Shown here: positions 1-64,000 of the stretch, piece by piece | Layout: every line of letters begins with the position of its first letter | How positions within the stretch are numbered: position 1 is the first letter of the stretch | Origin: a virus | Reading direction: 5' to 3' (one strand) | Virus record (IMG/VR): IMGVR_UViG_3300023235_000012 | Location: 64,001-128,000 of that record | Length of the DNA stretch: 64,000 bases | The notes under the pieces: generated by a model | Databases searched by the model: none | The model's input: only the letters and a program-made list of their open reading frames with translations | Told to the model about the DNA's origin: nothing | Position numbers and translations under genes: made by a program

Positions 1-1044
1 TCCGGTTGTTTCTGTTATCTCTTTCGTGAATTTTGCTATGTAGCTTATTCTCTCTTCATCTTTGAGGATAGCGTCTAGCTCTGCATGATAATCGATGAAC
101 TCTCTCTTGTCTACCAGCTGCATGATGGTGATTTCAGAATCAGCTAAGAATCCTTTGTCTTGTAGTTCTTTGGTTTCCACTTGCAAGACACAGGGACCGA
201 TAGCCAATTCCAGCTGGATAGCTTCAATCTTTTCCTTAGGGATCGTGCCAGTTAGCCCCCAACGAATAGGAATATTTTTGAATTGATTGGTGAACAGATC
301 CTTCAACACTGCTCCTGACATGGTGTGCGCTTCGTCGGAAATGATCGCCTGCTGACCCTCTAGGACTTCTTCTATTTCTTTCGGTGTTAGCTGATCCATT
401 CCTCTTGGTTTCTTATAGAAAGCATTGATGGATTGCCATGTACAGATGGTAGCTTGCTTGTTCAACTCTTTCGTCTTCCCATAGAACAGCCCAGTTTCGA
501 TGCCCATATCCGTGAAAACCTTTGCAGTCTGAGTGACGAGGTCAGTTCGAGGTACCACAATTAGCATTCTACCGTAGTTCTTGACCTTTTTTGCTAACGC
601 GGCGGCGATTGCTGTATTATGGTGAATTATGCCGGAACTGTCCACATATAGATGAGGAGAAGGCAATGAAACATCAAAGTATTTTTGATTGGGCAATGTC
701 TCAATTTTTCTAACCTTCTTAAAACCTCGAACGGTGTCGATTTTCTGACCACTGCACAAATCTCTAGCATTTATCTCTTTTCTATTTGAAAACAAAATAT
801 GACCAGACGAACATTCAATGTTTGAATTATCTTCAAAAAATATCTTAATTCCATCTGTGGATTTCATAATTAGATGCAATATCGGCTCATATGACTCAAT
901 TGATCTAATATATATTCCACTTGATTTGATATCTTTTTCAATGTTTTCTTGAAATTTAGATTTAGAAAATTCTTCATAATACGAAAATAAATCCCCAATC
1001 TTAAGAGTGCAGCTTTTCAAAAATTTCTCCTTCAATATTTCCAT
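1..1044 (-). CDS. uvsW: Split UvsW-like SF2 helicase, C-terminal gene: IntC (143 aa, ends HHN at 616) plus helicase C-extein; runs off window edge
   Basis: Not in ORF track. Hand translation from ATG 1044 (SD CAGGAG, 6 nt spacer): MEILKEKFLKSCTLKIGDLF...IECSSGHIL...YFDVSLPSPHLYVDSSGIIHHN|TAIAAAL...LIVVPR...TWQS...ISDEAH...GLTGT. Confidence 0.88.
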   Translation of the reverse strand, partial: MEILKEKFLKSCTLKIGDLFSYYEEFSKSKFQENIEKDIKSSGIYIRSIESYEPILHLIMKSTDGIKIFFEDNSNIECSSGHILFSNRKEINARDLCSGQKIDTVRGFKKVRKIETLPNQKYFDVSLPSPHLYVDSSGIIHHNTAIAAALAKKVKNYGRMLIVVPRTDLVTQTAKVFTDMGIETGLFYGKTKELNKQATICTWQSINAFYKKPRGMDQLTPKEIEEVLEGQQAIISDEAHTMSGAVLKDLFTNQFKNIPIRWGLTGTIPKEKIEAIQLELAIGPCVLQVETKELQDKGFLADSEITIMQLVDKREFIDYHAELDAILKDEERISYIAKFTKEITETTG

Positions 1045-1594
1045 TACTTTCTCCTGAACCGGTTATTCCTTCTATTTTATTCATAAGAAACTTACCAAAT
1101 TCAGTATTTTCATCAATTAATATGTCGATATTAGTATTGTATCCTAGACATTTCCCTGCTCCGGTAGCTGCTTCGACTATTGCGTGTTGATTTTCAAGAA
1201 GAGCGTTGACTATTCTTACTTGATGTTCTTCCAAGACGACAGCTTCACCTTCGAGCCGGTGACCCTCGGGCCAATTGACGTCGTTCAAATAATTTTCATC
1301 GATTGGTTTGAAGCCTACTTCGAACTCAGCACGATGATCTTCGATTTCGATGTTATAGAGTCGCTCCTCAATGATTGGAAGGACGCGGTCAAGAAGATTG
1401 ATAAATGTTTCACCGTTTACCGCATTGAAAAAAGCTTTACGTCCATCCCATCTTCCCATCTTCACTGCATAGGTATGGCGGGCTTTGGGATCGTAAAACT
1501 TTAGAGCAGCTGAACAAAGACGCCGTGTTTCAGCGTCTAATCCTTTGAATGTAGCGTTTACTTCGTCTTTTAAAATTAACGTGCAGCTGCGCAT
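1001..1594 (-). CDS. uvsW: Split UvsW-like helicase, N-terminal gene: N-extein to Walker A (ATGAGK) plus 49-aa IntN
   Basis: GRWDG, Q-motif LEEHQ, AATGAGK followed by intein block A CLGYNTNI at 1150, stop at 1001. Confidence 0.88.
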   Translation of the reverse strand: MRSCTLILKDEVNATFKGLDAETRRLCSAALKFYDPKARHTYAVKMGRWDGRKAFFNAVNGETFINLLDRVLPIIEERLYNIEIEDHRAEFEVGFKPIDENYLNDVNWPEGHRLEGEAVVLEEHQVRIVNALLENQHAIVEAATGAGKCLGYNTNIDILIDENTEFGKFLMNKIEGITGSGESNGNIEGEIFEKLHS

Positions 1595-1632
1595 TTTTCT
1601 CCTTTGGAAATTAGACAGTACAATATTATCTT

Positions 1633-1661
1633 AATATAACAGTACAGCGAAAAAAAGTCAA
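1633..1661 (-). promoter_or_regulatory. sigma70-like promoter of helicase gene
   Basis: TTGACT-17nt-TATATT with TG before the -10. Confidence 0.6.
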
Positions 1662-1665
1662 AAAG

Positions 1666-1694
1666 ATACCGTCTTCCGTTCTGGAAGACGGTAT
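1666..1694 (-). terminator. Rho-independent terminator
   Basis: 12-bp stem ATACCGTCTTCC/GGAAGACGGTAT followed by a T-run on the minus strand. Confidence 0.75.
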
Positions 1695-1707
1695 GAAGAT
1701 TTAAAAG

Positions 1708-1797
1708 TTACCAGCTAAACGTTGCTACGGCCCAGACTGCAAAGATAATACCGAGGAAGAACCAATGCACCATCCCATAATCTTTTCGTTTCATCAT
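1708..1797 (-). CDS. Small hydrophobic peptide (29 aa)
   Basis: MMKRKDYGMVHWFFLGIIFAVWAVATFSW, AAAGGA upstream. Confidence 0.45.
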   Translation of the reverse strand: MMKRKDYGMVHWFFLGIIFAVWAVATFSW

Positions 1798-1819
1798 CTT
1801 CTTTCCTTTCTATTAAAAT

Positions 1820-2905
1820 TCAAATACGCTTCAGCAGTGTATTTCTTGCTAAGTATTGCCAGTCATCTGGTTTCATCCGCATGAGATCGGCAAGATTGAG
1901 CACCGTGCGTAGAGTGATGCCATTCTTCAATTTACCAATGTTCTTTCGGATGAAATCGACGATCTCTTCGCGCTCTTCAGTTTTGAGATCATATTCGTCC
2001 AACATCCCCGACCCCAACGCCACACTCTTCACTCGCAGGAAACGATCCCGCGGTGTGTCAATGGTCAGGTCCAACGAAAGGACTCGATCAAACAGTGCCT
2101 GCACGTGCGCCTTGATTTTTTCGGATCTCGTCGTCTCTGGCTTAAGGTTTGTGATAAAGATCACCGAGCCCTTGAATTCGAAATGATTGGGGATGCCTTC
2201 AGCAGCAAGCAATCTACTATCAGAATTATAGCTGAGATATCGTCGTTTGCCAGTATCCAAGGCTGCTTTCAGCATATTCAGTGCATCACCGTCGAAGAAG
2301 ACACTGTCACAATCATCAAAAACCAAGATCTGGTCTGCGTTGCTGAATGCATAAAGCTTTATGAAAAGCATAATAGGAGTAATCGTACCCTTGACGATGT
2401 CAAACGTCGGCTTCTTATCGGCCATATAATTCATCACGTTGAGCTCTGTCAGGCACTTTTCAACTCCAAAGCTCTTACCTACGCCAGGAGCGCCCGAAAC
2501 GACCAAACCTCGAATGTGACCCCGACCAACGCCAAACGTCAATTCGTCAAGAACGCTAAATCGTTCATTAATCCGTTCGATGGCGTTCTTTTCTGTCTCA
2601 CCGTCGACATCGCCTTCCAATGTTACCTTGGTCCAATCAATTGCGCTGGTCTTAACACCTTCGGGAACTTCGAACACTGGAGCAGAAACTTCGATCTTTG
2701 AATCGACCTTTTCGTAATCATCCTCCGATGAGATCAGCACCCGAGCATTACTATTCGGATGTCCAAAAACTTCACCGTTGACTGTCACCTTCAGGATCGG
2801 CTTCCCTTTGTAGAAACCTTTTTTCGCAGGTTCAATCATCTCAGCAATCGTACCAGAAACATCGGTCTTCCGATATGTTCCTTTTTTAATCCGTATCTTC
2901 TGCAC
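1820..2905 (-). CDS. P-loop ATPase (AAA-like), function unknown
   Basis: Walker A GAPGVGKS, Walker B LVFDDCD, VIFITN; GTG start with AAGGAG. Confidence 0.75.
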   Translation of the reverse strand: MQKIRIKKGTYRKTDVSGTIAEMIEPAKKGFYKGKPILKVTVNGEVFGHPNSNARVLISSEDDYEKVDSKIEVSAPVFEVPEGVKTSAIDWTKVTLEGDVDGETEKNAIERINERFSVLDELTFGVGRGHIRGLVVSGAPGVGKSFGVEKCLTELNVMNYMADKKPTFDIVKGTITPIMLFIKLYAFSNADQILVFDDCDSVFFDGDALNMLKAALDTGKRRYLSYNSDSRLLAAEGIPNHFEFKGSVIFITNLKPETTRSEKIKAHVQALFDRVLSLDLTIDTPRDRFLRVKSVALGSGMLDEYDLKTEEREEIVDFIRKNIGKLKNGITLRTVLNLADLMRMKPDDWQYLARNTLLKRI

Positions 2906-2935
2906 TTGCTTCTCCTTCTTCCTTAGTGTCTTTAT

Positions 2936-2963
2936 AGTATAAACTTAAAAAAGATTTTGTCAA
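2936..2963 (-). promoter_or_regulatory. sigma70-like promoter
   Basis: TTGACA-16nt-TATACT. Confidence 0.65.
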
Positions 2964-2991
2964 GTGTTTTCTTGGATTATTTTCGAAGAGT

Positions 2992-3020
2992 CGAAGGGTG
3001 ATCTTTTCGACCACCCTTCG
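2992..3020 (-). terminator. Stem-loop terminator after pncA
   Basis: CGAAGGGTG/CACCCTTCG inverted repeat just after the stop codon. Confidence 0.6.
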
Positions 3021-3025
3021 TTAGA

Positions 3026-3601
3026 TTAGCCTAGAACTACCCTCTTATTCACCCATTCTTCAGAATAGACTTGCTCAATCTGCCGCTCTATTCCTTTGGT
3101 AAGGTCCTTCTTGACCTTCACTCGAAAGCCATTCTTCACAAGACCGTCGACCGCCCATTTCACACAAAAATCAGCCGCAAAACCTACAACCTCAAAGTCA
3201 AACAGTTCGTCTCGCTTGAGATGAGCGAAGAAAAACTCTCTCGAGCATTTGTGGCCTTCTGCGTCGGTGATGGTCACCTTCTCTTCTTGCCACATGTCAA
3301 AGACGCCTTTCTCCAGTTTATAGACCAAAGGCTCGATGTCAGTTGTGACGGCTAGTTCCCATCCCTCTGTTCCTTTAACACAATGAGGAGGAAAAATTTT
3401 ACCCTCTTCTGATTCTGCGTAAACCTCAGGAACATGAGTGTCGAAGGAATAAAGAACCAGGTGGGTGTCTTCCTTCGTAAGGCTCTTGAGGTAATCATTG
3501 ATCGGTTTGATCAATGGTTCAGCTCCAGGAACCGGTAGATTTGCGCCTTCTTTGATGAAATCTACCTGTGCGTCGACTACGATTACAACTTTCTTATTCA
3601 T
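3026..3601 (-). CDS. pncA: Nicotinamidase (isochorismatase family)
   Basis: VVDAQVDF, DTH, FPPHCV.GT.G, LEKG, GFAADFCV motifs. Confidence 0.9.
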   Translation of the reverse strand: MNKKVVIVVDAQVDFIKEGANLPVPGAEPLIKPINDYLKSLTKEDTHLVLYSFDTHVPEVYAESEEGKIFPPHCVKGTEGWELAVTTDIEPLVYKLEKGVFDMWQEEKVTITDAEGHKCSREFFFAHLKRDELFDFEVVGFAADFCVKWAVDGLVKNGFRVKVKKDLTKGIERQIEQVYSEEWVNKRVVLG

Positions 3602-3665
3602 CTTACTCTCCTAATATTATAGATGAACTTTTCAAGTGACCAAAATGATCCTTAATTCGATCCTC

Positions 3666-3881
3666 TTATTGAGTGACCTTAATTTCTAACGACTTGGTTT
3701 TGAACATGAAATCCAGAATCGCTTTGACCGCAGCGCATTCTCGAGCGTTAAAGTTTTCTTGATCGATGATAACATTATTAGCATTAATTTCTCGCAAGAA
3801 CGACTGTAGTTCTTCGGTGAAAGCCCAGAGATCTATTTTATGCTCGGGCATCATCGTTTTTGCTTCACTAGCGTTTAACAT
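3666..3881 (-). CDS. Hypothetical protein inside NAD cluster
   Basis: ORF with AGGAG SD. Confidence 0.6.
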   Translation of the reverse strand: MLNASEAKTMMPEHKIDLWAFTEELQSFLREINANNVIIDQENFNARECAAVKAILDFMFKTKSLEIKVTQ

Positions 3882-3953
3882 TGCAACTCTCCTATGAGTT
3901 TGACGTCTTTTGGTTTATCCCAGGGCAACGTGGCATTCCCTTATTGTCCTTGT

Positions 3954-3982
3954 AGTTTAACACTTTTTTGATGAATTGTCAA
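3954..3982 (-). promoter_or_regulatory. sigma70-like promoter upstream of small ORF and pncA
   Basis: TTGACA-17nt-TAAACT with TG before the -10. Confidence 0.65.
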
Positions 3983-3983
3983 G

Positions 3984-4580
3984 TCATTTTATTCTATAAA
4001 TTTCTGGGAATTTATCAAGCACCAGCTGATGATTAACCCGCGGGACCCATTCTTTCCAATCTGGTTGACCGAGTTCAAGAAAGGTTCTAAGATCTGTCGC
4101 AGGAGGAACATTGTTATGATCACGATTGATAATATGACATTCCCTTTTTTGATCTTTGATTTTGAATCTATTCTTCCATTGTTCTTGAATCATAAACGTA
4201 TTCCACTGGATTGGTGTTCCTTCCAAGAAAAATCGATCTGTATACCATCGAGAATCAGCTACACTTCCAGTAAAATAATCGGTTGGATCAGGAAGACCAA
4301 TCTTATAGATCTTTTCCAAGACATAATCAATCCAATCGTTATTGTCGTCTTGAGTGTCTAGATCAGCTAGTTGAATAATCTTCAGACGATCTCCAAAAAC
4401 ATTTTGAACCATCATTTTTCGATCTTCGAATGAATAAGGATTCCACTTATTATTGACATTGGTTGAACCAATCCCCAAGATCACCGTCTCACATGACTCG
4501 ATCATTTGATTGATGGTCTGTGTATGTCCTTTATGCAGCGGTTGGATTCGCATGCAGGCAAGTGCTGTCCTTCTAGTCAT
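3984..4580 (-). CDS. nadM: NMN/NaMN adenylyltransferase (NadM-like, HIGH superfamily)
   Basis: RIQPLHKGH, ILGIGS, NPYSFEDRKMM, ATDLR; likely start MTRR at 4580 with AGGAGG SD. Confidence 0.85.
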   Translation of the reverse strand: MTRRTALACMRIQPLHKGHTQTINQMIESCETVILGIGSTNVNNKWNPYSFEDRKMMVQNVFGDRLKIIQLADLDTQDDNNDWIDYVLEKIYKIGLPDPTDYFTGSVADSRWYTDRFFLEGTPIQWNTFMIQEQWKNRFKIKDQKRECHIINRDHNNVPPATDLRTFLELGQPDWKEWVPRVNHQLVLDKFPEIYRIK

Positions 4581-4581
4581 A

Positions 4582-5052
4582 TTAAATCCTCCTACGCTTT
4601 TTCTCTTCAAGAAACGACAAGGCATCTTTGACGATTTCGGTATGATTGAACGCCAACTTGATCTCTTCATTCACCACTGGATCAGTTGACACCCATGCAA
4701 TTGATGAAAGATCGTCACCAGCCCGGACTGATGGTGGATTAACCAGTATGACCAGATAGCAAACATTGACAACATGACAGCGAGGATCAATAATTGGATC
4801 GCTGTAAACTGCGAATAGATTCAATTTTGACAATGGGACTTCCAAGCCGGTCTCTTCTTTGATCTCCCTGATCATAGCTTGTTCTACCTGTTCACCTTCA
4901 TCAACGAAGCCTCCAGGAAGGCAAGAATAACCAGGGAAGGCGTCTGTCTTAGAAGTTCGACGACCAGTCAAAACCGTAGTTCGTCCATTAGAAGGACAAA
5001 TGATAACGGCGGTTGCAGTGACTGCTGGTCTTGGATATTCGTAGCTTATCAT
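4582..5052 (-). CDS. Nudix hydrolase, probable ADP-ribose pyrophosphatase
   Basis: Nudix box GGFVDEGEQVEQAMIREIKEETGL, DPR, AGDD, LAFNH. Confidence 0.88.
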   Translation of the reverse strand: MISYEYPRPAVTATAVIICPSNGRTTVLTGRRTSKTDAFPGYSCLPGGFVDEGEQVEQAMIREIKEETGLEVPLSKLNLFAVYSDPIIDPRCHVVNVCYLVILVNPPSVRAGDDLSSIAWVSTDPVVNEEIKLAFNHTEIVKDALSFLEEKKRRRI

Positions 5053-6353
5053 ACCCTTGTCTCCATTTCAGTTTTTCCATCATTGCCGAAAATCTTCAAG
5101 TATTTTGCAATTTCAGATTGGATACCTGTAGCCTTTTTCGGGTTGTTGCTCAGCTTAACTGCTGGTTTTCCATCTGCTTCGAGTACCTTGCACACCAGAC
5201 TGAAAGAACGAAAACGATCTTCTCCTGATGGATCACAGTTGATGAAATCGTTAGTTAAAGCTGTTCCCCATCCGAACGGTGTGATCATCTGCCCTTCGAA
5301 TTGTGTCTGAAGGTTGACAATATTTTCGTAATCCAAACCGTCCGAGAAAATACAAGCCTTCTCACGTGGATCAACATCATGATCACGCAACCAATAGAAG
5401 AACATATTAGCTTCAACTTCTGGGCTTCCAGAGTCCTGTCTGATTCCTCTCCAGTTGGTGGCGATCTCTTCCGCAAGGTTCCGAGGCATCCCTTTAAAGA
5501 ACTGCGTAGATCCATAGGTATCAGGTAGAACGATCCGAAGACCTTTACCAAACAATGTTCCCCATTCACGAACGATATCATACTGTGCTTTGGGTTTCAG
5601 TTCATCCGGATATAGTGCAGTCACCACCATTGGAAGCTCATGAGCGTTCGTACCAATTGGAACCTTATCCTGATTAAAAGCCAACCAAGTATTGCTAGTT
5701 CCGACGAACTGATCGCCCAGTACATCACTGGCCATCTCAATGGCGAATTTCTGCCAGAGGAAGCTGTGACGACGACGCTGTCCAAAATCCGTGATCTTCG
5801 CGTTTGGTGCGTTTTCTTTGATGAATTTCAGTTTGTTGTACAGCTTGCTGGTCGCGTTCGCGTAGAGGACCTTTCGATCCATCGATGTCATCTTCCGCAA
5901 TTTCTTCCGGTAATAAAGCTCCGACACGATCGCCAGGGCAATGGTTTCCCAAAAAGTTACCTGCTCCCAAGGTCCTTCGAACGTTAGGCTCAGTTCAGGG
6001 CCTTTCATCTCAAGGTGGTAATCAGGCAGACGAACAGTGGAAAGGAACTCGATGTATTCTTCGTCGAACATATTTTCACCGTAGACGTCCATTCCACGAA
6101 GGTAATAAAGGTCGGTTCTTCGAAAGCCCAAGGTGCGAACATGATCGAGCTGCTCTCGGAGCTCCTGTTCGTCAATCATAAATCCTAGTGGAACGTTTTG
6201 ATCACGGTTGATCAATCTAAACTTGACATTGACACCCCGATGTTTTTTGAAAATGTAATAACCCATCGTAAGTTTATAAAAATCGACGTCCATCAGAGAT
6301 CTAATGATGAAATCGGTTTCTTGCAAAGAACTTCGTTCTGCAAAATCAGTCAT
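5049..6353 (-). CDS. pncB: Nicotinate phosphoribosyltransferase
   Basis: DVDFYKLTM, DFGQRRRHS, GTSN, PIGTNAHE (phospho-His), PDTYG, GIRQDSG, FSDGL, VKLS. Confidence 0.92.
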   Translation of the reverse strand: MTDFAERSSLQETDFIIRSLMDVDFYKLTMGYYIFKKHRGVNVKFRLINRDQNVPLGFMIDEQELREQLDHVRTLGFRRTDLYYLRGMDVYGENMFDEEYIEFLSTVRLPDYHLEMKGPELSLTFEGPWEQVTFWETIALAIVSELYYRKKLRKMTSMDRKVLYANATSKLYNKLKFIKENAPNAKITDFGQRRRHSFLWQKFAIEMASDVLGDQFVGTSNTWLAFNQDKVPIGTNAHELPMVVTALYPDELKPKAQYDIVREWGTLFGKGLRIVLPDTYGSTQFFKGMPRNLAEEIATNWRGIRQDSGSPEVEANMFFYWLRDHDVDPREKACIFSDGLDYENIVNLQTQFEGQMITPFGWGTALTNDFINCDPSGEDRFRSFSLVCKVLEADGKPAVKLSNNPKKATGIQSEIAKYLKIFGNDGKTEMETRV

Positions 6354-7287
6354 TGTTCTGTCCTTTCAAAACGCTTGGGGTCCAGATCGAATCAAGTTTT
6401 GCCAGGCTTTCAAATCGCCCAGGGACTGCTTCGAGATAGGCTGGATTGTATCGCTTAAAGGCTGTTCGAGACATCCTTTTTTCAACCTTATCATAAACAT
6501 CAGCTGATCTTCGATCACTTATCGCCGTATCTTTGTTCATGAACGACATCAACATGATATCCCATTCGAGATATGAACAGCCGAACTGTGCTTCGTCACC
6601 GTCATTAATCCCAAGACCGTCGGTTGGTTTAGCCGTATAAACTGACTCTGGAACACCCATCATCTTTGCGATGACTGGCACTTCCCATGACTTCCAAAGA
6701 GATTGGATTGGACTGAGATCACCAACGTCTCCGTGTAGAGTCCAGAAACCTGCAGCCAATTCACTAAAATTATCAGTTGATGCAACCAGGCCCCGTTCAG
6801 CATGTGCTACATTATATAGTGTGATCATTCGAAGTCGAGCTCTAATATTCCCGGTACGAATTTTTTCGTCGTCAGTCATTGGATTAATGTGCACCAATCG
6901 ATCAGACAAAAGCTGCGCTTCACTGGTCAAATCAATCGTTTCGAATGGAATCTCAAGAGCATCACAAACTTCAACACCACGTTCGGTTTCGACCGGATCT
7001 TGATTGATTGGAAGCAATAAACCCTTGACTTTCCATCCTGCTTCTTTAAACAGCGCGGCTACCAGAGCCGAATCAACACCACCAGAAACGCCAAGAACTG
7101 CAACGTCGATACCTGATTGTTTTCGATAATCAACCAGATCCTCGATCAATTTGATCGAGGTCAGTCTTAATTCTGTTTCTTGAATGAATCCACCACTTGC
7201 GATTAGCTTTTTCAATTGGCTATCGAACCACGGTGAAAGTTCTGCGATGGTATCTTGACGAGATACCTTAAGGATTGTATTTTTCAT
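6346..7287 (-). CDS. nadE: NH3-dependent NAD+ synthetase
   Basis: GVSGGVDS, GNIRARLRM, STDNFSE, GFWTLHGD, KPTDGL, DEAQFG. Confidence 0.92.
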   Translation of the reverse strand: MKNTILKVSRQDTIAELSPWFDSQLKKLIASGGFIQETELRLTSIKLIEDLVDYRKQSGIDVAVLGVSGGVDSALVAALFKEAGWKVKGLLLPINQDPVETERGVEVCDALEIPFETIDLTSEAQLLSDRLVHINPMTDDEKIRTGNIRARLRMITLYNVAHAERGLVASTDNFSELAAGFWTLHGDVGDLSPIQSLWKSWEVPVIAKMMGVPESVYTAKPTDGLGINDGDEAQFGCSYLEWDIMLMSFMNKDTAISDRRSADVYDKVEKRMSRTAFKRYNPAYLEAVPGRFESLAKLDSIWTPSVLKGQNND

Positions 7288-7386
7288 TGTATCACCTCAC
7301 TTTCATGGGTTTAAATACATTTGCTGTGACCAATCGATCCAACTTAAAGCAAAATGACTTTATGTCTATCTTGCCTTTTATTTATA

Positions 7387-7572
7387 CTAAATCTTCTCTT
7401 GATTGTCAATATTTTTCTTTGCATCTTCGTTGAGAAGCTTAGCAACCCGTTCTGCAGCTGGAATGTTGTATTCTGCGACCGCAGATACCACGCGCCCCAC
7501 GAAACCATTTGCGATTTCGAATTCGATCTTTTCATTTTCTTCGCCGTAAACTATCAACTTATCCATTTTCAT
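7387..7572 (-). CDS. Hypothetical protein, first gene of NAD operon
   Basis: ORF between promoter and nadE. Confidence 0.55.
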   Translation of the reverse strand: MKMDKLIVYGEENEKIEFEIANGFVGRVVSAVAEYNIPAAERVAKLLNEDAKKNIDNQEKI

Positions 7573-7598
7573 ACCTTCTTATTTCTTTATCATAATTA

Positions 7599-7626
7599 AT
7601 TATAACACGGTGCAAGAAAAAGTCAA
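7599..7626 (-). promoter_or_regulatory. sigma70-like promoter of NAD operon
   Basis: TTGACT-16nt-TATAAT with TG before the -10. Confidence 0.7.
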
Positions 7627-7629
7627 GCA

Positions 7630-9177
7630 TTAAAAAGGAATGTCGTTAAATTCCCAGATATTTTCATCGTCACTGGAAAGGATGCTTTCGAATATATCCC
7701 GGACGTCTCCTACCTCATCGATGCTTTCAAGCATTATATCAAAGCCCCAGAGTCTACGTAGATGACGGATGGTTTCCTGAGCACTATCATTGTCTAATGG
7801 TATCTTGTCAATCATAGTATGTTCCAGAAATAGAGTCCTATCACCATCAATGGCGAAATCAGTAATCTGAATATCCGGGATGGAACGATTGATTTCATAT
7901 TGTTGAGAAAGATTCTTACGGATTTTAATGTAGCCGTCTTGATCTTGGATATTGGTTACCAGATAATTTTCATCTTCTTCATCTTTTAAGACGAAAAGTT
8001 TCAAATCTCTGATGACTTTGGGACTTAGATATTGTAGGACGAAGCTAGAATCTTTGAAGTTTTCCATTGCGTATTTTATTTCTGTAAGCCAATCTCCACC
8101 GGTGATATCAGGGAACCATTTTTTATCTTCGTCTGTTGGGTTATCACACATCCTCTTGATGTCCATAAAGATCGAAAATCCCAGGTAATATGGATTTAAT
8201 CCAGAATAACGTTGATCATCAAAATCTGGCTGGAATAGAACCGACGTATGACTATGCATAAATTCAAGCATATGTCCATCATCAAGAAAACCTTGTTCCC
8301 ATAATTCATTCATCAAAGTATAATGCCAGAAACTCGCCCATCCTTCGTTCATCACTTTTGTCTGCATTTGAGGATAAAAATATTGACTTGTCTTGCGGAC
8401 TATTCGGATAATTTCTCGCTGCCAATTCTTCAAAAGAGGAGCATTCTTTTCTAGAAAATAGAGGATATTTTCTTGTTTCTCTTCGAGGAAGGGTTTATAA
8501 ACCTTTCCGTTTGGGTCTTTGTTCTTCGATTGCGGCAATGTCTTCCAAAGATCATCAACTGATCGTTGTCTGTACTCTTCTCTTTCGTGAAGACGTTCGA
8601 GCTCTTTCTCTTTGGATTGTCTTTTTGGCTTATGATAGCGATCTACTCCAAAGAATTGCAAAGCATGGCAAGAATCAAGAACCTTTTCTACTGCTTCTAA
8701 ACCATACTTCTCTTCGCATTTTGTGATATATTTTTTAGCAAAAATCAGGTAGTCGATAATGGCCTCTGCGTCTGTCCACTCTTTGAATAGATAATTTCCC
8801 TTGAAGAAGCTATTGTGTCCGAAAGCTGCATGGGCAATAACCAAAGTCTGCATCACCATCGTATTCTCTTCCATCAGATAACTGATGCACGGGCTTGAGT
8901 TAATCACTATCTCATAGGCGAGGCCCATCCTACCACGACGGTAATTATTTTCTGTCTGGGTGAAATTTTTACCAAAAGACCAATGGAAATAGAACACTGG
9001 CATTCCATGACTAGTATAAGCATCCATCATCTGTTCAGAGGAAATAACCTCCAACTGATTTGGATAGCAGTCAAGTCCAAATTTTTCGACTGCTATTTTT
9101 TCGATGATGGTCGTCACTTCATTTAGCCGATCAAAATTCCAATCATTATCGTCCCAAAGTTTTTTGCTCTGTTTCAT
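7630..9177 (-). CDS. ycgB: SpoVR-family protein
   Basis: GLDCYPNQLE, HWSFGK, GLAYEIVINSSPCI, AHAAFGHNSFFK, TKVMNEGWASFWH. Confidence 0.93.
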   Translation of the reverse strand: MKQSKKLWDDNDWNFDRLNEVTTIIEKIAVEKFGLDCYPNQLEVISSEQMMDAYTSHGMPVFYFHWSFGKNFTQTENNYRRGRMGLAYEIVINSSPCISYLMEENTMVMQTLVIAHAAFGHNSFFKGNYLFKEWTDAEAIIDYLIFAKKYITKCEEKYGLEAVEKVLDSCHALQFFGVDRYHKPKRQSKEKELERLHEREEYRQRSVDDLWKTLPQSKNKDPNGKVYKPFLEEKQENILYFLEKNAPLLKNWQREIIRIVRKTSQYFYPQMQTKVMNEGWASFWHYTLMNELWEQGFLDDGHMLEFMHSHTSVLFQPDFDDQRYSGLNPYYLGFSIFMDIKRMCDNPTDEDKKWFPDITGGDWLTEIKYAMENFKDSSFVLQYLSPKVIRDLKLFVLKDEEDENYLVTNIQDQDGYIKIRKNLSQQYEINRSIPDIQITDFAIDGDRTLFLEHTMIDKIPLDNDSAQETIRHLRRLWGFDIMLESIDEVGDVRDIFESILSSDDENIWEFNDIPF

Positions 9178-9211
9178 TTTTTACCTTTTGTGACTGCATA
9201 AGAAATTAAGT

Positions 9212-10465
9212 TCAAGAAAATAGTTCTCTGAAAACCGGATAGATTTCATTCGGTCCGTTAATTTTTTTCATCTTGAAATTTTTAAATCTTCCCATCATCT
9301 TTTCAAAGCTTTGCCAGAGCTCTTTTTCTCCAAAGGTACCAAACATAAATGAGTCATCATCTTGTTCTAATTGGATATAAGCATAATATTGGACAAGAGG
9401 CATAATAGTTTCAGATAGTAACTCTTCACATTGAGCCGAATCGTTTATCCAGTTATCTCCATCCGATGCTTGAGCAAAATACAAATTCCAATCTGATGAC
9501 GGGTAACGTTTTTGAATAATTTCATGAGCTAATTTCAATGCTGTACTGGCGACGGTACCGCCTGATTCTTTCGAATGGAAAAACTCCTGTTCATCTACTT
9601 CTTTAGCACTATGAGTGTGGCGAATGAAGACAATTTCGATCTTTTCGTATTTTCGCTGTAAGAAAAGGTATAGAAGAATAAAGAATCTCTTGGCGAGATC
9701 TTTTTCATATTCTCCCATTGAGGCACTGACGTCCATGATACAAAACATCGCAGCTTTTGTAGTTGGATCTGGTTTATTTTCAAAAGAATTGAAACGTAAA
9801 TCAACATCATCTATGAACGGTACCTTTTCTCTTAGATCTTTGAGTTCTTCTAATTTCTTTTTAAGTTCTTTAGAAGAAGGATCTTTTTTAATCAACAACT
9901 CGATTTTTTCAATTTCATCATCGAACGCTGCTTGTAAAGCGATCTTGCGAGCTAGCGCTTGCTTCATTGATCTCAAAACATTCAGATTAGATGGATTTCC
10001 TACTGGAGTAAAACCTGATCTCTTTAGTTTCTGGACTTCAATGTCTTTAAGTTGAGTTTTTATTAGATCGGGTAACTCAAGATCTTCGAAGAAGAATTCT
10101 AAGAATTCTTCTCTACTGATGTTGAAGACAAAATCATCTTCACCTTCTCCATCGGATGATCCTTCTCTTCCACCTGCACCACCACATGGTGGACGTTGGA
10201 TTTCATCTCCGACAATGTGTTTTTTGTTTCCGGGGAGGACGTGATCTTTCTTTCCTCCCTTACCGTTTTGGAAGCTAGGCTCTTTAATTCCTTTAGAAGG
10301 GATCTTGATTTTATCACCCGAACCGATATCTTTGATGCTTCGTTCAGAAACGATCTGATCGACTCTTTCTTTGATTACAGCTTTGGAACGTTTGATAAAG
10401 CGTTGTCGGTTGGAAGAACTTTTGTTCTTGCCGTTTTTACGTCGATCGATTATAATTGATGACAC
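9212..10465 (-). CDS. yeaH: YeaH/YhbH (DUF444) vWA-like protein
   Basis: IIDRR, FEDLELP, MFCIMDVSASM, ESGGT, AQASDGDNW. Confidence 0.93.
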   Translation of the reverse strand: MSSIIIDRRKNGKNKSSSNRQRFIKRSKAVIKERVDQIVSERSIKDIGSGDKIKIPSKGIKEPSFQNGKGGKKDHVLPGNKKHIVGDEIQRPPCGGAGGREGSSDGEGEDDFVFNISREEFLEFFFEDLELPDLIKTQLKDIEVQKLKRSGFTPVGNPSNLNVLRSMKQALARKIALQAAFDDEIEKIELLIKKDPSSKELKKKLEELKDLREKVPFIDDVDLRFNSFENKPDPTTKAAMFCIMDVSASMGEYEKDLAKRFFILLYLFLQRKYEKIEIVFIRHTHSAKEVDEQEFFHSKESGGTVASTALKLAHEIIQKRYPSSDWNLYFAQASDGDNWINDSAQCEELLSETIMPLVQYYAYIQLEQDDDSFMFGTFGEKELWQSFEKMMGRFKNFKMKKINGPNEIYPVFRELFS

Positions 10466-10474
10466 GTTAGCTCC

Positions 10475-12415
10475 TTATGTCGATTTTTTCACGCGCATAT
10501 ACCATTCGACTAAGAGACGAGTCTGTCTCTCTGTATAACCCTTTTCCTTCATTCGTTCAACAAAATCTTTGTGCTTCTTTTCATCGTCTTCGCTTGACTT
10601 CGAACCAAAGCTAATCACTGGAAGAATGTTTTCAGTTGAACTAAACATCTTCTTCTCAATTACTTCGCGAAGCTTTTCATATGACGTCCATTTTGGATTC
10701 TTGCCTTTGTTTTTGGCGCGGAACCGTAGAGCGAAATTAACCACTTCGCCACGAAAGTCTTTTGGATTAGCGATTCCAGCAGATTTTTCAATTTTCTCTA
10801 GTTCGTCATTTAATGCAGAACGTTCAAACATTTCACCGGTATCATGATCCTTATAATCTTTATCATCAATCCAGTGATCAGCATAATCAATGTAACGATC
10901 AAACAAATTCTGTCCGTATTCTGAATAGCTTTCGAGATAAGCAATTTGAATTTCTTTACCGATATATTCTGCATATTTGTCTTTGAGATATTCGTTAAGG
11001 AAGCCGATGTATTGTTCTTCGGTTTCCGTCGAGAATTGTTCCTTGATTATACTTTCTTCTAAAACTCGCAAAAGATGTACTGGATTAGCACCAATCTCTT
11101 CTGGATCATAATTGAACACCTTTGACAAAATTTTGAACGCAAAGCGAGTTGACAATCCTGACATACCTTCATCAACACCACCTACGTCTCGGTATTCTGA
11201 GATTGACTTAGCTCGAGGATCAACGTCTTTCAAATTTTCACCATCATAAATTCTCATCTTCGAAAATAAACTGCTATTTTCTGGAATCTTGAGGCGGGAT
11301 AAAATGGCCATCTGTGCCATCATCTCTAATGTCTTTGGCGTGCAGGGAGCGTTCGCCAGAGAAGAGCTTGCCAACAGCTTTTCGTAGATCTCCTGCTCTT
11401 CAGTTGTCCGCAAGCAATAGGGAACCTTGACGATGTAAATACGGTCGAGAAAGGCTTCATTGTTTTTGTTGTTTCTAAACGTCGTCCATTCTGATTCATT
11501 CGAGTGGGCCAGGATCACACCATGAAAAGGAATAGCACCAATGTTTTCAGTTCCGATATAATTCCCTTCTTGTGTCGCCGTGAGTAACGGATGCAATACC
11601 TTGATCGGGGCTTTGAACATTTCCACGAATTCCAATACCCCTTGGTTTGCCCGGCATAGCCCACCATCATAAGAATAGCAATCCGGGTCATTCTGTGCGA
11701 ATTTGTTCAATTTTCTGATATCAACCTTACCAACCAAGGCACTGATATCCTGGTTATTCTCATCACCTGGTTCAGTCTTTGAGATTGCAATCTGATTAAG
11801 CTTAGATGGATTCAAACGAACCACCTTGAACTTGCTGATATCACCATCAAAATCTTCACGAAGCCTCTTGTTCGCCCATGGACTCATTAGTCCATTTAGG
11901 TATCGACTTGGAATATTATATTCTTTCTCGAGTCGATCGGTCCATTGTTCAGGATCGAATAGCCCTAGCGGACTTTCGAAAATGGGACTAGTGGAGTCGT
12001 CTGTCGCCAGAGCATAAATTGGAAAACTTTCAGCCAAAGATTTGATTCTTTCTGCGAGGCTTGATTTTCCTCCACCGACTGGCCCTAGGAGATAGAGGAT
12101 CTGCTTCTTTTCTTCGAGTCCTTGTGCTGCGTGCTTGAAATAACCGACGATCTGTTCAACAGTGTCTTCCATCCCGTAGAAATCTTTGAAGGAAGGATAA
12201 ACCTTAATGGTCCGATTATTAAAGACGCGACTAAATCGAGCGTCGTCGCTGGTGTCTACCATTTCTGGTTCACCAATAGCTTTCAACATTCTTTCTGCTG
12301 CTGTTGCGTAGGTTGATGGGTCTTCTTTGCACAGCTTTAAATATTCCTGTATTGTAAGTTCTTCTTGCTTCTTAGTATCATAGTGACTCTTGAAATCTTG
12401 AAAGATATTGGTCAT
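10475..12415 (-). CDS. yeaG: PrkA/YeaG AAA+ ATPase (annotated serine kinase)
   Basis: LEEKKQILYLLGPVGGGKSS, KTEPGDENNQDIS, EFVEMFK, AHSNESEW. Confidence 0.95.
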   Translation of the reverse strand: MTNIFQDFKSHYDTKKQEELTIQEYLKLCKEDPSTYATAAERMLKAIGEPEMVDTSDDARFSRVFNNRTIKVYPSFKDFYGMEDTVEQIVGYFKHAAQGLEEKKQILYLLGPVGGGKSSLAERIKSLAESFPIYALATDDSTSPIFESPLGLFDPEQWTDRLEKEYNIPSRYLNGLMSPWANKRLREDFDGDISKFKVVRLNPSKLNQIAISKTEPGDENNQDISALVGKVDIRKLNKFAQNDPDCYSYDGGLCRANQGVLEFVEMFKAPIKVLHPLLTATQEGNYIGTENIGAIPFHGVILAHSNESEWTTFRNNKNNEAFLDRIYIVKVPYCLRTTEEQEIYEKLLASSSLANAPCTPKTLEMMAQMAILSRLKIPENSSLFSKMRIYDGENLKDVDPRAKSISEYRDVGGVDEGMSGLSTRFAFKILSKVFNYDPEEIGANPVHLLRVLEESIIKEQFSTETEEQYIGFLNEYLKDKYAEYIGKEIQIAYLESYSEYGQNLFDRYIDYADHWIDDKDYKDHDTGEMFERSALNDELEKIEKSAGIANPKDFRGEVVNFALRFRAKNKGKNPKWTSYEKLREVIEKKMFSSTENILPVISFGSKSSEDDEKKHKDFVERMKEKGYTERQTRLLVEWYMRVKKST

Positions 12416-12453
12416 CTTTTCTCCATTCGGTCTTTAAATTAATTCATTTCTAT

Positions 12454-13227
12454 TTAGTCGCCTAAGTCAGCGACCCGACGCTCAATTTCTTTTTCTATTG
12501 TAGAATAAAGATCCGGGTCGAATCTTTCATCTTTTGGATTTAATGAATCCATATTATCACACATCCAGACGAAATAACCGGTCGGAATGTCTTTCAACAG
12601 TTTTCCTTTATGTTTTCCAAAAGGAAATCGGGCGAATACATATCGCTGCCAACAGAGATCAATCAATTCTTCATCAGATAAATCTTCGTAGTCATTCTTA
12701 CGAAGTTGATTGAATAATCGCAAAGCCATCCATACATCAGCTTCTGCGCGGTGGACTGTATCTGCTTCTGGAACATCCAGATTGAAAAACTCAATAGCCG
12801 CTGGAAGATTCGTGTATTTTAGGCGAGGTTTGTGTCCGTGAGCCCGTCGCAACAGTCGATTGGTACAGAGCCAATTTTCTCTAGAAAGCCATTCGGTGTC
12901 TTTTTCGGTTAGGCCGGCGAAATCAAGGTTGTTTCGAATAACTGGCATGTCGTACGGTGCGTGATGAGCGACGTATATTGGGTTATCTCCTGGACGGAGA
13001 AGCTTAATCACATCTTCGATTTTTTCAAAGAAAGTAGGTTGATCTTTAACCATTTCCTCATCAATACCTGTCAATTTCTGTACGTTTTCTGGAATACCTT
13101 CAACCGGGCGAAGAAGAAACGATTCCATTGTCTCTGTCTCTACATCACAAACGGCGATCTCAATAATCTCAGCTGTCTTCACGTTAAGACCGGTCGTTTC
13201 GGTGTCTACTACCAGGATAGGTCGCAT
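12454..13227 (-). CDS. DEDDh 3'-5' exonuclease (epsilon/ExoX-like)
   Basis: VDTETTG, AHHAPYD, HRAEADV, C-terminal FPFGKHKG. Confidence 0.88.
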   Translation of the reverse strand: MRPILVVDTETTGLNVKTAEIIEIAVCDVETETMESFLLRPVEGIPENVQKLTGIDEEMVKDQPTFFEKIEDVIKLLRPGDNPIYVAHHAPYDMPVIRNNLDFAGLTEKDTEWLSRENWLCTNRLLRRAHGHKPRLKYTNLPAAIEFFNLDVPEADTVHRAEADVWMALRLFNQLRKNDYEDLSDEELIDLCWQRYVFARFPFGKHKGKLLKDIPTGYFVWMCDNMDSLNPKDERFDPDLYSTIEKEIERRVADLGD

Positions 13228-13451
13228 CGTCGACTCCTTATTTTATCACGTCTTTTTGTATATAATGTTTCAATATTTCTAAAAAACACAAGAGTCCAAA
13301 GATGTTCTTGAAAAGATACAGACCAGATTCCGCCTATTTCTTTTCTATTTATCATCGCTATTCTTTCTTTGTAAGTTTTTTCATTGCAATATAAAAACCA
13401 AATTAAAAACAATATTAGGCTAGAAAGAACGACCACCCAAAAGAAAAACAT
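13209..13451 (-). CDS. Small membrane protein
   Basis: Hydrophobic N-terminal helix. Confidence 0.5.
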   Translation of the reverse strand: MFFFWVVVLSSLILFLIWFLYCNEKTYKERIAMINRKEIGGIWSVSFQEHLWTLVFFRNIETLYTKRRDKIRSRRCDLSW

Positions 13452-13611
13452 TCAACACTGCTCCTCGATTTCAGTTTCAAAACCAAGCTCTTCAAGAAGA
13501 GCTTGCAACGCTAAGGTCCCATTGTCTTCTTCATTATGATTCCACGAAAATCTTTTCTCATTTGGAAGTATGATTTCCCATCCATCATATTGTAATCCAA
13601 TCGTTATTTTT

Positions 13612-14013
13612 TCAGTCATTATTCAACACTCCTTTAATTATTTCTCTTGCTTGTTTTGGTTTGATAAGCTGACCATAAAGAGGAGCTGAAAGCTTCTTCG
13701 AAACAATCTTCAAGGCAGATTTTCGTTCGTGCCTGTTTCCATTTTCCATAAGCCATTTATATTCCGCTTGATGAGCTGGAATTTCTTCCTGGATTCTGAA
13801 GACCGGATCTTCGATGTATCGTGCCCACCAACCTTCTACGTCGGGTTTTTGTCGGGCACCATGAATTTCTTCATGGGAGATGAGCTCGGCGGGAATATGA
13901 ATCCTATTCGGATTATAAATTTTGTCTCCCCATGCGAAGATAACAGTTTTAGTAATCGGAAAAACCTTTATCAATTCATCAAAATTTGGAGGATAGTCTT
14001 CAATTATTTTCAT
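13612..14013 (-). CDS. Hypothetical HExxH (zincin-like) protein
   Basis: HEEIH and downstream EIPA. Confidence 0.6.
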   Translation of the reverse strand: MKIIEDYPPNFDELIKVFPITKTVIFAWGDKIYNPNRIHIPAELISHEEIHGARQKPDVEGWWARYIEDPVFRIQEEIPAHQAEYKWLMENGNRHERKSALKIVSKKLSAPLYGQLIKPKQAREIIKGVLNND

Positions 14014-14315
14014 TCTTCTACAACTTGTGCCGTCAAAGGAAATTCACTTTGCCGAGCTAACATGATCGTTTCTGCTGCTTTTGTTTCGGCAATTTCCAGT
14101 GAAAAAGTTCCGGCAATGCCTTTACCTTTCTCGTGAATTTCTCGTGTGATGTTGAACGCCTCTGAATCGGTTTTATGGAAAACAAATGATAACAGACCAA
14201 TCACAAATGCCATAGTGGTATAGTCATCATTTAAAAGAATAACATGATAATTCTTTGGTTTTTGAACCTTCGATTTTGTTTTAGTCTTCTTATCTATTAC
14301 TGTTTCATCAGTCAT
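14010..14315 (-). CDS. clpS: N-degron adaptor ClpS
   Basis: YHVILLNDDYTTMAFV, IHEKGKGIAG, EIAETK, FPL. Confidence 0.93.
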   Translation of the reverse strand: MTDETVIDKKTKTKSKVQKPKNYHVILLNDDYTTMAFVIGLLSFVFHKTDSEAFNITREIHEKGKGIAGTFSLEIAETKAAETIMLARQSEFPLTAQVVEE

Positions 14316-14389
14316 ATTTTCTCACTTTCTCACTTTCTATAATAGATAGTAACACTTGATTAGAAGAAAATCAATTATTTTCGTTATAA

Positions 14390-14554
14390 TTAAAAATCAT
14401 GCCAATCAGTTGGATTAAGACCTTGAGGTGCGCGGCGCTGTCTGTGTGCACAACTTCTACAAAATCTCCAACGATATCCGTTTGTATAATTATCATCTTC
14501 ATCGTATGGATGAATACCAAAAAAACATTTGAGATCTTCCCATATTTTTTTCAT
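14390..14554 (-). CDS. Small C/H zinc-ribbon-like protein (54 aa)
   Basis: Hand translation MKKIWEDLKCFFGIH...RFCRSC...; below ORF-track cutoff. Confidence 0.6.
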   Translation of the reverse strand: MKKIWEDLKCFFGIHPYDEDDNYTNGYRWRFCRSCAHRQRRAPQGLNPTDWHDF

Positions 14555-14587
14555 CTTGGGTGTTTCCTTTCTATAAGCTTCTTCGAA

Positions 14588-14622
14588 TCTAGTGTCTAGT
14601 GTCTAGTGTCTAGTGTCTAGTG
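14588..14622. repeat. Perfect heptamer tandem repeat (TCTAGTG)x5
   Basis: Read directly from sequence. Confidence 0.95.
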
Positions 14623-14695
14623 TATCGCCCATATCACAAATCCTTCTCGATGTTTTATTGTAATAACACGAACATCTTAGAAATCAAGAAGAAAA

Positions 14696-15193
14696 TTAGT
14701 CGTCTTTTTTATATTCGGCTCTAAGATCTTCTTTGTACTCTCGAATTAATATTATCTCATTGTTAAACTCTGGAAGATCGTCCACCTTAATGTCTCCGGC
14801 ATCATAACTGAAAGTAAGATGAGGCTTGTAATCTGGAAAATCAGAAGTCGCTTCATGCTCAGTCATAAGTGTTTGATTTCTTTCTTTGATTTCTGGGCAA
14901 TCAATTTTCAAAACAAGACAATTTGGATTTCCTTCGATATGAGTACTAGTCCAGATGTCAAACCTATCGGATTTAGCAGTGATCGGATATATATCCCGTG
15001 CAGCTTTATAGTTTGGGCACGGCTTCTTAGAATAAAGAAGAGTGATGTGTAGCTTCTCTGAAGTTAGTGCATTCTGAATCTTATTTTTATCCATATATTC
15101 TTTGATATGATCCAATGTTTCTTCTGCAAGATGGATTCCGACGAAAGTTCCCGGTTGTTCTGTTTCCATAATCAATAATTCCTTAATCTTCAT
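14696..15193 (-). CDS. acb1: 2H phosphoesterase, Acb1/T4 gp57B-like anti-CBASS nuclease
   Basis: Two HxT motifs in Acb1-like context: LHITLLYS and YKPHLTFSY. Confidence 0.8.
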   Translation of the reverse strand: MKIKELLIMETEQPGTFVGIHLAEETLDHIKEYMDKNKIQNALTSEKLHITLLYSKKPCPNYKAARDIYPITAKSDRFDIWTSTHIEGNPNCLVLKIDCPEIKERNQTLMTEHEATSDFPDYKPHLTFSYDAGDIKVDDLPEFNNEIILIREYKEDLRAEYKKDD

Positions 15194-15205
15194 TATTTTT
15201 CCTCG

Positions 15206-15865
15206 TTAACTAACGATACCTAATTCTTCTATGGTCAAGCGATTTCCAAATACAGCACCAGTATCAATAAATCTAGAATTACCAAGTTGTTTGGTTGACT
15301 GTAGCGGGGTATGTCCATGATACGTCATGAAGATATTCTTGATGATAAAGCTGTCATTGTGACTAATTTTTGAACGCGACCATAGAACATCATGTTCATA
15401 GGCAAATGGTTCTTCATGCAATTTTGACCAATCATCTACTGCGGGATCTGCATGCGTAATTCCTATTAAACCAGATAAGGTCTCGACCTCAAAAACTAAT
15501 GGCAAATTCTTAGCATATTCAAAACATCTTCGTATTTTTTCTTGATCAATATTAAGCATCCATTCTCCACCATTATGAACATGATGCTGGATTTTTTGTC
15601 CATATGCAGTCTCATCAATAATAGCGTCCATCATCATTAATTCATGATTCCCCATCACCGAATGAAACCATTCATTTTCTAATAATAACAAACATTCAAA
15701 AGATTTTGGACCCCGATCGACTAAATCACCAACAGAAAACATTCTGTCGACGCTTGAATCAAACGAAATCTCTTGTAATTTTTCGTTGAATAAATCAAGT
15801 TCACCATGGATATCCCCGACGACGAAATCTCGGCCGTCGATGTTTTGTCGAAAACGTTTTATCAT
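15206..15865 (-). CDS. Ser/Thr protein phosphatase (lambda NinI/PrpA-like)
   Basis: GDIHG, GDLVDRG, GNHE, HGHTP, IDTGAV. Confidence 0.9.
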   Translation of the reverse strand: MIKRFRQNIDGRDFVVGDIHGELDLFNEKLQEISFDSSVDRMFSVGDLVDRGPKSFECLLLLENEWFHSVMGNHELMMMDAIIDETAYGQKIQHHVHNGGEWMLNIDQEKIRRCFEYAKNLPLVFEVETLSGLIGITHADPAVDDWSKLHEEPFAYEHDVLWSRSKISHNDSFIIKNIFMTYHGHTPLQSTKQLGNSRFIDTGAVFGNRLTIEELGIVS

Positions 15866-16109
15866 AGAAGATTTTCCAAGATGAACTCTTTCAAATCTTC
15901 AATAGTGTGACAGTTCTCTAATCGATCGAGTAAAAGTTCGCACCTTACACAATACTTTTTCAGTCCACTCTATCTGGGATTCGCATTGGATATATTTTTC
16001 ATTCATGATTAATTCCAGTTAATACAACAATATAAAAATGACAGGCGAAACAGCGAGCATCAGCAACACACAGGTGATCTTCATATCAATATCCCACCAC
16101 GGGTTGTAG

Positions 16110-16289
16110 TTACTTCTTTTCATTCTTTGCTGCTTGAATTTCTTTACGACGAACGTCTGCTAGCTTCTTAATTTCCATCAAAGCTTTTCGTGCACGTGTT
16201 CCAGCAGCGCTGTTCTTTTTGTCTTCAAATTTCTCGTTTTCTGCTAGAAAGAGTTCAACTTGTTCTGCTAGTTGTGTCGTGGTTGTCAT
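16110..16289 (-). CDS. Small basic histone H1-like (Hc1-like) DNA-binding protein, 59 aa
   Basis: Hand translation ...ENEKFEDKKNSAAGTRARKALMEIKKLADVRRKEIQ; AGGAG SD. Confidence 0.7.
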   Translation of the reverse strand: MTTTTQLAEQVELFLAENEKFEDKKNSAAGTRARKALMEIKKLADVRRKEIQAAKNEKK

Positions 16290-16290
16290 G

Positions 16291-16689
16291 TTATCTCCTT
16301 TTGATTATTTGGACCTCAACTGGGCCTCTTGGTTTTCGTGAGATTTGAGGTTTCTTTCTGTTTCTTCTATTGTATTCGTTCCTAATTTTTCTCTCGTCAA
16401 TTTGACTTATCGGTAGAATAATCCCTATCGTTTTAAGATCATTCATCGCTTGTTCGTATGGTTGAAGTTTAAATAATGTTCTAACCCATCCTGTCACGTT
16501 CAAAAGATCTGTACGATTAACATTTAAAGTTAATGCATTATTCAATTTCTTTCTTTCGAAAAACTTAGCAATTATGATTATTTCACTTGTTAATAAACCT
16601 TCTCTGTTTTTCCTCTTTTCGATAGCTCCCAGATGATTTAGATACTTATTTTTCTTTTTTGCGTCTGGATCTAAAAATCTAATTTCCAT
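16291..16689 (-). CDS. Basic hypothetical protein
   Basis: ORF preceded by TAAATA late-type motif. Confidence 0.6.
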   Translation of the reverse strand: MEIRFLDPDAKKKNKYLNHLGAIEKRKNREGLLTSEIIIIAKFFERKKLNNALTLNVNRTDLLNVTGWVRTLFKLQPYEQAMNDLKTIGIILPISQIDERKIRNEYNRRNRKKPQISRKPRGPVEVQIIKRR

Positions 16690-16724
16690 TTTTCTTCCTA
16701 TTTTTATTCCTATTTCTACTCTAT

Positions 16725-17186
16725 TTATATGGAAGCATCTTCGATCCCAGCCGAGCGAAGACGAATAATATTATTCAATTGGAAACCTTTAGCTTCAAAT
16801 CCTTTGGTAAGAGCCAAGAATTTATTTCGGATCAAAGCTACCTCATTTAGTAATATCTGAAGTTCGACAATTTCTGCTTCGCCGTCGATATATTTGTCAA
16901 TATCTCTAGACGTCAATTGTCTTTTATAATTCTCTAAATATTTCTTATAAAGAGAAGATCTTTCTCTTCTGAGATCAATGTTTAAGAATTCGAGAACAGC
17001 TTCGATCTCTTGTAATTGACGATAGCGGTATTCAAATTCACCTGGCAATCTAGCTGAATTATCTTCAATACGTCCTTCAAGTTTTACTTCCTTGGTTGCA
17101 TCTTGATATTCTTTTTCAAAATACTCCACAAAGGGAAGAATATTATTGTAAGACTCCTGAATTTTATAAACCCAGCCTGACATCAA
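16725..17186 (-). CDS. uvsY: UvsY-like recombination mediator
   Basis: Helical protein, YLENY..LTSRD..KYIDGE, near uvsX. Confidence 0.7.
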   Translation of the reverse strand: MMSGWVYKIQESYNNILPFVEYFEKEYQDATKEVKLEGRIEDNSARLPGEFEYRYRQLQEIEAVLEFLNIDLRRERSSLYKKYLENYKRQLTSRDIDKYIDGEAEIVELQILLNEVALIRNKFLALTKGFEAKGFQLNNIIRLRSAGIEDASI

Positions 17187-17410
17187 TAATCCACGTCATA
17201 TTCGTCATCGGGATCTTCTTCTATCTTCGTTTTTTCTTCTATGGCTTCATCTAGAAAGCTACAGCGTCCATGAACTTCTTCAAAACGACTCACATCAATT
17301 CCACAATCCTCAAATATTTCAACAAATCGAAAAGCAGCTTCTTCAAGCTCTTTATCGGTAGTATGTGCCATAAAAAGCTGCCAAAGATCAATAAACAATT
17401 CTTCTTGCAT
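17183..17410 (-). CDS. Acidic hypothetical protein
   Basis: Overlaps uvsX stop and uvsY start. Confidence 0.6.
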   Translation of the reverse strand: MQEELFIDLWQLFMAHTTDKELEEAAFRFVEIFEDCGIDVSRFEEVHGRCSFLDEAIEEKTKIEEDPDDEYDVDY

Positions 17411-18489
17411 TATTCCTCCAAAACTTCACCGGTTTCCGGATCGATTTCTTCTGTTTGTTTAACTTCTGGTTCATCATATCCAGCCATCATTTTGTCAAAA
17501 ATTTCAGGTCCATAATTCTTGCGGAAATCTTTAAATTCAGTACCATCTGGACTATTGTACTTATACCGATTTCCTTCTTTGATAATCAGACCTTTCTTCT
17601 CAAACAAATCGAACAAACCCGAATATGGATCCATTCCTGTTTCCCAAGGAATTCTGATTTCAATCTTCTCAAAGGGTTTCGCATAACGAGACTTTCTAAC
17701 TTGTGTCGATGCGCGGATACCAGTAACGTTTGTTACCTTGTTTCCATTTGCATCTTCCTTTAGCTTTAATTTTTCAAGTGCAACGATGATTGAACTTGCA
17801 AATTCAATAATCTTCCCACCAGTGATAACTGAATCAGGTCTGAACATGTCCTGTGAATCATATGTATGATTTGTGACCACCAATCCAATGTTCTCCGAGC
17901 CGATAAGAGCAGTGACATTCTTTACCAATGATCCAAGCTGTTTAGCTTTTCGACCCATATCACCTTTCATATCACCTTTCTGAAATTGATCCTGATCGGT
18001 CGGTGTTAATAGCATCCCAATAGAATCAACGACGAAGAGTAGCATTGGTCGATCTTCAAGTGGAAGATTGCCATATTCTCCCTTGTACTCTTTGATAAAA
18101 TCATTGATGAACTTGGCGACATCATCGATAAAACTAGCATTAATCTTCATGATTTTATCAGGACTAGTATCGACTCCTAGTTTTGTAAGCCATTCTTCAT
18201 CTAGAGCGTTTTCACTATCAATGATTACCGGGAAGATGCCTTTCTTTTGTGCATCTTTTACCAAATTTGCTGAGACGATATACGACTTTCCTGAACCCGA
18301 TGATCCGGCAAACATTGTCATCTTTCCTTCAAGAGGAACACCCCCATCCCATCTTCCAGAAATCAGAAAATTAAGGGCATAACTTCCGGTATCTAGCCAG
18401 GTTTTTGGATCATTAAAACCTTCACTAATTCCACCGATCCCCTTAGTTACTGACTTGCGAAATTTTGAAATATCAACTGGTTTTGTGAT
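17410..18489 (-). CDS. uvsX: UvsX/RecA-like recombinase with non-AUG (ATC) start
   Basis: AGSSGSGKS, IDSENA, VVDSIG, VTNHTY; frame open 56 codons upstream of the track start (TKPVDISKFRKS...DTGSYALN); AAGGAGGT SD before ATC 18489. Confidence 0.88.
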   Translation of the reverse strand: MTKPVDISKFRKSVTKGIGGISEGFNDPKTWLDTGSYALNFLISGRWDGGVPLEGKMTMFAGSSGSGKSYIVSANLVKDAQKKGIFPVIIDSENALDEEWLTKLGVDTSPDKIMKINASFIDDVAKFINDFIKEYKGEYGNLPLEDRPMLLFVVDSIGMLLTPTDQDQFQKGDMKGDMGRKAKQLGSLVKNVTALIGSENIGLVVTNHTYDSQDMFRPDSVITGGKIIEFASSIIVALEKLKLKEDANGNKVTNVTGIRASTQVRKSRYAKPFEKIEIRIPWETGMDPYSGLFDLFEKKGLIIKEGNRYKYNSPDGTEFKDFRKNYGPEIFDKMMAGYDEPEVKQTEEIDPETGEVLEE

Positions 18490-18595
18490 TATAACCTCCT
18501 TCTGTCTATTGTCAGACAGGTATTACGATAAAGAAAAGATCATTGATCTTTTCTTTTGAAAAGATGACAAGGGAATTAACCCCTGCCATCTGATT

Positions 18596-19717
18596 TTATT
18601 TAGATGATTGACGAGCCTTTAATTTCGCGATAAGATCTGCAGTGCTTGCCGATTGTTTTTCGGTCTTCACTTCTTCCTTTACCTCTTCCTTTACCTCTTC
18701 TTTAGGCTCTTCTTTAGGCTTTTCATCGACGTCGAATGGTGGTTCATCGTCGTCAGCTGCCTTTTCTTTTTTGAGCTTGCTTAGCAGATCCTTAGTCTTA
18801 GAATTTTCTGCTTCGGCCTCTGATTCCTGTTCCTTATCAGCGGATTTGTCGGCGCCGTTCGGCTGACTCGATTCGCTGAGATTAACACCAGTTGGCTTAA
18901 AATATTCACCCCAACGATCAGGATCATAAGGTAGGCCAGCAACTGATGCCTGAAACAATTCAATCATTGCTTCAACATGTGCATCATCTGGACGATTCGG
19001 AATAAAATCACTAAGATTAGACAAACCAAATTTCTCAATAGCTTCGAGCTCTTCGACTGTTAGAGCATCTTCTTCGAACGACCACTGACTAGCATCGTAA
19101 TTGTTATGCTCGCCTTTCTTACGCATATGGATTTCAAAGTCTCTACCATGCTCATAATCCGTAGGAGAGTATCTCATCTTTGGATTCATGATGATTGCTC
19201 TGATAGTTTCGTAAATACCAGGACTCATAATAAACCGACGAATTGGATTTTCTGGTGAAGTGGACTCTGCAATATTTCCTTTCTTATCAAGAAAACCTGG
19301 ATGCTTTCTAACTAATCCTTGATAAATATAAGAAATTCTTTTCTTGTAAGTTCGGTATTCTTCGAATCGGTTTTCTTCCCACCAAGGACCAATCTCTTTC
19401 TGGATCGGATCGATATTCTTATCAAAAACGTTCAAGTCAGGGACTACAACTTCAACTGTTGATCGATTACCAATATCAAATCCTTTCACTGCCGTGAATG
19501 GAAGTTTACGAATTGATCGTTCTTGCCAAAAGAATGGGTTTGATTCGTTACCATCTGGTAAAAACCTTAGGATAGCTTTGGAATCAATTGGGATCGCCCA
19601 ATGCGGATAAACTGGTCCATCACCCGGTAATTGGTTGTTAGAATTATTTCCACGATTTTGATTTTTTTCCTCTTCTTGAGCGAGAAGAGCGCGCATTTTT
19701 TCCATGTTTAGTGCCAT
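18596..19717 (-). CDS. Single-stranded DNA-binding protein (gp32-like)
   Basis: LRFLPD, PTDYEHGRDF, NYDASQW, acidic tail; next to uvsX. Confidence 0.82.
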   Translation of the reverse strand: MALNMEKMRALLAQEEEKNQNRGNNSNNQLPGDGPVYPHWAIPIDSKAILRFLPDGNESNPFFWQERSIRKLPFTAVKGFDIGNRSTVEVVVPDLNVFDKNIDPIQKEIGPWWEENRFEEYRTYKKRISYIYQGLVRKHPGFLDKKGNIAESTSPENPIRRFIMSPGIYETIRAIIMNPKMRYSPTDYEHGRDFEIHMRKKGEHNNYDASQWSFEEDALTVEELEAIEKFGLSNLSDFIPNRPDDAHVEAMIELFQASVAGLPYDPDRWGEYFKPTGVNLSESSQPNGADKSADKEQESEAEAENSKTKDLLSKLKKEKAADDDEPPFDVDEKPKEEPKEEVKEEVKEEVKTEKQSASTADLIAKLKARQSSK

Positions 19718-19773
19718 AGTTACTCCTTTGTGCCTATAATTGCCTATAATTGCCTAATGTGCCTAAATGCCAT
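19712..19773 (-). promoter_or_regulatory. (T/A)(A/T)GGCA repeat array in SSB leader
   Basis: TGCCTA at 19731, 19741, 19751, 19760; TGCCAT at 19768 and 19712 (over the start codon). Confidence 0.6.
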
Positions 19774-19852
19774 TGTGAAATTTAACTTCCACAATATTAT
19801 TTAGTCTTTATTCTCATTAGTCTATTCATATTACAATAAAGAGGAGATTTTT

Positions 19853-20134
19853 TCAAATATATTTTACTATATCTACCGAAATAAATTTAGTCTTTTGAAG
19901 GGGATCTGCATGTGCTATTTTGATTTCACTAATAGTCGCTTCGATGTTTTCTTTCCAAAAATCTAAGAATCTATATACTCTAGGAAAAGATGGAACATCA
20001 TCCATTGTCTGCCATATAAATTCTTGTAAAACGCTTGAATGATCTGGCAGCCAATAAAGGATGTCCAATAGGACTAAACGATGATTCGAACGTATCATCC
20101 GTTCAAAATCACTTTGCATTGCATTCATTATCAT
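19853..20134 (-). CDS. usg: Usg-like family protein
   Basis: ILYWLPDH..VLQEFIWQ..D..P.FPR...FLDFW...IE pattern. Confidence 0.8.
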   Translation of the reverse strand: MIMNAMQSDFERMIRSNHRLVLLDILYWLPDHSSVLQEFIWQTMDDVPSFPRVYRFLDFWKENIEATISEIKIAHADPLQKTKFISVDIVKYI

Positions 20135-20148
20135 ACCCGGCCTCGCAT

Positions 20149-22194
20149 TTACCCTTCTGAGATGAAAGGCTTCATTGCTGTTTCAGTAATGTAAGTTTCT
20201 AATTCCAACAAAGAATCCTGTTCCATCGTCGTCTGTTCTTTGATGTTACCCAACACGCCATCTTTAATCATATTAGCAATAGCTAATTCATGCTTTGCTA
20301 CCTTATCATCGTGGACCAACTTATCGACGATTCTATTGAACAGTGTACTTAAGAAATCATCATTAATTGACATTGCGATCCTATCGATCTGATCTGAGAT
20401 CTTCCCTTGATGCTCTTTCCAAAGCTTACGAACACCGATACCGACCATATAAGCCATTTGTTTTTTATCTTCATTGCTCAAACTATTAGCTACTTTTTTA
20501 AGGACCAAAGCTTTAGCAAGGTCTTCGATTCCGGTTTCCTTTCTTCCAGATTCTCTGTCACCCTTAAGATGCGAAAGCACGTGAGCCACGTTCTTGATCA
20601 TAATAGCATTTTCTTGAACCATCATCTTTGCAAGATATTGAATTCCTTCATGCAAATCAGCGTCTTCATTTAGTCCGAGATCAGCGGCGATGTAAAGTGA
20701 CATTTCGTTGATTCTTTCTTTTCCTATTCTTTTCTGCTTGGTGAATGATTCTTTGAACGCATGATATCCTTTAGGACCAGTCATCTTACCACATTCTTCT
20801 CGCAAAGAACGGACTCGACTTTTTGCCATTTCCAGAAGATTAGCGGGACCATTTGATCGATATTCTTTAATGAAAGAACGGAGAGAACCCGCTTCTCTGC
20901 ATCTTTCCATAATTCTTTTTCCGGTTTTGTCCATAGCAGAGCCGCCTTCGTTGAGATGCCTACACATCGCTTTACCGCCCATCAAATAATTTTCTGGGAT
21001 ACGGAACCTCTCTCCCCTAGCTTCAACGTACATTTCTTTGATATTGCGAGAACGAGCTCCTCGTTTTTCTTCGTCGATCATCTTCTCGTGGACAACCACC
21101 AGACGAGCTTCTTCCAAGCTGTAATACGATCTCTTAGAATTTCCCGACATCGATTCCATTATTCCATCTTCCTCTTCGAAAAATTCAGGACCCCAAGCAT
21201 GTGATCCGATGTCGTTCTCTTCAATATCATCAGTCAATAAACCCATTGAATCGAGTCGATGGAAGATCCATTCTGCTGGGTCACCATCATCACCATTTGC
21301 GATACCATAAGGCATATCACCGCCGTGTACAAAATAAGCGTAGAGGTCTTGAAATACTTCAGTATCACTTTCAAGGTCTTGATCGTGTATCGTCTGCATT
21401 TGATGCTTATCAAGAATAGCTTTCACTTGGTCGTCTTGAAACATTGAATCAGTGCTGTCTTCATGGACATAATCTTCTCGACCGTATTCTTCATTATCGC
21501 TATTTTCTAACTCTTCATAATATTCTTTATCTGCCATACCATCCTCATCGACTTCAATATCACTGGCATGAAAATTACCAGTTTGACCATTTGCGAAACG
21601 AACAAATACCTGTTCAACTTCTCCTTGTCTATTTTTATGGAACCCAGTTACTTCAGCTGGTCTTCCACCATGAATCATTGCTTGAGAAATCCGAACAATT
21701 TCTCCTTCTTCTGGAACATAGTCTTCAGATTTTTCATCGTCCCAATTCTGGAAACCTTCTTCGTTATTTTCTTCTATTCCAGAAAGTTTTGCTAATCTTT
21801 CAATTGATTCATCCATTTGATCTTCCTCTATTTCTCTGGCAGTCATATCACTAAATTTTTTTTGCATTTCTGAACGAGCGAAATCCTTTACTGTAAGACC
21901 TACACCGAAAAGGTTGCAGACCTTTCTGATTCGTCCGATGATCTTAATCATCTTATCTTTATCGAGATCTTGATTTTTCCAGAAGAAAATTTCTTCATTC
22001 CGTACGCCATTCTTTGCTTCGCCCCGAACCGACAATCGAATGATGATATCATCTGGTTCAACGTAAATCCATTTGGCCCTTGTTGGAGTAGCTGTTGAAT
22101 TTCCTTCTTGGTCATATATCTTCAAGGTATAATCGTAAGATGGGGCCGCCAATATTTCGTAAATTTCAGAAGCTAGGCGGTTATATGAAATCAT
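20149..22194 (-). CDS. Large acidic protein, probable virion head/core protein
   Basis: Divergent from terminase; many L/I-x-E sites; GARSRNI motif; probable start MISYN. Confidence 0.55.
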   Translation of the reverse strand: MISYNRLASEIYEILAAPSYDYTLKIYDQEGNSTATPTRAKWIYVEPDDIIIRLSVRGEAKNGVRNEEIFFWKNQDLDKDKMIKIIGRIRKVCNLFGVGLTVKDFARSEMQKKFSDMTAREIEEDQMDESIERLAKLSGIEENNEEGFQNWDDEKSEDYVPEEGEIVRISQAMIHGGRPAEVTGFHKNRQGEVEQVFVRFANGQTGNFHASDIEVDEDGMADKEYYEELENSDNEEYGREDYVHEDSTDSMFQDDQVKAILDKHQMQTIHDQDLESDTEVFQDLYAYFVHGGDMPYGIANGDDGDPAEWIFHRLDSMGLLTDDIEENDIGSHAWGPEFFEEEDGIMESMSGNSKRSYYSLEEARLVVVHEKMIDEEKRGARSRNIKEMYVEARGERFRIPENYLMGGKAMCRHLNEGGSAMDKTGKRIMERCREAGSLRSFIKEYRSNGPANLLEMAKSRVRSLREECGKMTGPKGYHAFKESFTKQKRIGKERINEMSLYIAADLGLNEDADLHEGIQYLAKMMVQENAIMIKNVAHVLSHLKGDRESGRKETGIEDLAKALVLKKVANSLSNEDKKQMAYMVGIGVRKLWKEHQGKISDQIDRIAMSINDDFLSTLFNRIVDKLVHDDKVAKHELAIANMIKDGVLGNIKEQTTMEQDSLLELETYITETAMKPFISEG

Positions 22195-22244
22195 TTTTGA
22201 GCTCCAAGCATTGTTCTTTGTTTTATTTATTGATAAATAAGAGT

Positions 22245-23882
22245 ATGACAATTAAGAAACCGGGAATTCACTCAAAATATCTGAAGATACCTAATGGAGC
22301 GTATAAAAAATCGTCAATTAGGATTACATATAATGATGCGATGAAAATAGAACTCAAGAAATGCAAAAGCGATCCTGAGTATTTCCTTCGGAACTATTAT
22401 TACATTCAGACCATGGTTGGAAAGCAAGGCAAATCTTCCCGTGAACTTTTCCAACCATTTTCATATCAGATTGAGATGATTGCGAATTTTCTCAATTTCA
22501 ACGATAATATCGCCATGCTTGCTAGACAGATGGGAAAAACAACTGTTGTAGGTGGATTGATCCTCTGGTTTACTATGTTCCACAAAGATGAAACCGTCTT
22601 GATTTGTGCTAATAATCAATTGCAGGCTCTTGAAATTATGGAAAGAATTCAGTTTGGATATGAAAATTGCCCGGACTTTATTCGAGCCGCCGTTAGAACC
22701 GACGGATATGCTAAAGGTCATGTCCTCTTTACTAATGGATCACGGGTTGTTTCTCGTGCAACCGGACCTCATTCTGGTCGTGGTTTGTCTATTTCTCTTC
22801 TTTACGTTGATGAGTTCGCAGCCATCCACCCAAATATGCAAGCCGATTTCTGGGCGGCGATTTCACAGACATTGGCAACAGGTGGTCGATCGTTTATAAC
22901 TTCGACACCGTACACAGAATATGATACTTTCGCTAGTCTTTGGCGGGGATCTACACGATATACTGACGAGGACGGAAAACCGTTGGATCCAAAGGGACCT
23001 GGCTACAACGAATTCAAATCGATTAAGGCGACCTGGAAAGCTCATCCATTTAGAGATAAAGAATGGGAACGTCGACAACGTGCTAAAATGAATGATGACC
23101 AGAAATTCGAACGAGAGCAGCTATGTGAATTCGTTGGATATTCTGAAACCTTGATTGACGGGATGATCCTGAAAACGATCATGGAAGAGGTTGATCAGGT
23201 TCGTCCTCTTGAAGCTATGGGCGAGGTCACTTGGTGGAAGAAACCCAAAGGAGGAAATACTTACATTATTGGATATGATCCTTCTCTCGGGACTGGTGGT
23301 GATTTCGCCGCCATTCAGATTTTTGAGCTTCCCGGTATGGAACAAGTAGCTGAATGGCAGTCCAGAATTTTGGGGATTCCTGACCAGGTGCGCGTCATGA
23401 GACAGATCCTAACGATCATTGATCAAGAAATGAGAAAAGACGGTGACACTAATCCTGAGATTTATTGGTCTGTAGAGAACAATACGATAGGCGAAGCTGC
23501 GTTGGTAATCATCGACGAAATCGGAGAGGATAATTTTGACGGTTCTTTTTTGACTGAACCAAGAAAGACAAGAGGCAAGCGGATCCGGAAAGGTTTCAAC
23601 ACGACAAATAGAACAAAAGTCGGTGCTTGTTCTCGATTGAAGACGCTCTTAGAGAAAAGAGCAATGAAAATCAATTCAAAGGAATTAGCTCGTCAATTCA
23701 ACTTCTTTGTTGCCGCAGGAACAGGATTCAAAGCTAAGCTTGGAGAACATGATGATTTGGTTATGGCAGTGATTCTGATAATTCGGATGCTTGATCAAGT
23801 CATGTGGTATGATGAATCGAAAAGTAGTGACTTACGGGAAGTTGCAGAAGAACAAAATATTCCACCGATGGGGATTTTCTAA
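22245..23882 (+). CDS. terL: Terminase large subunit (gp17-like)
   Basis: ARQMGKTT, LYVDEFA, ITSTP, GYDPSLG.GGD, VENN, HDDLVMA; TAAATA just upstream of ATG 22245. Confidence 0.95.
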   Translation: MTIKKPGIHSKYLKIPNGAYKKSSIRITYNDAMKIELKKCKSDPEYFLRNYYYIQTMVGKQGKSSRELFQPFSYQIEMIANFLNFNDNIAMLARQMGKTTVVGGLILWFTMFHKDETVLICANNQLQALEIMERIQFGYENCPDFIRAAVRTDGYAKGHVLFTNGSRVVSRATGPHSGRGLSISLLYVDEFAAIHPNMQADFWAAISQTLATGGRSFITSTPYTEYDTFASLWRGSTRYTDEDGKPLDPKGPGYNEFKSIKATWKAHPFRDKEWERRQRAKMNDDQKFEREQLCEFVGYSETLIDGMILKTIMEEVDQVRPLEAMGEVTWWKKPKGGNTYIIGYDPSLGTGGDFAAIQIFELPGMEQVAEWQSRILGIPDQVRVMRQILTIIDQEMRKDGDTNPEIYWSVENNTIGEAALVIIDEIGEDNFDGSFLTEPRKTRGKRIRKGFNTTNRTKVGACSRLKTLLEKRAMKINSKELARQFNFFVAAGTGFKAKLGEHDDLVMAVILIIRMLDQVMWYDESKSSDLREVAEEQNIPPMGIF

Positions 23883-23887
23883 TCTAC

Positions 23888-24091
23888 TTAACTCTTCGTA
23901 AATGCTCCTCCATCTATTCGATTTGAAGGATCAACCTTTTCTACTTCGATAGTCTTTAGCACTATCAACTTGCTGATTTCAATTGCGATAGACGTTGCTT
24001 CTTCGGTCGTTAATCTAAATTCCTTTGATTTAGTACCACGAGCTCTCTGAACCCTACTAATAAAATTTTCTAGAGATGGATAGGAACTCAT
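23888..24091 (-). CDS. Hypothetical protein
   Basis: ORF ending IDGGAF. Confidence 0.6.
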   Translation of the reverse strand: MSSYPSLENFISRVQRARGTKSKEFRLTTEEATSIAIEISKLIVLKTIEVEKVDPSNRIDGGAFTKS

Positions 24092-24190
24092 GCTTTAGCT
24101 CTTTCAAACTCTTTAGTCAGAGTAGAAATTATTCTACCAAATTTCTCAAGTTCGTTTAAACAGTGGTCTAGATCAACAATTTTCTTTGTG

Positions 24191-24691
24191 TTAAATAGAT
24201 TCATCATCATCCCTAATTTGTTGGTTTTTGATTTTTACTGATGCCTCTGCTTCCATCTTAGTCTTAAAAGGACCGACAAAATCGTTCCCTTCTAATGAAC
24301 CCGGTTTGGGACAGAGGAAAGTAATAAATCCTCTAGTAAATCTGATTCCCCACCATCCTGCAATCCACCTAACTGATGAATTGGGACTAGCTTTGTAAGT
24401 GATCAACTCACCTTTTTCAATGTCAAATATTTCAACATGACGGCAAGGATACCCATTAATATCGATATCTGATTGACCTTTATTTTCTATGGGCTTAATA
24501 AAATGGATAGAACCGCCGAGAAGATCTTCCAGTGATTCTAAATTAGGAAATTCATTCTGTGTATCCGATGTGATTAATTCTACGCCTAGATCTTTCTTCA
24601 ATAACAACCCGAAACGATCTCCTGCATCGGTCATCAATATAAAAGAGGATTCAGTTAACGGTTTAGCTTGCATCAACACTCCTTTTCTCAT
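24191..24691 (-). CDS. Hypothetical protein
   Basis: AGWW, FLCPK, GPFKT motifs. Confidence 0.65.
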   Translation of the reverse strand: MRKGVLMQAKPLTESSFILMTDAGDRFGLLLKKDLGVELITSDTQNEFPNLESLEDLLGGSIHFIKPIENKGQSDIDINGYPCRHVEIFDIEKGELITYKASPNSSVRWIAGWWGIRFTRGFITFLCPKPGSLEGNDFVGPFKTKMEAEASVKIKNQQIRDDDESI

Positions 24692-24799
24692 TATTTACTC
24701 CATTAGAACTCTGATGTTTTATCTTCGACATTTTGGATTCTTGAAAATTAGAAAATAATTCAGTAATCGATTCTCAATAGTCTAATGAAGAACTAATGT

Positions 24800-25312
24800 T
24801 CATCTATGTAAAGTCAATAGAATATTGTAATGTTCCCATGCTGTCTGTAGGCTAGGATTATCTTCTCTAATCTTTTTCTCTTTTTCTCTTTTGTCTTCTT
24901 CTTCTTTCAAATGGTTATATTCTTCAATTTGATTTTTAACATTTTCATCGTTATTTACTATATGATTGATTAGATCGACACCTCTTTTACTAAGGATAAT
25001 AGCATATTCTTTTTGTTTTTTTATTTGTATTTCACATTCATCTTTGAATTCACTTTTTTTTCTGGTAGGTGTAAATATTGATTTCTGAAAATATTTTTCT
25101 CTGAAACCAATAAAAGAGAATTCAGCACAATCGAATCCCAATTCTTCTAATGGGCGTTGAATTGAAGTAAATCCATCTAAACAAACTCCTCGTCTTTTTT
25201 CAGCTAATCTAGTATTCACAAATGGCTCATCAATGTTTTTAATGTTGATCCATTCTTCTCTTTTATTAAGATATTCTTCGTAAGCTTGTTCTTTGCTATA
25301 AATTCCTAGCAT
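24800..25312 (-). CDS. Hypothetical protein with C-terminal NPSLQTAWEHY helix
   Basis: ORF. Confidence 0.6.
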   Translation of the reverse strand: MLGIYSKEQAYEEYLNKREEWINIKNIDEPFVNTRLAEKRRGVCLDGFTSIQRPLEELGFDCAEFSFIGFREKYFQKSIFTPTRKKSEFKDECEIQIKKQKEYAIILSKRGVDLINHIVNNDENVKNQIEEYNHLKEEEDKREKEKKIREDNPSLQTAWEHYNILLTLHR

Positions 25313-26327
25313 TCAGCATCTCCACAAAGTCATTTGGATTTTTTGTAATCTCAGCTAAATCATATTTTCCAGCAAAACGAAGGAAATGAAATCCAAGTTG
25401 CTTCACTGGTTCTTTCTCGTAATTCAATATATATTCATCAAATGCTTCCTTAACTTCGAAAGGCATTTTTTTAAGATCAATCAATGTCTCATTTGTCTCG
25501 AACAGATCACGGACGATGTGTTCTGTTCCGTTGTGATCTGTCCACCGCTGATTCATAAAATTGAACCACTCAAATCCTTGATCTTTCCTGTCTTCAAAAC
25601 ATTCGATAATTCCAGCTTTTTTAGATGAACCTTTCTGTCGTGTTCCGGGCTCACACGCCGTGAAAACATTATCGCCTTTGTCACCTCGAATGATCTTCGT
25701 GAATAAAGCATATTCGATCCAATCTGCGCGCTCTGGAAACGAATCGGTTTCTTTGATAATCTGCTTCCCTACTCTAACCTTTCCATCATTCTTCACGGAA
25801 AAATCCAAAGAACGGCCCTTATCATCAAAGACACCTGCTGGAGTGAAAGTCACATCACGAATTCCATTGTAGAGCGTGACCTTTTCATTTATTAGCTGAA
25901 CAAAATCACTGTCACTAGAACAGATGATATGATTGTCATCTGGATGTACTGCGATCCACCGAGCGATCATATCATCTGCTTCTGCTAATGAATGACGAAG
26001 AACAGTTACGTTTGTATGTTCTTCGAACATTTCTTTCATGTGAGTAAAGGCGCCGTACATTGCTTCCTGTTCTGCCTGTTCCTTCGGGTCCGTTATTTCT
26101 TCATGGACTCGATTGGCTTTGTACGCGGGATATACTTCTTTTCTCCACGAGTGGCCTTCTAAACACACGACGAGATGGCTAGCATTGAATTTTTTCCAAA
26201 CCTTGCGCAAACTCATCAAATTTATATGCAAGCACATTCCCGCTTTTTCTTCTGGGGTGTCGCCTCGAACGACATGTTTCGCCCGGAAATAAAGGTTTGC
26301 TAGATCTATTAAGATGAATGTTTTCAT
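25296..26327 (-). CDS. rnh: RNase H / 5'-3' exonuclease (T4 Rnh/FEN-like)
   Basis: LIDLAN, SWRK..YPAYKANR, EADD, SSDSDFVQL, RGDKGDNV. Confidence 0.9.
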   Translation of the reverse strand: MKTFILIDLANLYFRAKHVVRGDTPEEKAGMCLHINLMSLRKVWKKFNASHLVVCLEGHSWRKEVYPAYKANRVHEEITDPKEQAEQEAMYGAFTHMKEMFEEHTNVTVLRHSLAEADDMIARWIAVHPDDNHIICSSDSDFVQLINEKVTLYNGIRDVTFTPAGVFDDKGRSLDFSVKNDGKVRVGKQIIKETDSFPERADWIEYALFTKIIRGDKGDNVFTACEPGTRQKGSSKKAGIIECFEDRKDQGFEWFNFMNQRWTDHNGTEHIVRDLFETNETLIDLKKMPFEVKEAFDEYILNYEKEPVKQLGFHFLRFAGKYDLAEITKNPNDFVEMLNARNL

Positions 26328-26366
26328 ATTTTTATTATAATACTTTTTCTCAGAATTTCAAAAATA

Positions 26367-26855
26367 TTATTGAGGCGCAGAATACAATCCTTCAATATTG
26401 GGATCAGGAATTAACATTGCATTGGTGATATGAATCGCTTCATCCAGCGTCGGGACGATAAAGCCAACGGACTCACGCACCATTGCATGCCAGTGTGGAT
26501 TTCCTTCTTGCATGACTGCAACGCATGGAACGTTGAAAGCCTTTGCCCATGCTATCTCTATTACGGTTCCAATACTGACTGCACGTGCACCGGCGAAATT
26601 AGCGATCACCATATCGGCACGTCGACAATCATTAAAGTCCCTTGCGGTAATACCTTTCGCACAAGAAAGAGCAATATCTTCATAGGTGTCCTGAATATTT
26701 TCAACCTGGCTCAAATATGTTTTCCCACGTAGAGGACTCATTCCAGCGATGCTCGGATCCAATTTCTCTTTTGCATATTCTCTCCAATCAGTAGCTGTTC
26801 CATATGACAGTCCGGTAATTGGTCCTGCTAAATACGCGATATATCGATAACTCAT
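26367..26855 (-). CDS. Nucleoside 2-deoxyribosyltransferase-like / nucleotide N-hydrolase
   Basis: YLAGPI, RD..D...AD, SIGTVIEIAWA. Confidence 0.8.
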   Translation of the reverse strand: MSYRYIAYLAGPITGLSYGTATDWREYAKEKLDPSIAGMSPLRGKTYLSQVENIQDTYEDIALSCAKGITARDFNDCRRADMVIANFAGARAVSIGTVIEIAWAKAFNVPCVAVMQEGNPHWHAMVRESVGFIVPTLDEAIHITNAMLIPDPNIEGLYSAPQ

Positions 26856-26870
26856 CTCTTCTCCTTATTT

Positions 26871-27116
26871 TCAATCAATCTCTTCATAATTTTTTAATGT
26901 GGCGTTAGTTAGATCCGGGTTTCGGAGGATAAAGACTACTTCTTTATCCTCATCATCCCACGCTATTCCTATAATTGGCTCATGGTAACGGTATTCGAAT
27001 GGCCCATCTTCTAATTCTCCAGTTCCATCATCCAAGAAACATAGCATGGTTTGAAGCTGTACATCGTAATCATCAGGTACATCAGTGAGTCTTTCTTTTA
27101 GAGATTTGACGTTCAT
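26871..27116 (-). CDS. Hypothetical protein
   Basis: ORF coupled to deaminase. Confidence 0.6.
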   Translation of the reverse strand: MNVKSLKERLTDVPDDYDVQLQTMLCFLDDGTGELEDGPFEYRYHEPIIGIAWDDEDKEVVFILRNPDLTNATLKNYEEID

Positions 27117-27700
27117 AGATTGAATTCCTTACCTCTAAAAAATCCGATAGGTTTCCAAAGATCACCACTCCACCAACGCAGAATCGAAAGCCTTTGATCT
27201 GGAAAAGGAACCGTTGTACCAGACTTTCCTTTCAATGATCTCGCGTAAGGCGTTTTGAATAAATTTAAAGCCGCTGCATGACTGCTATCCCATTCTCCAC
27301 CAGTTATTCCTGACGCTTCATCGAATGCTGCTTGCCCTTCTTTGTGAACGATGACCTCAGTAATCCCCGTCTGTACAATAGCTCTAGCACCGTCTGAACA
27401 GGGTAGAAAATTAACATAAAGTCTACACCCATCCAACCCTCCTTCGTTTTTGGCGGCGGCGAAGATTGCATTCCGTTCAGAGTGTTCCATATAGAAATAT
27501 TTTTCTGGTCTAGTCTTTGGTATTTCTTCAATCTCCATACCTCGGATTGGACTATTATATCCTGAACTTACGATCGTGTTATCTGGTCTCACAATAATAG
27601 AGCCGGCATGAGTCGATTCATCTTTGCTTCGACTTGCGGCCAGATAAGCCATTGTCATAAAATATCTCGTCCAGTCGGGACGTTTTTCATCATTTACCAT
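27113..27700 (-). CDS. dCMP deaminase-like protein (PCxxC altered to PCSDG)
   Basis: WTRYFM..A, RSKD, SGYN, HSERNAI, PCSDGARAI. Confidence 0.85.
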   Translation of the reverse strand: MVNDEKRPDWTRYFMTMAYLAASRSKDESTHAGSIIVRPDNTIVSSGYNSPIRGMEIEEIPKTRPEKYFYMEHSERNAIFAAAKNEGGLDGCRLYVNFLPCSDGARAIVQTGITEVIVHKEGQAAFDEASGITGGEWDSSHAAALNLFKTPYARSLKGKSGTTVPFPDQRLSILRWWSGDLWKPIGFFRGKEFNL

Positions 27701-27969
27701 GTGATCTCCTTTTTTTGATTACTTGCTACTGGTGGTTTTGGTCGGCTGATTAACAAATCCCAATCACTTCCTAGTCTTCGATATAGCATCCGATATTGAC
27801 CATTGCTTGCTGGCTCTTTTCGATACTCTAATCGTGAGAAACTTCTACTAAAATTAATTAGCTCATCTGATAACCAAGGTGCAGATGCATGTATTGTTTC
27901 AAGCGGTTTGGAAAAAATGAAGAACCCTTCTTTCTATTCTGTTCTTCTTCTATAATCAATGATTGTCAT
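27694..27969 (-). pseudogene. Hypothetical gene interrupted by in-frame TAG
   Basis: 92-codon frame overlapping both neighbours; TAG at 27934-27936. Confidence 0.55.
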
Positions 27970-28199
27970 CGGGCTTCCTCTATTTCAATTTCTAATGTAC
28001 CGAGTCCATTGACATACGGATCAGATGTAGCTTTGAATTCATATTTTCCCTTATAACGGACAGGAGTGACTCGTCCATCAAAAAGTCTGAATGTATCTTC
28101 CTTCTTAAGATCTCTGAAATGGATTTCCTTCCATTTTCCGTCAACGCAAATTTCTGTCTTTCTATCTTTAATCGATTTAGTCATTCTCAACCTTTTCAA
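27966..28199 (-). CDS. Hypothetical protein
   Basis: ORF. Confidence 0.55.
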   Translation of the reverse strand: MKRLRMTKSIKDRKTEICVDGKWKEIHFRDLKKEDTFRLFDGRVTPVRYKGKYEFKATSDPYVNGLGTLEIEIEEAR

Positions 28200-28456
28200 T
28201 ACTAAGTACGGTATGATTCCTATCCAGTGCTACACTAGACATCGCACATGGAGTATTTCTATTGGTAACATACGTGATAATACAAAGCTGCTCTCTGCCA
28301 GTATATTGGCCGACAGTCTGATCAAACTCTTGTAGCAAAAGATGATCACCTGCTTTGTAATCACGCTCGTTCATATTTCAAAAGTCATGCTTTTTTTCTG
28401 TCATCCAGAACAGCTTGAAAAAGATACGGCCATGATTTTACTTTATGAATTGTCAT
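28177..28456 (-). pseudogene. DUF3850/ASCH-domain gene with frameshift and nonsense codon
   Basis: MTIHKVKSWPYLFQAV..., extra A in an A7 run, then TGA before NMNERDYKAGDHLLLQEFD...YTGR. Confidence 0.7.
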
Positions 28457-28589
28457 TTGTTGGGTCCCTTTAAGGTTTAAATTCTTCAACTGATCCATTA
28501 CGGACAAATCTATTTCCATCTATACTGCCTCTTCGCTATAATCTAAAATATATCACCACATGATTCACGTGCAGAACATTCTATCTTCT

Positions 28590-29138
28590 TCATAGATATT
28601 CTATCTTTCCATCTTCTCTGGGTTTTGCTCTGATTTGTAATTCTTCAGGTTCCGGGGCTTGATCTTCGCCAGACAATTCATTCTCAAGGATCTGAGATCG
28701 ATATATATCAGCTAACCAGGAATCAAATATTTGCGGGTCGCCCGCTCCTTCATATCCCTGATCTTTTAAAAATTCAATAAATTCATAATTCCAATCGAAT
28801 TCCATCCAGAACCCACCTGGCCCTTGTTCCCAGTCAAACCCAGATTCTATCACTCTGACAAAAGGATTACCTTCAATCGTTGCTATCGCATTTTGATAAA
28901 AAGAATTGCTTATCTTATCGAAAGACAAATCAAGTTCCAATAATCCTCTTTGAAATTGAAGAGGAATTTCTTCTATTGACCCTTCTTCTTGTTCTTTGGT
29001 GACATCATAATCAATGCGAAGAAGAGTTCGGGCCAATTCATATGACCCCGCTGCCATTTCATATTCTGCTTTTGCTCTGGCTTTTGTCTTTCCTTTAAGA
29101 CCCCATGATCCAGGCATCCATTCGAATGGTATTCGCAT
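28590..29138 (-). CDS. Hypothetical phage protein
   Basis: GFWMEFDWN..F...L...GY.G motif; AAGGAG SD. Confidence 0.65.
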   Translation of the reverse strand: MRIPFEWMPGSWGLKGKTKARAKAEYEMAAGSYELARTLLRIDYDVTKEQEEGSIEEIPLQFQRGLLELDLSFDKISNSFYQNAIATIEGNPFVRVIESGFDWEQGPGGFWMEFDWNYEFIEFLKDQGYEGAGDPQIFDSWLADIYRSQILENELSGEDQAPEPEELQIRAKPREDGKIEYL

Positions 29139-29170
29139 TTTTCTCCTTGTTAATCTTACAGAAATAATCT

Positions 29171-29947
29171 TTAAAGATTGAACTCTTGTCCCCTAATCAC
29201 CCATCCTAAAAAACCATCTTTTTTACAATCCACTTTTTTACCTGGATGATAGTGATAGAGCCACATCTTAGCTTTAGTTTCTTCTGGAAGAGTTTTGAGT
29301 TCTTCATAGTGAGCATGAACACCAGAAGCAAAAGGACTCGTCTCACAATCATGAAAAATTACATCAGATTGATCGTAAAATTTTTTGATTTGGTTTGGAT
29401 TGAATTGTGTATCGGTAGTTAGAAATGCTTTGGTTCCATTAGGACCTGTCCACATCAAACCATAACTTGGAACGATGCTAAAGCCATCCATAAAATGAAC
29501 CACCTGAACGAGTTGGAAATCAATCTCTTCCCATTTAGCTACACCGTTCTCTGGAATTGAGACTACTTCAAAATAATCGTCAAGTTTCACTTTTTGCCCT
29601 TCGATGCTTCCGAGTCCACCACACAATGAGTCATCCCAGAGATCTTCAAGCAATCGATGATTTCCGAACATAAAAGGTTTCTTCATAGTCGGATTAAAAA
29701 ACGTCGAAAAGGCTAGATATTCCAGACCTCCAATATGATCAGCATGTTGATGACTAATGTAGATACCATCAATATCACCTATTGTTAAACCCGCTTTCGT
29801 CAATGAAAATCGTATGTCAGACCCACAATCTATCAAGAGGTTTTTTCCATTGAGTCTAACAATCATGTTCGACTGAAAATCACATTGATTCAAATCTCCT
29901 GATTCTGGCACAGTGAACGCGGATCCAGTTCCTAAAAATTTCAACAT
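29171..29947 (-). CDS. apyc1: Metallo-beta-lactamase-fold hydrolase, Apyc1-like anti-Pycsar nuclease
   Basis: GTGSAF, LLIDCG, HQHADHIGGLE, LW..SL.GGL, DT.F, FHDC, GVHA, LYHY, as in Apyc1. Confidence 0.8.
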   Translation of the reverse strand: MLKFLGTGSAFTVPESGDLNQCDFQSNMIVRLNGKNLLIDCGSDIRFSLTKAGLTIGDIDGIYISHQHADHIGGLEYLAFSTFFNPTMKKPFMFGNHRLLEDLWDDSLCGGLGSIEGQKVKLDDYFEVVSIPENGVAKWEEIDFQLVQVVHFMDGFSIVPSYGLMWTGPNGTKAFLTTDTQFNPNQIKKFYDQSDVIFHDCETSPFASGVHAHYEELKTLPEETKAKMWLYHYHPGKKVDCKKDGFLGWVIRGQEFNL

Positions 29948-30913
29948 TTATTTTCCTATAGCGTTATTGAAGATCCATGAGTGAATGCGAGCACTGAAGT
30001 TGTATCCTCGTCGAACAGTTTCTTCACAAATTCTAGCTTGAATTTCTTCCTGTTGTTCTCCGGATGAACCTACCGGCATGATCCACACTGGCCATTCAAT
30101 ACCAACATCACGATACGTGTTAGTGGCTCTTTCTACTTCGTCCCATGATCTCTCTGAACCATCTACAACGTATTTCAATTGTCCATTGTCGGACGCATCA
30201 GCGTATGATCGTAACACGGCTGCTTTTATTGCCTTTTCCCAAGATTCACCTGATGCGTATAGCTTCGGTGAAACTGACCAAAACCATTCAACCGGTCCTT
30301 GCTCATCAGGAACCAATCCACCACATTCGCTTGCTGTTTTGAACGCATTAATCAACTCTTCTGCGTTTGGACGCAGTCGTTGTGTTCCATTTGTCTCTAC
30401 GGTCACAAATGATGGAACATTCGATCTCTTCACAAATTCACGAAAAATTTCACAGATAGCAGTTTGGTTCATCATCGGCTCTCCACCAGTGAACGCCATA
30501 TGAATCGATTGTTTAGAGCGTGGATGAATAAACTTCCCATCTGGGTTGGTTTCGTGTATCATTAATTTTTCAAGTTTATCCACCATTTCTCTGGGGGTTT
30601 CTTGGTGTACCAAGTGCTGGAATTTTTTCGCCCAGCTATAAGCCGAATCGCACCCAAATTTTAAGATTGGAACATCTTCCATACTTTTGATGTCAGTTAG
30701 ATCGAGATTTTCATACTCTGTTTCCCAGGTACTCGGATCTCCTGGATTTTTTTGCCCGAAGCCTTGGCAAGAAAAATTGCAACCCCAAAATCTAACCCAA
30801 ATAGTAGGAACTCCGGTATACTGTCCTTCTCCTTGGATGGTTTCACCGAAGATTTCAGAATAACGAAATTTCTTTTCTTTCATATTTTTTCCGCATTTAG
30901 AACAAATTTCCAT
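29948..30913 (-). CDS. queE: 7-carboxy-7-deazaguanine synthase (radical SAM)
   Basis: EIF..IQGEG..G.P, GCNFSC...CDS, TGGEP, VETNGT, SVSPKL, RIH. Confidence 0.88.
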   Translation of the reverse strand: MEICSKCGKNMKEKKFRYSEIFGETIQGEGQYTGVPTIWVRFWGCNFSCQGFGQKNPGDPSTWETEYENLDLTDIKSMEDVPILKFGCDSAYSWAKKFQHLVHQETPREMVDKLEKLMIHETNPDGKFIHPRSKQSIHMAFTGGEPMMNQTAICEIFREFVKRSNVPSFVTVETNGTQRLRPNAEELINAFKTASECGGLVPDEQGPVEWFWSVSPKLYASGESWEKAIKAAVLRSYADASDNGQLKYVVDGSERSWDEVERATNTYRDVGIEWPVWIMPVGSSGEQQEEIQARICEETVRRGYNFSARIHSWIFNNAIGK

Positions 30914-30950
30914 TGTTTAATATACACTCAAATGATAGGCATGGTCAATA

Positions 30951-31364
30951 TTATTCTACCATATTTAACACTACCTGATAATTATCCCATGCTGCTTGAA
31001 GTGATGGATCCTTCTTCCGAAGATTAGCCTCTTTTTCAAGGCGATTAGTAATTTCCAGAAGTTCGTCGTTTTGAGCCTCTATTTCACTAACTCGTTCATT
31101 TTGAATCCTGCCAAATTTTTCGGCGGTCAGCGCCTTCGCTTTCATCCTGCGAGCGTATTTTCCATTTTTTTCTAGAGAATCATCCCAGAACCAACTTTCA
31201 TAATCTTCTTTAATCCAATTAAGAGATTTTGATACGTTTATCAATTCTCTGTAATAGACGACCTCTTGTTCCGAAAGATAATCTTTGTTACACATCTCGT
31301 CTATCAATTTTTATAGGTTATTGATTTCAACCCTAATTTTGTCAACACCGAATTCTTTTTCCAT
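30951..31364 (-). pseudogene. Hypothetical gene with premature TAA; C-terminal DPSLQAAWDNY helix
   Basis: ATG 31364 with GGAG SD, in frame with track ORF; TAA at 31311-31313. Confidence 0.55.
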
Positions 31365-31391
31365 CAATTGACTTCTCCAGAATCATTTAAT

Positions 31392-31733
31392 CTAGTCTTT
31401 CAGAACTGGTCCAAATGGCAGAGTCCGCAACAATTCGATCCGACGATTTGTGCACGTTCGAATAGCAGCCGAAGACCCCTTTCCTGCCAAACGATGGATT
31501 TCGAAGGCTCTTGCAAATTCTTCGTCTTGCATGCAATACTCTCTGATATCTTTCTTTGAAGGAATTACCTTCTTAGAATTGATTGGAGTCCTACTGTTCT
31601 TTGCTTTGGTGATATTTGCTTGTATTATAGATGATGCTGTTTTTCTTCGAGGAGCAGGTTGCTGATTAATAGCGTATTTCCCCGAGTTGCCAAGATAAGG
31701 AGCCTTTATCGAAGTCAATCCAAAACCTTGCAT
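31392..31733 (-). CDS. Basic hypothetical protein
   Basis: Likely start MQGFG just after upstream stop. Confidence 0.5.
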   Translation of the reverse strand: MQGFGLTSIKAPYLGNSGKYAINQQPAPRRKTASSIIQANITKAKNSRTPINSKKVIPSKKDIREYCMQDEEFARAFEIHRLAGKGSSAAIRTCTNRRIELLRTLPFGPVLKD

Positions 31734-31734
31734 A

Positions 31735-32049
31735 TTATGCGCTCCAATACCGTTCCGTGCTAGGATCACAAATACCACCGATCAGTTCAGCCCGAATCTG
31801 CACCGACTTATCATTCATCAAATTTTTGACCGTTACGAGCTTTTGAGATTCTTCGAACAAATGATCCATAATCTGCTTCTTCAAGCTAGTCATTGTTTCC
31901 GCTACGAACGAAGTACCGTCATGCATTAATGCACATAAAAGGCCGCCCTCGATTTTATCGACCATCCCAACTTCTTTACGACCACGATATCCTTTGTCTT
32001 CAAAAACATAACCAGTTTCATTTTTCCATTTTACCAGAATCTTCGTCAT
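31735..32049 (-). CDS. Hypothetical protein
   Basis: C-terminal CDPSTERYWS; own promoter at 32080-32107. Confidence 0.6.
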   Translation of the reverse strand: MTKILVKWKNETGYVFEDKGYRGRKEVGMVDKIEGGLLCALMHDGTSFVAETMTSLKKQIMDHLFEESQKLVTVKNLMNDKSVQIRAELIGGICDPSTERYWSA

Positions 32050-32103
32050 GTGGTAGTCCCTTTCTCAATATGTAATTATATTATAACACATCACGAGAAA
32101 AAG

Positions 32104-32622
32104 TCAAGTGATTAATGCTTTCACTAACTCTAGTTCTTTTCGTCCGCCTGATTCCCAGGCTATTTTCAACGTTGGATTCTCTTCACCCATAGCAGTTGAA
32201 TAGATGAGTTCATTGTATTCCCACCATTCTTCAGCTCCATTTACATATTCAATAGCAGGACCATCTTCACGATGCCGTTCTCCATCTAACCACCATTCTT
32301 TGGACCCATTTACATAATATTCAACAGCCGGACCCTGTTCACGATGACGTTTTCCATTCACATACCAATATTTATTTCCATATTTGGAATAAGCCGCAGG
32401 GCCATCTTCACGATGGAGTTGTCCATTCAGATACCATGCGTTGAATCCATCTGGTGAAATAACAGCCGGACCCTGTTCACGATGCCGTTCTCCATCTAAC
32501 CACCATTCTTCATATCCATCTGGGCAAATAACAGCCGGGGCTTGTTCTCGATGGAGTTGTCCATTCAGACGCCATTCTTTAGATCCATCTTCGCATTCAC
32601 TCATTCTTGATTCATCGATCAT
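32104..32622 (-). CDS. HRE(D/Q)GPA-repeat protein, paralog 5 (5 repeats)
   Basis: 22-aa Trp-rich repeats. Confidence 0.85.
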   Translation of the reverse strand: MIDESRMSECEDGSKEWRLNGQLHREQAPAVICPDGYEEWWLDGERHREQGPAVISPDGFNAWYLNGQLHREDGPAAYSKYGNKYWYVNGKRHREQGPAVEYYVNGSKEWWLDGERHREDGPAIEYVNGAEEWWEYNELIYSTAMGEENPTLKIAWESGGRKELELVKALIT

Positions 32623-33134
32623 GATATCAAAGCTTTCACCAAATTGAATTCTTCTCGATTATCTGATTCCCAAGCTTTTTTCAACGTGAGATTCTCTTCA
32701 CCCATTTCAGTTGAATAGATGAGTTTATTGTATTCCCACCATTCTTTGGATCCATCTGAGTGTTCAATTGCGGGTCCTTGTTCACGATGCCGTTCTCCAT
32801 TCAGATACCATTCTTCAGCTCCATCTGGCCATATAACAGCCGGACCTTGTTCACGATGGAGTTGTCCATCTAACCACCATGTTTTATATCCATCTGGCCA
32901 TATAACAGCCGGACCTTGTTCACGATGGAGTTTTCCATTCAGATACCATGCTTTATATCCATCTGAGTCTATAATTGCCGGACCATCTTCATTATGGCGT
33001 TCTCCATCTTTCCACCATTCTTTAGTTCCATCTGGTGATATAACAGCAGGGCCTTGTTCACGATGGAGTTTTCCATTCAGATGCCATTCTTTAGATCCAT
33101 CTTCAAGTTCACTCATTCTTGATTCATCGATCAT
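32619..33134 (-). CDS. HRE(D/Q)GPA-repeat protein, paralog 4 (5 repeats)
   Basis: Start MIDESR via ATGA overlap. Confidence 0.85.
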   Translation of the reverse strand: MIDESRMSELEDGSKEWHLNGKLHREQGPAVISPDGTKEWWKDGERHNEDGPAIIDSDGYKAWYLNGKLHREQGPAVIWPDGYKTWWLDGQLHREQGPAVIWPDGAEEWYLNGERHREQGPAIEHSDGSKEWWEYNKLIYSTEMGEENLTLKKAWESDNREEFNLVKALIS

Positions 33135-33973
33135 GATATCAAAGCTTTCACTATATTGAATTCTTCTCTTGAACCAGATTCCCAAGCTTTCTTCAAAATT
33201 GGATTCTCTTCACCCATTTCAGTTGAATAGATGAGTTCATTGTATTCCCACCATTCTTTGGATCCATCTGAGTGTTCAATTGCGGGTCCTTGTTCACGGT
33301 GGAGTTGTCCATTTAACCACCATTCATTGGATCCATTTGATCGTATAACAGCTGGGCCTTGTTCACGATGCCGTTCTCCATTCAGATACCATGCTTTATA
33401 TCCATCTGGTGATATAACAGCAGGGCCTTGTTCACGATGGAGTTTTCCATTTAAGAACCATTCTTTGGATCCATTTGATCGTAAAATTGCCGGACCTTGT
33501 TCACGATGGAGTTGTCCATCTAACCACCATGTTTTATATCCATCTGGCCATATAACAGCAGGGCCATCTTCACGATGCCGTTCTCCATCTAACCACCATG
33601 CTTTATATCCATCTGGCCATATAACAGCAGGGCCATCTTCACGATGCCGTTCTCCATCTAACCACCATGCTTCAGCTCCATCTGGTGATATAACAGCAGG
33701 GCCTTGTTCACGATGGAGTTTTCCATTTAAGAACCATTCTTTGGATCCATTTGATCGTAAAATTGCCGGACCTTGTTCACGATGCCGTTCTCCATCTAAC
33801 CACCATTCTTCATATCCATCTGGGCAAATAACAGCCGGGGCTTGTTCTCGATGGAGTTGTCCATTCAGACGCCATTCTTTAGATCCATCTGGGCAAATAA
33901 CAGCCGGGGCTTGTTCTCGATGGAGTTTTCCATTCAGACGCCATTCTTTAGATCCATCTTCAAGTTCACTCAT
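33131..33973 (-). CDS. HRE(D/Q)GPA-repeat protein, paralog 3 (10 repeats)
   Basis: 22-aa repeats; 1-nt deletion separates the MTNEPR leader. Confidence 0.85.
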   Translation of the reverse strand: MSELEDGSKEWRLNGKLHREQAPAVICPDGSKEWRLNGQLHREQAPAVICPDGYEEWWLDGERHREQGPAILRSNGSKEWFLNGKLHREQGPAVISPDGAEAWWLDGERHREDGPAVIWPDGYKAWWLDGERHREDGPAVIWPDGYKTWWLDGQLHREQGPAILRSNGSKEWFLNGKLHREQGPAVISPDGYKAWYLNGERHREQGPAVIRSNGSNEWWLNGQLHREQGPAIEHSDGSKEWWEYNELIYSTEMGEENPILKKAWESGSREEFNIVKALIS

Positions 33974-33986
33974 CTTGGTTCATTTG

Positions 33987-34571
33987 TCATGAGATCAAAG
34001 CTTTCACCATATTGAATTCTTCTCGATTACCTGATTCCCAAGCTTTTTTTAATATTGGATTCTCGTCACCTATATCAGTTGAATAGATGAGTTCATTGTG
34101 TTCCCACCATTCTTTAGTTCCATCTGAATCTATAACAGCCGGACCTTGTTCACGATGCCGTTCTCCATCTAACCACCATTCTTTGGATCCATTTGATCGT
34201 AAAATTGCCGGACCTTGTTCACGATGGAGTTTTCCATTTAAGAACCATTCTTTAGTTCCACCTGGTGATATAACAGCCGGACCTTGTTCACGATGGAGTT
34301 TTCCATTTAAGAACCATGCTTCAGTTCCATCGGGCCAAATAATAGCCGGACCATCTTCACGATGGAGTTTTCCATTTAAGAACCATTCTTTGGATCCATC
34401 GGGCCAAATAATAGCCGGACCATCTTCACGATGGAGTTCTCCATTCAGACACCATTTTTTGGTTCCATTTGGCCTTTCAACAGCTGGGCCTTGTTCACGA
34501 TGCCGTTCTCCATTCAGACACCATTCTTTAGATCCATCTTCAAGTTCACTCATTCTTGGTTCATTTGTCAT
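33987..34571 (-). CDS. HRE(D/Q)GPA-repeat protein, paralog 2 (6 repeats)
   Basis: 22-aa repeats. Confidence 0.85.
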   Translation of the reverse strand: MTNEPRMSELEDGSKEWCLNGERHREQGPAVERPNGTKKWCLNGELHREDGPAIIWPDGSKEWFLNGKLHREDGPAIIWPDGTEAWFLNGKLHREQGPAVISPGGTKEWFLNGKLHREQGPAILRSNGSKEWWLDGERHREQGPAVIDSDGTKEWWEHNELIYSTDIGDENPILKKAWESGNREEFNMVKALIS

Positions 34572-35014
34572 GAGATCAAAGCTTTCACCATATTGAATTC
34601 TTCTCGATCACCTGATTCCCAGGCATTCTTCAATATTGGATTCTCTTCGCCTATATCAGTTGAATAGATGAGTTCATTGTATTCATACCAATATTTATTT
34701 CCATATTTGGAATAAATCGCAGGACCATCTACTCTATGACGTTTTCCATTTAAGAACCATGCTTCATATCCATCGGGCCAAATAATAGCCGGACCTTGTT
34801 CACGATGCCGTTCTCCATTCAGATACCACTCTTTGGACCCAACTTGACCTTCATATGCAGGGTAATATACTCTATGACGTTTTCCATTCAGATACCATTC
34901 TTTAGTTCCATTTGACCGTATAATTGCCGGACCATCTTCACGATGGCGTTCTCCATTCAGACGCCATTTTTTGGTTCCATCTAGATATTCAGTCATTGTT
35001 GGTTCATCGGTCAT
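34568..35014 (-). CDS. HRE(D/Q)GPA-repeat protein, paralog 1 (4 repeats)
   Basis: 22-aa repeats; promoter TTGACT-17nt-TATGTT 6 nt upstream. Confidence 0.85.
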   Translation of the reverse strand: MTDEPTMTEYLDGTKKWRLNGERHREDGPAIIRSNGTKEWYLNGKRHRVYYPAYEGQVGSKEWYLNGERHREQGPAIIWPDGYEAWFLNGKRHRVDGPAIYSKYGNKYWYEYNELIYSTDIGEENPILKNAWESGDREEFNMVKALIS

Positions 35015-35056
35015 GTTATTAACATAACATGATAATTAAGGTGAGTCAAGCAGAAA

Positions 35057-35524
35057 TTATGATTTTACCCAGAAATTTTCCCACGGAAAACATATCCATC
35101 GGTCTTCATCTTTTCGATTAATTTCTCTAGCATAGAAATCAGGATTTATTTTCTGTGCGGTATTGTACCAAAGACTAGCAACTCTATAATTCATCGACTC
35201 TCTAATCATAGTTCCTTTTTCTTTTTTGAACTGACTTTCGATTTTTTCAAATGTGGAACCAGAATCTATAATATCATCGAAGACTAGCACGTAGTCTTCT
35301 TTTGTCATGTCTAATAATGAATCTATTTTCAGTTTTTTGTGATCTCGCAAAGAACAATGAATGATGTCTACTGGACAATCAAACCATTGCGCAAGAAAAA
35401 CAGCTGGAATAAGACCACCGCGACTTATTCCAAAGATATGATTCGGATGGAATTTTTTGAAAGTCATCTGTCGAGCAATTTCAATCATATCACCTTCGAA
35501 TTGTTCTTGTGAATAATGAATCAT
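35057..35524 (-). CDS. Type I phosphoribosyltransferase (Gpt-like)
   Basis: GISRGGLIPA, VLVFDDIIDSGST, WICFPWE. Confidence 0.88.
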   Translation of the reverse strand: MIHYSQEQFEGDMIEIARQMTFKKFHPNHIFGISRGGLIPAVFLAQWFDCPVDIIHCSLRDHKKLKIDSLLDMTKEDYVLVFDDIIDSGSTFEKIESQFKKEKGTMIRESMNYRVASLWYNTAQKINPDFYAREINRKDEDRWICFPWENFWVKS

Positions 35525-35572
35525 GCGTTTTCCATCTCAAATAAAGGTCTCATTTCATCTATCATTCCTTTC

Positions 35573-36370
35573 TCACTCTGAAAAACTTTTACTTGATTGG
35601 ATTAGACTATAGAACTCGGCACGAATAGCATCAATCTCTTTGAATTTACCACCTAGATAGGTAGTACACATATCACTGCTATGCTCCCGTACACCTCTTG
35701 AAGTCATGCAATGATGCTCTGCTTTCACGATCACCGCGATATCTTCTGTTTGTGCGAATTCTTTCAATGCACTGGCGATCTGGGTAGTCATCTCTTCTTG
35801 GATTTGTGGACGATAAGCGATGTGATGAACTATCCTATTGAACTTTGATAAGCCGATCACACAATCACCGGGGACTACGCCGACCCAAGCCTTCCCGACG
35901 ATGTTTTGAAAGTGGTGGGCACAGGTGCTGTGGATTGAAATCGGCCCGGCGGTATAGAGACCATCATACCCCATGTTTGGAAAAGCTGTTATTTCCGGAG
36001 GAGGTGAGTAACGCCCTCCGAAAATTTCTAGCACCATCATCTTGGCTACACGATTTGCCGTGTCTATGGTGTTGTGATCATTAGCGGTGTCAATTATCAA
36101 TGATTCAAGCACGCCTTGCATTTTCTCAGCAACTTCATCGATCAGAGCATCAATTTCACCTTCATTGATAAATTCACTTATATTATCATTGCATCTAAAA
36201 GTAACTTTATCAGAACCATTCTTATTATTATCAATAATCCTTTCTTTGATCACATTTGATATTTTGAGATTTTCTATTATGTCAATGGCATAAGACATCT
36301 GATTTTTTATCTCTTTCAATTCATCTGCATCTGATTCGCTGATGAGTTTCTTTATGTTTTCAACAGTCAT
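35573..36370 (-). CDS. folE: GTP cyclohydrolase I
   Basis: TANRVAKM, STCAHHF, GLSKFNR, PQIQE, HHCMTSRGV. Confidence 0.93.
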   Translation of the reverse strand: MTVENIKKLISESDADELKEIKNQMSYAIDIIENLKISNVIKERIIDNNKNGSDKVTFRCNDNISEFINEGEIDALIDEVAEKMQGVLESLIIDTANDHNTIDTANRVAKMMVLEIFGGRYSPPPEITAFPNMGYDGLYTAGPISIHSTCAHHFQNIVGKAWVGVVPGDCVIGLSKFNRIVHHIAYRPQIQEEMTTQIASALKEFAQTEDIAVIVKAEHHCMTSRGVREHSSDMCTTYLGGKFKEIDAIRAEFYSLIQSSKSFSE

Positions 36371-36407
36371 TTTTTCTCCTTGTTTAATTTTTAATTATAA
36401 GACTTTT

Positions 36408-37244
36408 CTATTGATTGTTCAATTTGTTTCTTGCTTGATCAATTAAAATACCAAATTGCTCTGAGAACGGATCATTATCCTTAAAGAAACGAATCATCAT
36501 ATCTACCATATTCAATTCATCTCTATTGGATGCGTCTTCTGAATAAAGAAAGTCAATAAGATAATTGATCATATTTTTCTGTTGGATCTCTGAATCTGTT
36601 GGATGAATCACATAATCTTCTGTAAAGCCATTCAATCCAAATGACAAAAATCTCTTAGTGCACTGTTTACATTCACCGCAAGGTTTTCCATCTTTTGGAT
36701 GCCAGCAACTTATGCTCGAATCACGAATTTCTTTGGCTGTTAATCCATTAGTAAGAGCCCATTTCACACATTTTTCCTTTGTCCACTCTTCTTCGACAAA
36801 AGGAAATACTAATTTACAATCATCTAGGAATGGACTTAAAACATACGACAAGAGTTCACTTGTCATATTTCGAAACTTTTCATTTTTGTCGGTTCCTTTT
36901 GGATTGTCTTCATCCCACACCGTTCCCATCCAAACTTCATTGGCTAATTCTTGCGATGCTGCTAAAACACCAAAGACAAGATTCCGGCCAGGAATATAAA
37001 TTGCTCCGGCATACGGATCATCTTTCTTTGCAATTGGTTTGATTGTATCATTCAACCAATCCACCTTTCGAACAATGACGAATTCTGGTAAACTATCTAG
37101 CTCTTCTTTTTCAGCTGCCTGACCGTGTGCAAAGAACAGGCATTTCACTTCTGCTTCGGGGTATTTGATTTTAGCATAATGGTACATCAAGAAGGAATCA
37201 AGTCCTCCACTGTAAAGAATAACTATCTTCTTTGCTTTATTCAT
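36408..37244 (-). CDS. queC: QueC-like 7-cyano-7-deazaguanine synthase
   Basis: YSGGLDS, GQ...E, IPGRN, SC...PCGECKQC..R. Confidence 0.85.
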   Translation of the reverse strand: MNKAKKIVILYSGGLDSFLMYHYAKIKYPEAEVKCLFFAHGQAAEKEELDSLPEFVIVRKVDWLNDTIKPIAKKDDPYAGAIYIPGRNLVFGVLAASQELANEVWMGTVWDEDNPKGTDKNEKFRNMTSELLSYVLSPFLDDCKLVFPFVEEEWTKEKCVKWALTNGLTAKEIRDSSISCWHPKDGKPCGECKQCTKRFLSFGLNGFTEDYVIHPTDSEIQQKNMINYLIDFLYSEDASNRDELNMVDMMIRFFKDNDPFSEQFGILIDQARNKLNNQ

Positions 37245-37281
37245 TTTATTTCCTCTTTTCTTGGATTAAATCCTTTGTTTC

Positions 37282-37485
37282 TTAATGTTTCTTTATGAAA
37301 ATCTTCTGCACTATAATATTTCCATCCTTGTTTTTGAAAGAGCCACATTCAAATGGAGAAGGAGGAGAATTAAATCCACAAAAAGAAGCTGCATTGTTCC
37401 AAATAACAACTCCTCTTTTGGATTTTTGACAGGGCCCAAGGTTAGCAGTTTTTACAGCTAAATCTATGATTTGATTTGGAATCAT
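37282..37485 (-). pseudogene. Truncated deoxycytidylate-deaminase-like fragment
   Basis: PCQKSKRGVVI...GFNSPP...C; lacks HAE and PCxxC. Confidence 0.45.
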
Positions 37486-37934
37486 TATTTCTCTTGCTTT
37501 GAAATCACGTAGATCAGTTCCACATCAGTTTCATGTTCAATGATTTCTGCTTGGATAGGATCATCTTCAAAGAATTTTTTTATCTTCGGAATAGATTTGA
37601 TCATTTTTGCTTTCCATTTCCCACTGGAAGCTCTAGTGTTATCTTTACGCAATTCTGGATTGAAATATACAGGATTATTAATTTTCTTTTTTCTGAGCAT
37701 TTCGTTAGTTTCATTAGCCATTTGAAAACTTCGTCCAGTGATTATAACATCTTTCGGACCAGGAAAAATTCCTGCAGTGATCACTCCATCAATATCAAAC
37801 CCACTGATTTCTAATGGATTATCTGAATTTTGTGCTAACCTTTTCTGCCTGCGATTATTAATTTCTTTTTTCGATTGTGGAACGCTCTGTTCCTTAACTA
37901 GTCGTCGTAATCGTACAGTCATCCAAGCTCCCAT
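37485..37934 (-). CDS. HAD-superfamily phosphatase (capless)
   Basis: GFDIDGVI, IITGR, K, FFEDD. Confidence 0.82.
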   Translation of the reverse strand: MGAWMTVRLRRLVKEQSVPQSKKEINNRRQKRLAQNSDNPLEISGFDIDGVITAGIFPGPKDVIITGRSFQMANETNEMLRKKKINNPVYFNPELRKDNTRASSGKWKAKMIKSIPKIKKFFEDDPIQAEIIEHETDVELIYVISKQEK

Positions 37935-38338
37935 GAACCATTAAACATTTTCAAAAAAGGATCTTCATTAATTACTTCTTTTGCAATCTTTTCAATATCT
38001 ACTATGCTACCTATCCACCATTCCCCATGACCGGTTTGAGTTGTTTCTTGATGAAGATTCTGAAACCCTTTCTGCTTTAATTTCTCAGAGATCCGATCCT
38101 CTAATCTCTTCGTTATGGATTTTTCATAGAAAGGTGACAACTGTTCGAATTTTAATCCAGCTGGATTCCCTTGATTCAGCGCACGATTTCTTTGGTAGAA
38201 TATATCATCTTTTTTCGATTTGCACGCAATGCCAATTTTTGCCACGTTCAACCTAGCGTCAAAAAACTTATTTCCACGCTCGGTAGCAATATAGACACAT
38301 TTATGCTCATCACTAACCATTGCTATTGTTTCGGCCAT
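37919..38338 (-). CDS. GIY-YIG (T5orf172-like) nuclease-domain protein
   Basis: VYIA, KIGIA, R...LNQGNP, LE, GEW. Confidence 0.7.
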   Translation of the reverse strand: MAETIAMVSDEHKCVYIATERGNKFFDARLNVAKIGIACKSKKDDIFYQRNRALNQGNPAGLKFEQLSPFYEKSITKRLEDRISEKLKQKGFQNLHQETTQTGHGEWWIGSIVDIEKIAKEVINEDPFLKMFNGSWELG

Positions 38339-39639
38339 TATTCGTAATCATTCCTATCTGTCTGGAAGGTGTACTGTAGGTCTTTAGCTTTTGGAAAATT
38401 TTCAATCAGTTGTGGTTTGGTAAGATTCGTTATTTCTCGACGAGACAACGCGTCACATTCAAATTTGGCGTCTTCTGTTCTAAGCTGCAGTGGAGGCGTC
38501 TTTTGTGTCCATGCCGATGGTCCTCTTAGAAAACCAACGACTCCCATTTCTGCCGCTACTTTACAGAAGCGAATGGCACTGATGACGACCCCGCCACTGT
38601 TTGGTGAATCCTGGACCGAAAGCCTTGCAGACAGTTCGTATCTAGCCCCGCCAAATCCATAAGCTATGATATCGAAGTTAGCTATCTTGTTGTCGCTTCC
38701 AACATACTCACCACCTGGCTTCTGAACAACAGTCAACGATGGACCTGCGTAAAAAGTGTGACCGGCGATACTTTGATCTCGGACGACGTTCTGTCCGTTA
38801 AGAACATTCTCTTTGCTTATGTGTTTACCTTTAAGACGACTTGGTTCGGCCATATTTAGGAAGTCGGTGTTCGCTGTTCGACCGCTTCTGATCGTTTCTT
38901 GCCCCTGCGTAGAACCTGCCGCCATGTTCATTTGGATATGTTGAGTAACCATTAAGCCTGAATCAAGCATGGCGCCTTGAAGCACTTCGCTCATACGAGA
39001 TGCTCCCCAGGCGGACCTCATATCCGACCCAACGATCGTCAATTTTTTATCAATAAATCGTTGTTCTACTTCCTGAGTGTCTTTAGTGCTGATCAAGGTC
39101 GGGATGCAATTTACAAAGTGAACATTTGCTTCCAAGGCAATGTCGATATAAAATCGACTTGCTTTCTCAGATCCGACCGGTAGGTAATTAATCAAGACGT
39201 CTACTCTAGTTTTCTTAATGATATCAACGATGTCTTCGAAAGATTCTGCTCGTTTAGCTCCAGTTCGGAAACTAACTTCTTCCGGAAAATCTAGCATATA
39301 TGGAGCAACCCCGTCGAGCTCTGGTCCAGAATAAACCATTGCTCCAGCTTCTACACATCCTGGACTATTATGATTGATTTCTAGAATTTCTTCGACGTGA
39401 TTCATCGCACAATTTGGCCGTGACCGCAATGCTTCTACAAGTGGCCGATTAACTTTGCGTCGATCAACATCAAAACCAACGACGAACTCAATTTCATCTA
39501 CAGTGTATCCACCAATGTCATGATACATCAATCCGACTTTATCTTCTGGATTTGTTCGATAATATTGAACACCTTCAACAAGGGATTTTGCACAATTACC
39601 AACACCGATAATTCCTACGCGGATTTTCTCTTTTTTCAT
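38338..39639 (-). CDS. ino1: myo-Inositol-1-phosphate synthase
   Basis: GVGNCAKSLVEGV, INYLPVGS, NCIP, NTDFLNM, VQDSPNSGGV..AIR; start MKKEK with GAAGGAG SD. Confidence 0.9.
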   Translation of the reverse strand: MKKEKIRVGIIGVGNCAKSLVEGVQYYRTNPEDKVGLMYHDIGGYTVDEIEFVVGFDVDRRKVNRPLVEALRSRPNCAMNHVEEILEINHNSPGCVEAGAMVYSGPELDGVAPYMLDFPEEVSFRTGAKRAESFEDIVDIIKKTRVDVLINYLPVGSEKASRFYIDIALEANVHFVNCIPTLISTKDTQEVEQRFIDKKLTIVGSDMRSAWGASRMSEVLQGAMLDSGLMVTQHIQMNMAAGSTQGQETIRSGRTANTDFLNMAEPSRLKGKHISKENVLNGQNVVRDQSIAGHTFYAGPSLTVVQKPGGEYVGSDNKIANFDIIAYGFGGARYELSARLSVQDSPNSGGVVISAIRFCKVAAEMGVVGFLRGPSAWTQKTPPLQLRTEDAKFECDALSRREITNLTKPQLIENFPKAKDLQYTFQTDRNDYE

Positions 39640-39804
39640 TCTAAACTCCTTCAGTTTTGTTATTAACACTTGACTTTCTTTCGAAAACTTGAATTATTAG
39701 AAACAAGTCCATCAAATGGTTGGTGGTAAGGTTATCACCCTTTGTCCGGTAGTAATGAACCATATGGTCTGTTGTTTACCGTACCATTTATTTATGTGCT
39801 ATTG

Positions 39805-41427
39805 TCAAAAATCAAATAAATTATGTCTTGCTTTTGGTTTCTCTTTTGGTTTCTTAATTTTGATTTTTTCCGGTGGCATAAATTCTTTCAATCCTTCCAA
39901 AGATGGATTATCATAATTAACTGTATCAGTTACAAACCTCGGGGTGTTAAATTCTTTTAGCTGCTTCTTATATAATTCTATCTTATCCATTGGATTTTCA
40001 CTTTCGAAGATCTCTGGAATAATTTGGTTAAGCATCTGAAATAATTCCAACGGACATTCTCCACCCTCTTCATGCCATTCTAATCCGTGCTTGTACGTTC
40101 CGTCGCAGATTTTATTGGCTTCTTGAATTCCTCGGATCATTATTTCAGTGTTATGATTCATAAGAAACATATAGGTAATGGTATCCCAGGATGAGTTAGA
40201 ATCAATATCAAATCCCTTAACACAAAAATCACCTAAAGTTAGCTTTGTGCTAATCCCTGATAAATCTTTATCTTTTACTCCATGTTCTTCTTTGAGCCAA
40301 TCTCCTAAAAGAGTAGATGAACCAACGAACTTTTTATCATCGGGACCAGCAACTGCACTAGTGCTAAATCGTTTGGCTGTCATCTTAGTCTGTGCATAAA
40401 TCAACGCCTTAGAGGCAGAAAGGAACGGCGAGCTTGAGTCAAAACTTATCGTTACACTTGGGTCAATCTGCTGTCTAAGGATTCGTTGAATTTTTGTTAG
40501 AATCGGAGCATTGGAAACTCTTGATAAACCAAGTAAATGAATCCAAGCCTGATCTTTATTGATCTTCTGCTCGTCCCTCATCTTAATTAGCAACTGAAGT
40601 GAGGAACTATAATCCAAAGTGATGTTACCTGCTAGAGCCCAGCCTTCTAAAGGAAGATCCTTAACTCGATCATACCAATAATCTGCTTGCTCTGGATTCG
40701 CACCTTGAACAACATTCAGAAATTTTGTTGCTCCTGGTGTTCTATGCTTTAGAAAATAGTCGATATTTTCTAACGTAAACTCTAGACACGCATTGAATTT
40801 GTCAACTGTTGGATGCGTTTTCAAGACCATATTGTAGAAGGAATCAAAATCTGGATTTAAAACTATTCCATTTGCTGGAAAATCCAAAACCATGCTATAA
40901 TCAGCTGTGAGTTCAAGCCATTTCAAGACCGTAGCACGAACTTTATCAATGCCATTCAGATCAGTCCAATCTGTTTTCCATGTCCCAGTTGCCCACTGAA
41001 ATCCACCCGAGTCACCAATCAAGGTTACATCTGGATCTCGTTCATGAACAAAAAATTCTCGGTCTAATGTTTTTATTGGATCCAACGTGGCATGACCAGA
41101 AGAATAGAGGCCTGCGCCATAATAGAAACCGCCGCAATCTTTTTGATAATAATTCAGTTCATCGCCTTGTTCTCGAAAACCAGATGGAATCCTCTGTCCT
41201 GGTTGATAACCATTTGTTTTCAAACCAAATTCACTAATTCTGTTTCGTGAATTATAAGATACATAATTGGAACTTGTTGCTGGCAGATACACTGCATATT
41301 GACCCTGTGGATCATCGAATGGTAATTCTTGGTCTCGATGAGTAACCCAGTAATCACGAGTATCTTCAATTAAAGATTCGTTAAGGGGTCGTCGCTGTCT
41401 GTAATTCGATTTTGTGTCTGTAGGCAT
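39805..41427 (-). CDS. TGT-fold base-exchange transglycosylase (DpdA/TGT-like)
   Basis: GDSGGFQ, MVLDFP, LNVVQG, GWALAG, IHLLG, SFDSSSPF. Confidence 0.75.
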   Translation of the reverse strand: MPTDTKSNYRQRRPLNESLIEDTRDYWVTHRDQELPFDDPQGQYAVYLPATSSNYVSYNSRNRISEFGLKTNGYQPGQRIPSGFREQGDELNYYQKDCGGFYYGAGLYSSGHATLDPIKTLDREFFVHERDPDVTLIGDSGGFQWATGTWKTDWTDLNGIDKVRATVLKWLELTADYSMVLDFPANGIVLNPDFDSFYNMVLKTHPTVDKFNACLEFTLENIDYFLKHRTPGATKFLNVVQGANPEQADYWYDRVKDLPLEGWALAGNITLDYSSSLQLLIKMRDEQKINKDQAWIHLLGLSRVSNAPILTKIQRILRQQIDPSVTISFDSSSPFLSASKALIYAQTKMTAKRFSTSAVAGPDDKKFVGSSTLLGDWLKEEHGVKDKDLSGISTKLTLGDFCVKGFDIDSNSSWDTITYMFLMNHNTEIMIRGIQEANKICDGTYKHGLEWHEEGGECPLELFQMLNQIIPEIFESENPMDKIELYKKQLKEFNTPRFVTDTVNYDNPSLEGLKEFMPPEKIKIKKPKEKPKARHNLFDF

Positions 41428-41512
41428 AGTACTCCATGAATTTCTTCAGTAAACTATTGAAATTCCAGTAAAAAAGTCTGATAAAGACAACGAAAAGGCA
41501 CTAGGGCCAGTC

Positions 41513-42247
41513 TTAGGTATGACCAGGGAACAAGAATTCATAATTAGCGATGCCAGTGTCGATGTCGATCTTCAAAATGCCATCGTTAGACAAAGCTATA
41601 TTAGTTTTTCCCGAGTCAGCTAGCTTTAAGACAGTCAATACTTGATCAATTGGCCAAGCAAAACCACCGTCATAACCTTTACCCACGTCCTTTGAGAAAA
41701 GAACAGAAGCTGAATGGCTTGCACTGTTTTCTTCACCGATTGCAAAAATCAAATGATTATCAATAACTTTTGGCGTAAACTTCGTTTCTTGTGCTGAATA
41801 CAAACCGGCCATTTCACTAAACTCGTTGATCTTCTGACGGGGTGGCTCATCTATCTCAATAACATAGGTCGTCCCAGCGAATTTTGGTTGAGCTGGAATA
41901 GCTGTCTCTGACATCAATCGATAAGTCGCGTGCATTCCCGCGTCGTTGTCAAACACAATAGAGATTGGAACTTCTTTATTGTCTCTTTTTTCGCGCTTCA
42001 TTGTTACAGTTCCATCATCGCCTTTGAATGATTTCGATCCAGCGAGACCAGACAACAGACCAAGATTTGAAAGACCAAAAATTCCTTTAAAATCTTCAAC
42101 CGGATCACTGGTTGTGGCGTTCATGATAACTGTTCGGTCATCACTGGTCGACTGGTATTTCGTTTCTTTATCTGTGCCTTCGACACGCACCACACTAAAC
42201 TCGATTCCTGAAGTGCTGCGCACAATGTCTTGTAAATTCTTTTTCAT
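41513..42247 (-). CDS. DNA polymerase sliding clamp (gp45-like)
   Basis: Size, FGLSNL, YRLMS, ID.G...YEFLFP; near the polymerase. Confidence 0.7.
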   Translation of the reverse strand: MKKNLQDIVRSTSGIEFSVVRVEGTDKETKYQSTSDDRTVIMNATTSDPVEDFKGIFGLSNLGLLSGLAGSKSFKGDDGTVTMKREKRDNKEVPISIVFDNDAGMHATYRLMSETAIPAQPKFAGTTYVIEIDEPPRQKINEFSEMAGLYSAQETKFTPKVIDNHLIFAIGEENSASHSASVLFSKDVGKGYDGGFAWPIDQVLTVLKLADSGKTNIALSNDGILKIDIDTGIANYEFLFPGHT

Positions 42248-42304
42248 AGATACTCCTTTTCGTGATTTTTATAATATTAAACGATTATTGGGATTCTGTC
42301 AATA

Positions 42305-42619
42305 TTAGTTTGACTGTTCGAATGTCTTCATATATTTTGAAAGCTGGAGATTTTTATTTTTCATTCCTTGTTCGATGTGATCTTCTGAAATCAATCCTGC
42401 GTTTTTTGCGTGCCTGATCATTTCTAATAGATCACCTATTTCCAAAGAAAGTCGTTGGACGTTGTTCAGATCTTGCTCGGGTTGGCTTTCTTCCGGACCA
42501 AAACGCAAGGTCTTCGTTGCTATCTGTTGAACTTCCGCAGCTTCCTCTAGTAGTATGATGAGTATCTCAGTTTGATTTTCATTAGTCGGGTCGTGAACAA
42601 ATTTAAATTTATCTACCAT
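42305..42619 (-). CDS. MazG-like nucleotide pyrophosphohydrolase
   Basis: EEAAE...EIGDL. Confidence 0.75.
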   Translation of the reverse strand: MVDKFKFVHDPTNENQTEILIILLEEAAEVQQIATKTLRFGPEESQPEQDLNNVQRLSLEIGDLLEMIRHAKNAGLISEDHIEQGMKNKNLQLSKYMKTFEQSN

Positions 42620-42628
42620 CTTTCTCTC

Positions 42629-45439
42629 CTAAAACGAAAACATTGAATTGACTACTTCTGAATGGGCGGCTTCGCCTATATGAAGGTCCCAGTCTAAAAT
42701 CTCAAAAATATTATTCAGTTTCTGCTCAACCATTCCTGTTTCCATTGCATCATCGTCGAATGGAAGTTTTTTGAACCATGAAGGAAGATTTAGTTCATCT
42801 GCTGGAAAGGCGACGCTGGTCATATTCATTGGATTTTGTGGTTTCAATTTACAGACCACAATCCGTCCACCATCCGTAACTCTAAGAGATTGCCTGTCGC
42901 CATATGCAGCACATAATTTATTCCAATTAATACTAGCAGTGATATGGCCTGGAACTCGGACATTCTTCGATCCTTTCTTTTCTACTTCTTCTGTATATTC
43001 GGTGATTTTGTTGGCTGATTTAGGTGAACCTTTCTCCCAAGAATTAAGAGATTTGAAGATTACTCGGAAGTTTCGGATTTTTTCTTTAAGTCCATCTTCG
43101 TTTCCTCCATCTAACACATACATCGCACAATCTTGTAGAAATTCCTGAATCACTTTAGAACTATCGGCTCGTTTAATGTCCATTCCCATAACCTTTAGCT
43201 TACCAGACTTACCGTCTCGATCTCGTCTAATCCCCTTATCATCGTAAATCAGAATGGCATATCTTTTCTTTGCGACAAATAGCCCTCTAGTTCCAATTAG
43301 TTCTCTACCGGCCTGAATTATTCCACCACGTTCAACACCCGAATGAAATAAATCATGCATTTTTTCTGGAAAGGTTTCATTAGTCATAGCTGCAATCTGA
43401 TCATAGAGTTCAGTTACATCATCTTTTTCCCAAGTGAATTCGATGTTTTCTTTTTGGAAATAATTCCACACGCTGAAATACGCAGAGTCGGTATCACCAT
43501 AAATTATCGCGTCTCCAGTATAATCATATTCACCTGTGATTATCTCGTTGATTTTTGATGTCATATGTCGCGTGATACAACGGCCAGTCAATGTCACTGA
43601 TTGTCCCATTCTTCTGTCATGGAATTTTGATGATGCATTCAACAAACATCCATATAAACTATTAAGCTGAATTTTACGAACCTGTTGGCGCATATTCCAG
43701 AAGATGAAGTTCTCTTTTGCTTGTTTAATATCAACAGGAAACCATGTTCCTGCTCTGTTCTGACGAGTTTCTTCTGGAATTTCTTTCAGCATAGAATCAT
43801 ATAAGTGATTATCTTCTGAAATTCCACTCTCGGTCAATGTTTCCCATATTGAAGCAGTCTTCTGCATAATCTTTCGTTCAGTATACCATCTTTTCAAAAG
43901 ACTAGGAATGAGACCATCAATATCAGTTCTAAATAAAGTTCCGTTGGCGCTGATATTTAAATTCGAATCTTCTTGGAAAATAATTTCATATAATTCTGCG
44001 CCTGTCAGTTGTTGAATTGTGTCATCATTAAAATCAACGGTGATTTCATTGTCTGTTTTATCAATGACATAATTGTATTCTAGGGTTCCAAAATGACCGG
44101 CCCAAGCTGCTGCCCAATCTGGAACCCTAACACCTTTGACAGATTTTATCAAGTTTTCTTTTTCAATTCGTTCTTCAAGTGCAGTCATCGTATCATCTGG
44201 TCGAATCTGACCAACGATCGTTTCCGGGCTCATATTTAATAACCGGATACATGATGGATAAAGTGAATTGATGTCAACTGCACCTACCCAATCCTGGAGT
44301 CCTTGCTTTGGATCGGCGACCCATGCACCTGCGGCTTTAGCATCGAATTCTTCTTCTTTTTCTTTAGTGGGAACCACCATTCCACGATTATGAGCTTCAT
44401 TGATGATTGATTGATCAACCCACGCAACCGTTCCCATTGTAGATGACATCAAAACATAATTCGCCGTGGCGATCTGATTGGCTAAATCTAGATAGCGTAG
44501 CTTCTTGTCAAGTTTATCCAGGAGAACCGTGTCTTGTCTGTTGTACTCAATGAAAAGTTTAAAATCTTTTCTATATAGATTATATAATGTTCCTTCGTAT
44601 TGAACTTTTCGTTCACCTATTTCAACCTCACCCACATAATCCAATTTATACGTTGGCATCTGTTTTGGAGTATGCTTCTTGTACAGATCCAGATAATCAA
44701 TGTGAAGTCGACCTTTGATTGTAAAGCTAAGGTTTTCTCGTCCAAAGTTATCTTTACTGATTCCTCTGATCGGTTGAAAACCCCATAGACACCAACCAGA
44801 TGTCGCTTGTTTATTCAAAACTTTAATGGTTCTATTGACCATATATGGAACATCGTATGTTTCACTGTTCCAACCTGAGATGACATCCGCATCTTCGATC
44901 AGATCTTGAAACATCATCAAGAGTTCTTTCTCAGAACAAAGAACAGTGTTCGGGAAATCATCTACTATTTTTTGTGCTTCATCGTCTGTCAGTGTTTCGG
45001 GGCGGACGACCAGCGTAAATAATTCATCGAGCCAGTTGCAATAAACCGAGACGGCTGTCACCGGATTGAAAGGATCTTCAGGGGTGGAATAACCTTTGAT
45101 GGGATCGAAATCCACTTCGATATCAAAAAATGCTACGTGTAGGTTTGCTGGATTTGGAGTGGGGAAATTCTGTTTGAGCGTCTTGAATAAAACGTTATGA
45201 TCTGCTTCGAATGTTTTACGGCCTTGCATCGATCGAAGGTCTCGTTTAAAATCTCGATACCTTCGACTAGTTACTTCTCGGACTCTCGCACCGGTGGTGG
45301 CCTTATGAGAGCCATTTTCATCTTCATAGTAAAATTGATAGATAGGAGGGAGTTCTCTAACTATTCTTCTTCCATTAATTCTTTCAGTTACCAGGACGAC
45401 GTCGGTATTCCTGTCCCAGTGTGCATCGATATATGTCAT
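42629..45439 (-). CDS. Family B DNA polymerase (gp43-like)
   Basis: FDIEV, DINSLYPS, KIQLNSLYG, YGDTDS, KKRY. Confidence 0.96.
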   Translation of the reverse strand: MTYIDAHWDRNTDVVLVTERINGRRIVRELPPIYQFYYEDENGSHKATTGARVREVTSRRYRDFKRDLRSMQGRKTFEADHNVLFKTLKQNFPTPNPANLHVAFFDIEVDFDPIKGYSTPEDPFNPVTAVSVYCNWLDELFTLVVRPETLTDDEAQKIVDDFPNTVLCSEKELLMMFQDLIEDADVISGWNSETYDVPYMVNRTIKVLNKQATSGWCLWGFQPIRGISKDNFGRENLSFTIKGRLHIDYLDLYKKHTPKQMPTYKLDYVGEVEIGERKVQYEGTLYNLYRKDFKLFIEYNRQDTVLLDKLDKKLRYLDLANQIATANYVLMSSTMGTVAWVDQSIINEAHNRGMVVPTKEKEEEFDAKAAGAWVADPKQGLQDWVGAVDINSLYPSCIRLLNMSPETIVGQIRPDDTMTALEERIEKENLIKSVKGVRVPDWAAAWAGHFGTLEYNYVIDKTDNEITVDFNDDTIQQLTGAELYEIIFQEDSNLNISANGTLFRTDIDGLIPSLLKRWYTERKIMQKTASIWETLTESGISEDNHLYDSMLKEIPEETRQNRAGTWFPVDIKQAKENFIFWNMRQQVRKIQLNSLYGCLLNASSKFHDRRMGQSVTLTGRCITRHMTSKINEIITGEYDYTGDAIIYGDTDSAYFSVWNYFQKENIEFTWEKDDVTELYDQIAAMTNETFPEKMHDLFHSGVERGGIIQAGRELIGTRGLFVAKKRYAILIYDDKGIRRDRDGKSGKLKVMGMDIKRADSSKVIQEFLQDCAMYVLDGGNEDGLKEKIRNFRVIFKSLNSWEKGSPKSANKITEYTEEVEKKGSKNVRVPGHITASINWNKLCAAYGDRQSLRVTDGGRIVVCKLKPQNPMNMTSVAFPADELNLPSWFKKLPFDDDAMETGMVEQKLNNIFEILDWDLHIGEAAHSEVVNSMFSF

Positions 45440-45726
45440 CTTACTCCTATGATTCCAACTAGTCCAATTATGTTAATTAATGTAAAGCCGATATTTAAAA
45501 AAATTAATGGAGATGAGTTCCTCAAGTATCCGGCGAGTATCAGCAGAATGTTTGCTAATAAAAAAATAGAAAATACAAGCAAAAATGGTGCATCCTGATT
45601 CATCAAAGCTATCAAGCTAGCTGAGATCAAAGACAAAAGAGTCCCTGTGTTTTCAAGAAAGAAAAGTAGGCGATTGTTCTTCCAATCGCCAACATAGAAA
45701 TTTTTACAATCACGCAGAAGCTTCAC
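45436..45726 (-). CDS. Small multi-pass membrane protein
   Basis: Three hydrophobic segments. Confidence 0.6.
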   Translation of the reverse strand: MKLLRDCKNFYVGDWKNNRLLFFLENTGTLLSLISASLIALMNQDAPFLLVFSIFLLANILLILAGYLRNSSPLIFLNIGFTLINIIGLVGIIGVR

Positions 45727-46025
45727 TAAATACTTTTTCCAATTGCAGCCAATCCATCTTCCACTTCTGCAACCCTATCTTTGTCATCTTGAAGATTTCT
45801 TTTGTGAACTGCTCTCATCATCTTATTGACGATGCTTGATTTAATCTTCTGATCCGGATCGTCAATGGAGTCATTGAGTTTTTGAACAGCACTTTCTACC
45901 ACATCCTTCAAGGACTCTCGCTCAAGATGGATCGTTTCAAGGTATTTCACTCCATCTTCAATTGTCTGTTTCAAAAGTGCCTGTTCGACAGCAGTTAGAA
46001 CTCGGTGACTAAAAACATTGGTCAT
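45726..46025 (-). CDS. Helical protein, possibly T4 DsbA-like dsDNA-binding
   Basis: Helical pattern; own promoter TTGACA-17nt-TATACT at 46075-46103. Confidence 0.5.
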   Translation of the reverse strand: MTNVFSHRVLTAVEQALLKQTIEDGVKYLETIHLERESLKDVVESAVQKLNDSIDDPDQKIKSSIVNKMMRAVHKRNLQDDKDRVAEVEDGLAAIGKSI

Positions 46026-46171
46026 TTATTTTCCTTTCATTTGATTTAATTTAATTTAATTTAATTGAAGTTTTAGTATAACGAGATTTCGAGACAATGT
46101 CAAATTTGATGTAATCTAAATTCTGTTTGTCAATTTGAATAGAAACCCTATCCTATTTGTTTTTGATCTGC

Positions 46172-46612
46172 TCATTTAAAAAGATAAACAGTTACTGGTT
46201 GAGAACAAGTTTCTTCGATAATAGTTTCAATTTTCTTCCAATCTCCGCCTCCGAGCCCGGCACCAATCTGAGGCATAGCTATTTCGTAATTCAAAGCCTT
46301 TGCCATATCATCGACTTCTTTTAATGCAACTTTAATAGCTTCGTAATCAACAAAGCGTTTTCCAGTGCTACCAAAATCTTTCTGTGTGATCGCATTAACA
46401 ATGATTTTGTTTTCTTTGGTAAGATAGAATATGGTTTCACCAAGTTCCAGGCCTTTTTCTTCAAATTGTTTTCGATAAGCTTCATAAGCACCGGGCCATC
46501 TTTCTCTAATAGCTTTTGCTACTCCTGAGCCCATAACTCCTTTTGCATTACATCCATGAACGATGATTTTTTCTTTCGCATCGAGTACATTTCCGTCTTG
46601 ATAAGTTATCAT
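46172..46612 (-). CDS. Macrodomain ADP-ribose binding/hydrolase
   Basis: IVHGCNAKGVMGSGVA, AMPQIGAGLGGGDW. Confidence 0.9.
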   Translation of the reverse strand: MITYQDGNVLDAKEKIIVHGCNAKGVMGSGVAKAIRERWPGAYEAYRKQFEEKGLELGETIFYLTKENKIIVNAITQKDFGSTGKRFVDYEAIKVALKEVDDMAKALNYEIAMPQIGAGLGGGDWKKIETIIEETCSQPVTVYLFK

Positions 46613-46617
46613 TGGTA

Positions 46618-47991
46618 TTACCTTTCTACTTCAAATTTGATCTTCTTAAGACCGAGTACTTCTTGTTTGAAAATTTCTCTAATTTCAGTATGATTACCTA
46701 GGAGTCGTTTGTATCGTTTGATAGCAAGCTCCAACTCTTTGATTTTTTCCTGGACAATTTTGTAACGATCCTTCGCCCAATTAAACGTAGGAAGGCTTGC
46801 AATACGATTAAGTTGCGAATCGTCCAGCTTATAGACCTTAGTAAGGCTTTGAATCCTTTTAATAACCGCAGCTTTATCTTTAGCTTTAAGTATATCAGAT
46901 GGAAGTCCATTATCGAAACAAATCTTAAGAGCTTTCCAATAACGAAGCTCGTATTCATCTTCTTCCAATAATTTCTCAAAACGTCTAACATAAAAACCAA
47001 ACCTTTCCTCGACGAATTCTTTAATCAGCTGTTCAGCCGAATCAAATTGTCTGATAGATTTATTATCCCAGTCTACCGTTACTATACGTTCTGTTTTTCG
47101 ACTTGTCAATTTTAAAATCTTTATTATATCATCTACAGTCTTCTTCTGGAGATCACCTCTCCGAAATTTAACCTCTAGATCGATATGATCAGTGCTGTTG
47201 TCAGTAAAAGATTGGATAATCTTTTGGTCTTCAAGTTGTATGAGCTTGTCTTTGAATCTCTCTAGTGATAGGTCAGGTGGTAATTCTTTGACAGTAACCG
47301 TAGTGGAATTGTCTATCTTTACTTTACCTTTGAATTCCCAGACATTAGAATCAATCTTAGTCACATCACAATCTATATATTCATAATTAGGTGCTAAGAA
47401 ATTGAATCTTTTTCCTTCAATCGCAGCCGAGGTGGCTCTGATAAGATCATCCAATGCTCTAGGAAGAATTTCTGTTGACCAGCCAACCGCAATTCCGGAT
47501 ACCCCATTAAGTAAGACAGTAGGAATGATAGGAAGAAAATGAAGAGGCTCTTCCGTACTTCCATCATAATTTTCTTGCATTGGTATGATATCTCTATCCG
47601 CATATAAAATCTCCTCTGCCGCTTTTGAGCGCTTAACATAAGTATATCTTGGGGCAGCAAAAGCTTTTGGATTTACTTTCGTACCAAAGGTTCCAATTCC
47701 GTGTAACCAAGGAAGGTTGTTCGAATAAGGTGCCGCCAGAAGACTTATTGTATCAGACATTGATCCATCTCCGTGAACATAAAGTCCCTTAGAGATTGTT
47801 TCACCTGACAACGAAACCGTCTTGATTTCGTTTGATTTCGTCTGCATTAGGAACAAAGCTTTTCGCTGAGCCGACTTCAATCCATCCATTGCTTTTGGTA
47901 TGGCCCTTTGCTCGCCAACGTAGAGGCTGTATTCTTTGCTGGAGTCGTTAATGTGATCAGTTGAATTTATTGGTATTAAAATTTCACTCAT
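46618..47991 (-). CDS. Topoisomerase II GyrA/gp52-like subunit
   Basis: RAIP..DGLK..QRK, YVHGD, AAPRYT, NG..GIAVGW. Confidence 0.93.
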   Translation of the reverse strand: MSEILIPINSTDHINDSSKEYSLYVGEQRAIPKAMDGLKSAQRKALFLMQTKSNEIKTVSLSGETISKGLYVHGDGSMSDTISLLAAPYSNNLPWLHGIGTFGTKVNPKAFAAPRYTYVKRSKAAEEILYADRDIIPMQENYDGSTEEPLHFLPIIPTVLLNGVSGIAVGWSTEILPRALDDLIRATSAAIEGKRFNFLAPNYEYIDCDVTKIDSNVWEFKGKVKIDNSTTVTVKELPPDLSLERFKDKLIQLEDQKIIQSFTDNSTDHIDLEVKFRRGDLQKKTVDDIIKILKLTSRKTERIVTVDWDNKSIRQFDSAEQLIKEFVEERFGFYVRRFEKLLEEDEYELRYWKALKICFDNGLPSDILKAKDKAAVIKRIQSLTKVYKLDDSQLNRIASLPTFNWAKDRYKIVQEKIKELELAIKRYKRLLGNHTEIREIFKQEVLGLKKIKFEVER

Positions 47992-48021
47992 GAAAATTCC
48001 TAAGATTGATTGTTGCTTTTG

Positions 48022-49896
48022 TCATATGGCCATCCAAGCTTTTCTATCATCTGCTCTCTTACCGTCGAAAATCAAGTTTAGCGTTTCCTCTAGCTTGCCA
48101 TCATCTGTTAATAAAATCAAGCGGGGATTATCAATCGCGTGCTTCCAATTTTCCTTTCTCAACGTCCCTAATCCTTTTGCACGTCTAACCGTGGCTCCTT
48201 TCCAATCACTAGACTTGAACTGTTCATAATCGTTGCTATACCAATAATGTCTTTCTTTTCCTTTTTCAACGATGATAAATGGTGTCAAGAAAATATAAAA
48301 GAATGGATTTTTTTCATCAAAAAGTTCAGGCCAAAATCGATAGAAGAAGTTGGTCAAAAGAGCAGTGATGTTTGCACCATCTTGATCCATGTCACATGCG
48401 ATGTAGACCTTACCGTATCGTAGACCTTGTCTATTTGCTGGTTGTCCAATGACAAGTCCCAAGCTATTCATTATATCTGCTAGGGCCTTGGACTCGAGGA
48501 CTTTCTTGGGATTTTCTCCGTGAACGTTCATGACCTTTCCTCTAAGAGGAAGTCCACCGTGAAGTTTAGGGTTTCGAACGTTTGAAAAACCTGAGATAGC
48601 TGAATCGCCTTCTGCTAGCATCAAGATGCAATCAGTTCTGATACGACTCGTGGCATCCATAAGACTAGGTATCTTATTTCTAAGGTTTCTCTTCGCTTCT
48701 CTCGTTACATCCGCTTGATCTTTCTTTTGTGTACGAACCGCGGTACGTTCAAGGATTTCTTCCACCCATTTTTTGTTCTGTGAAATTACCTGCTTAAACA
48801 ATTCCTCTTGATCAAGTTGAGCTCTGATTGGTTTCTTCACTTCTTCATTGATCAATTTCGTTTTCGCCTGATTCCCAAAATAAGGAGCCTTCATCTGCGT
48901 TACACTAAAAATCAAAAGACCCTCGAGTAAATCAGAACGATTTGGGACCAGTTTTTGTCTCCGAGCAGGTTTCTCCAAGGCTTTAAGCATCTGATAGGTA
49001 AAAATTCGCTTGAACTCATCAACGTGCTCGCCACCATCAAAGGTTGGCACGTTGTTTACCAAGCTATGAACATGATCGCCTTGTTCCGTCACGTTCGGAA
49101 GAACATAAAAAACAGATTTGAAATCTTCTTGCTCGATAGTAAAGATGATCGGCTTCTGTGTTCCAAAAAGTGTCTTCTCTAAGCTTGCTTTTGCTTGTAC
49201 CTTCTTTCCATTAAAATAAATCTTCAGCTTCGGGTTTGCTGCTGCAATTTCAAGGAGACGGGATTCTAAAAACTCGATTGGCAAGGTGAGGTTTTTGAAC
49301 ACTTCTTCCGATGGTCGGAAGTGGATGAACGTCCCTGTTCTTGGACTACTGTTCTTTGAAATTTTTGGTTTGAAAATCTGAAGGGCATCATCTACCGCGT
49401 TTCCCTGTGTGAAACGCTGTGTGAATTTTTTTCCATCTCTGATAATTTCGACCTCAAAAAACTCTGAGCAATAATTTGCAATAGAAGCACCCACACCATT
49501 CATTCCGGCGCCGACTCTCATGCTATCATCAAAGTTTCTGCCTGCCCTCGCTTCAGAAAGGACCATCGTCGCGAGGTACTCTTTATGGGTCTTATCTTTT
49601 TCGATTGGTATACCACGACCGTTGTCTCGAACACTGAAGTCCATTTTTTCTTGATCGTAGGTTACGTCAAGGCGATCACCGTGTTTTTTTCCAATCAATT
49701 CATCCAATGCATTATCGATGATTTCTCTGACTGCTGTCAAAAGAGCAGGTACCCAAATCATCTCTTTTACCACTGCCTTTCCACCTTCGAACATTAAAAC
49801 AGTCTGTGCGTGGTTTGATCTGGACCCAAAATAAGTTTCTGTTCTCAACCTTGCGTGCTGATAGTCAGATAACTTCTTGATATCATCGTCTTTCAT
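48022..49896 (-). CDS. Topoisomerase II GyrB/gp39+60-like subunit
   Basis: EIIDNALDE, DNGRGIP, GMNGVG, EGDSA, PLRGK, DMDQDG, KGLG. Confidence 0.94.
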   Translation of the reverse strand: MKDDDIKKLSDYQHARLRTETYFGSRSNHAQTVLMFEGGKAVVKEMIWVPALLTAVREIIDNALDELIGKKHGDRLDVTYDQEKMDFSVRDNGRGIPIEKDKTHKEYLATMVLSEARAGRNFDDSMRVGAGMNGVGASIANYCSEFFEVEIIRDGKKFTQRFTQGNAVDDALQIFKPKISKNSSPRTGTFIHFRPSEEVFKNLTLPIEFLESRLLEIAAANPKLKIYFNGKKVQAKASLEKTLFGTQKPIIFTIEQEDFKSVFYVLPNVTEQGDHVHSLVNNVPTFDGGEHVDEFKRIFTYQMLKALEKPARRQKLVPNRSDLLEGLLIFSVTQMKAPYFGNQAKTKLINEEVKKPIRAQLDQEELFKQVISQNKKWVEEILERTAVRTQKKDQADVTREAKRNLRNKIPSLMDATSRIRTDCILMLAEGDSAISGFSNVRNPKLHGGLPLRGKVMNVHGENPKKVLESKALADIMNSLGLVIGQPANRQGLRYGKVYIACDMDQDGANITALLTNFFYRFWPELFDEKNPFFYIFLTPFIIVEKGKERHYWYSNDYEQFKSSDWKGATVRRAKGLGTLRKENWKHAIDNPRLILLTDDGKLEETLNLIFDGKRADDRKAWMAI

Positions 49897-49933
49897 GTTT
49901 GGTCTCTTTATAGTTGCCTATTATTTACACATA

Positions 49934-49967
49934 GAAATTCCGTGTTATTTTCATAACACGGAATTTC
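49934..49967. repeat. Perfect 15-bp inverted repeat upstream of topoisomerase
   Basis: GAAATTCCGTGTTAT-TTTC-ATAACACGGAATTTC. Confidence 0.85.
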
Positions 49968-49982
49968 ATTTAAGTCAATAAC

Positions 49983-50786
49983 TTACTTCGGACGTGTACA
50001 GTAATCACTTGGGAACGCTTCCGCACCCTGTATTGATCTCCGCTGTTTTTTGAGAAAAACATCAACACCGCGGGCCTTCAGACCTTTCAAGGTGTCGTAG
50101 TATATTACAACGTCTTCGACATGATCTCCCTTTTCAAACTCTTCTCGAACCGTGGAAAAGTTAGTGTCCTTTCCCCAACCAGTTCCGAGCTCTTTTGGTT
50201 GTTGTCGTGTATCGGCCATTGAAAAATTATCCGCTGGAGTAAGTACAAAGCTCGAAAAAGTTCCACTATCCGAACCACTTTCCCAATGAAATGGACTTTT
50301 CCTCCACAACGGCACATCATCAAATGGCAATGGAGGAAAATTCCAAGGTACTGGGTAATCAGGAACCTTTGGGATCTTTGGGATTATGATCGGTTGCTTT
50401 TCATCAAAGATTCTAACCCCAATCACACCGTTATTTTTATCACCATGACCCATCTTCTGTGCATAGCTTTCCTCTTTCTTCGAAAGACTGAAGTAGAATT
50501 TCGCAGCAGTCTGCTCATTCTGAAGCCAACCAGGAATAGAGATCGATTCAAACGCATCGATAATAAAACCTTTGGAGCTATCGCCTGCAAGCTCACCGTC
50601 GATGGTTGAAAGGCCATCCACCGAAGTAATACATAGCCTTCGTTTATTTGATCTATTCTTGATGGAGATCTCAAAATTAGAACCGTGTCTTCCTTCAATG
50701 AAGGTAAGGCCTTCGTGCTTAAATTCTTGGATACTATTTCCACGAACAAGGATTGTGATTTCTGAATTAACTGTCTTCATTATCAT
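49983..50786 (-). CDS. Hypothetical protein, vWA partner
   Basis: SVDGL, IPGW, GVIGVRIF, LGTGWG. Confidence 0.65.
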   Translation of the reverse strand: MIMKTVNSEITILVRGNSIQEFKHEGLTFIEGRHGSNFEISIKNRSNKRRLCITSVDGLSTIDGELAGDSSKGFIIDAFESISIPGWLQNEQTAAKFYFSLSKKEESYAQKMGHGDKNNGVIGVRIFDEKQPIIIPKIPKVPDYPVPWNFPPLPFDDVPLWRKSPFHWESGSDSGTFSSFVLTPADNFSMADTRQQPKELGTGWGKDTNFSTVREEFEKGDHVEDVVIYYDTLKGLKARGVDVFLKKQRRSIQGAEAFPSDYCTRPK

Positions 50787-51513
50787 CTTCTTTGAAAAAA
50801 ACTTCTGAGGAAGTATCGGCGAATGCTCTGGTTACATCTTCGACCGTTGCGTTGTAGTCCATGGTATCTAAGGTTTTAGTATATGCTGTTCGACGTTGAA
50901 CAGTGGAACCAGCCAACCTACTGAAAGCTGCGGCCATATTACCGGTGTCGTATGTTCTCATTTTTCCGACCTTAAATCCAAGACTGCCACCAATTGCTTC
51001 AGCGTTTTGATTTGCACCCATATAGGTTACAGTCCAACCATCGGCTTCGCATTCATCAATCATCTTTTTGATTGTTTCGGCGCGGTACTCCTTACTTGCA
51101 TTTTCACCACCATCGGTCATAATGACTACGACTGCAGTGTTGGTTCCTTTCTTCGCCGAAAGGCGTCGCTTGCTTTCGTTCAAGCTAATGCCGGTTGCAT
51201 CGTGCAGAGGAGTCATTCCACTCGGTTCAAAATCTTTCTGGGTGAGCGTTGGTACCTTTTCCAATTGAATATCAGTGAAGGTGTCTTCGAGGCGTGGCCC
51301 TTTTATATCGGTGTCGAATTGTGTCAAGGTGACAAAATACTTACCGTCTGTATCTGATCGGAGCGTATTGATGTATTCATTGAACCCATCAATGGTAGAT
51401 TGTCTGCAAGTTGTCATCGATCCAGATCGATCTAAAACGATATGAACATGAGTCTTGAGATTTTTCTTGGATTTTGTTGAATCAGATTGATTCACTTTGA
51501 AGTGTTTAGTCAT
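50767..51513 (-). CDS. von Willebrand factor A domain protein
   Basis: MIDAS DRSGSM, TPLHDA, TDGGENAS, YMGANQ. Confidence 0.88.
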   Translation of the reverse strand: MTKHFKVNQSDSTKSKKNLKTHVHIVLDRSGSMTTCRQSTIDGFNEYINTLRSDTDGKYFVTLTQFDTDIKGPRLEDTFTDIQLEKVPTLTQKDFEPSGMTPLHDATGISLNESKRRLSAKKGTNTAVVVIMTDGGENASKEYRAETIKKMIDECEADGWTVTYMGANQNAEAIGGSLGFKVGKMRTYDTGNMAAAFSRLAGSTVQRRTAYTKTLDTMDYNATVEDVTRAFADTSSEVFFKEDDNEDS

Positions 51514-51634
51514 TTTTCTCCTTTGATGGTCTTGTCTGCCTTGACGTCTTTCAAGGTCTTATCTGCCATCGAGTTTAGACAGAAAAATTACTGTCTATCC
51601 TTATTTATACAGAGTTTTTAGAAGAAAGTCAAAA

Positions 51635-51940
51635 TTATTCTGGAATCCATCCTATCTGAAGCATGGCTTCAATCAGATCCTCTAAGCAACGAGCTGAAAA
51701 AATTTCTTCTTCTAGTTTCGTGATTATCGTTTCAATCAATTCTTCTGAGAACGGATTAATTAATTCTTCGACTTTTTCTTTTGATAGAAAAAAGGATACT
51801 ACCTTTAAAGTAAGCCATAATTCTAAATTCAATTTTCGTGTGAAGTTTCCAGTGATTAAAAGAAAGCAGAGTTCGTTACGTTTATATAAAGGCACGCTTT
51901 TCAGATCTTTAATAATTTTTTTTAAGGTGACTTCGGTCAT
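51635..51940 (-). CDS. Hypothetical protein
   Basis: ORF with promoter TTGACA-17nt-TATATT at 51961-51989. Confidence 0.55.
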   Translation of the reverse strand: MTEVTLKKIIKDLKSVPLYKRNELCFLLITGNFTRKLNLELWLTLKVVSFFLSKEKVEELINPFSEELIETIITKLEEEIFSARCLEDLIEAMLQIGWIPE

Positions 51941-51995
51941 ATATTATTCCTTTCGAACATAATATAACACGATTTTGACGGGTTGTCAAGCGTTT

Positions 51996-52319
51996 TTAAT
52001 AATTTTCTGCTCTTGCGATTTTTTCACGTGATCGACCATGTGCTGCGAAACCTAAGATAGCACCAAACGAAAGATGGAATATGGCATTTCCTTCAGTTGT
52101 AAGTGGCTTCCATGCTTGATGATTAGCAAAACTGCTTAATGCGGCAATCTGAACAGAAGTGTCGTCAAGCTTCATCACTTGTTCGATAACTTCAGCTGGT
52201 GAGCTCTTCTCTGCAAAAATAATAGGCATGATGACAAAATCGGCTAGGCAGATTGTAAGATATATCGCCGCAGAAGCTGGTCTCCAAGCTCCTTTCCAAA
52301 TTGGTTCTTTCTCTGTCAT
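51996..52319 (-). CDS. Holin-like membrane protein
   Basis: WRP, two hydrophobic helices, FH..FGAILG, GR..EK; TAAATA upstream. Confidence 0.55.
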   Translation of the reverse strand: MTEKEPIWKGAWRPASAAIYLTICLADFVIMPIIFAEKSSPAEVIEQVMKLDDTSVQIAALSSFANHQAWKPLTTEGNAIFHLSFGAILGFAAHGRSREKIARAENY

Positions 52320-52361
52320 ACCGTTATTTATAAATAAAAGAAAACAGGAAGGAATTACTTT

Positions 52362-53411
52362 ATGAGAATTAAGGAAATTATTTCAGAAGAAACGGCGGCG
52401 AGCTTGAAAAGCAAGCTCGCCAAAGCAATCAAGGCTCTGCCTGATGATAACTCTTCTGTCAAGGCTCTACAGGAGATCGAGGATATTCTGCAGCACGTCA
52501 ACGCTGGTGGAAAGATTGGGATCATCAAAGGACACCTTCGTACGCTCGATGATCCTGAAGTTCAGAAGGCTCAGAAAGAATTGGCTAGGTACCTTCTTTC
52601 AATTGAAATGACCCAAACAGATCGGAAAGAACTTTTCACCGAATGGAAGAACGATAACATCGTGAGAAGAGAGATTTTGCTGAAACCTGGCAAAACCTCT
52701 AACTTCAGTGATATTTTTAATCTTTATGATACCAACCCTGCTGCTAGAGAATTTATCGAAGATGTGATGAACGTCTCGGCTTTGGGACAAGGGAAAGGTG
52801 AGTTTGGTCTCAGTGTCCTTAGTTCAAAAATCAACAAACAAGCAGGAAAAGGTGACCTCAATATTGATGGAAAGGGAATTGAGGTTAAAACTGAGGATGG
52901 CGGAGCCGGGAGATTTACTGATCAAGAAGTTCGTCCTGGGCCAGGATTTGAACAAGCCGCTCGAGATCTTGAAACTTTTGTTAGAGAAAATGGATTTAAA
53001 TTTTCACCGTCTGGATTGAACCTAAATGATTCAATACGACTTGGTCAATCTTTGGAAGGTGAAATAGAAAAAGAATATTTTGAACATATTGAAAAAGTGA
53101 TTTCCTTAATTTTTCATGGAACCGACATCAATCCTATTGTTCAAGCTATTCGTTCAGGTGATTCGGGTAGGGCAAAGCAAGCGTATGCACAATCTTCATT
53201 CAATTATTACTTTAATCAAAAGAAAGATGATTATGGAATTCTTTATATCAATTTACGAAAAAGCCCGATGGAATTCACGTTCTTTAGAAACACTGTTGAC
53301 TTAACTAAGGGTGGATTAAGACTGCACGCGAAGACAATCTATCTATCAAACGTGAAAGATCCAAGACTCAATTATCCTCAGATTAGTATCACTCCAACAT
53401 CTAGGAATTAA
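52362..53411 (+). CDS. PD-(D/E)XK nuclease-like protein, late-type
   Basis: GKGE, GDL.IDG..IEVK; TATAAATA at 52330. Confidence 0.65.
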   Translation: MRIKEIISEETAASLKSKLAKAIKALPDDNSSVKALQEIEDILQHVNAGGKIGIIKGHLRTLDDPEVQKAQKELARYLLSIEMTQTDRKELFTEWKNDNIVRREILLKPGKTSNFSDIFNLYDTNPAAREFIEDVMNVSALGQGKGEFGLSVLSSKINKQAGKGDLNIDGKGIEVKTEDGGAGRFTDQEVRPGPGFEQAARDLETFVRENGFKFSPSGLNLNDSIRLGQSLEGEIEKEYFEHIEKVISLIFHGTDINPIVQAIRSGDSGRAKQAYAQSSFNYYFNQKKDDYGILYINLRKSPMEFTFFRNTVDLTKGGLRLHAKTIYLSNVKDPRLNYPQISITPTSRN

Positions 53412-53952
53412 CTTTTACGTTAGTTTTCTTGATGGCGTTCATATACTCGACGATTTCATCAAACTCCCATGGAGTAAAATTATGAGTGTCAACCCCTACA
53501 TCTAAACGGAGTTTTCTGTTTCCGTTGTCCCATGTTTCTTCAGTATATTTTCCATGTGAATGGCCGTGTAGATGAAACGAATTATGGAAACTTTTATTCC
53601 ACGAACCTATCGGATAATGAAAAAGAATCAAATCATATCCTTGGTGCTTTAACTCAAAATATTGATGAACTTGGTTCCATTCGGACAATGAGCGAACGTT
53701 ATTGCGATCATGGTTTCCTGCAATTAAAATCTTTCTTCCATTAAGGGCTCGAAGGATTTCTTTCGTTACATTTATATCACGGTAGAATGCAAAGTCACCG
53801 ATATGATAAATCGTATCTTTGGGACTCACCACCTTGTTCCAATTTTCTATCATTGCCATATCCATGTCCGTGACAGAATCAAAAGGACGGGTGCAGAATC
53901 GTATAATCGATCGATGACCGAAATGATTGTCTGAGGTAAAATGTATTTTCAT
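53401..53952 (-). CDS. Calcineurin-like phosphoesterase
   Basis: FTSDNHFGH, IGDF, GNHD, HYP, HGHSH, DVGVD. Confidence 0.88.
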   Translation of the reverse strand: MKIHFTSDNHFGHRSIIRFCTRPFDSVTDMDMAMIENWNKVVSPKDTIYHIGDFAFYRDINVTKEILRALNGRKILIAGNHDRNNVRSLSEWNQVHQYFELKHQGYDLILFHYPIGSWNKSFHNSFHLHGHSHGKYTEETWDNGNRKLRLDVGVDTHNFTPWEFDEIVEYMNAIKKTNVKVNS

Positions 53953-53966
53953 AATAAATTATAACA

Positions 53967-55343
53967 TCAACTCCAATGATGGTCAAATTCTTTCTGAATA
54001 AATGGATACATCTCTAATCCATTTCTTTTGACGATTTTGTAAAACTCTTTAATGATGAATTTCGCCCTTGGATGTTTCTTTACCAATTCCCAGATCTTAT
54101 CGAAGTGCTTGAGATCATCTGGGTTTGTTCCTTTACCGAACATTAATTCAGCCGCTTGTTTGGGATCTTGAATGGTTTCATATTCTTGATCATTAAGGTC
54201 TGGATGTTCCCATTTTTCCATATCTCTGACACCAGTGAGGTTTCCAGTGTATGGAACTTTCTTTCCTTTCTTTTTCTGCTGGAATTGCTTGATCATCCCC
54301 CGGCCCCTACCATACTCGTAACCTACTCTTGCTACGATATCACCGTTATCATCGAGTTTCAGATTTCCTGTGTTTTGGATGATAGCTTGTATCAAATTTC
54401 CTCTATGGGCACCAGAAACCTTGGAAGGAACTCCGCCCATCGCCCATTTCAACCATTTAGCATCTCCAGTGATGAAATCGACCTGTACTCTATTAGGTTC
54501 TTCACCAACGATAGGGATAGCTGCTTTTGCTAACTTCTTTACGTGCTGGAACTGAACGTTATCTTCGCCTAGAGATTTCATCAGATTATTGTAGAGATCG
54601 TCTAGATTGGTGTCTGGAGGGACAATGACATCAATATCACCCGAAACTGGTTTTAATCCTGCAGATCCAAGCATGTGATTCTTTAACCATTCAAACGGGA
54701 TCCCGCTGAATTTTGCCACATTCTTCAACGTAGGTACAATATTTTCTTTCTTGATTCCAGTCGTTCCAGGGAAGGCCATGCCACCTTCGTTGAGGTCTCT
54801 TTTGTTTTCAAAATAGATAAAATAATCTACTGTTGCGTCATCTTTGATCTGATTTACTGTTTCTTTTGATTTTTCTACTGTTCTTTCTATTTTGTATTCT
54901 TGTTCAGGTGGAATTCCTCTCCCACCCGAAGAAATTCGATCTGCATTTTGTTTTAGAGCTTGTTCTAATGAGACATCAACATAAAAAAGAACAGTGGTAA
55001 ATCCACGTTTCTTTGCTGCTTCAAATCCTTTCAGGATAGGTCCTGGATTCTGTCCCACTTGATGTCGGACAAATGATTGACCTCTCAGAATAAATTCTGC
55101 TTGTCTTCGTTCTGCTTCTGCACGAGATTTTCCAGTCAATTTAGAATCAAATTCACCTAGTGATAATTCTTGATTGATTAGATCAGTATCAATTGATTTT
55201 AATTTCCCAAGAAATTGATCTTGTACCCATGATTTACCGGCTCCTATTGGTCCCGCCATCATAATAAAAACAGGCCCTTCAATCTTTTTTATTTCATGTG
55301 GAGAAATTTTCTTTGATTCTACAAGCAACTCTTTAATCAACAT
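53967..55343 (-). CDS. P-loop kinase (Zeta/PNK-like) fused to Pol-beta nucleotidyltransferase
   Basis: AGPIGAGKS, N..R...GGR; LGSAG...SGDIDV, VQVDF; likely start MLIKELL. Confidence 0.75.
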   Translation of the reverse strand: MLIKELLVESKKISPHEIKKIEGPVFIMMAGPIGAGKSWVQDQFLGKLKSIDTDLINQELSLGEFDSKLTGKSRAEAERRQAEFILRGQSFVRHQVGQNPGPILKGFEAAKKRGFTTVLFYVDVSLEQALKQNADRISSGGRGIPPEQEYKIERTVEKSKETVNQIKDDATVDYFIYFENKRDLNEGGMAFPGTTGIKKENIVPTLKNVAKFSGIPFEWLKNHMLGSAGLKPVSGDIDVIVPPDTNLDDLYNNLMKSLGEDNVQFQHVKKLAKAAIPIVGEEPNRVQVDFITGDAKWLKWAMGGVPSKVSGAHRGNLIQAIIQNTGNLKLDDNGDIVARVGYEYGRGRGMIKQFQQKKKGKKVPYTGNLTGVRDMEKWEHPDLNDQEYETIQDPKQAAELMFGKGTNPDDLKHFDKIWELVKKHPRAKFIIKEFYKIVKRNGLEMYPFIQKEFDHHWS

Positions 55344-56910
55344 ATTTCTGAAGCTCCTTGAAGAATTTATGAACACCCGGCGGGGTCAATTTCTTAAACT
55401 CCTCTTCATTTTCAGATTCTATTGCTTGGAATGTCCTAGTGGCAGAAACATTTTCTGCCGAATCCATATCTCGCTTAACTTCGATGACCTCTACGTTCGG
55501 TGATCTCTTCAATTGATCCTTATAAGCATCTACTCGATCAGATCCAGCAATGACTGCGTTGATCATTCTTTTTGATTTGTTAAGAGCTGTCAAAATATTT
55601 CCAGTGCTGACTTCCATAACATCAACTCCAGGAAAAACTGATTGTACCATCTTTTTTCTCAATTCAAATGGTACTTTAGTATCTTTTCCAGTGACCAATG
55701 CTACCACAACATTATTTGCTACATCTAATCCTTGTTGAATGGCACCAGCGTGTGCTGTTGTCAATACTCTCATTTTTCCAATAAACAGAGCATTCTTATT
55801 TTCCGGCATCGATCTGACCACCAATTCTCGACCAGTCAAATAAACATCGTCTTGGATTTGATGTTGATCTTTTTTTGGATGGTCAGGAAGAATGTCCTCA
55901 TCAGCTTTATAAACTACCGCACTAAATTGTTTAAGTTTTTGGTTTATTGATCCATCTTTAAGTTTTCCAGCTATTTTCTTAGCGAGAGAATTTACTTCTG
56001 CCCAATATTGATTTTCTTGTTCTTCATCATCCGCTTTCCACTTCATCTTCTTCTGCATGCGAACTTCTTTATCATGCTGATCAGTCTGTAGGATCTTGAA
56101 GAAGTTTCCATCATCGCTTAATAAGACTACTCCTTCTTCTTTACCGCCGAATGGGGATTGAACAGATCGGAACATTTCTTTGATAGCCTCAAATGTTTGA
56201 AGCCAATCCTGGAAGTCCATTTGATCCTTATGTTGTTCATAAGCATTTAATAGTTCTTCTGATTCAATTCCTTTTCTAATCTCAGAATGACTATTAAGCT
56301 TTCCTTTGAATATTTGAGGTGGTGTCATCATAGATAGCGCTGCTGCGTATTCATCAACCCGGTCTTGATTGAATCCTTGTGGAGCGGTTCGGATCATCCC
56401 ACCTTCTATCACTGCTTTCGAAGGAGCGTAAGCCAGAAGGACCATTGCATGATATTTTTCATAGTCTCTAGTGGTCGTCGGCTTGTTCATAATAAACTCA
56501 ACGAACATCTCTGTCTCTTCTGGAATCATCTTGAGATTTTTATGATTTTCTTCCAGATGATCATGAACCAAAGCGTATTGGCTAACAGAAGTCGATTTTG
56601 TCTTGATCTTTTCTCGATCAATGGTTTCAAAATCCTCTGGGAACATGATCCGGTTCTTATAAGCTACTACCCAGTTTTTACTGTAGTCATTTGGATCATA
56701 AGGTTGATTGTTTCTCCAAAGTGTTAATTTTACGCCATCGAATTTTTGTGTGACGGTGACGTCTAATGACAATAATTTTTGGATTTTTGCAGGAACAGGA
56801 TTTTTCTTAGAGTCAGCAACTGCCTTGTCGACATTGGTGATACTTATGTCCAACATGTCGCCGCCGGCTTCTCTAAGCTGCAGGCTCTCTGTTAATTCTC
56901 TAATCTTCAT
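55333..56910 (-). CDS. RNA-ligase-like domain fused to HIGH-family nucleotidyltransferase
   Basis: TQKFDG, EEGVVL, FFKI; FIGK...T.AH, AGSDR, SAT. Confidence 0.7.
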   Translation of the reverse strand: MKIRELTESLQLREAGGDMLDISITNVDKAVADSKKNPVPAKIQKLLSLDVTVTQKFDGVKLTLWRNNQPYDPNDYSKNWVVAYKNRIMFPEDFETIDREKIKTKSTSVSQYALVHDHLEENHKNLKMIPEETEMFVEFIMNKPTTTRDYEKYHAMVLLAYAPSKAVIEGGMIRTAPQGFNQDRVDEYAAALSMMTPPQIFKGKLNSHSEIRKGIESEELLNAYEQHKDQMDFQDWLQTFEAIKEMFRSVQSPFGGKEEGVVLLSDDGNFFKILQTDQHDKEVRMQKKMKWKADDEEQENQYWAEVNSLAKKIAGKLKDGSINQKLKQFSAVVYKADEDILPDHPKKDQHQIQDDVYLTGRELVVRSMPENKNALFIGKMRVLTTAHAGAIQQGLDVANNVVVALVTGKDTKVPFELRKKMVQSVFPGVDVMEVSTGNILTALNKSKRMINAVIAGSDRVDAYKDQLKRSPNVEVIEVKRDMDSAENVSATRTFQAIESENEEEFKKLTPPGVHKFFKELQKYVD

Positions 56911-56912
56911 TC

Positions 56913-58439
56913 TTATCCCTTAATTTCGTCTGAATCGGTTCCGGCAGAACGCAGGCGTTGATATGCTTCACCTTCTTTACCATAATAGATAAAGAGGATT
57001 TTTTGAAGAACTTTTTCTGGAAGTTTCGTCTCTGGAAACTTCTGACTGAATCTGTCTAGCGCGGCGACTTTGATGTCTTTGTCAATTTCCCAACGATCTC
57101 TTTCTAGAGCTTGTGCTACTTTATATTTGTTTATTTCATCTGGACTTGAAAGCTGCAAAGCTTCTTCTGGTCGGAATCCCCAGAGTCTGCGAATAAATTC
57201 ATCTCTTAAATCTTTAACAGACTGAGGATCGTCTCGATATTCTTCAACCAAATCCAACAGACCAACAAAAGATCTGAATTGTTTTATCTCCTGAGTAGAT
57301 GGTTGGGATCCAAATAATTTTTCGAACATTTCTACTGGACGATTGATATATCCAGAAGTAGCAGGATCCATTGCTTTGTAGGTCTTTTTGCCACCTACTG
57401 TAAAATGTGACCCATCAGGAAGTTTTTGTGCTTGCATTTTGTTACGTAAGCCATAAAGAACAGAGAAGGTTAATTCGCTGACGTCTTTCCCTTCTGCTGC
57501 TTTTGGAATTTTTGGAATTGATTTTTTGATTTCTTTCTCTAACTCGGTCTTTTTCTTTTTAAGATCCTTCAATTCTTTGCTTATCTCTTTTACCTTACCT
57601 TTAATTTCTGGTTCGGGTTTTATCTTGTTATCAATAACAAATTTCTCTTTTTCTTCAAAGTCAGTCGAAATTTCTTCAAGCTCTTTGGCTAATGCTTCTA
57701 CTTTCTTTGGATCGACAACGGTTGAAGCTGGAGTTAATTCTACCGAGTCTTTCACCTTTCCTAGAACATTAGCAACCGACTGTAATAGGAATTTATGAAA
57801 TACTCCTTTAATACCTGATTCAATATCTGCCCAATCACTTGAGTGACTAAATTTTGCCCATTCACTCGGTTTATTGTCTTCGAATTCACTTGCCTCAAAA
57901 TCAACCTGTCCAAGGACAGTTCCTCTTTCGTCAGTGTAATCAAATACTGCATTGATTTGTTCACCAATAGCAGAGGCTGCTTTCTTATTGTTACCTACAT
58001 AGATCACTTTATCAGTTATGTTTTTTCCTTCAATTCCTTTTAGAAAATCCCAAAGATCGTTAATAACATCTTTTGGTACAGAAACATCAATGTCGCCTAC
58101 CTTAGGCTTGTGTTTAACATAAAGTTTATCTTCTATGTCAGGATCAAAGAAGCTTTCAGATGAGCCGTTGAAAGCATGTCCAGAAGTGATAACTCTGAAG
58201 TCCGCCCAAATTGGTGTACCTGTCTGCTTTTCAAAGGCTTTGTTTAAATTATCAAACGCCGCTACGAAAGCGTCACGGACGTTAGAGCGGCCATGCTTCG
58301 TCAAGTCCATTTTTTGCGCGTATGCTGGCTCACCTTTCCAGAGCATAATATTTCCATCACTATCAATTGCTCTGGAGTTGCCACCTTCAAACATCTTTTC
58401 TTTTTTCGGTTCAATTTTGAAGAGTTCATATAATCGCAT
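56913..58439 (-). CDS. Pol-beta-superfamily nucleotidyltransferase
   Basis: EGGN, NGSS, VGDIDV, QVDFE, IKGVFHK. Confidence 0.7.
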   Translation of the reverse strand: MRLYELFKIEPKKEKMFEGGNSRAIDSDGNIMLWKGEPAYAQKMDLTKHGRSNVRDAFVAAFDNLNKAFEKQTGTPIWADFRVITSGHAFNGSSESFFDPDIEDKLYVKHKPKVGDIDVSVPKDVINDLWDFLKGIEGKNITDKVIYVGNNKKAASAIGEQINAVFDYTDERGTVLGQVDFEASEFEDNKPSEWAKFSHSSDWADIESGIKGVFHKFLLQSVANVLGKVKDSVELTPASTVVDPKKVEALAKELEEISTDFEEKEKFVIDNKIKPEPEIKGKVKEISKELKDLKKKKTELEKEIKKSIPKIPKAAEGKDVSELTFSVLYGLRNKMQAQKLPDGSHFTVGGKKTYKAMDPATSGYINRPVEMFEKLFGSQPSTQEIKQFRSFVGLLDLVEEYRDDPQSVKDLRDEFIRRLWGFRPEEALQLSSPDEINKYKVAQALERDRWEIDKDIKVAALDRFSQKFPETKLPEKVLQKILFIYYGKEGEAYQRLRSAGTDSDEIKG

Positions 58440-58467
58440 TTCAATCCCCCATCCTTTCTTTTATTTA

Positions 58468-59238
58468 TTAGGAATTAAATCCTTCTGTAAAAGAAAGGGC
58501 CGATTTCAATTCTTGTGGTGCCACAATATTAATCACTTGTTTCAGACAAGGATCTTGAAAAAGATTTGGGAGTGCGAGAGTTTGTGCGAATTTCAAAGTT
58601 TCTGCTACGATTTTAGAAAGTTCAGATAATTCTCTGGCTATCGTCTCAGTTATTTCATTAACCGCGTTAGCGATAGCGGCGACCGCTGGTCCGATGACTG
58701 AAGCAATCGCAGCAACAACAGCAGTGATTCCTTCTCCTATTTTTTCAATGATAAGTGCCACTGCATCGAAAACTGTTGTCACTATTGGCTCTAATGCACC
58801 AGTCACTGAACCAAATAATCCACTTATCGCATCACATGGATTTGTCGGCGCTATACCTAAAGTCTCTTGCCTTGTCTTTTCCATTGATGAAAAGCTCATG
58901 TTCTTCACTAAATTGGCGGAACCCATCGATCCTGCTTTTCCAGAATCTGCGCCTTGGATACCAACCATATGAGTCTGTAACGATAACAAACCACCTTGAG
59001 CGTCATCTAATTGTTGAGCAGTGTCACTAAAAAATTCTGGATCTACACCTACGTCAATCAATTCCTGTGGATCATGTAACACGTCATCGGGATTATTCCA
59101 ACTGGCAAAGTAATCTTTTGCTAAAGTTAAGCTCGACATCGAGTCTGCCAACGTTTTCATTCCTATAGGTTGGAAACCTTGAGAATGAAGAACATTGTGA
59201 ATATCAGGAATGTTACTCGGTGATGTAATTGCAACCAT
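58468..59238 (-). CDS. Hypothetical, probably baseplate/spike-associated
   Basis: Follows PAAR and peptidase; Ala/Ile-rich helices. Confidence 0.5.
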   Translation of the reverse strand: MVAITSPSNIPDIHNVLHSQGFQPIGMKTLADSMSSLTLAKDYFASWNNPDDVLHDPQELIDVGVDPEFFSDTAQQLDDAQGGLLSLQTHMVGIQGADSGKAGSMGSANLVKNMSFSSMEKTRQETLGIAPTNPCDAISGLFGSVTGALEPIVTTVFDAVALIIEKIGEGITAVVAAIASVIGPAVAAIANAVNEITETIARELSELSKIVAETLKFAQTLALPNLFQDPCLKQVINIVAPQELKSALSFTEGFNS

Positions 59239-59246
59239 TTTCTACC

Positions 59247-59969
59247 TCAGGCATAATGTAATGTAAGACCGCCACTATAATCGTTATTGATCATCGTCAA
59301 GACTTGTCTTCGTTGTGATCCGCTAGCTCCGTTGAAACTGACATGAAGCCAGATGTTATTTCCGTGTTCAAGAATAAACTGATCAAACAGGAGGTTATCT
59401 CGACAAAAATTTGCTCTTCTCAAATATTCTTGATTTGAGATCCCAGGCCATTGAACGTCCGCTGCCATTCCTCTTTCATGTTGACTTTTACCACCTGTTC
59501 CAGTTCTGAATCCAGAGTTAATCCTGAATCCTGGAAAAGCAGACCACAATGGCTCTAAGCAATTTTCACATAAAGACTTTAGATTACATATCATTTCAAG
59601 ATCGGTGAAACCATGCTGTGCTTGAATTGAATGAGAGAAGAATGCCCCAAGTGATAGATCTCTGACAGTGAAATTTCGAGATAACGAAAAACTATAATCA
59701 ACTTCCGTAAAATCACCACAAGAAGTAATCTCTGGTGAGATTGAAGATGTAGGCTCAGTTAGATCCGTCGGGCCAGAACTCGTAGTTGGTGGGTTATTCA
59801 ATGGATACGATTCAGGAATCTGGTCTTTGGTAACCTCTTCATCAAATGGTGCTTCTCTTCCTGCGACGGAAATCAGCTTTGCTGCTGCTTGTGGAGAGTA
59901 ACTATTGATAACTCCTACTGGAATATTTCCAGTATATGATGTCGATGAACAAGATGGATTGATTGACAT
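59247..59969 (-). CDS. Peptidase M15 (Zn D-Ala-D-Ala-type cell-wall peptidase)
   Basis: LSRNF, INSGFR, SQH..G.AAD, WLHVS; start MSINP right after PAAR stop. Confidence 0.85.
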   Translation of the reverse strand: MSINPSCSSTSYTGNIPVGVINSYSPQAAAKLISVAGREAPFDEEVTKDQIPESYPLNNPPTTSSGPTDLTEPTSSISPEITSCGDFTEVDYSFSLSRNFTVRDLSLGAFFSHSIQAQHGFTDLEMICNLKSLCENCLEPLWSAFPGFRINSGFRTGTGGKSQHERGMAADVQWPGISNQEYLRRANFCRDNLLFDQFILEHGNNIWLHVSFNGASGSQRRQVLTMINNDYSGGLTLHYA

Positions 59970-59970
59970 T

Positions 59971-60255
59971 TTACCCCGCGAAGACGTTTCCTGATCCTGT
60001 TGCGCAGAATGACCCGCATGCAATAGGATCGCCTATTCTAGCTAATTGAAGACCGTTTACCATAACGATAGGCGATCCTGCCGCCAGATTTGAGTCATGA
60101 CACGGAGGTGGACAGCAATGGGTCACCCAGTGATCTCCTAGTCGGTGTGCTGGGATTCCATTGACAAAAACATTCGAAGATCCTTGGTCGTTTGGGCGTG
60201 GTGGCCAACAATCGTGGCCGCTGCAAATATCTCCTAGTCTGACTACTGCTGGAAT
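59971..60255 (-). CDS. PAAR spike-tip protein (gp5.4-like) with ATT start
   Basis: Not in ORF track. (M)PAVVRLGDICSGH...VFVNGIPAHRLGD...VNG..LARIGD..ACGS...GSGNVFAG; SD TAAGGAGGTG. Confidence 0.9.
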   Translation of the reverse strand: MPAVVRLGDICSGHDCWPPRPNDQGSSNVFVNGIPAHRLGDHWVTHCCPPPCHDSNLAAGSPIVMVNGLQLARIGDPIACGSFCATGSGNVFAG

Positions 60256-60302
60256 GATACACCTCCTTAATAGATATATTTATTATTCCAGCATAGAGGA
60301 TA

Positions 60303-60860
60303 TTAGTAGAAAAGAGCTTTTGGCTTTGCTCTGCCCCAGAACTCATCTTCTGTTTTTTCAAATTCCCACCAATTTGGAAGCCTCTTCATTTTTAATGGAA
60401 TTCGCCTTGGAGTGCCGTCAATATTGAATGGGATTTCGATATTTGAAGTCAAGGCGACTTTCTGGTGTTCCTTTTCAGGAATATAAAAGAAATAGTTTTC
60501 TCTAGTCATTGGCTCTAATACCAAAGATACAATATCACCTTCTTTTCGGTGACTTCCGGCTTTACTTCGCGGTTCGATGTTTACACCGTAAGACTTCCCA
60601 TAAGAATTAAATCTTGGTGTTCTAAGTTTTGCTTCTATTTTTCTACCAGTCTTCCGACAGATCAGATCATGTGTTGGTGCTTTGACCATTTCCAGATCAT
60701 GAATTTTGGAATAGATGTATTCAAATAATGTTGACGTGTCAACTAATCCGCGCGACGTAAACTTTTTGAGAGATTCCACCTCATACGGAGAAAATATTTC
60801 TGATAGGTAAGAGATAAGGTACGCTACTTGATTAATTTCGATTGTTGTGTGTTGTCCCAT
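60303..60860 (-). CDS. PD-(D/E)XK nuclease-like protein
   Basis: FE...HDL...IEAK; probable start MGQHT. Confidence 0.55.
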   Translation of the reverse strand: MGQHTTIEINQVAYLISYLSEIFSPYEVESLKKFTSRGLVDTSTLFEYIYSKIHDLEMVKAPTHDLICRKTGRKIEAKLRTPRFNSYGKSYGVNIEPRSKAGSHRKEGDIVSLVLEPMTRENYFFYIPEKEHQKVALTSNIEIPFNIDGTPRRIPLKMKRLPNWWEFEKTEDEFWGRAKPKALFY

Positions 60861-61014
60861 TTTTACATTTCTTTCTTTGTTTCTTTGTTTCTTTGTTTGT
60901 CTGTTGAATTTAATATACAACAACCAGAAAAGAAATCAAAAAGAAAATTAAAAGAATTTTGAAAGATCAACCACATAGAGACCAACCACATCAGCCTTTT
61001 CAATTCTTCAACAG

Positions 61015-61206
61015 CTAGTTCTTTGGATGGGGAGGATCTCCATCAATATTGATATGACAGTCAGAAGTTGCTACTAATCGAAAAACACCAGAGCTATCAA
61101 CTCCAGCACTAGCTGTAGTAGTTGCACCAATTGCTACGATCATTGTTGTTCCTGGTGTTAGAACACTGATTGGGACTAATCTATCATCTCTTGGAAATTC
61201 AGCCAT
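61015..61206 (-). CDS. Late-type hypothetical protein, probably 3'-truncated
   Basis: AAGGAG SD, TAAATA upstream; runs into a remnant of another gene. Confidence 0.5.
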   Translation of the reverse strand: MAEFPRDDRLVPISVLTPGTTMIVAIGATTTASAGVDSSGVFRLVATSDCHINIDGDPPHPKN

Positions 61207-61274
61207 AATAACTCCTTTTGTCTTTGTTCATACTATTTATGGATTTCACCATAGACTCAAAGACTCGAAGATCG

Positions 61275-61544
61275 TCAGATAAATTTCAAAAGGTCTTTCA
61301 CATACAAACCAATGACACCAATTTTTTTAAGCTGATTTACTGATAATTCTTTAGATGGCATTGGTTCACCAACTATAAACCGACGACGCCATTTAATGTG
61401 TTTGTTAAGAGCTTGTTCAGGGGATTCACCTGCATTAGGTTGTACCATTTCCAGGGTTGGATCTGATACATCATTACAAACCCAACGTAGGTTCTTATCG
61501 GTCTTGTTTATTCTAGCTTGAGCTCTGCGCTGTTGTCTGTTCAT
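61275..61544 (-). CDS. Hypothetical protein (MNRQQRR N-terminus)
   Basis: ORF. Confidence 0.6.
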   Translation of the reverse strand: MNRQQRRAQARINKTDKNLRWVCNDVSDPTLEMVQPNAGESPEQALNKHIKWRRRFIVGEPMPSKELSVNQLKKIGVIGLYVKDLLKFI

Positions 61545-61563
61545 TATTTCTATCCATTTTCGC

Positions 61564-61591
61564 TTGACATTTTATCTTTTTATGTTATACT
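61564..61591 (+). promoter_or_regulatory. sigma70-like promoter before a 36-codon ORF (61617-61727)
   Basis: TTGACA-16nt-TATACT, TAAGGAG SD. Confidence 0.55.
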
Positions 61592-61741
61592 ACACTTAAC
61601 AGTAAGGAGTAAGTAAATGTTTGTTTTGATCGGTGAAGGTTACAATGTTGTTCAAAAAAGAATTGGTGATTCTTTTGAAAACGTATCTTTTCTTCTGTGC
61701 GGCGGATATTTTAGCAATCACTTCTAGAGTGTTCTTCTTGT

Positions 61742-63625
61742 TTACTGTTTCCAGAGCCATTTTTTCTTTCCACAATCATATATCCTATGATAACCTAATT
61801 TAACCATCATCTCTTTCTCAGTTCCCTCATCAATTCCAAACTTTTTCTTGATCTCTTTTTTCGAAAAGCGCATTGGATGAAACCGATCTAGGAAATTAGG
61901 AGAAACATAATAATGTCCAAAATCACTTTCAGACTGTAATTTAAATCCTAATTTTTCATACATTTCACCAGAGAACCATCGATTATCTGAATATGAAACT
62001 ATTTGTTCTGGACAATGGGATCTAATAAAAAATTTGAACATCTTATCGGCAAGTCCTGGAAAATTTCTACCATCAGTACAGAATCTCTTCAATTCACATT
62101 TTGCACCATTCTGTCTAATTGACTTACCAAAAATCATCACTCCTATTAATTCATTATTAAGATAAGCTCCAATATTAGTTCCTCCAAAAGGGGAACTTCC
62201 CTGGATATGATAATTATTCAGGAAATTTCTAACAGTCTCGAACGGAATCTCATTTAATATTGTTTTTCTTGCACCGATTGTTTCTGTAGATAATCTTAAA
62301 AAATTTCCAATTATCCCAAAAACGATATCAGGATTTTTTGTAAATTCATCTTCAAAAATAGTAAGTAATCGAATTCCTTTGTTTTTACAAAGATCATATT
62401 TCTTTCGATGATAATCTTTTGCTTGTATTCGAGCATCAGAATGCCAATATAAACCACAGAATTCAATTGCTAGATTATATTCGGGCATAAAGATATCTAT
62501 TTCTAACGGAGGGATAATATTTCTCTTATTGAATAATGCTTGAATTTGATTTTCTTCAAGGAATCTAGAAATTAAAATTTCTGGTACTGATCTAAAACCG
62601 GGCATATATTGTGAATCATAGTCAATCGCATATCTTCTTACTGTTTCATGATGAATATTTAGATCAAGCGCTGCTTCTCCTAATGTCTTTTTTAACAAAA
62701 AATTATTGAATAGATCTTTATCTCTTAAAATCAATCTAGTTTTTTTTTCAATCACTAATTCATTAGCACTTCTAACCTCATTTTCTTTTAAAAATTCTTT
62801 AAACTCTTCTGATTGAAAATAAGATTCTACTCCATATTTTTTAAAAATAGCCTTCTTGGCTTTGATTAATATTTCTTTAGATTGAAACGGATATCTAACT
62901 CCAGTTGATTCTTCTAATGAATCTCTCGTGCTTTTTCGAATATCTTCATTCTGTAAAGCAAAATCTACTCCATATTTTTCATTCATAGCTTTTTTGTGAG
63001 CTAGTCTTGCTTTTTCAGTATTAAACCCCAATATTCCATCATGATTTTTTCGATTTGTGTGTAACATCTTTTCAAGTATATCATCATTCTGTGAAGGAAA
63101 ATCTACTCCATATTTCTTTTGATTAGTCTGTTTTCTCTTTTTCACGACGACTGGATTATTTGATGGATTTTTAAAACCTGTCCTTTTTTCGTATGTTTTA
63201 GAGCGTTGAATGATTGATTCTTCAGAATGTCCGGCCGACTGAGCTTTTCTTAATTCATCTTTTTCAGCCTCGGACATTTTTTCAAATCTAGCACGAGTTC
63301 CTTCAGATATTTTCTCCCGTAAAACTGGATCTTTGTTTCTTTCACTACGAAGAATCGACTGTCTTTGCATGTTACATTCACATATCTTCCCTTTACCACA
63401 AGAATTAGAAAATCCTTTAGACCAAGATATAAATCTCTTCTTACGATTCGATATTTCACATATTGGATCGAATGTGTTAAGATGGCACCAAAATGCTTCG
63501 GTTATTGATTTAGCGTGTGGGAAATGTTCGTGAAGAAACAATAACAATTCTGCATTTTCTGGTTTCTTTAATCTCTGTCCAATAAGCTTCTCTGGACCGA
63601 TCAAAATTTTCTCGAAATTTCTCAT
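61742..63625 (-). CDS. Free-standing putative homing endonuclease (KYGV repeats, nuclease domain, C-terminal acetyltransferase-like domain)
   Basis: KYGVD repeats, EIDIF...AIEFCGLYWHS, IFEDE, YSDNRW, IYDCG; very AT-rich. Confidence 0.75.
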   Translation of the reverse strand: MRNFEKILIGPEKLIGQRLKKPENAELLLFLHEHFPHAKSITEAFWCHLNTFDPICEISNRKKRFISWSKGFSNSCGKGKICECNMQRQSILRSERNKDPVLREKISEGTRARFEKMSEAEKDELRKAQSAGHSEESIIQRSKTYEKRTGFKNPSNNPVVVKKRKQTNQKKYGVDFPSQNDDILEKMLHTNRKNHDGILGFNTEKARLAHKKAMNEKYGVDFALQNEDIRKSTRDSLEESTGVRYPFQSKEILIKAKKAIFKKYGVESYFQSEEFKEFLKENEVRSANELVIEKKTRLILRDKDLFNNFLLKKTLGEAALDLNIHHETVRRYAIDYDSQYMPGFRSVPEILISRFLEENQIQALFNKRNIIPPLEIDIFMPEYNLAIEFCGLYWHSDARIQAKDYHRKKYDLCKNKGIRLLTIFEDEFTKNPDIVFGIIGNFLRLSTETIGARKTILNEIPFETVRNFLNNYHIQGSSPFGGTNIGAYLNNELIGVMIFGKSIRQNGAKCELKRFCTDGRNFPGLADKMFKFFIRSHCPEQIVSYSDNRWFSGEMYEKLGFKLQSESDFGHYYVSPNFLDRFHPMRFSKKEIKKKFGIDEGTEKEMMVKLGYHRIYDCGKKKWLWKQ

Positions 63626-63673
63626 TAATAATGATACTATTAATCCAGTGTTTATATCAATATTATTAATAAA

Positions 63674-63702
63674 GAAAAACCGGGGACAAGCCCCGGTTTT
63701 TC
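63674..63702 (-). terminator. Rho-independent terminator after capsid gene
   Basis: GAAAAACCGGGG/CCCCGGTTTTTC. Confidence 0.85.
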
Positions 63703-63725
63703 AAATTGTTTCCTTCTGTTTCTTC

Positions 63726-64000
63726 TTAGAAGAAGCGTAGATTAGAAACCGCAACCTTACCTAGGTAGTCAGCCGCATTACCAAGCGATGAAGCCTGATC
63801 CTTTAGTTCCAAATAACCGTAACGTGTTAAGAAGGTCGTAACCATCTCACCAGTATTCGGATCCATAACTGAACCTGAACTCATTAGAGGGATATAAGGA
63901 CAGTAGAATGCAGCTGCATCTGACTCTGATGGTCCTTTGTAACCAATAAGAACGTCAACGTTGTCACCAGCATAAGTGTCGGTGTAAACGCGCATGGTAC
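63726..64000 (-). CDS. Major capsid protein (gp23-like), C-terminal part
   Basis: GYKG...DAAAFYCPYIPL...FLTRYGY. Confidence 0.9.
   Translation of the reverse strand, partial: TMRVYTDTYAGDNVDVLIGYKGPSESDAAAFYCPYIPLMSSGSVMDPNTGEMVTTFLTRYGYLELKDQASSLGNAADYLGKVAVSNLRFF

Follow-up and report, generated by a model that had tools for sequence, protein, structure and literature searches.

Why should a phage gene cluster for 7-deazaguanine DNA modification hold genes for inositol synthesis? The question is raised by a 64,000-nucleotide stretch of viral DNA (which we refer to as the window), part of a 137 kb virus record estimated to be ~37% complete, in which the deazaguanine-island genes, with the DNA polymerase upstream of them and the repeat array among them, all lie on the minus strand. 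A first-pass annotation, made from the letters alone, had read along this strand a TGT/DpdA-like gene, an inositol-1-phosphate synthase, a HAD phosphatase, queC, folE, a phosphoribosyltransferase and, past the repeat array, queE, and most of that order stands. The region is best read as an island for 7-deazaguanine modification of DNA in a jumbo phage, kin to PA5oct and Vibrio phage 2.275.O, to which a conserved three-gene unit has been added: inositol-phosphate synthase (MIPS), small HAD phosphatase and QueC-like ligase.

The upstream synteny anchor is a family B DNA polymerase (PolB, 42629..45439; PF00136 and PF03104) sharing 43–46% identity with those of PA5oct and Vibrio phage 2.275.O. Beside it lie a MazG-like NTP pyrophosphohydrolase (42305..42619; phrog_4856, E 2e-17) and a conserved uncharacterised protein (41513..42247; phrog_12062, E 2e-54), the latter kept in 78 of 80 related loci and always found between PolB and the DpdA-like gene, an arrangement common to the jumbo-phage relatives. 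The DpdA-like protein itself (39805..41427, 540 aa) has no Pfam match, nor does any of 763 homologues, and matches the NCBIfam DpdA model at E 9e-5 and 21 bits, below its cut-off of 200; its AlphaFold (AF2) model (pLDDT 76, pTM 0.82) nevertheless matches the tRNA-guanine transglycosylases 7a4x, 2ash and 7nq4 in Foldseek (E ~1e-8, probability 1.0), and fold and weak family match together bear out the TGT/DpdA-like call. The motif GDSGG[YF]Q shows no change across 32 sequences of the family, whose homologues in Vibrio phage 2.275.O and PA5oct are adjoined by que genes. By tblastn (E ≤ 1e-3), relatives were found solely in Vibrio phage 2.275.O, PA5oct-like phages and Phosso, and with the Pfam match also missing the protein could be assigned to none of DpdA1-4; it is a member of an unnamed jumbo-phage family. 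As the enzyme is known by its TGT fold only, the structures it resembles most are those of tRNA enzymes and the Ps15 paper discusses the que genes with reference to tRNA queuosine (PMC9025141, as far as its available text goes), the cluster might be thought to modify tRNA rather than DNA, yielding a queuosine-like base with an inositol-derived group. We consider this highly improbable: the available text of two papers states that PA5oct DNA withstands restriction enzymes in a way taken to indicate modified G (PMC12191111) and, in a 2023 survey, that DpdA inserts bases into DNA in all phages so modified (PMC10516641), and the other homes of MIPS-HAD, described below, are DNA-specific (5-hmdU DNA kinase, ADDT, Tet/JBP).

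Downstream of the inserted unit follow GTP cyclohydrolase I (FolE, 35573..36370; PF01227, E 2e-44; NF006824, E 7e-52), a purine-type phosphoribosyltransferase (35057..35524; PF00156, E 5e-12, with XPRT and HGPRT models matching under cut-off), an array of tandem-repeat ORFs (32104..35014) and a QueE-like radical SAM enzyme, the CDG synthase (29948..30913; phrog_2076, E 1e-52, with QueE NCBIfam models matching under cut-off), so that the earlier folE, phosphoribosyltransferase and queE assignments all hold. The phosphoribosyltransferase sits beside FolE in 36 of the 80 related jumbo-phage loci and belongs to the conserved gene set of their que cluster. The repeat unit is 69 bp (23 residues; Tandem Repeats Finder, period 69, up to 10 copies), the array ORFs show weak DUF6745 matches, and the array divides the phosphoribosyltransferase from QueE at a place where relatives have QueD (in jumbo phage L169, QueD lies between the two). 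The absence of queD, already remarked for the window, extends to the whole 137 kb of this partial record, whilst the remark that no obvious glycosyltransferase is present holds for the subset of window ORFs scanned for families. At 26367-26855 the window also has a gene resembling nucleoside 2-deoxyribosyltransferases.

Phage 7-deazaguanine systems combine FolE, QueD, QueE and QueC with DpdA1-4 to give dPreQ0, dADG, dG+, dPreQ1, mdPreQ1, fdPreQ1, dDG and dCDG, in the available text of the survey (PMC10516641). The window resembles them in its FolE, QueE-like and QueC-like proteins, with a TGT-fold transglycosylase beside a DNA polymerase, and in the MazG-like gene near the cluster, as in phage phiST (PMC10516641). 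It differs in that clusters of the window type regularly include a purine phosphoribosyltransferase and in that MIPS and HAD are embedded in it, in linkage with a separate clade of QueC; the word inositol is absent from the main text of the survey (PMC10516641), as far as that text is available.

The MIPS gene (38338..39669, with a probable start at the ATG at 39639; 433 aa in the database copy) matches PF01658 at 36 bits, above the cut-off of 27, phrog_33138 at E 7e-114, TIGR03450 at E 2e-59 (under the equivalog cut-off) and, among solved structures, Ino1 (1gr0, E 3e-51) and 6k96 (E 5e-27). The product is a bona fide member of the inositol-phosphate synthase family, as the first reading had it, and shares 72–76% identity with MIPS from bacterial genome records, those of Spirochaetota among them. 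Its conserved partner, a small capless HAD-type phosphatase (37485..37934), has no Pfam match, yet its four motifs (FDIDGV, ITGRS, SGxxK and FEDDP) are all invariant in 23 aligned homologues, which confirms the HAD call. The AF2 model of this protein (pLDDT 85.7) gives weak Foldseek matches (E 0.01–0.1, best 0.014) to the HAD-fold T4 PNK phosphatase, Nir2 LNS2 and lipin, and a predicted fold match of this order gives no information on the HAD substrate.

Two small ORFs of the cluster did not keep their first assignments. The 139-aa ORF between MIPS and HAD (37919..38338), called GIY-YIG, has no Pfam match even at E 5, no PHROG or NCBIfam match and no counterpart in any other locus compared; the lead to a T5orf172/GIY-YIG-like protein comes from a language-model feature score of 0.95 to a T5orf172/MUG113 cluster (Atlas). 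Likewise, the 67-aa ORF at 37282..37485, called a deaminase fragment, matches no Pfam, PHROG or NCBIfam family and shows no similarity to two dCMP deaminases.

The third member of the unit (36408..37244) is a PP-loop ATPase for which queC was the right family in a broad sense: it is QueC-like (PF06508, E 2e-15), matching TIGR00364 at 49 bits (cut-off 150) and PDB 3bl5 at E 1e-4. It retains SGGLDS, IPGRN and C(x)8CxxCxxC, whilst the YxQxHxxE motif (including its Y) and YPDC are replaced: the ATP loop and zinc site are kept, and two motifs that canonical QueC has in its substrate pocket are gone. The Y of YxQxHxxE and YPDC are reported, in the available text, to be essential for preQ0 formation (PMC13082051). 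Both are also missing in relatives without MIPS (L208-L216), so their loss does not mark out the MIPS-linked clade; just two columns, H40 and Q194, tell MIPS-linked from MIPS-less QueCs. In a tree of 20 distinct rows the two groups fall on opposite sides of one branch (support 99/96), a split equalled in 0 of 500 label shuffles, and the window QueC falls in the MIPS-linked clade. The QueC-MIPS link thus has one origin on the QueC tree and represents one maintained evolutionary event, not many independent ones.

A search with the window QueC returned four viral loci, all four with contiguous MIPS-HAD-QueC. A QueC profile search returned 22: in 13 of them MIPS is the gene immediately upstream of QueC (some are near-duplicates, leaving ~9–10 distinct), and nine have no MIPS. 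MIPS immediately precedes the MIPS-clade QueC in 13 of 13 viral loci of the clade, and in the window as well. HAD is present in 11 of these 13, the exceptions being L199, with a methyltransferase in its place, and L206, with none. Conversely, none of the 80 jumbo-phage loci with PolB-phrog_12062-DpdA-like synteny carries MIPS, HAD or a window-type QueC, although FolE is present in 47, QueE in 39 and the phosphoribosyltransferase in 36, and the co-occurrence of the three genes across phages, proposed as a check on the first reading, is thus positive. The triad persists through QueC divergence down to 43% identity and recurs in unrelated genome backgrounds, namely in T4-like Menderavirus in the order FolE-MIPS-HAD-QueC-TGT-QueE, and in jumbo phages L169 and L171 with a full FolE/QueD/QueE/QueC set. 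The complete genome of Moby has no ADDT and no 5-hmdU kinase, which leaves the que cluster as the sole recognised DNA-modification system beside its MIPS-HAD. On this comparative evidence MIPS-HAD-QueC is a conserved unit.

MIPS-HAD also occurs far from que genes. In 80 other viral MIPS loci (MIPS 72–80% identical), HAD follows MIPS in 78, and in 72 the pair sits inside a thymidine-hypermodification cluster, next to a gene of the 5-hmdU-kinase-like, ADDT, Tet/JBP or P-loop-kinase-3 type, yet que genes, QueC included, are found in none; QueC therefore cannot be the general coupling enzyme, and MIPS-HAD is not specific to deazaguanine. The proposed functional tie of the inositol genes to the deazaguanine pathway is partly supported, through the linkage to one QueC clade, whilst the alternative offered with it, a separate role for these genes, loses ground in view of the 72 loci in other DNA-hypermodification clusters. 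In such systems a 5-hmdU DNA kinase and an amino acid:DNA transferase act in thymidine hypermodification, and sugar- or polyol-bearing thymidines occur in SP-15-like and RP13-like phages and Pbunaviruses, in the text available (PMC12686479; PMC12191111). RP13 is itself a carrier, with two 5-hmdU kinases near its MIPS-HAD, and in Cr30 ADDT and a TAGT-like glycosyltransferase immediately precede the pair; the window differs, its chemistry being guanine-based and the 137 kb record holding no 5-hmdU kinase, ADDT or other thymidine-hypermodification gene. We infer that MIPS-HAD is a portable 'cyclitol supply' module for DNA-hypermodification pathways of differing chemistry.

The same breadth could instead mark an auxiliary metabolic module outside DNA chemistry (sugar-phosphate pools, lipids, solutes or counter-defence), co-travelling in a plastic early/replication region beside a QueC that is an ordinary preQ0/ADG synthase. 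Three different modification chemistries accompany MIPS-HAD, mostly without que genes, and the cellular MIPS that are 72–76% identical have lipid- or polysaccharide-related neighbourhoods (a CDP-alcohol phosphatidyltransferase nearby in L173, a capsule cluster in L186). Anti-defence genes lie near MIPS-HAD in RP13 (Tad6, Acb1), Cr30 (Acb3) and L169/L171 (Acb1), and the sole published comment found calls the Ps15 MIPS bacterial-like and probably horizontally acquired (PMC9025141, available text). We nevertheless regard this explanation as rather unlikely. DNA-modification genes flank MIPS-HAD on both sides in several differently arranged architectures, in the jumbo-phage family its presence or absence tracks the window-type QueC exactly, and the triad was kept across the QueC divergence noted above. 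Moreover, well-supported branches of a 61-row MIPS tree force the que-linked MIPS apart into at least three positions, with the window MIPS nested among those of thymidine-hypermodification clusters and Spirochaetota; the QueC-adjacent MIPS has been exchanged in place for the thymidine-hypermodification type at least twice. Adjacency to QueC survived this replacement and, as the QueCs stay on one side of a single branch, the pattern points to selection for MIPS activity beside QueC. The carrier clusters all lie within the replication/nucleotide-metabolism region, where accessory genes pile up, and this counts against our main reading.

That reading, which we hold to be somewhat probable, is that MIPS and HAD supply myo-inositol for DNA base hypermodification and that here the QueC-like ligase probably couples it to 7-carboxy-7-deazaguanine (CDG), with the DpdA-like enzyme probably carrying out the insertion. 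MIPS would convert glucose-6-phosphate to inositol-3-phosphate and HAD would remove the phosphate to give myo-inositol, or might act after coupling, whilst FolE, QueD (supplied by the host or by another part of the phage genome) and QueE would provide CDG. The QueC-like enzyme would adenylate the CDG carboxylate for attack by an inositol hydroxyl, instead of or besides ammonia, the transglycosylase would exchange guanine in phage DNA for the product or a precursor, and the phosphoribosyltransferase would recycle the released guanine. Every step from inositol synthesis to inositol on DNA, and so the inositol-bearing deazaguanine itself, we infer from gene linkage, and we know of no precedent for a CDG-polyol ester. 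QueC-family ATP-dependent ligases, Cap9 of type IV CBASS and QatC, do attach non-ammonia nucleophiles to the CDG carboxylate, in the text available (PMC13082051; 10.1101/2025.04.06.647259). The proposed window enzyme would share with them QueC-fold activation of CDG and a dedicated partner giving the nucleophile; unlike theirs, that partner would be MIPS and HAD with a hydroxyl in place of ammonia or a protein amine, and the context is a phage DNA-modification cluster rather than a bacterial defence system. A similar logic of supply is seen in the arabinose pathway for DNA glycosylation of RB69 and DLP3 (isomerase, HAD-type phosphatase, kinase, nucleotidyltransferase and glycosyltransferases; PMC13326640, available text), where a sugar-phosphate enzyme and then a small HAD phosphatase likewise stand beside base-modifying genes. 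In the window the pair is not followed by a kinase, nucleotidyltransferase or glycosyltransferase. Inositol, which lacks an anomeric carbon, cannot undergo the activation and transfer that ordinary nucleotide sugars do.

The same genes could also be ordered into a pre-replicative nucleotide-level or nucleoside pathway, for which toyocamycin-type pathways offer a model: the phosphoribosyltransferase would make a 7-deazaguanine nucleotide, HAD would dephosphorylate a nucleotide and MIPS would turn another sugar phosphate into another cyclitol or carbocycle. The conserved phosphoribosyltransferase, the 2-deoxyribosyltransferase-like gene and other HAD nucleotidases beside QueC in MIPS-less loci (NT5C in L213, HAD_PNKP in L210) are in keeping with this, as is the second-best solved MIPS relative, 6k96, being Ari2, a five-membered-cyclitol-phosphate synthase. 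However, Ino1 is a far better match than Ari2, the high identity to cellular MIPS favours the usual substrate, the HAD subfamily follows MIPS in those 78 of 80 loci without phosphoribosyltransferase or que genes, and a TGT-fold transglycosylase fits post-replicative base exchange; we give such a route little credence.

A literature search found no description of a link between inositol genes and phage deazaguanine or DNA base hypermodification. The recurrence of inositol genes in the DNA-modification clusters of other phages suggests an undescribed inositol-bearing DNA base, and cultured carriers, namely the Stenotrophomonas phage Moby, IME-SM1 and Ps15 for the triad and Cr30 for MIPS-HAD, make this reading testable.

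The source record is a viral sequence of 137,267 bases with an estimated completeness of ca. 37%, of which the window covers bases 64001–128000, and nearly all genes in the window lie on the minus strand. All the genes of the island considered here are on this strand. In transcriptional order these are PolB (42629–45439, Pfam), a MazG-like gene (42305–42619, phrog_4856), a conserved protein matching phrog_12062 (41513–42247), a 540-aa DpdA-like protein (39805–41427), myo-inositol-1-phosphate synthase (MIPS; 38338–39669), a 139-aa open-reading frame (37919–38338), a small HAD phosphatase (37485–37934), a 67-aa open-reading frame (37282–37485), a QueC-like gene (36408–37244, Pfam), FolE (35573–36370, Pfam), a purine-type phosphoribosyltransferase (35057–35524, Pfam and NCBIfam), open-reading frames of 69-bp tandem repeats (32104–35014, repeat scan), three small open-reading frames assigned to no family in Pfam, PHROG or NCBIfam (30951–32049) and a QueE-like gene (29948–30913, phrog_2076, E 1e-52). 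Family, motif and fold matches largely bear out the gene order read in the first-pass annotation, from the TGT/DpdA-like gene through MIPS, HAD, queC, folE and the phosphoribosyltransferase to queE beyond the repeat array. Gaps from the DpdA-like gene through the phosphoribosyltransferase are at most 135 bases and several genes overlap; the promoter/terminator scan returned 10 terminator-like sites against 8.7 expected, which is chance level. Two smaller calls fared less well: the 139-aa frame, annotated as GIY-YIG, has a language-model lead to T5orf172 only but matches no Pfam, PHROG or NCBIfam family, and the "deaminase fragment" of 67 aa finds no support, as it matches no family in the same collections and has no similarity to two dCMP deaminases.

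The first-pass annotation had also noted the lack of a queD in the window, and we found none in the whole 137,267-base record (ca. 37% complete) by family search or by tblastn with the QueD proteins of two jumbo-phage loci, L169 and L171. We ruled out that MIPS stands in for the missing QueD, as L169 and L171 carry both genes, and Menderavirus is reported to have QueD elsewhere in its genome (PMC9025141, available text). The repeat region at 32104–35014, five consecutive open-reading frames of 23-residue repeats with up to 10 copies per array and weak DUF6745 matches, occupies the site at which QueD and further small genes are found in relatives.

The DpdA-like protein is recognised by its structure. 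It has no Pfam match, its 21 bits against the NCBIfam DpdA model NF041059 is a faint score below the cut-off of 200, and a profile of 32 homologues found nothing among PDB sequences at E ≤ 1. Its family comprises 763 proteins of ~500 aa each, none with a Pfam domain, and in an alignment of 32 members the motif GDSGG[YF]Q is invariant, a candidate for the TGT catalytic Asp motif (DSGG[FY]Q type). An AlphaFold model built from this alignment (pLDDT 76, pTM 0.82) matched 188 PDB chains (E ≤ 0.001); every one of the first 50 is a TGT or QTRT1 structure, and the TM-score against these is ~0.5 when normalised to the target. As modelled, the protein is a TGT TIM-barrel, so that the TGT part of the earlier call stands, but the DpdA part falls below the cut-off of the curated model.

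Retrieval of relatives needed the 32-sequence alignment, as a close-relative scan with the single DpdA-like sequence of the window gave no match. In the best 80 of at least 597 jumbo-phage loci, the order PolB – phrog_12062 protein – DpdA-like is retained in 69–78, and FolE follows in 47, QueE in 39 and a phosphoribosyltransferase in 36. The DpdA-like homologue lies beside QueF, QueC, FolE and an amidohydrolase in Vibrio phage 2.275.O, and beside QueE in PA5oct, another jumbo-phage relative. According to the portion of a preprint available (PMC12191111), PA5oct DNA withstands a number of restriction enzymes, and the pattern has been interpreted as G modification. This synteny and the restriction resistance of PA5oct DNA together indicate that the window contains a deazaguanine island of the type usual in this jumbo-phage group, and by analogy the DpdA-like protein is predicted to insert 7-deazaguanine into DNA. 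Two further features of these loci concern the neighbours of the DpdA-like gene. The phrog_12062 protein, found between PolB and DpdA-like in 78 of the same best 80 loci and annotated as a structural protein in PA5oct, is a possible partner for the transglycosylase. Downstream, relatives without MIPS carry other sugar-type cassettes: L088 has a GFO/IDH/MocA oxidoreductase, an ADH and an epimerase (L088:6935–8774 and 13409–14386), and L100 a GT1 glycosyltransferase, a GMP-reductase-like protein, DUF6552, a phosphoribosyltransferase and a Vut_1 transporter (L100:14046–15212 and 17338–19889). The site after the DpdA-like gene looks like a variable decoration locus.

In the window, the genes at this site include MIPS and HAD. 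The MIPS scored 36.2 bits against PF01658 (cut-off 27) and 201 bits against the equivalog TIGR03450, far under its 638-bit cut-off, and aligned over its whole length (residues 15–404, E 3e-51) to 1gr0, the Ino1 of M. tuberculosis. The blocks SYLPVGS, N-x-DF, SK-ISK, D-x-K, DSPNS and K(S/T)PP, which presumably hold the catalytic residues, are kept, with the Lys of DDIKS changed to Arg. Bacterial genome records, among them those of Spirochaetota and Bdellovibrionales, contain MIPS 72–76% identical to it, and on one 3.1-Mb Spirochaetota chromosome the gene and a CDP-alcohol phosphatidyltransferase are a few kilobases apart. Given the whole-length alignment, the conserved blocks and this identity, we read it as an ordinary MIPS, a putative producer of inositol-3-phosphate from glucose-6-phosphate. 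Cellular members of the same subfamily also occur in a capsule/polysaccharide cluster of Sediminibacterium (L186:4752–17198) and beside DUF5690, an FAD oxidoreductase and a HAD_2 hydrolase in Acidobacteriota (L182:6586–11308).

The 149-aa HAD protein matched no Pfam HAD model, and its assignment comes from the four catalytic motifs of the superfamily (DxDx[T/V], a conserved S/T, a conserved K and an acidic DD/ED pair): across 23 sequences there is no variation at D47, D49, G50, V51, T66, G67, R68, K108, D124 or D125. The best Foldseek matches of its predicted model (pLDDT 85.7) were weak (E 0.014–0.1), mixed HAD-fold proteins (T4 PNK phosphatase 1rpz and 5uj0, Nir2 LNS2, lipin Pah2, KdsC) with pantothenate synthetases and indicated no substrate class. 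MIPS and HAD form a pair. In the public collection 5,700 proteins, cellular MIPS included, match the window MIPS at E ≤ 1e-10. Close homologues occur in 177 viral contigs, and in the best 80 of these (72–80% identity) HAD follows MIPS in 78. In cultured phages tblastn of MIPS found 19 records (16 Stenotrophomonas, two Caulobacter Cr30 and one Ralstonia RP13), and a HAD homologue lies just downstream of MIPS in the one record inspected from each group.

Linkage of ino1 and HAD to queC across phages had been set as a test of the first reading, and it was found. A QueC profile search returned 22 loci, 13 with MIPS directly upstream of QueC (L169/L170, L201/L202 and L204/L205 being near-duplicates) and nine with no MIPS within 8 kb. 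Eleven of these 13 have HAD between MIPS and QueC; in L199 its place is taken by a SAM methyltransferase (7401–7997), and L206 has no HAD and a GT1 glycosyltransferase (8789–10186) after QueC. A search with the window QueC itself found four viral loci, all with contiguous MIPS–HAD–QueC. Two of them, L169 and L171, run PolB – unknown – DpdA-like – MIPS – HAD – QueC, with FolE, phosphoribosyltransferase, QueD and QueE further on. The Stenotrophomonas phage Moby has the order FolE – MIPS – HAD – QueC – TGT – QueE, and its QueC, 51% identical to that of the window, is the best conserved que gene. Elsewhere, L203 has an FkbM-like frame (6957–7619) between MIPS and HAD, and in L201 a TnpB/IS605 element (4872–6143) is inserted just upstream of MIPS. 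In a maximum-likelihood tree of 20 distinct QueC-like proteins a single branch (support 99/96) divides MIPS-linked from MIPS-less sequences, a split matched by none of 500 label shuffles, and the QueC–MIPS link thus counts as one maintained event rather than many. MIPS, HAD and this QueC subtype were found in none of the best 80 (of at least 597) jumbo-phage DpdA-like loci, and in six of those 80, annotated with Pfam, the genes that follow DpdA-like included none with a QueC domain. The presence or absence of the triad in otherwise syntenic clusters offers a clean contrast, useful for comparative mass spectrometry.

MIPS–HAD also occurs in clusters of another kind. In the best 80 of the 177 viral MIPS contigs the most frequent arrangement is TS-like – dCMP deaminase – (DUF6552) – MIPS – HAD – 5-hmdU-DNA-kinase-like – phrog_13881 – C5-methylase-like, and the second is Tet/JBP – FkbM methyltransferase – ADDT (amino acid:DNA transferase) – MIPS – HAD – P-loop kinase 3. 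A core hypermodification gene lies beside MIPS–HAD in 72 of these 80 and one of a wider gene set in 78; seven of the eight loci lacking a core gene end on MIPS or HAD or within ~500 bases after them (the exception is L062), and que genes occur in none of the 80. Amongst cultured phages, the genes immediately upstream of MIPS–HAD in Cr30 are an ADDT and one for a TAGT-like glycosyltransferase, and RP13, whose phage group is described in the available text of PMC12686479 as having heavily hypermodified thymidine, carries two 5-hmdU kinases no more than a few kilobases from the pair. QueC and FolE are absent from both. Conversely, ADDT and 5-hmdU kinase are absent from the complete Moby genome, and tblastn and family searches of the 137-kb record (ca. 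37% complete) found no 5-hmdU DNA kinase, ADDT or TS-like hydroxymethylase. From these cluster types it follows that MIPS–HAD accompanies three chemically different base-modification systems. The pair may instead have a role unrelated to DNA, and in some phages the anti-defence genes Acb1, Tad6 and Acb3 are near it; with core hypermodification genes beside it in most viral loci, we regard it as probable that MIPS–HAD serves DNA modification. When a single 5-hmdU-kinase-like protein was used as the query, six loci were recovered, all near-identical to each other. The T4-like viral contigs with MIPS–HAD clusters (L008–L087, e.g. L029:8420–14993 and L085:6698–12283) are abundant and may mark an undescribed pyrimidine modification.

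A tree of 61 near-full-length MIPS (one in four of 73 MIPS from loci of the 5-hmdU-kinase type, and all others) places the que-linked sequences in at least three positions. The first is a deep clade of que-linked MIPS only (L169, L171, L203–L207), next to which the L199 MIPS forms a long branch of weakly supported position; in the second, L168 and L201/L202 fall among MIPS of thymidine-hypermodification clusters; and in the third, the window MIPS forms a well-supported group with MIPS of thymidine-hypermodification phages and Spirochaetota genes. The que-linked label changes three times on the tree, each change forced by well-supported branches. As these MIPS occupy at least three places and their QueCs are all set apart by a single branch, the MIPS beside QueC must have been replaced at least twice with the arrangement kept, an outcome that would be expected if MIPS activity were under selection there.

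The QueC-like protein keeps the ATP loop SGGLDS (residues 12–17) and the zinc motif C180-x8-C189-xx-C192-xx-C195, corresponding to the QueC motifs SGGxDS and C(x)8CxxCxxC given in PMC13082051. The same source, in the part available, gives the substrate-pocket motifs as YxQxHxxE, VPxRN and YPDC, with Y35, R99 and Y131 essential in E. coli QueC and the YxQxHxxE tyrosine and YPDC essential for preQ0 synthesis. Read from HMMER alignments to 3bl5 and 2pg3, the window protein keeps the second of these (IPGRN), whilst the first is HGQAAEKE and the third GTDK, and it misses the equivalog scores (TIGR00364, 49 bits against 150; NF008317, 35 against 378). These pocket changes are also found in MIPS-less relatives, and only two alignment columns discriminate MIPS-linked from MIPS-less QueCs, a number too small for the residues to argue that the nucleophile has changed.

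CDG (7-carboxy-7-deazaguanine) is made by FolE, QueD and QueE, and QueC turns it into preQ0 via an adenylate. DpdA swaps guanine in DNA for deazaguanine (PMC10516641, available text), and the QueC-family enzymes of CBASS and Qat are described in the available text of PMC13082051 as ligases joining the CDG carboxylate to protein amines. In the route we propose, MIPS and HAD would supply myo-inositol, the QueC-like enzyme would couple CDG to it, the DpdA-like enzyme would insert the resulting base, or a precursor completed once in place, into phage DNA, and the phosphoribosyltransferase would salvage the released guanine. An inositol–CDG conjugate made by QueC specifically is the doubtful part of this scheme. 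Inositol from MIPS–HAD as a building block for DNA base hypermodification is the explanation that we favour slightly; its whole basis is linkage, broad and internally consistent. Counting against it, most MIPS–HAD carriers have no QueC, two MIPS–QueC loci (L199, L206) have no HAD, the QueC–MIPS link is a single maintained event, the motif changes are common to MIPS-less relatives, and every one of the clusters is in a region that collects accessory genes.

Other genes of the window include likely anti-defence functions: an Apyc1-like metallo-beta-lactamase directly downstream of QueE (29171–29947, E 3e-30), an Acb1-like protein (14696–15193, E 4e-32) and a Macro-domain protein (46172–46612). 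An NAD salvage/synthesis set (isochorismatase-like, cytidylyltransferase-like, NAPRTase and NAD synthase) is present at 3026–7287, and a PrkA – DUF444 – SpoVR trio, unusual for a phage, at 7630–12415 (Pfam E 1e-164 to 1e-175). A nucleoside 2-deoxyribosyltransferase-like gene near a dCMP deaminase, with one small open-reading frame between (26367–27700), could bear on deazapurine nucleoside/nucleotide handling.

The system is of the same kind as known phage 7-deazaguanine DNA modification, to which the window adds a MIPS–HAD module that is not described in the searchable literature. We found no link of inositol synthesis to phage DNA modification in a search of the main text of openly available papers. 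The word inositol is absent from the main texts of the 2023 phage deazaguanine survey (PMC10516641) and the 2026 QueC-family survey (PMC13082051), whose Supplementary Data S1 and Supplemental Table 4, respectively, might list these phages or neighbourhoods, and the Ps15 paper, in its available text, notes the que cluster and MIPS of that Stenotrophomonas phage and handles each separately (PMC9025141). The large TGT-fold family of 763 jumbo-phage proteins defined here has no name yet.

That phages make myo-inositol for DNA bases, with MIPS–HAD a portable cyclitol-donor module feeding at least three chemically different routes, is an idea we put forward tentatively, at somewhat below even odds. 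Natural DNA hypermodifications known to us carry amino acids, polyamines, sugars and small one-carbon groups, and if true, a cyclitol would be a new substituent class on DNA, and a QueC-family bond to a polyol new chemistry for the QueC fold. Inositol and hexoses have the same mass, so some "hexose" adducts in mass spectrometry could be inositol, and bulky G or T adducts may affect how the DNA of such phages behaves in sequencing, restriction and enzymatic procedures. The module is common and also present in cultured Stenotrophomonas and Caulobacter phages, which makes the idea directly testable. Under the cyclitol-donor reading, a specialised QueC-like ligase would yield an inositol-bearing 7-deazaguanine in the window phage and the Stenotrophomonas Menderaviruses, and inositol-bearing pyrimidines would result in marine T4-like phages, Cr30 and RP13.
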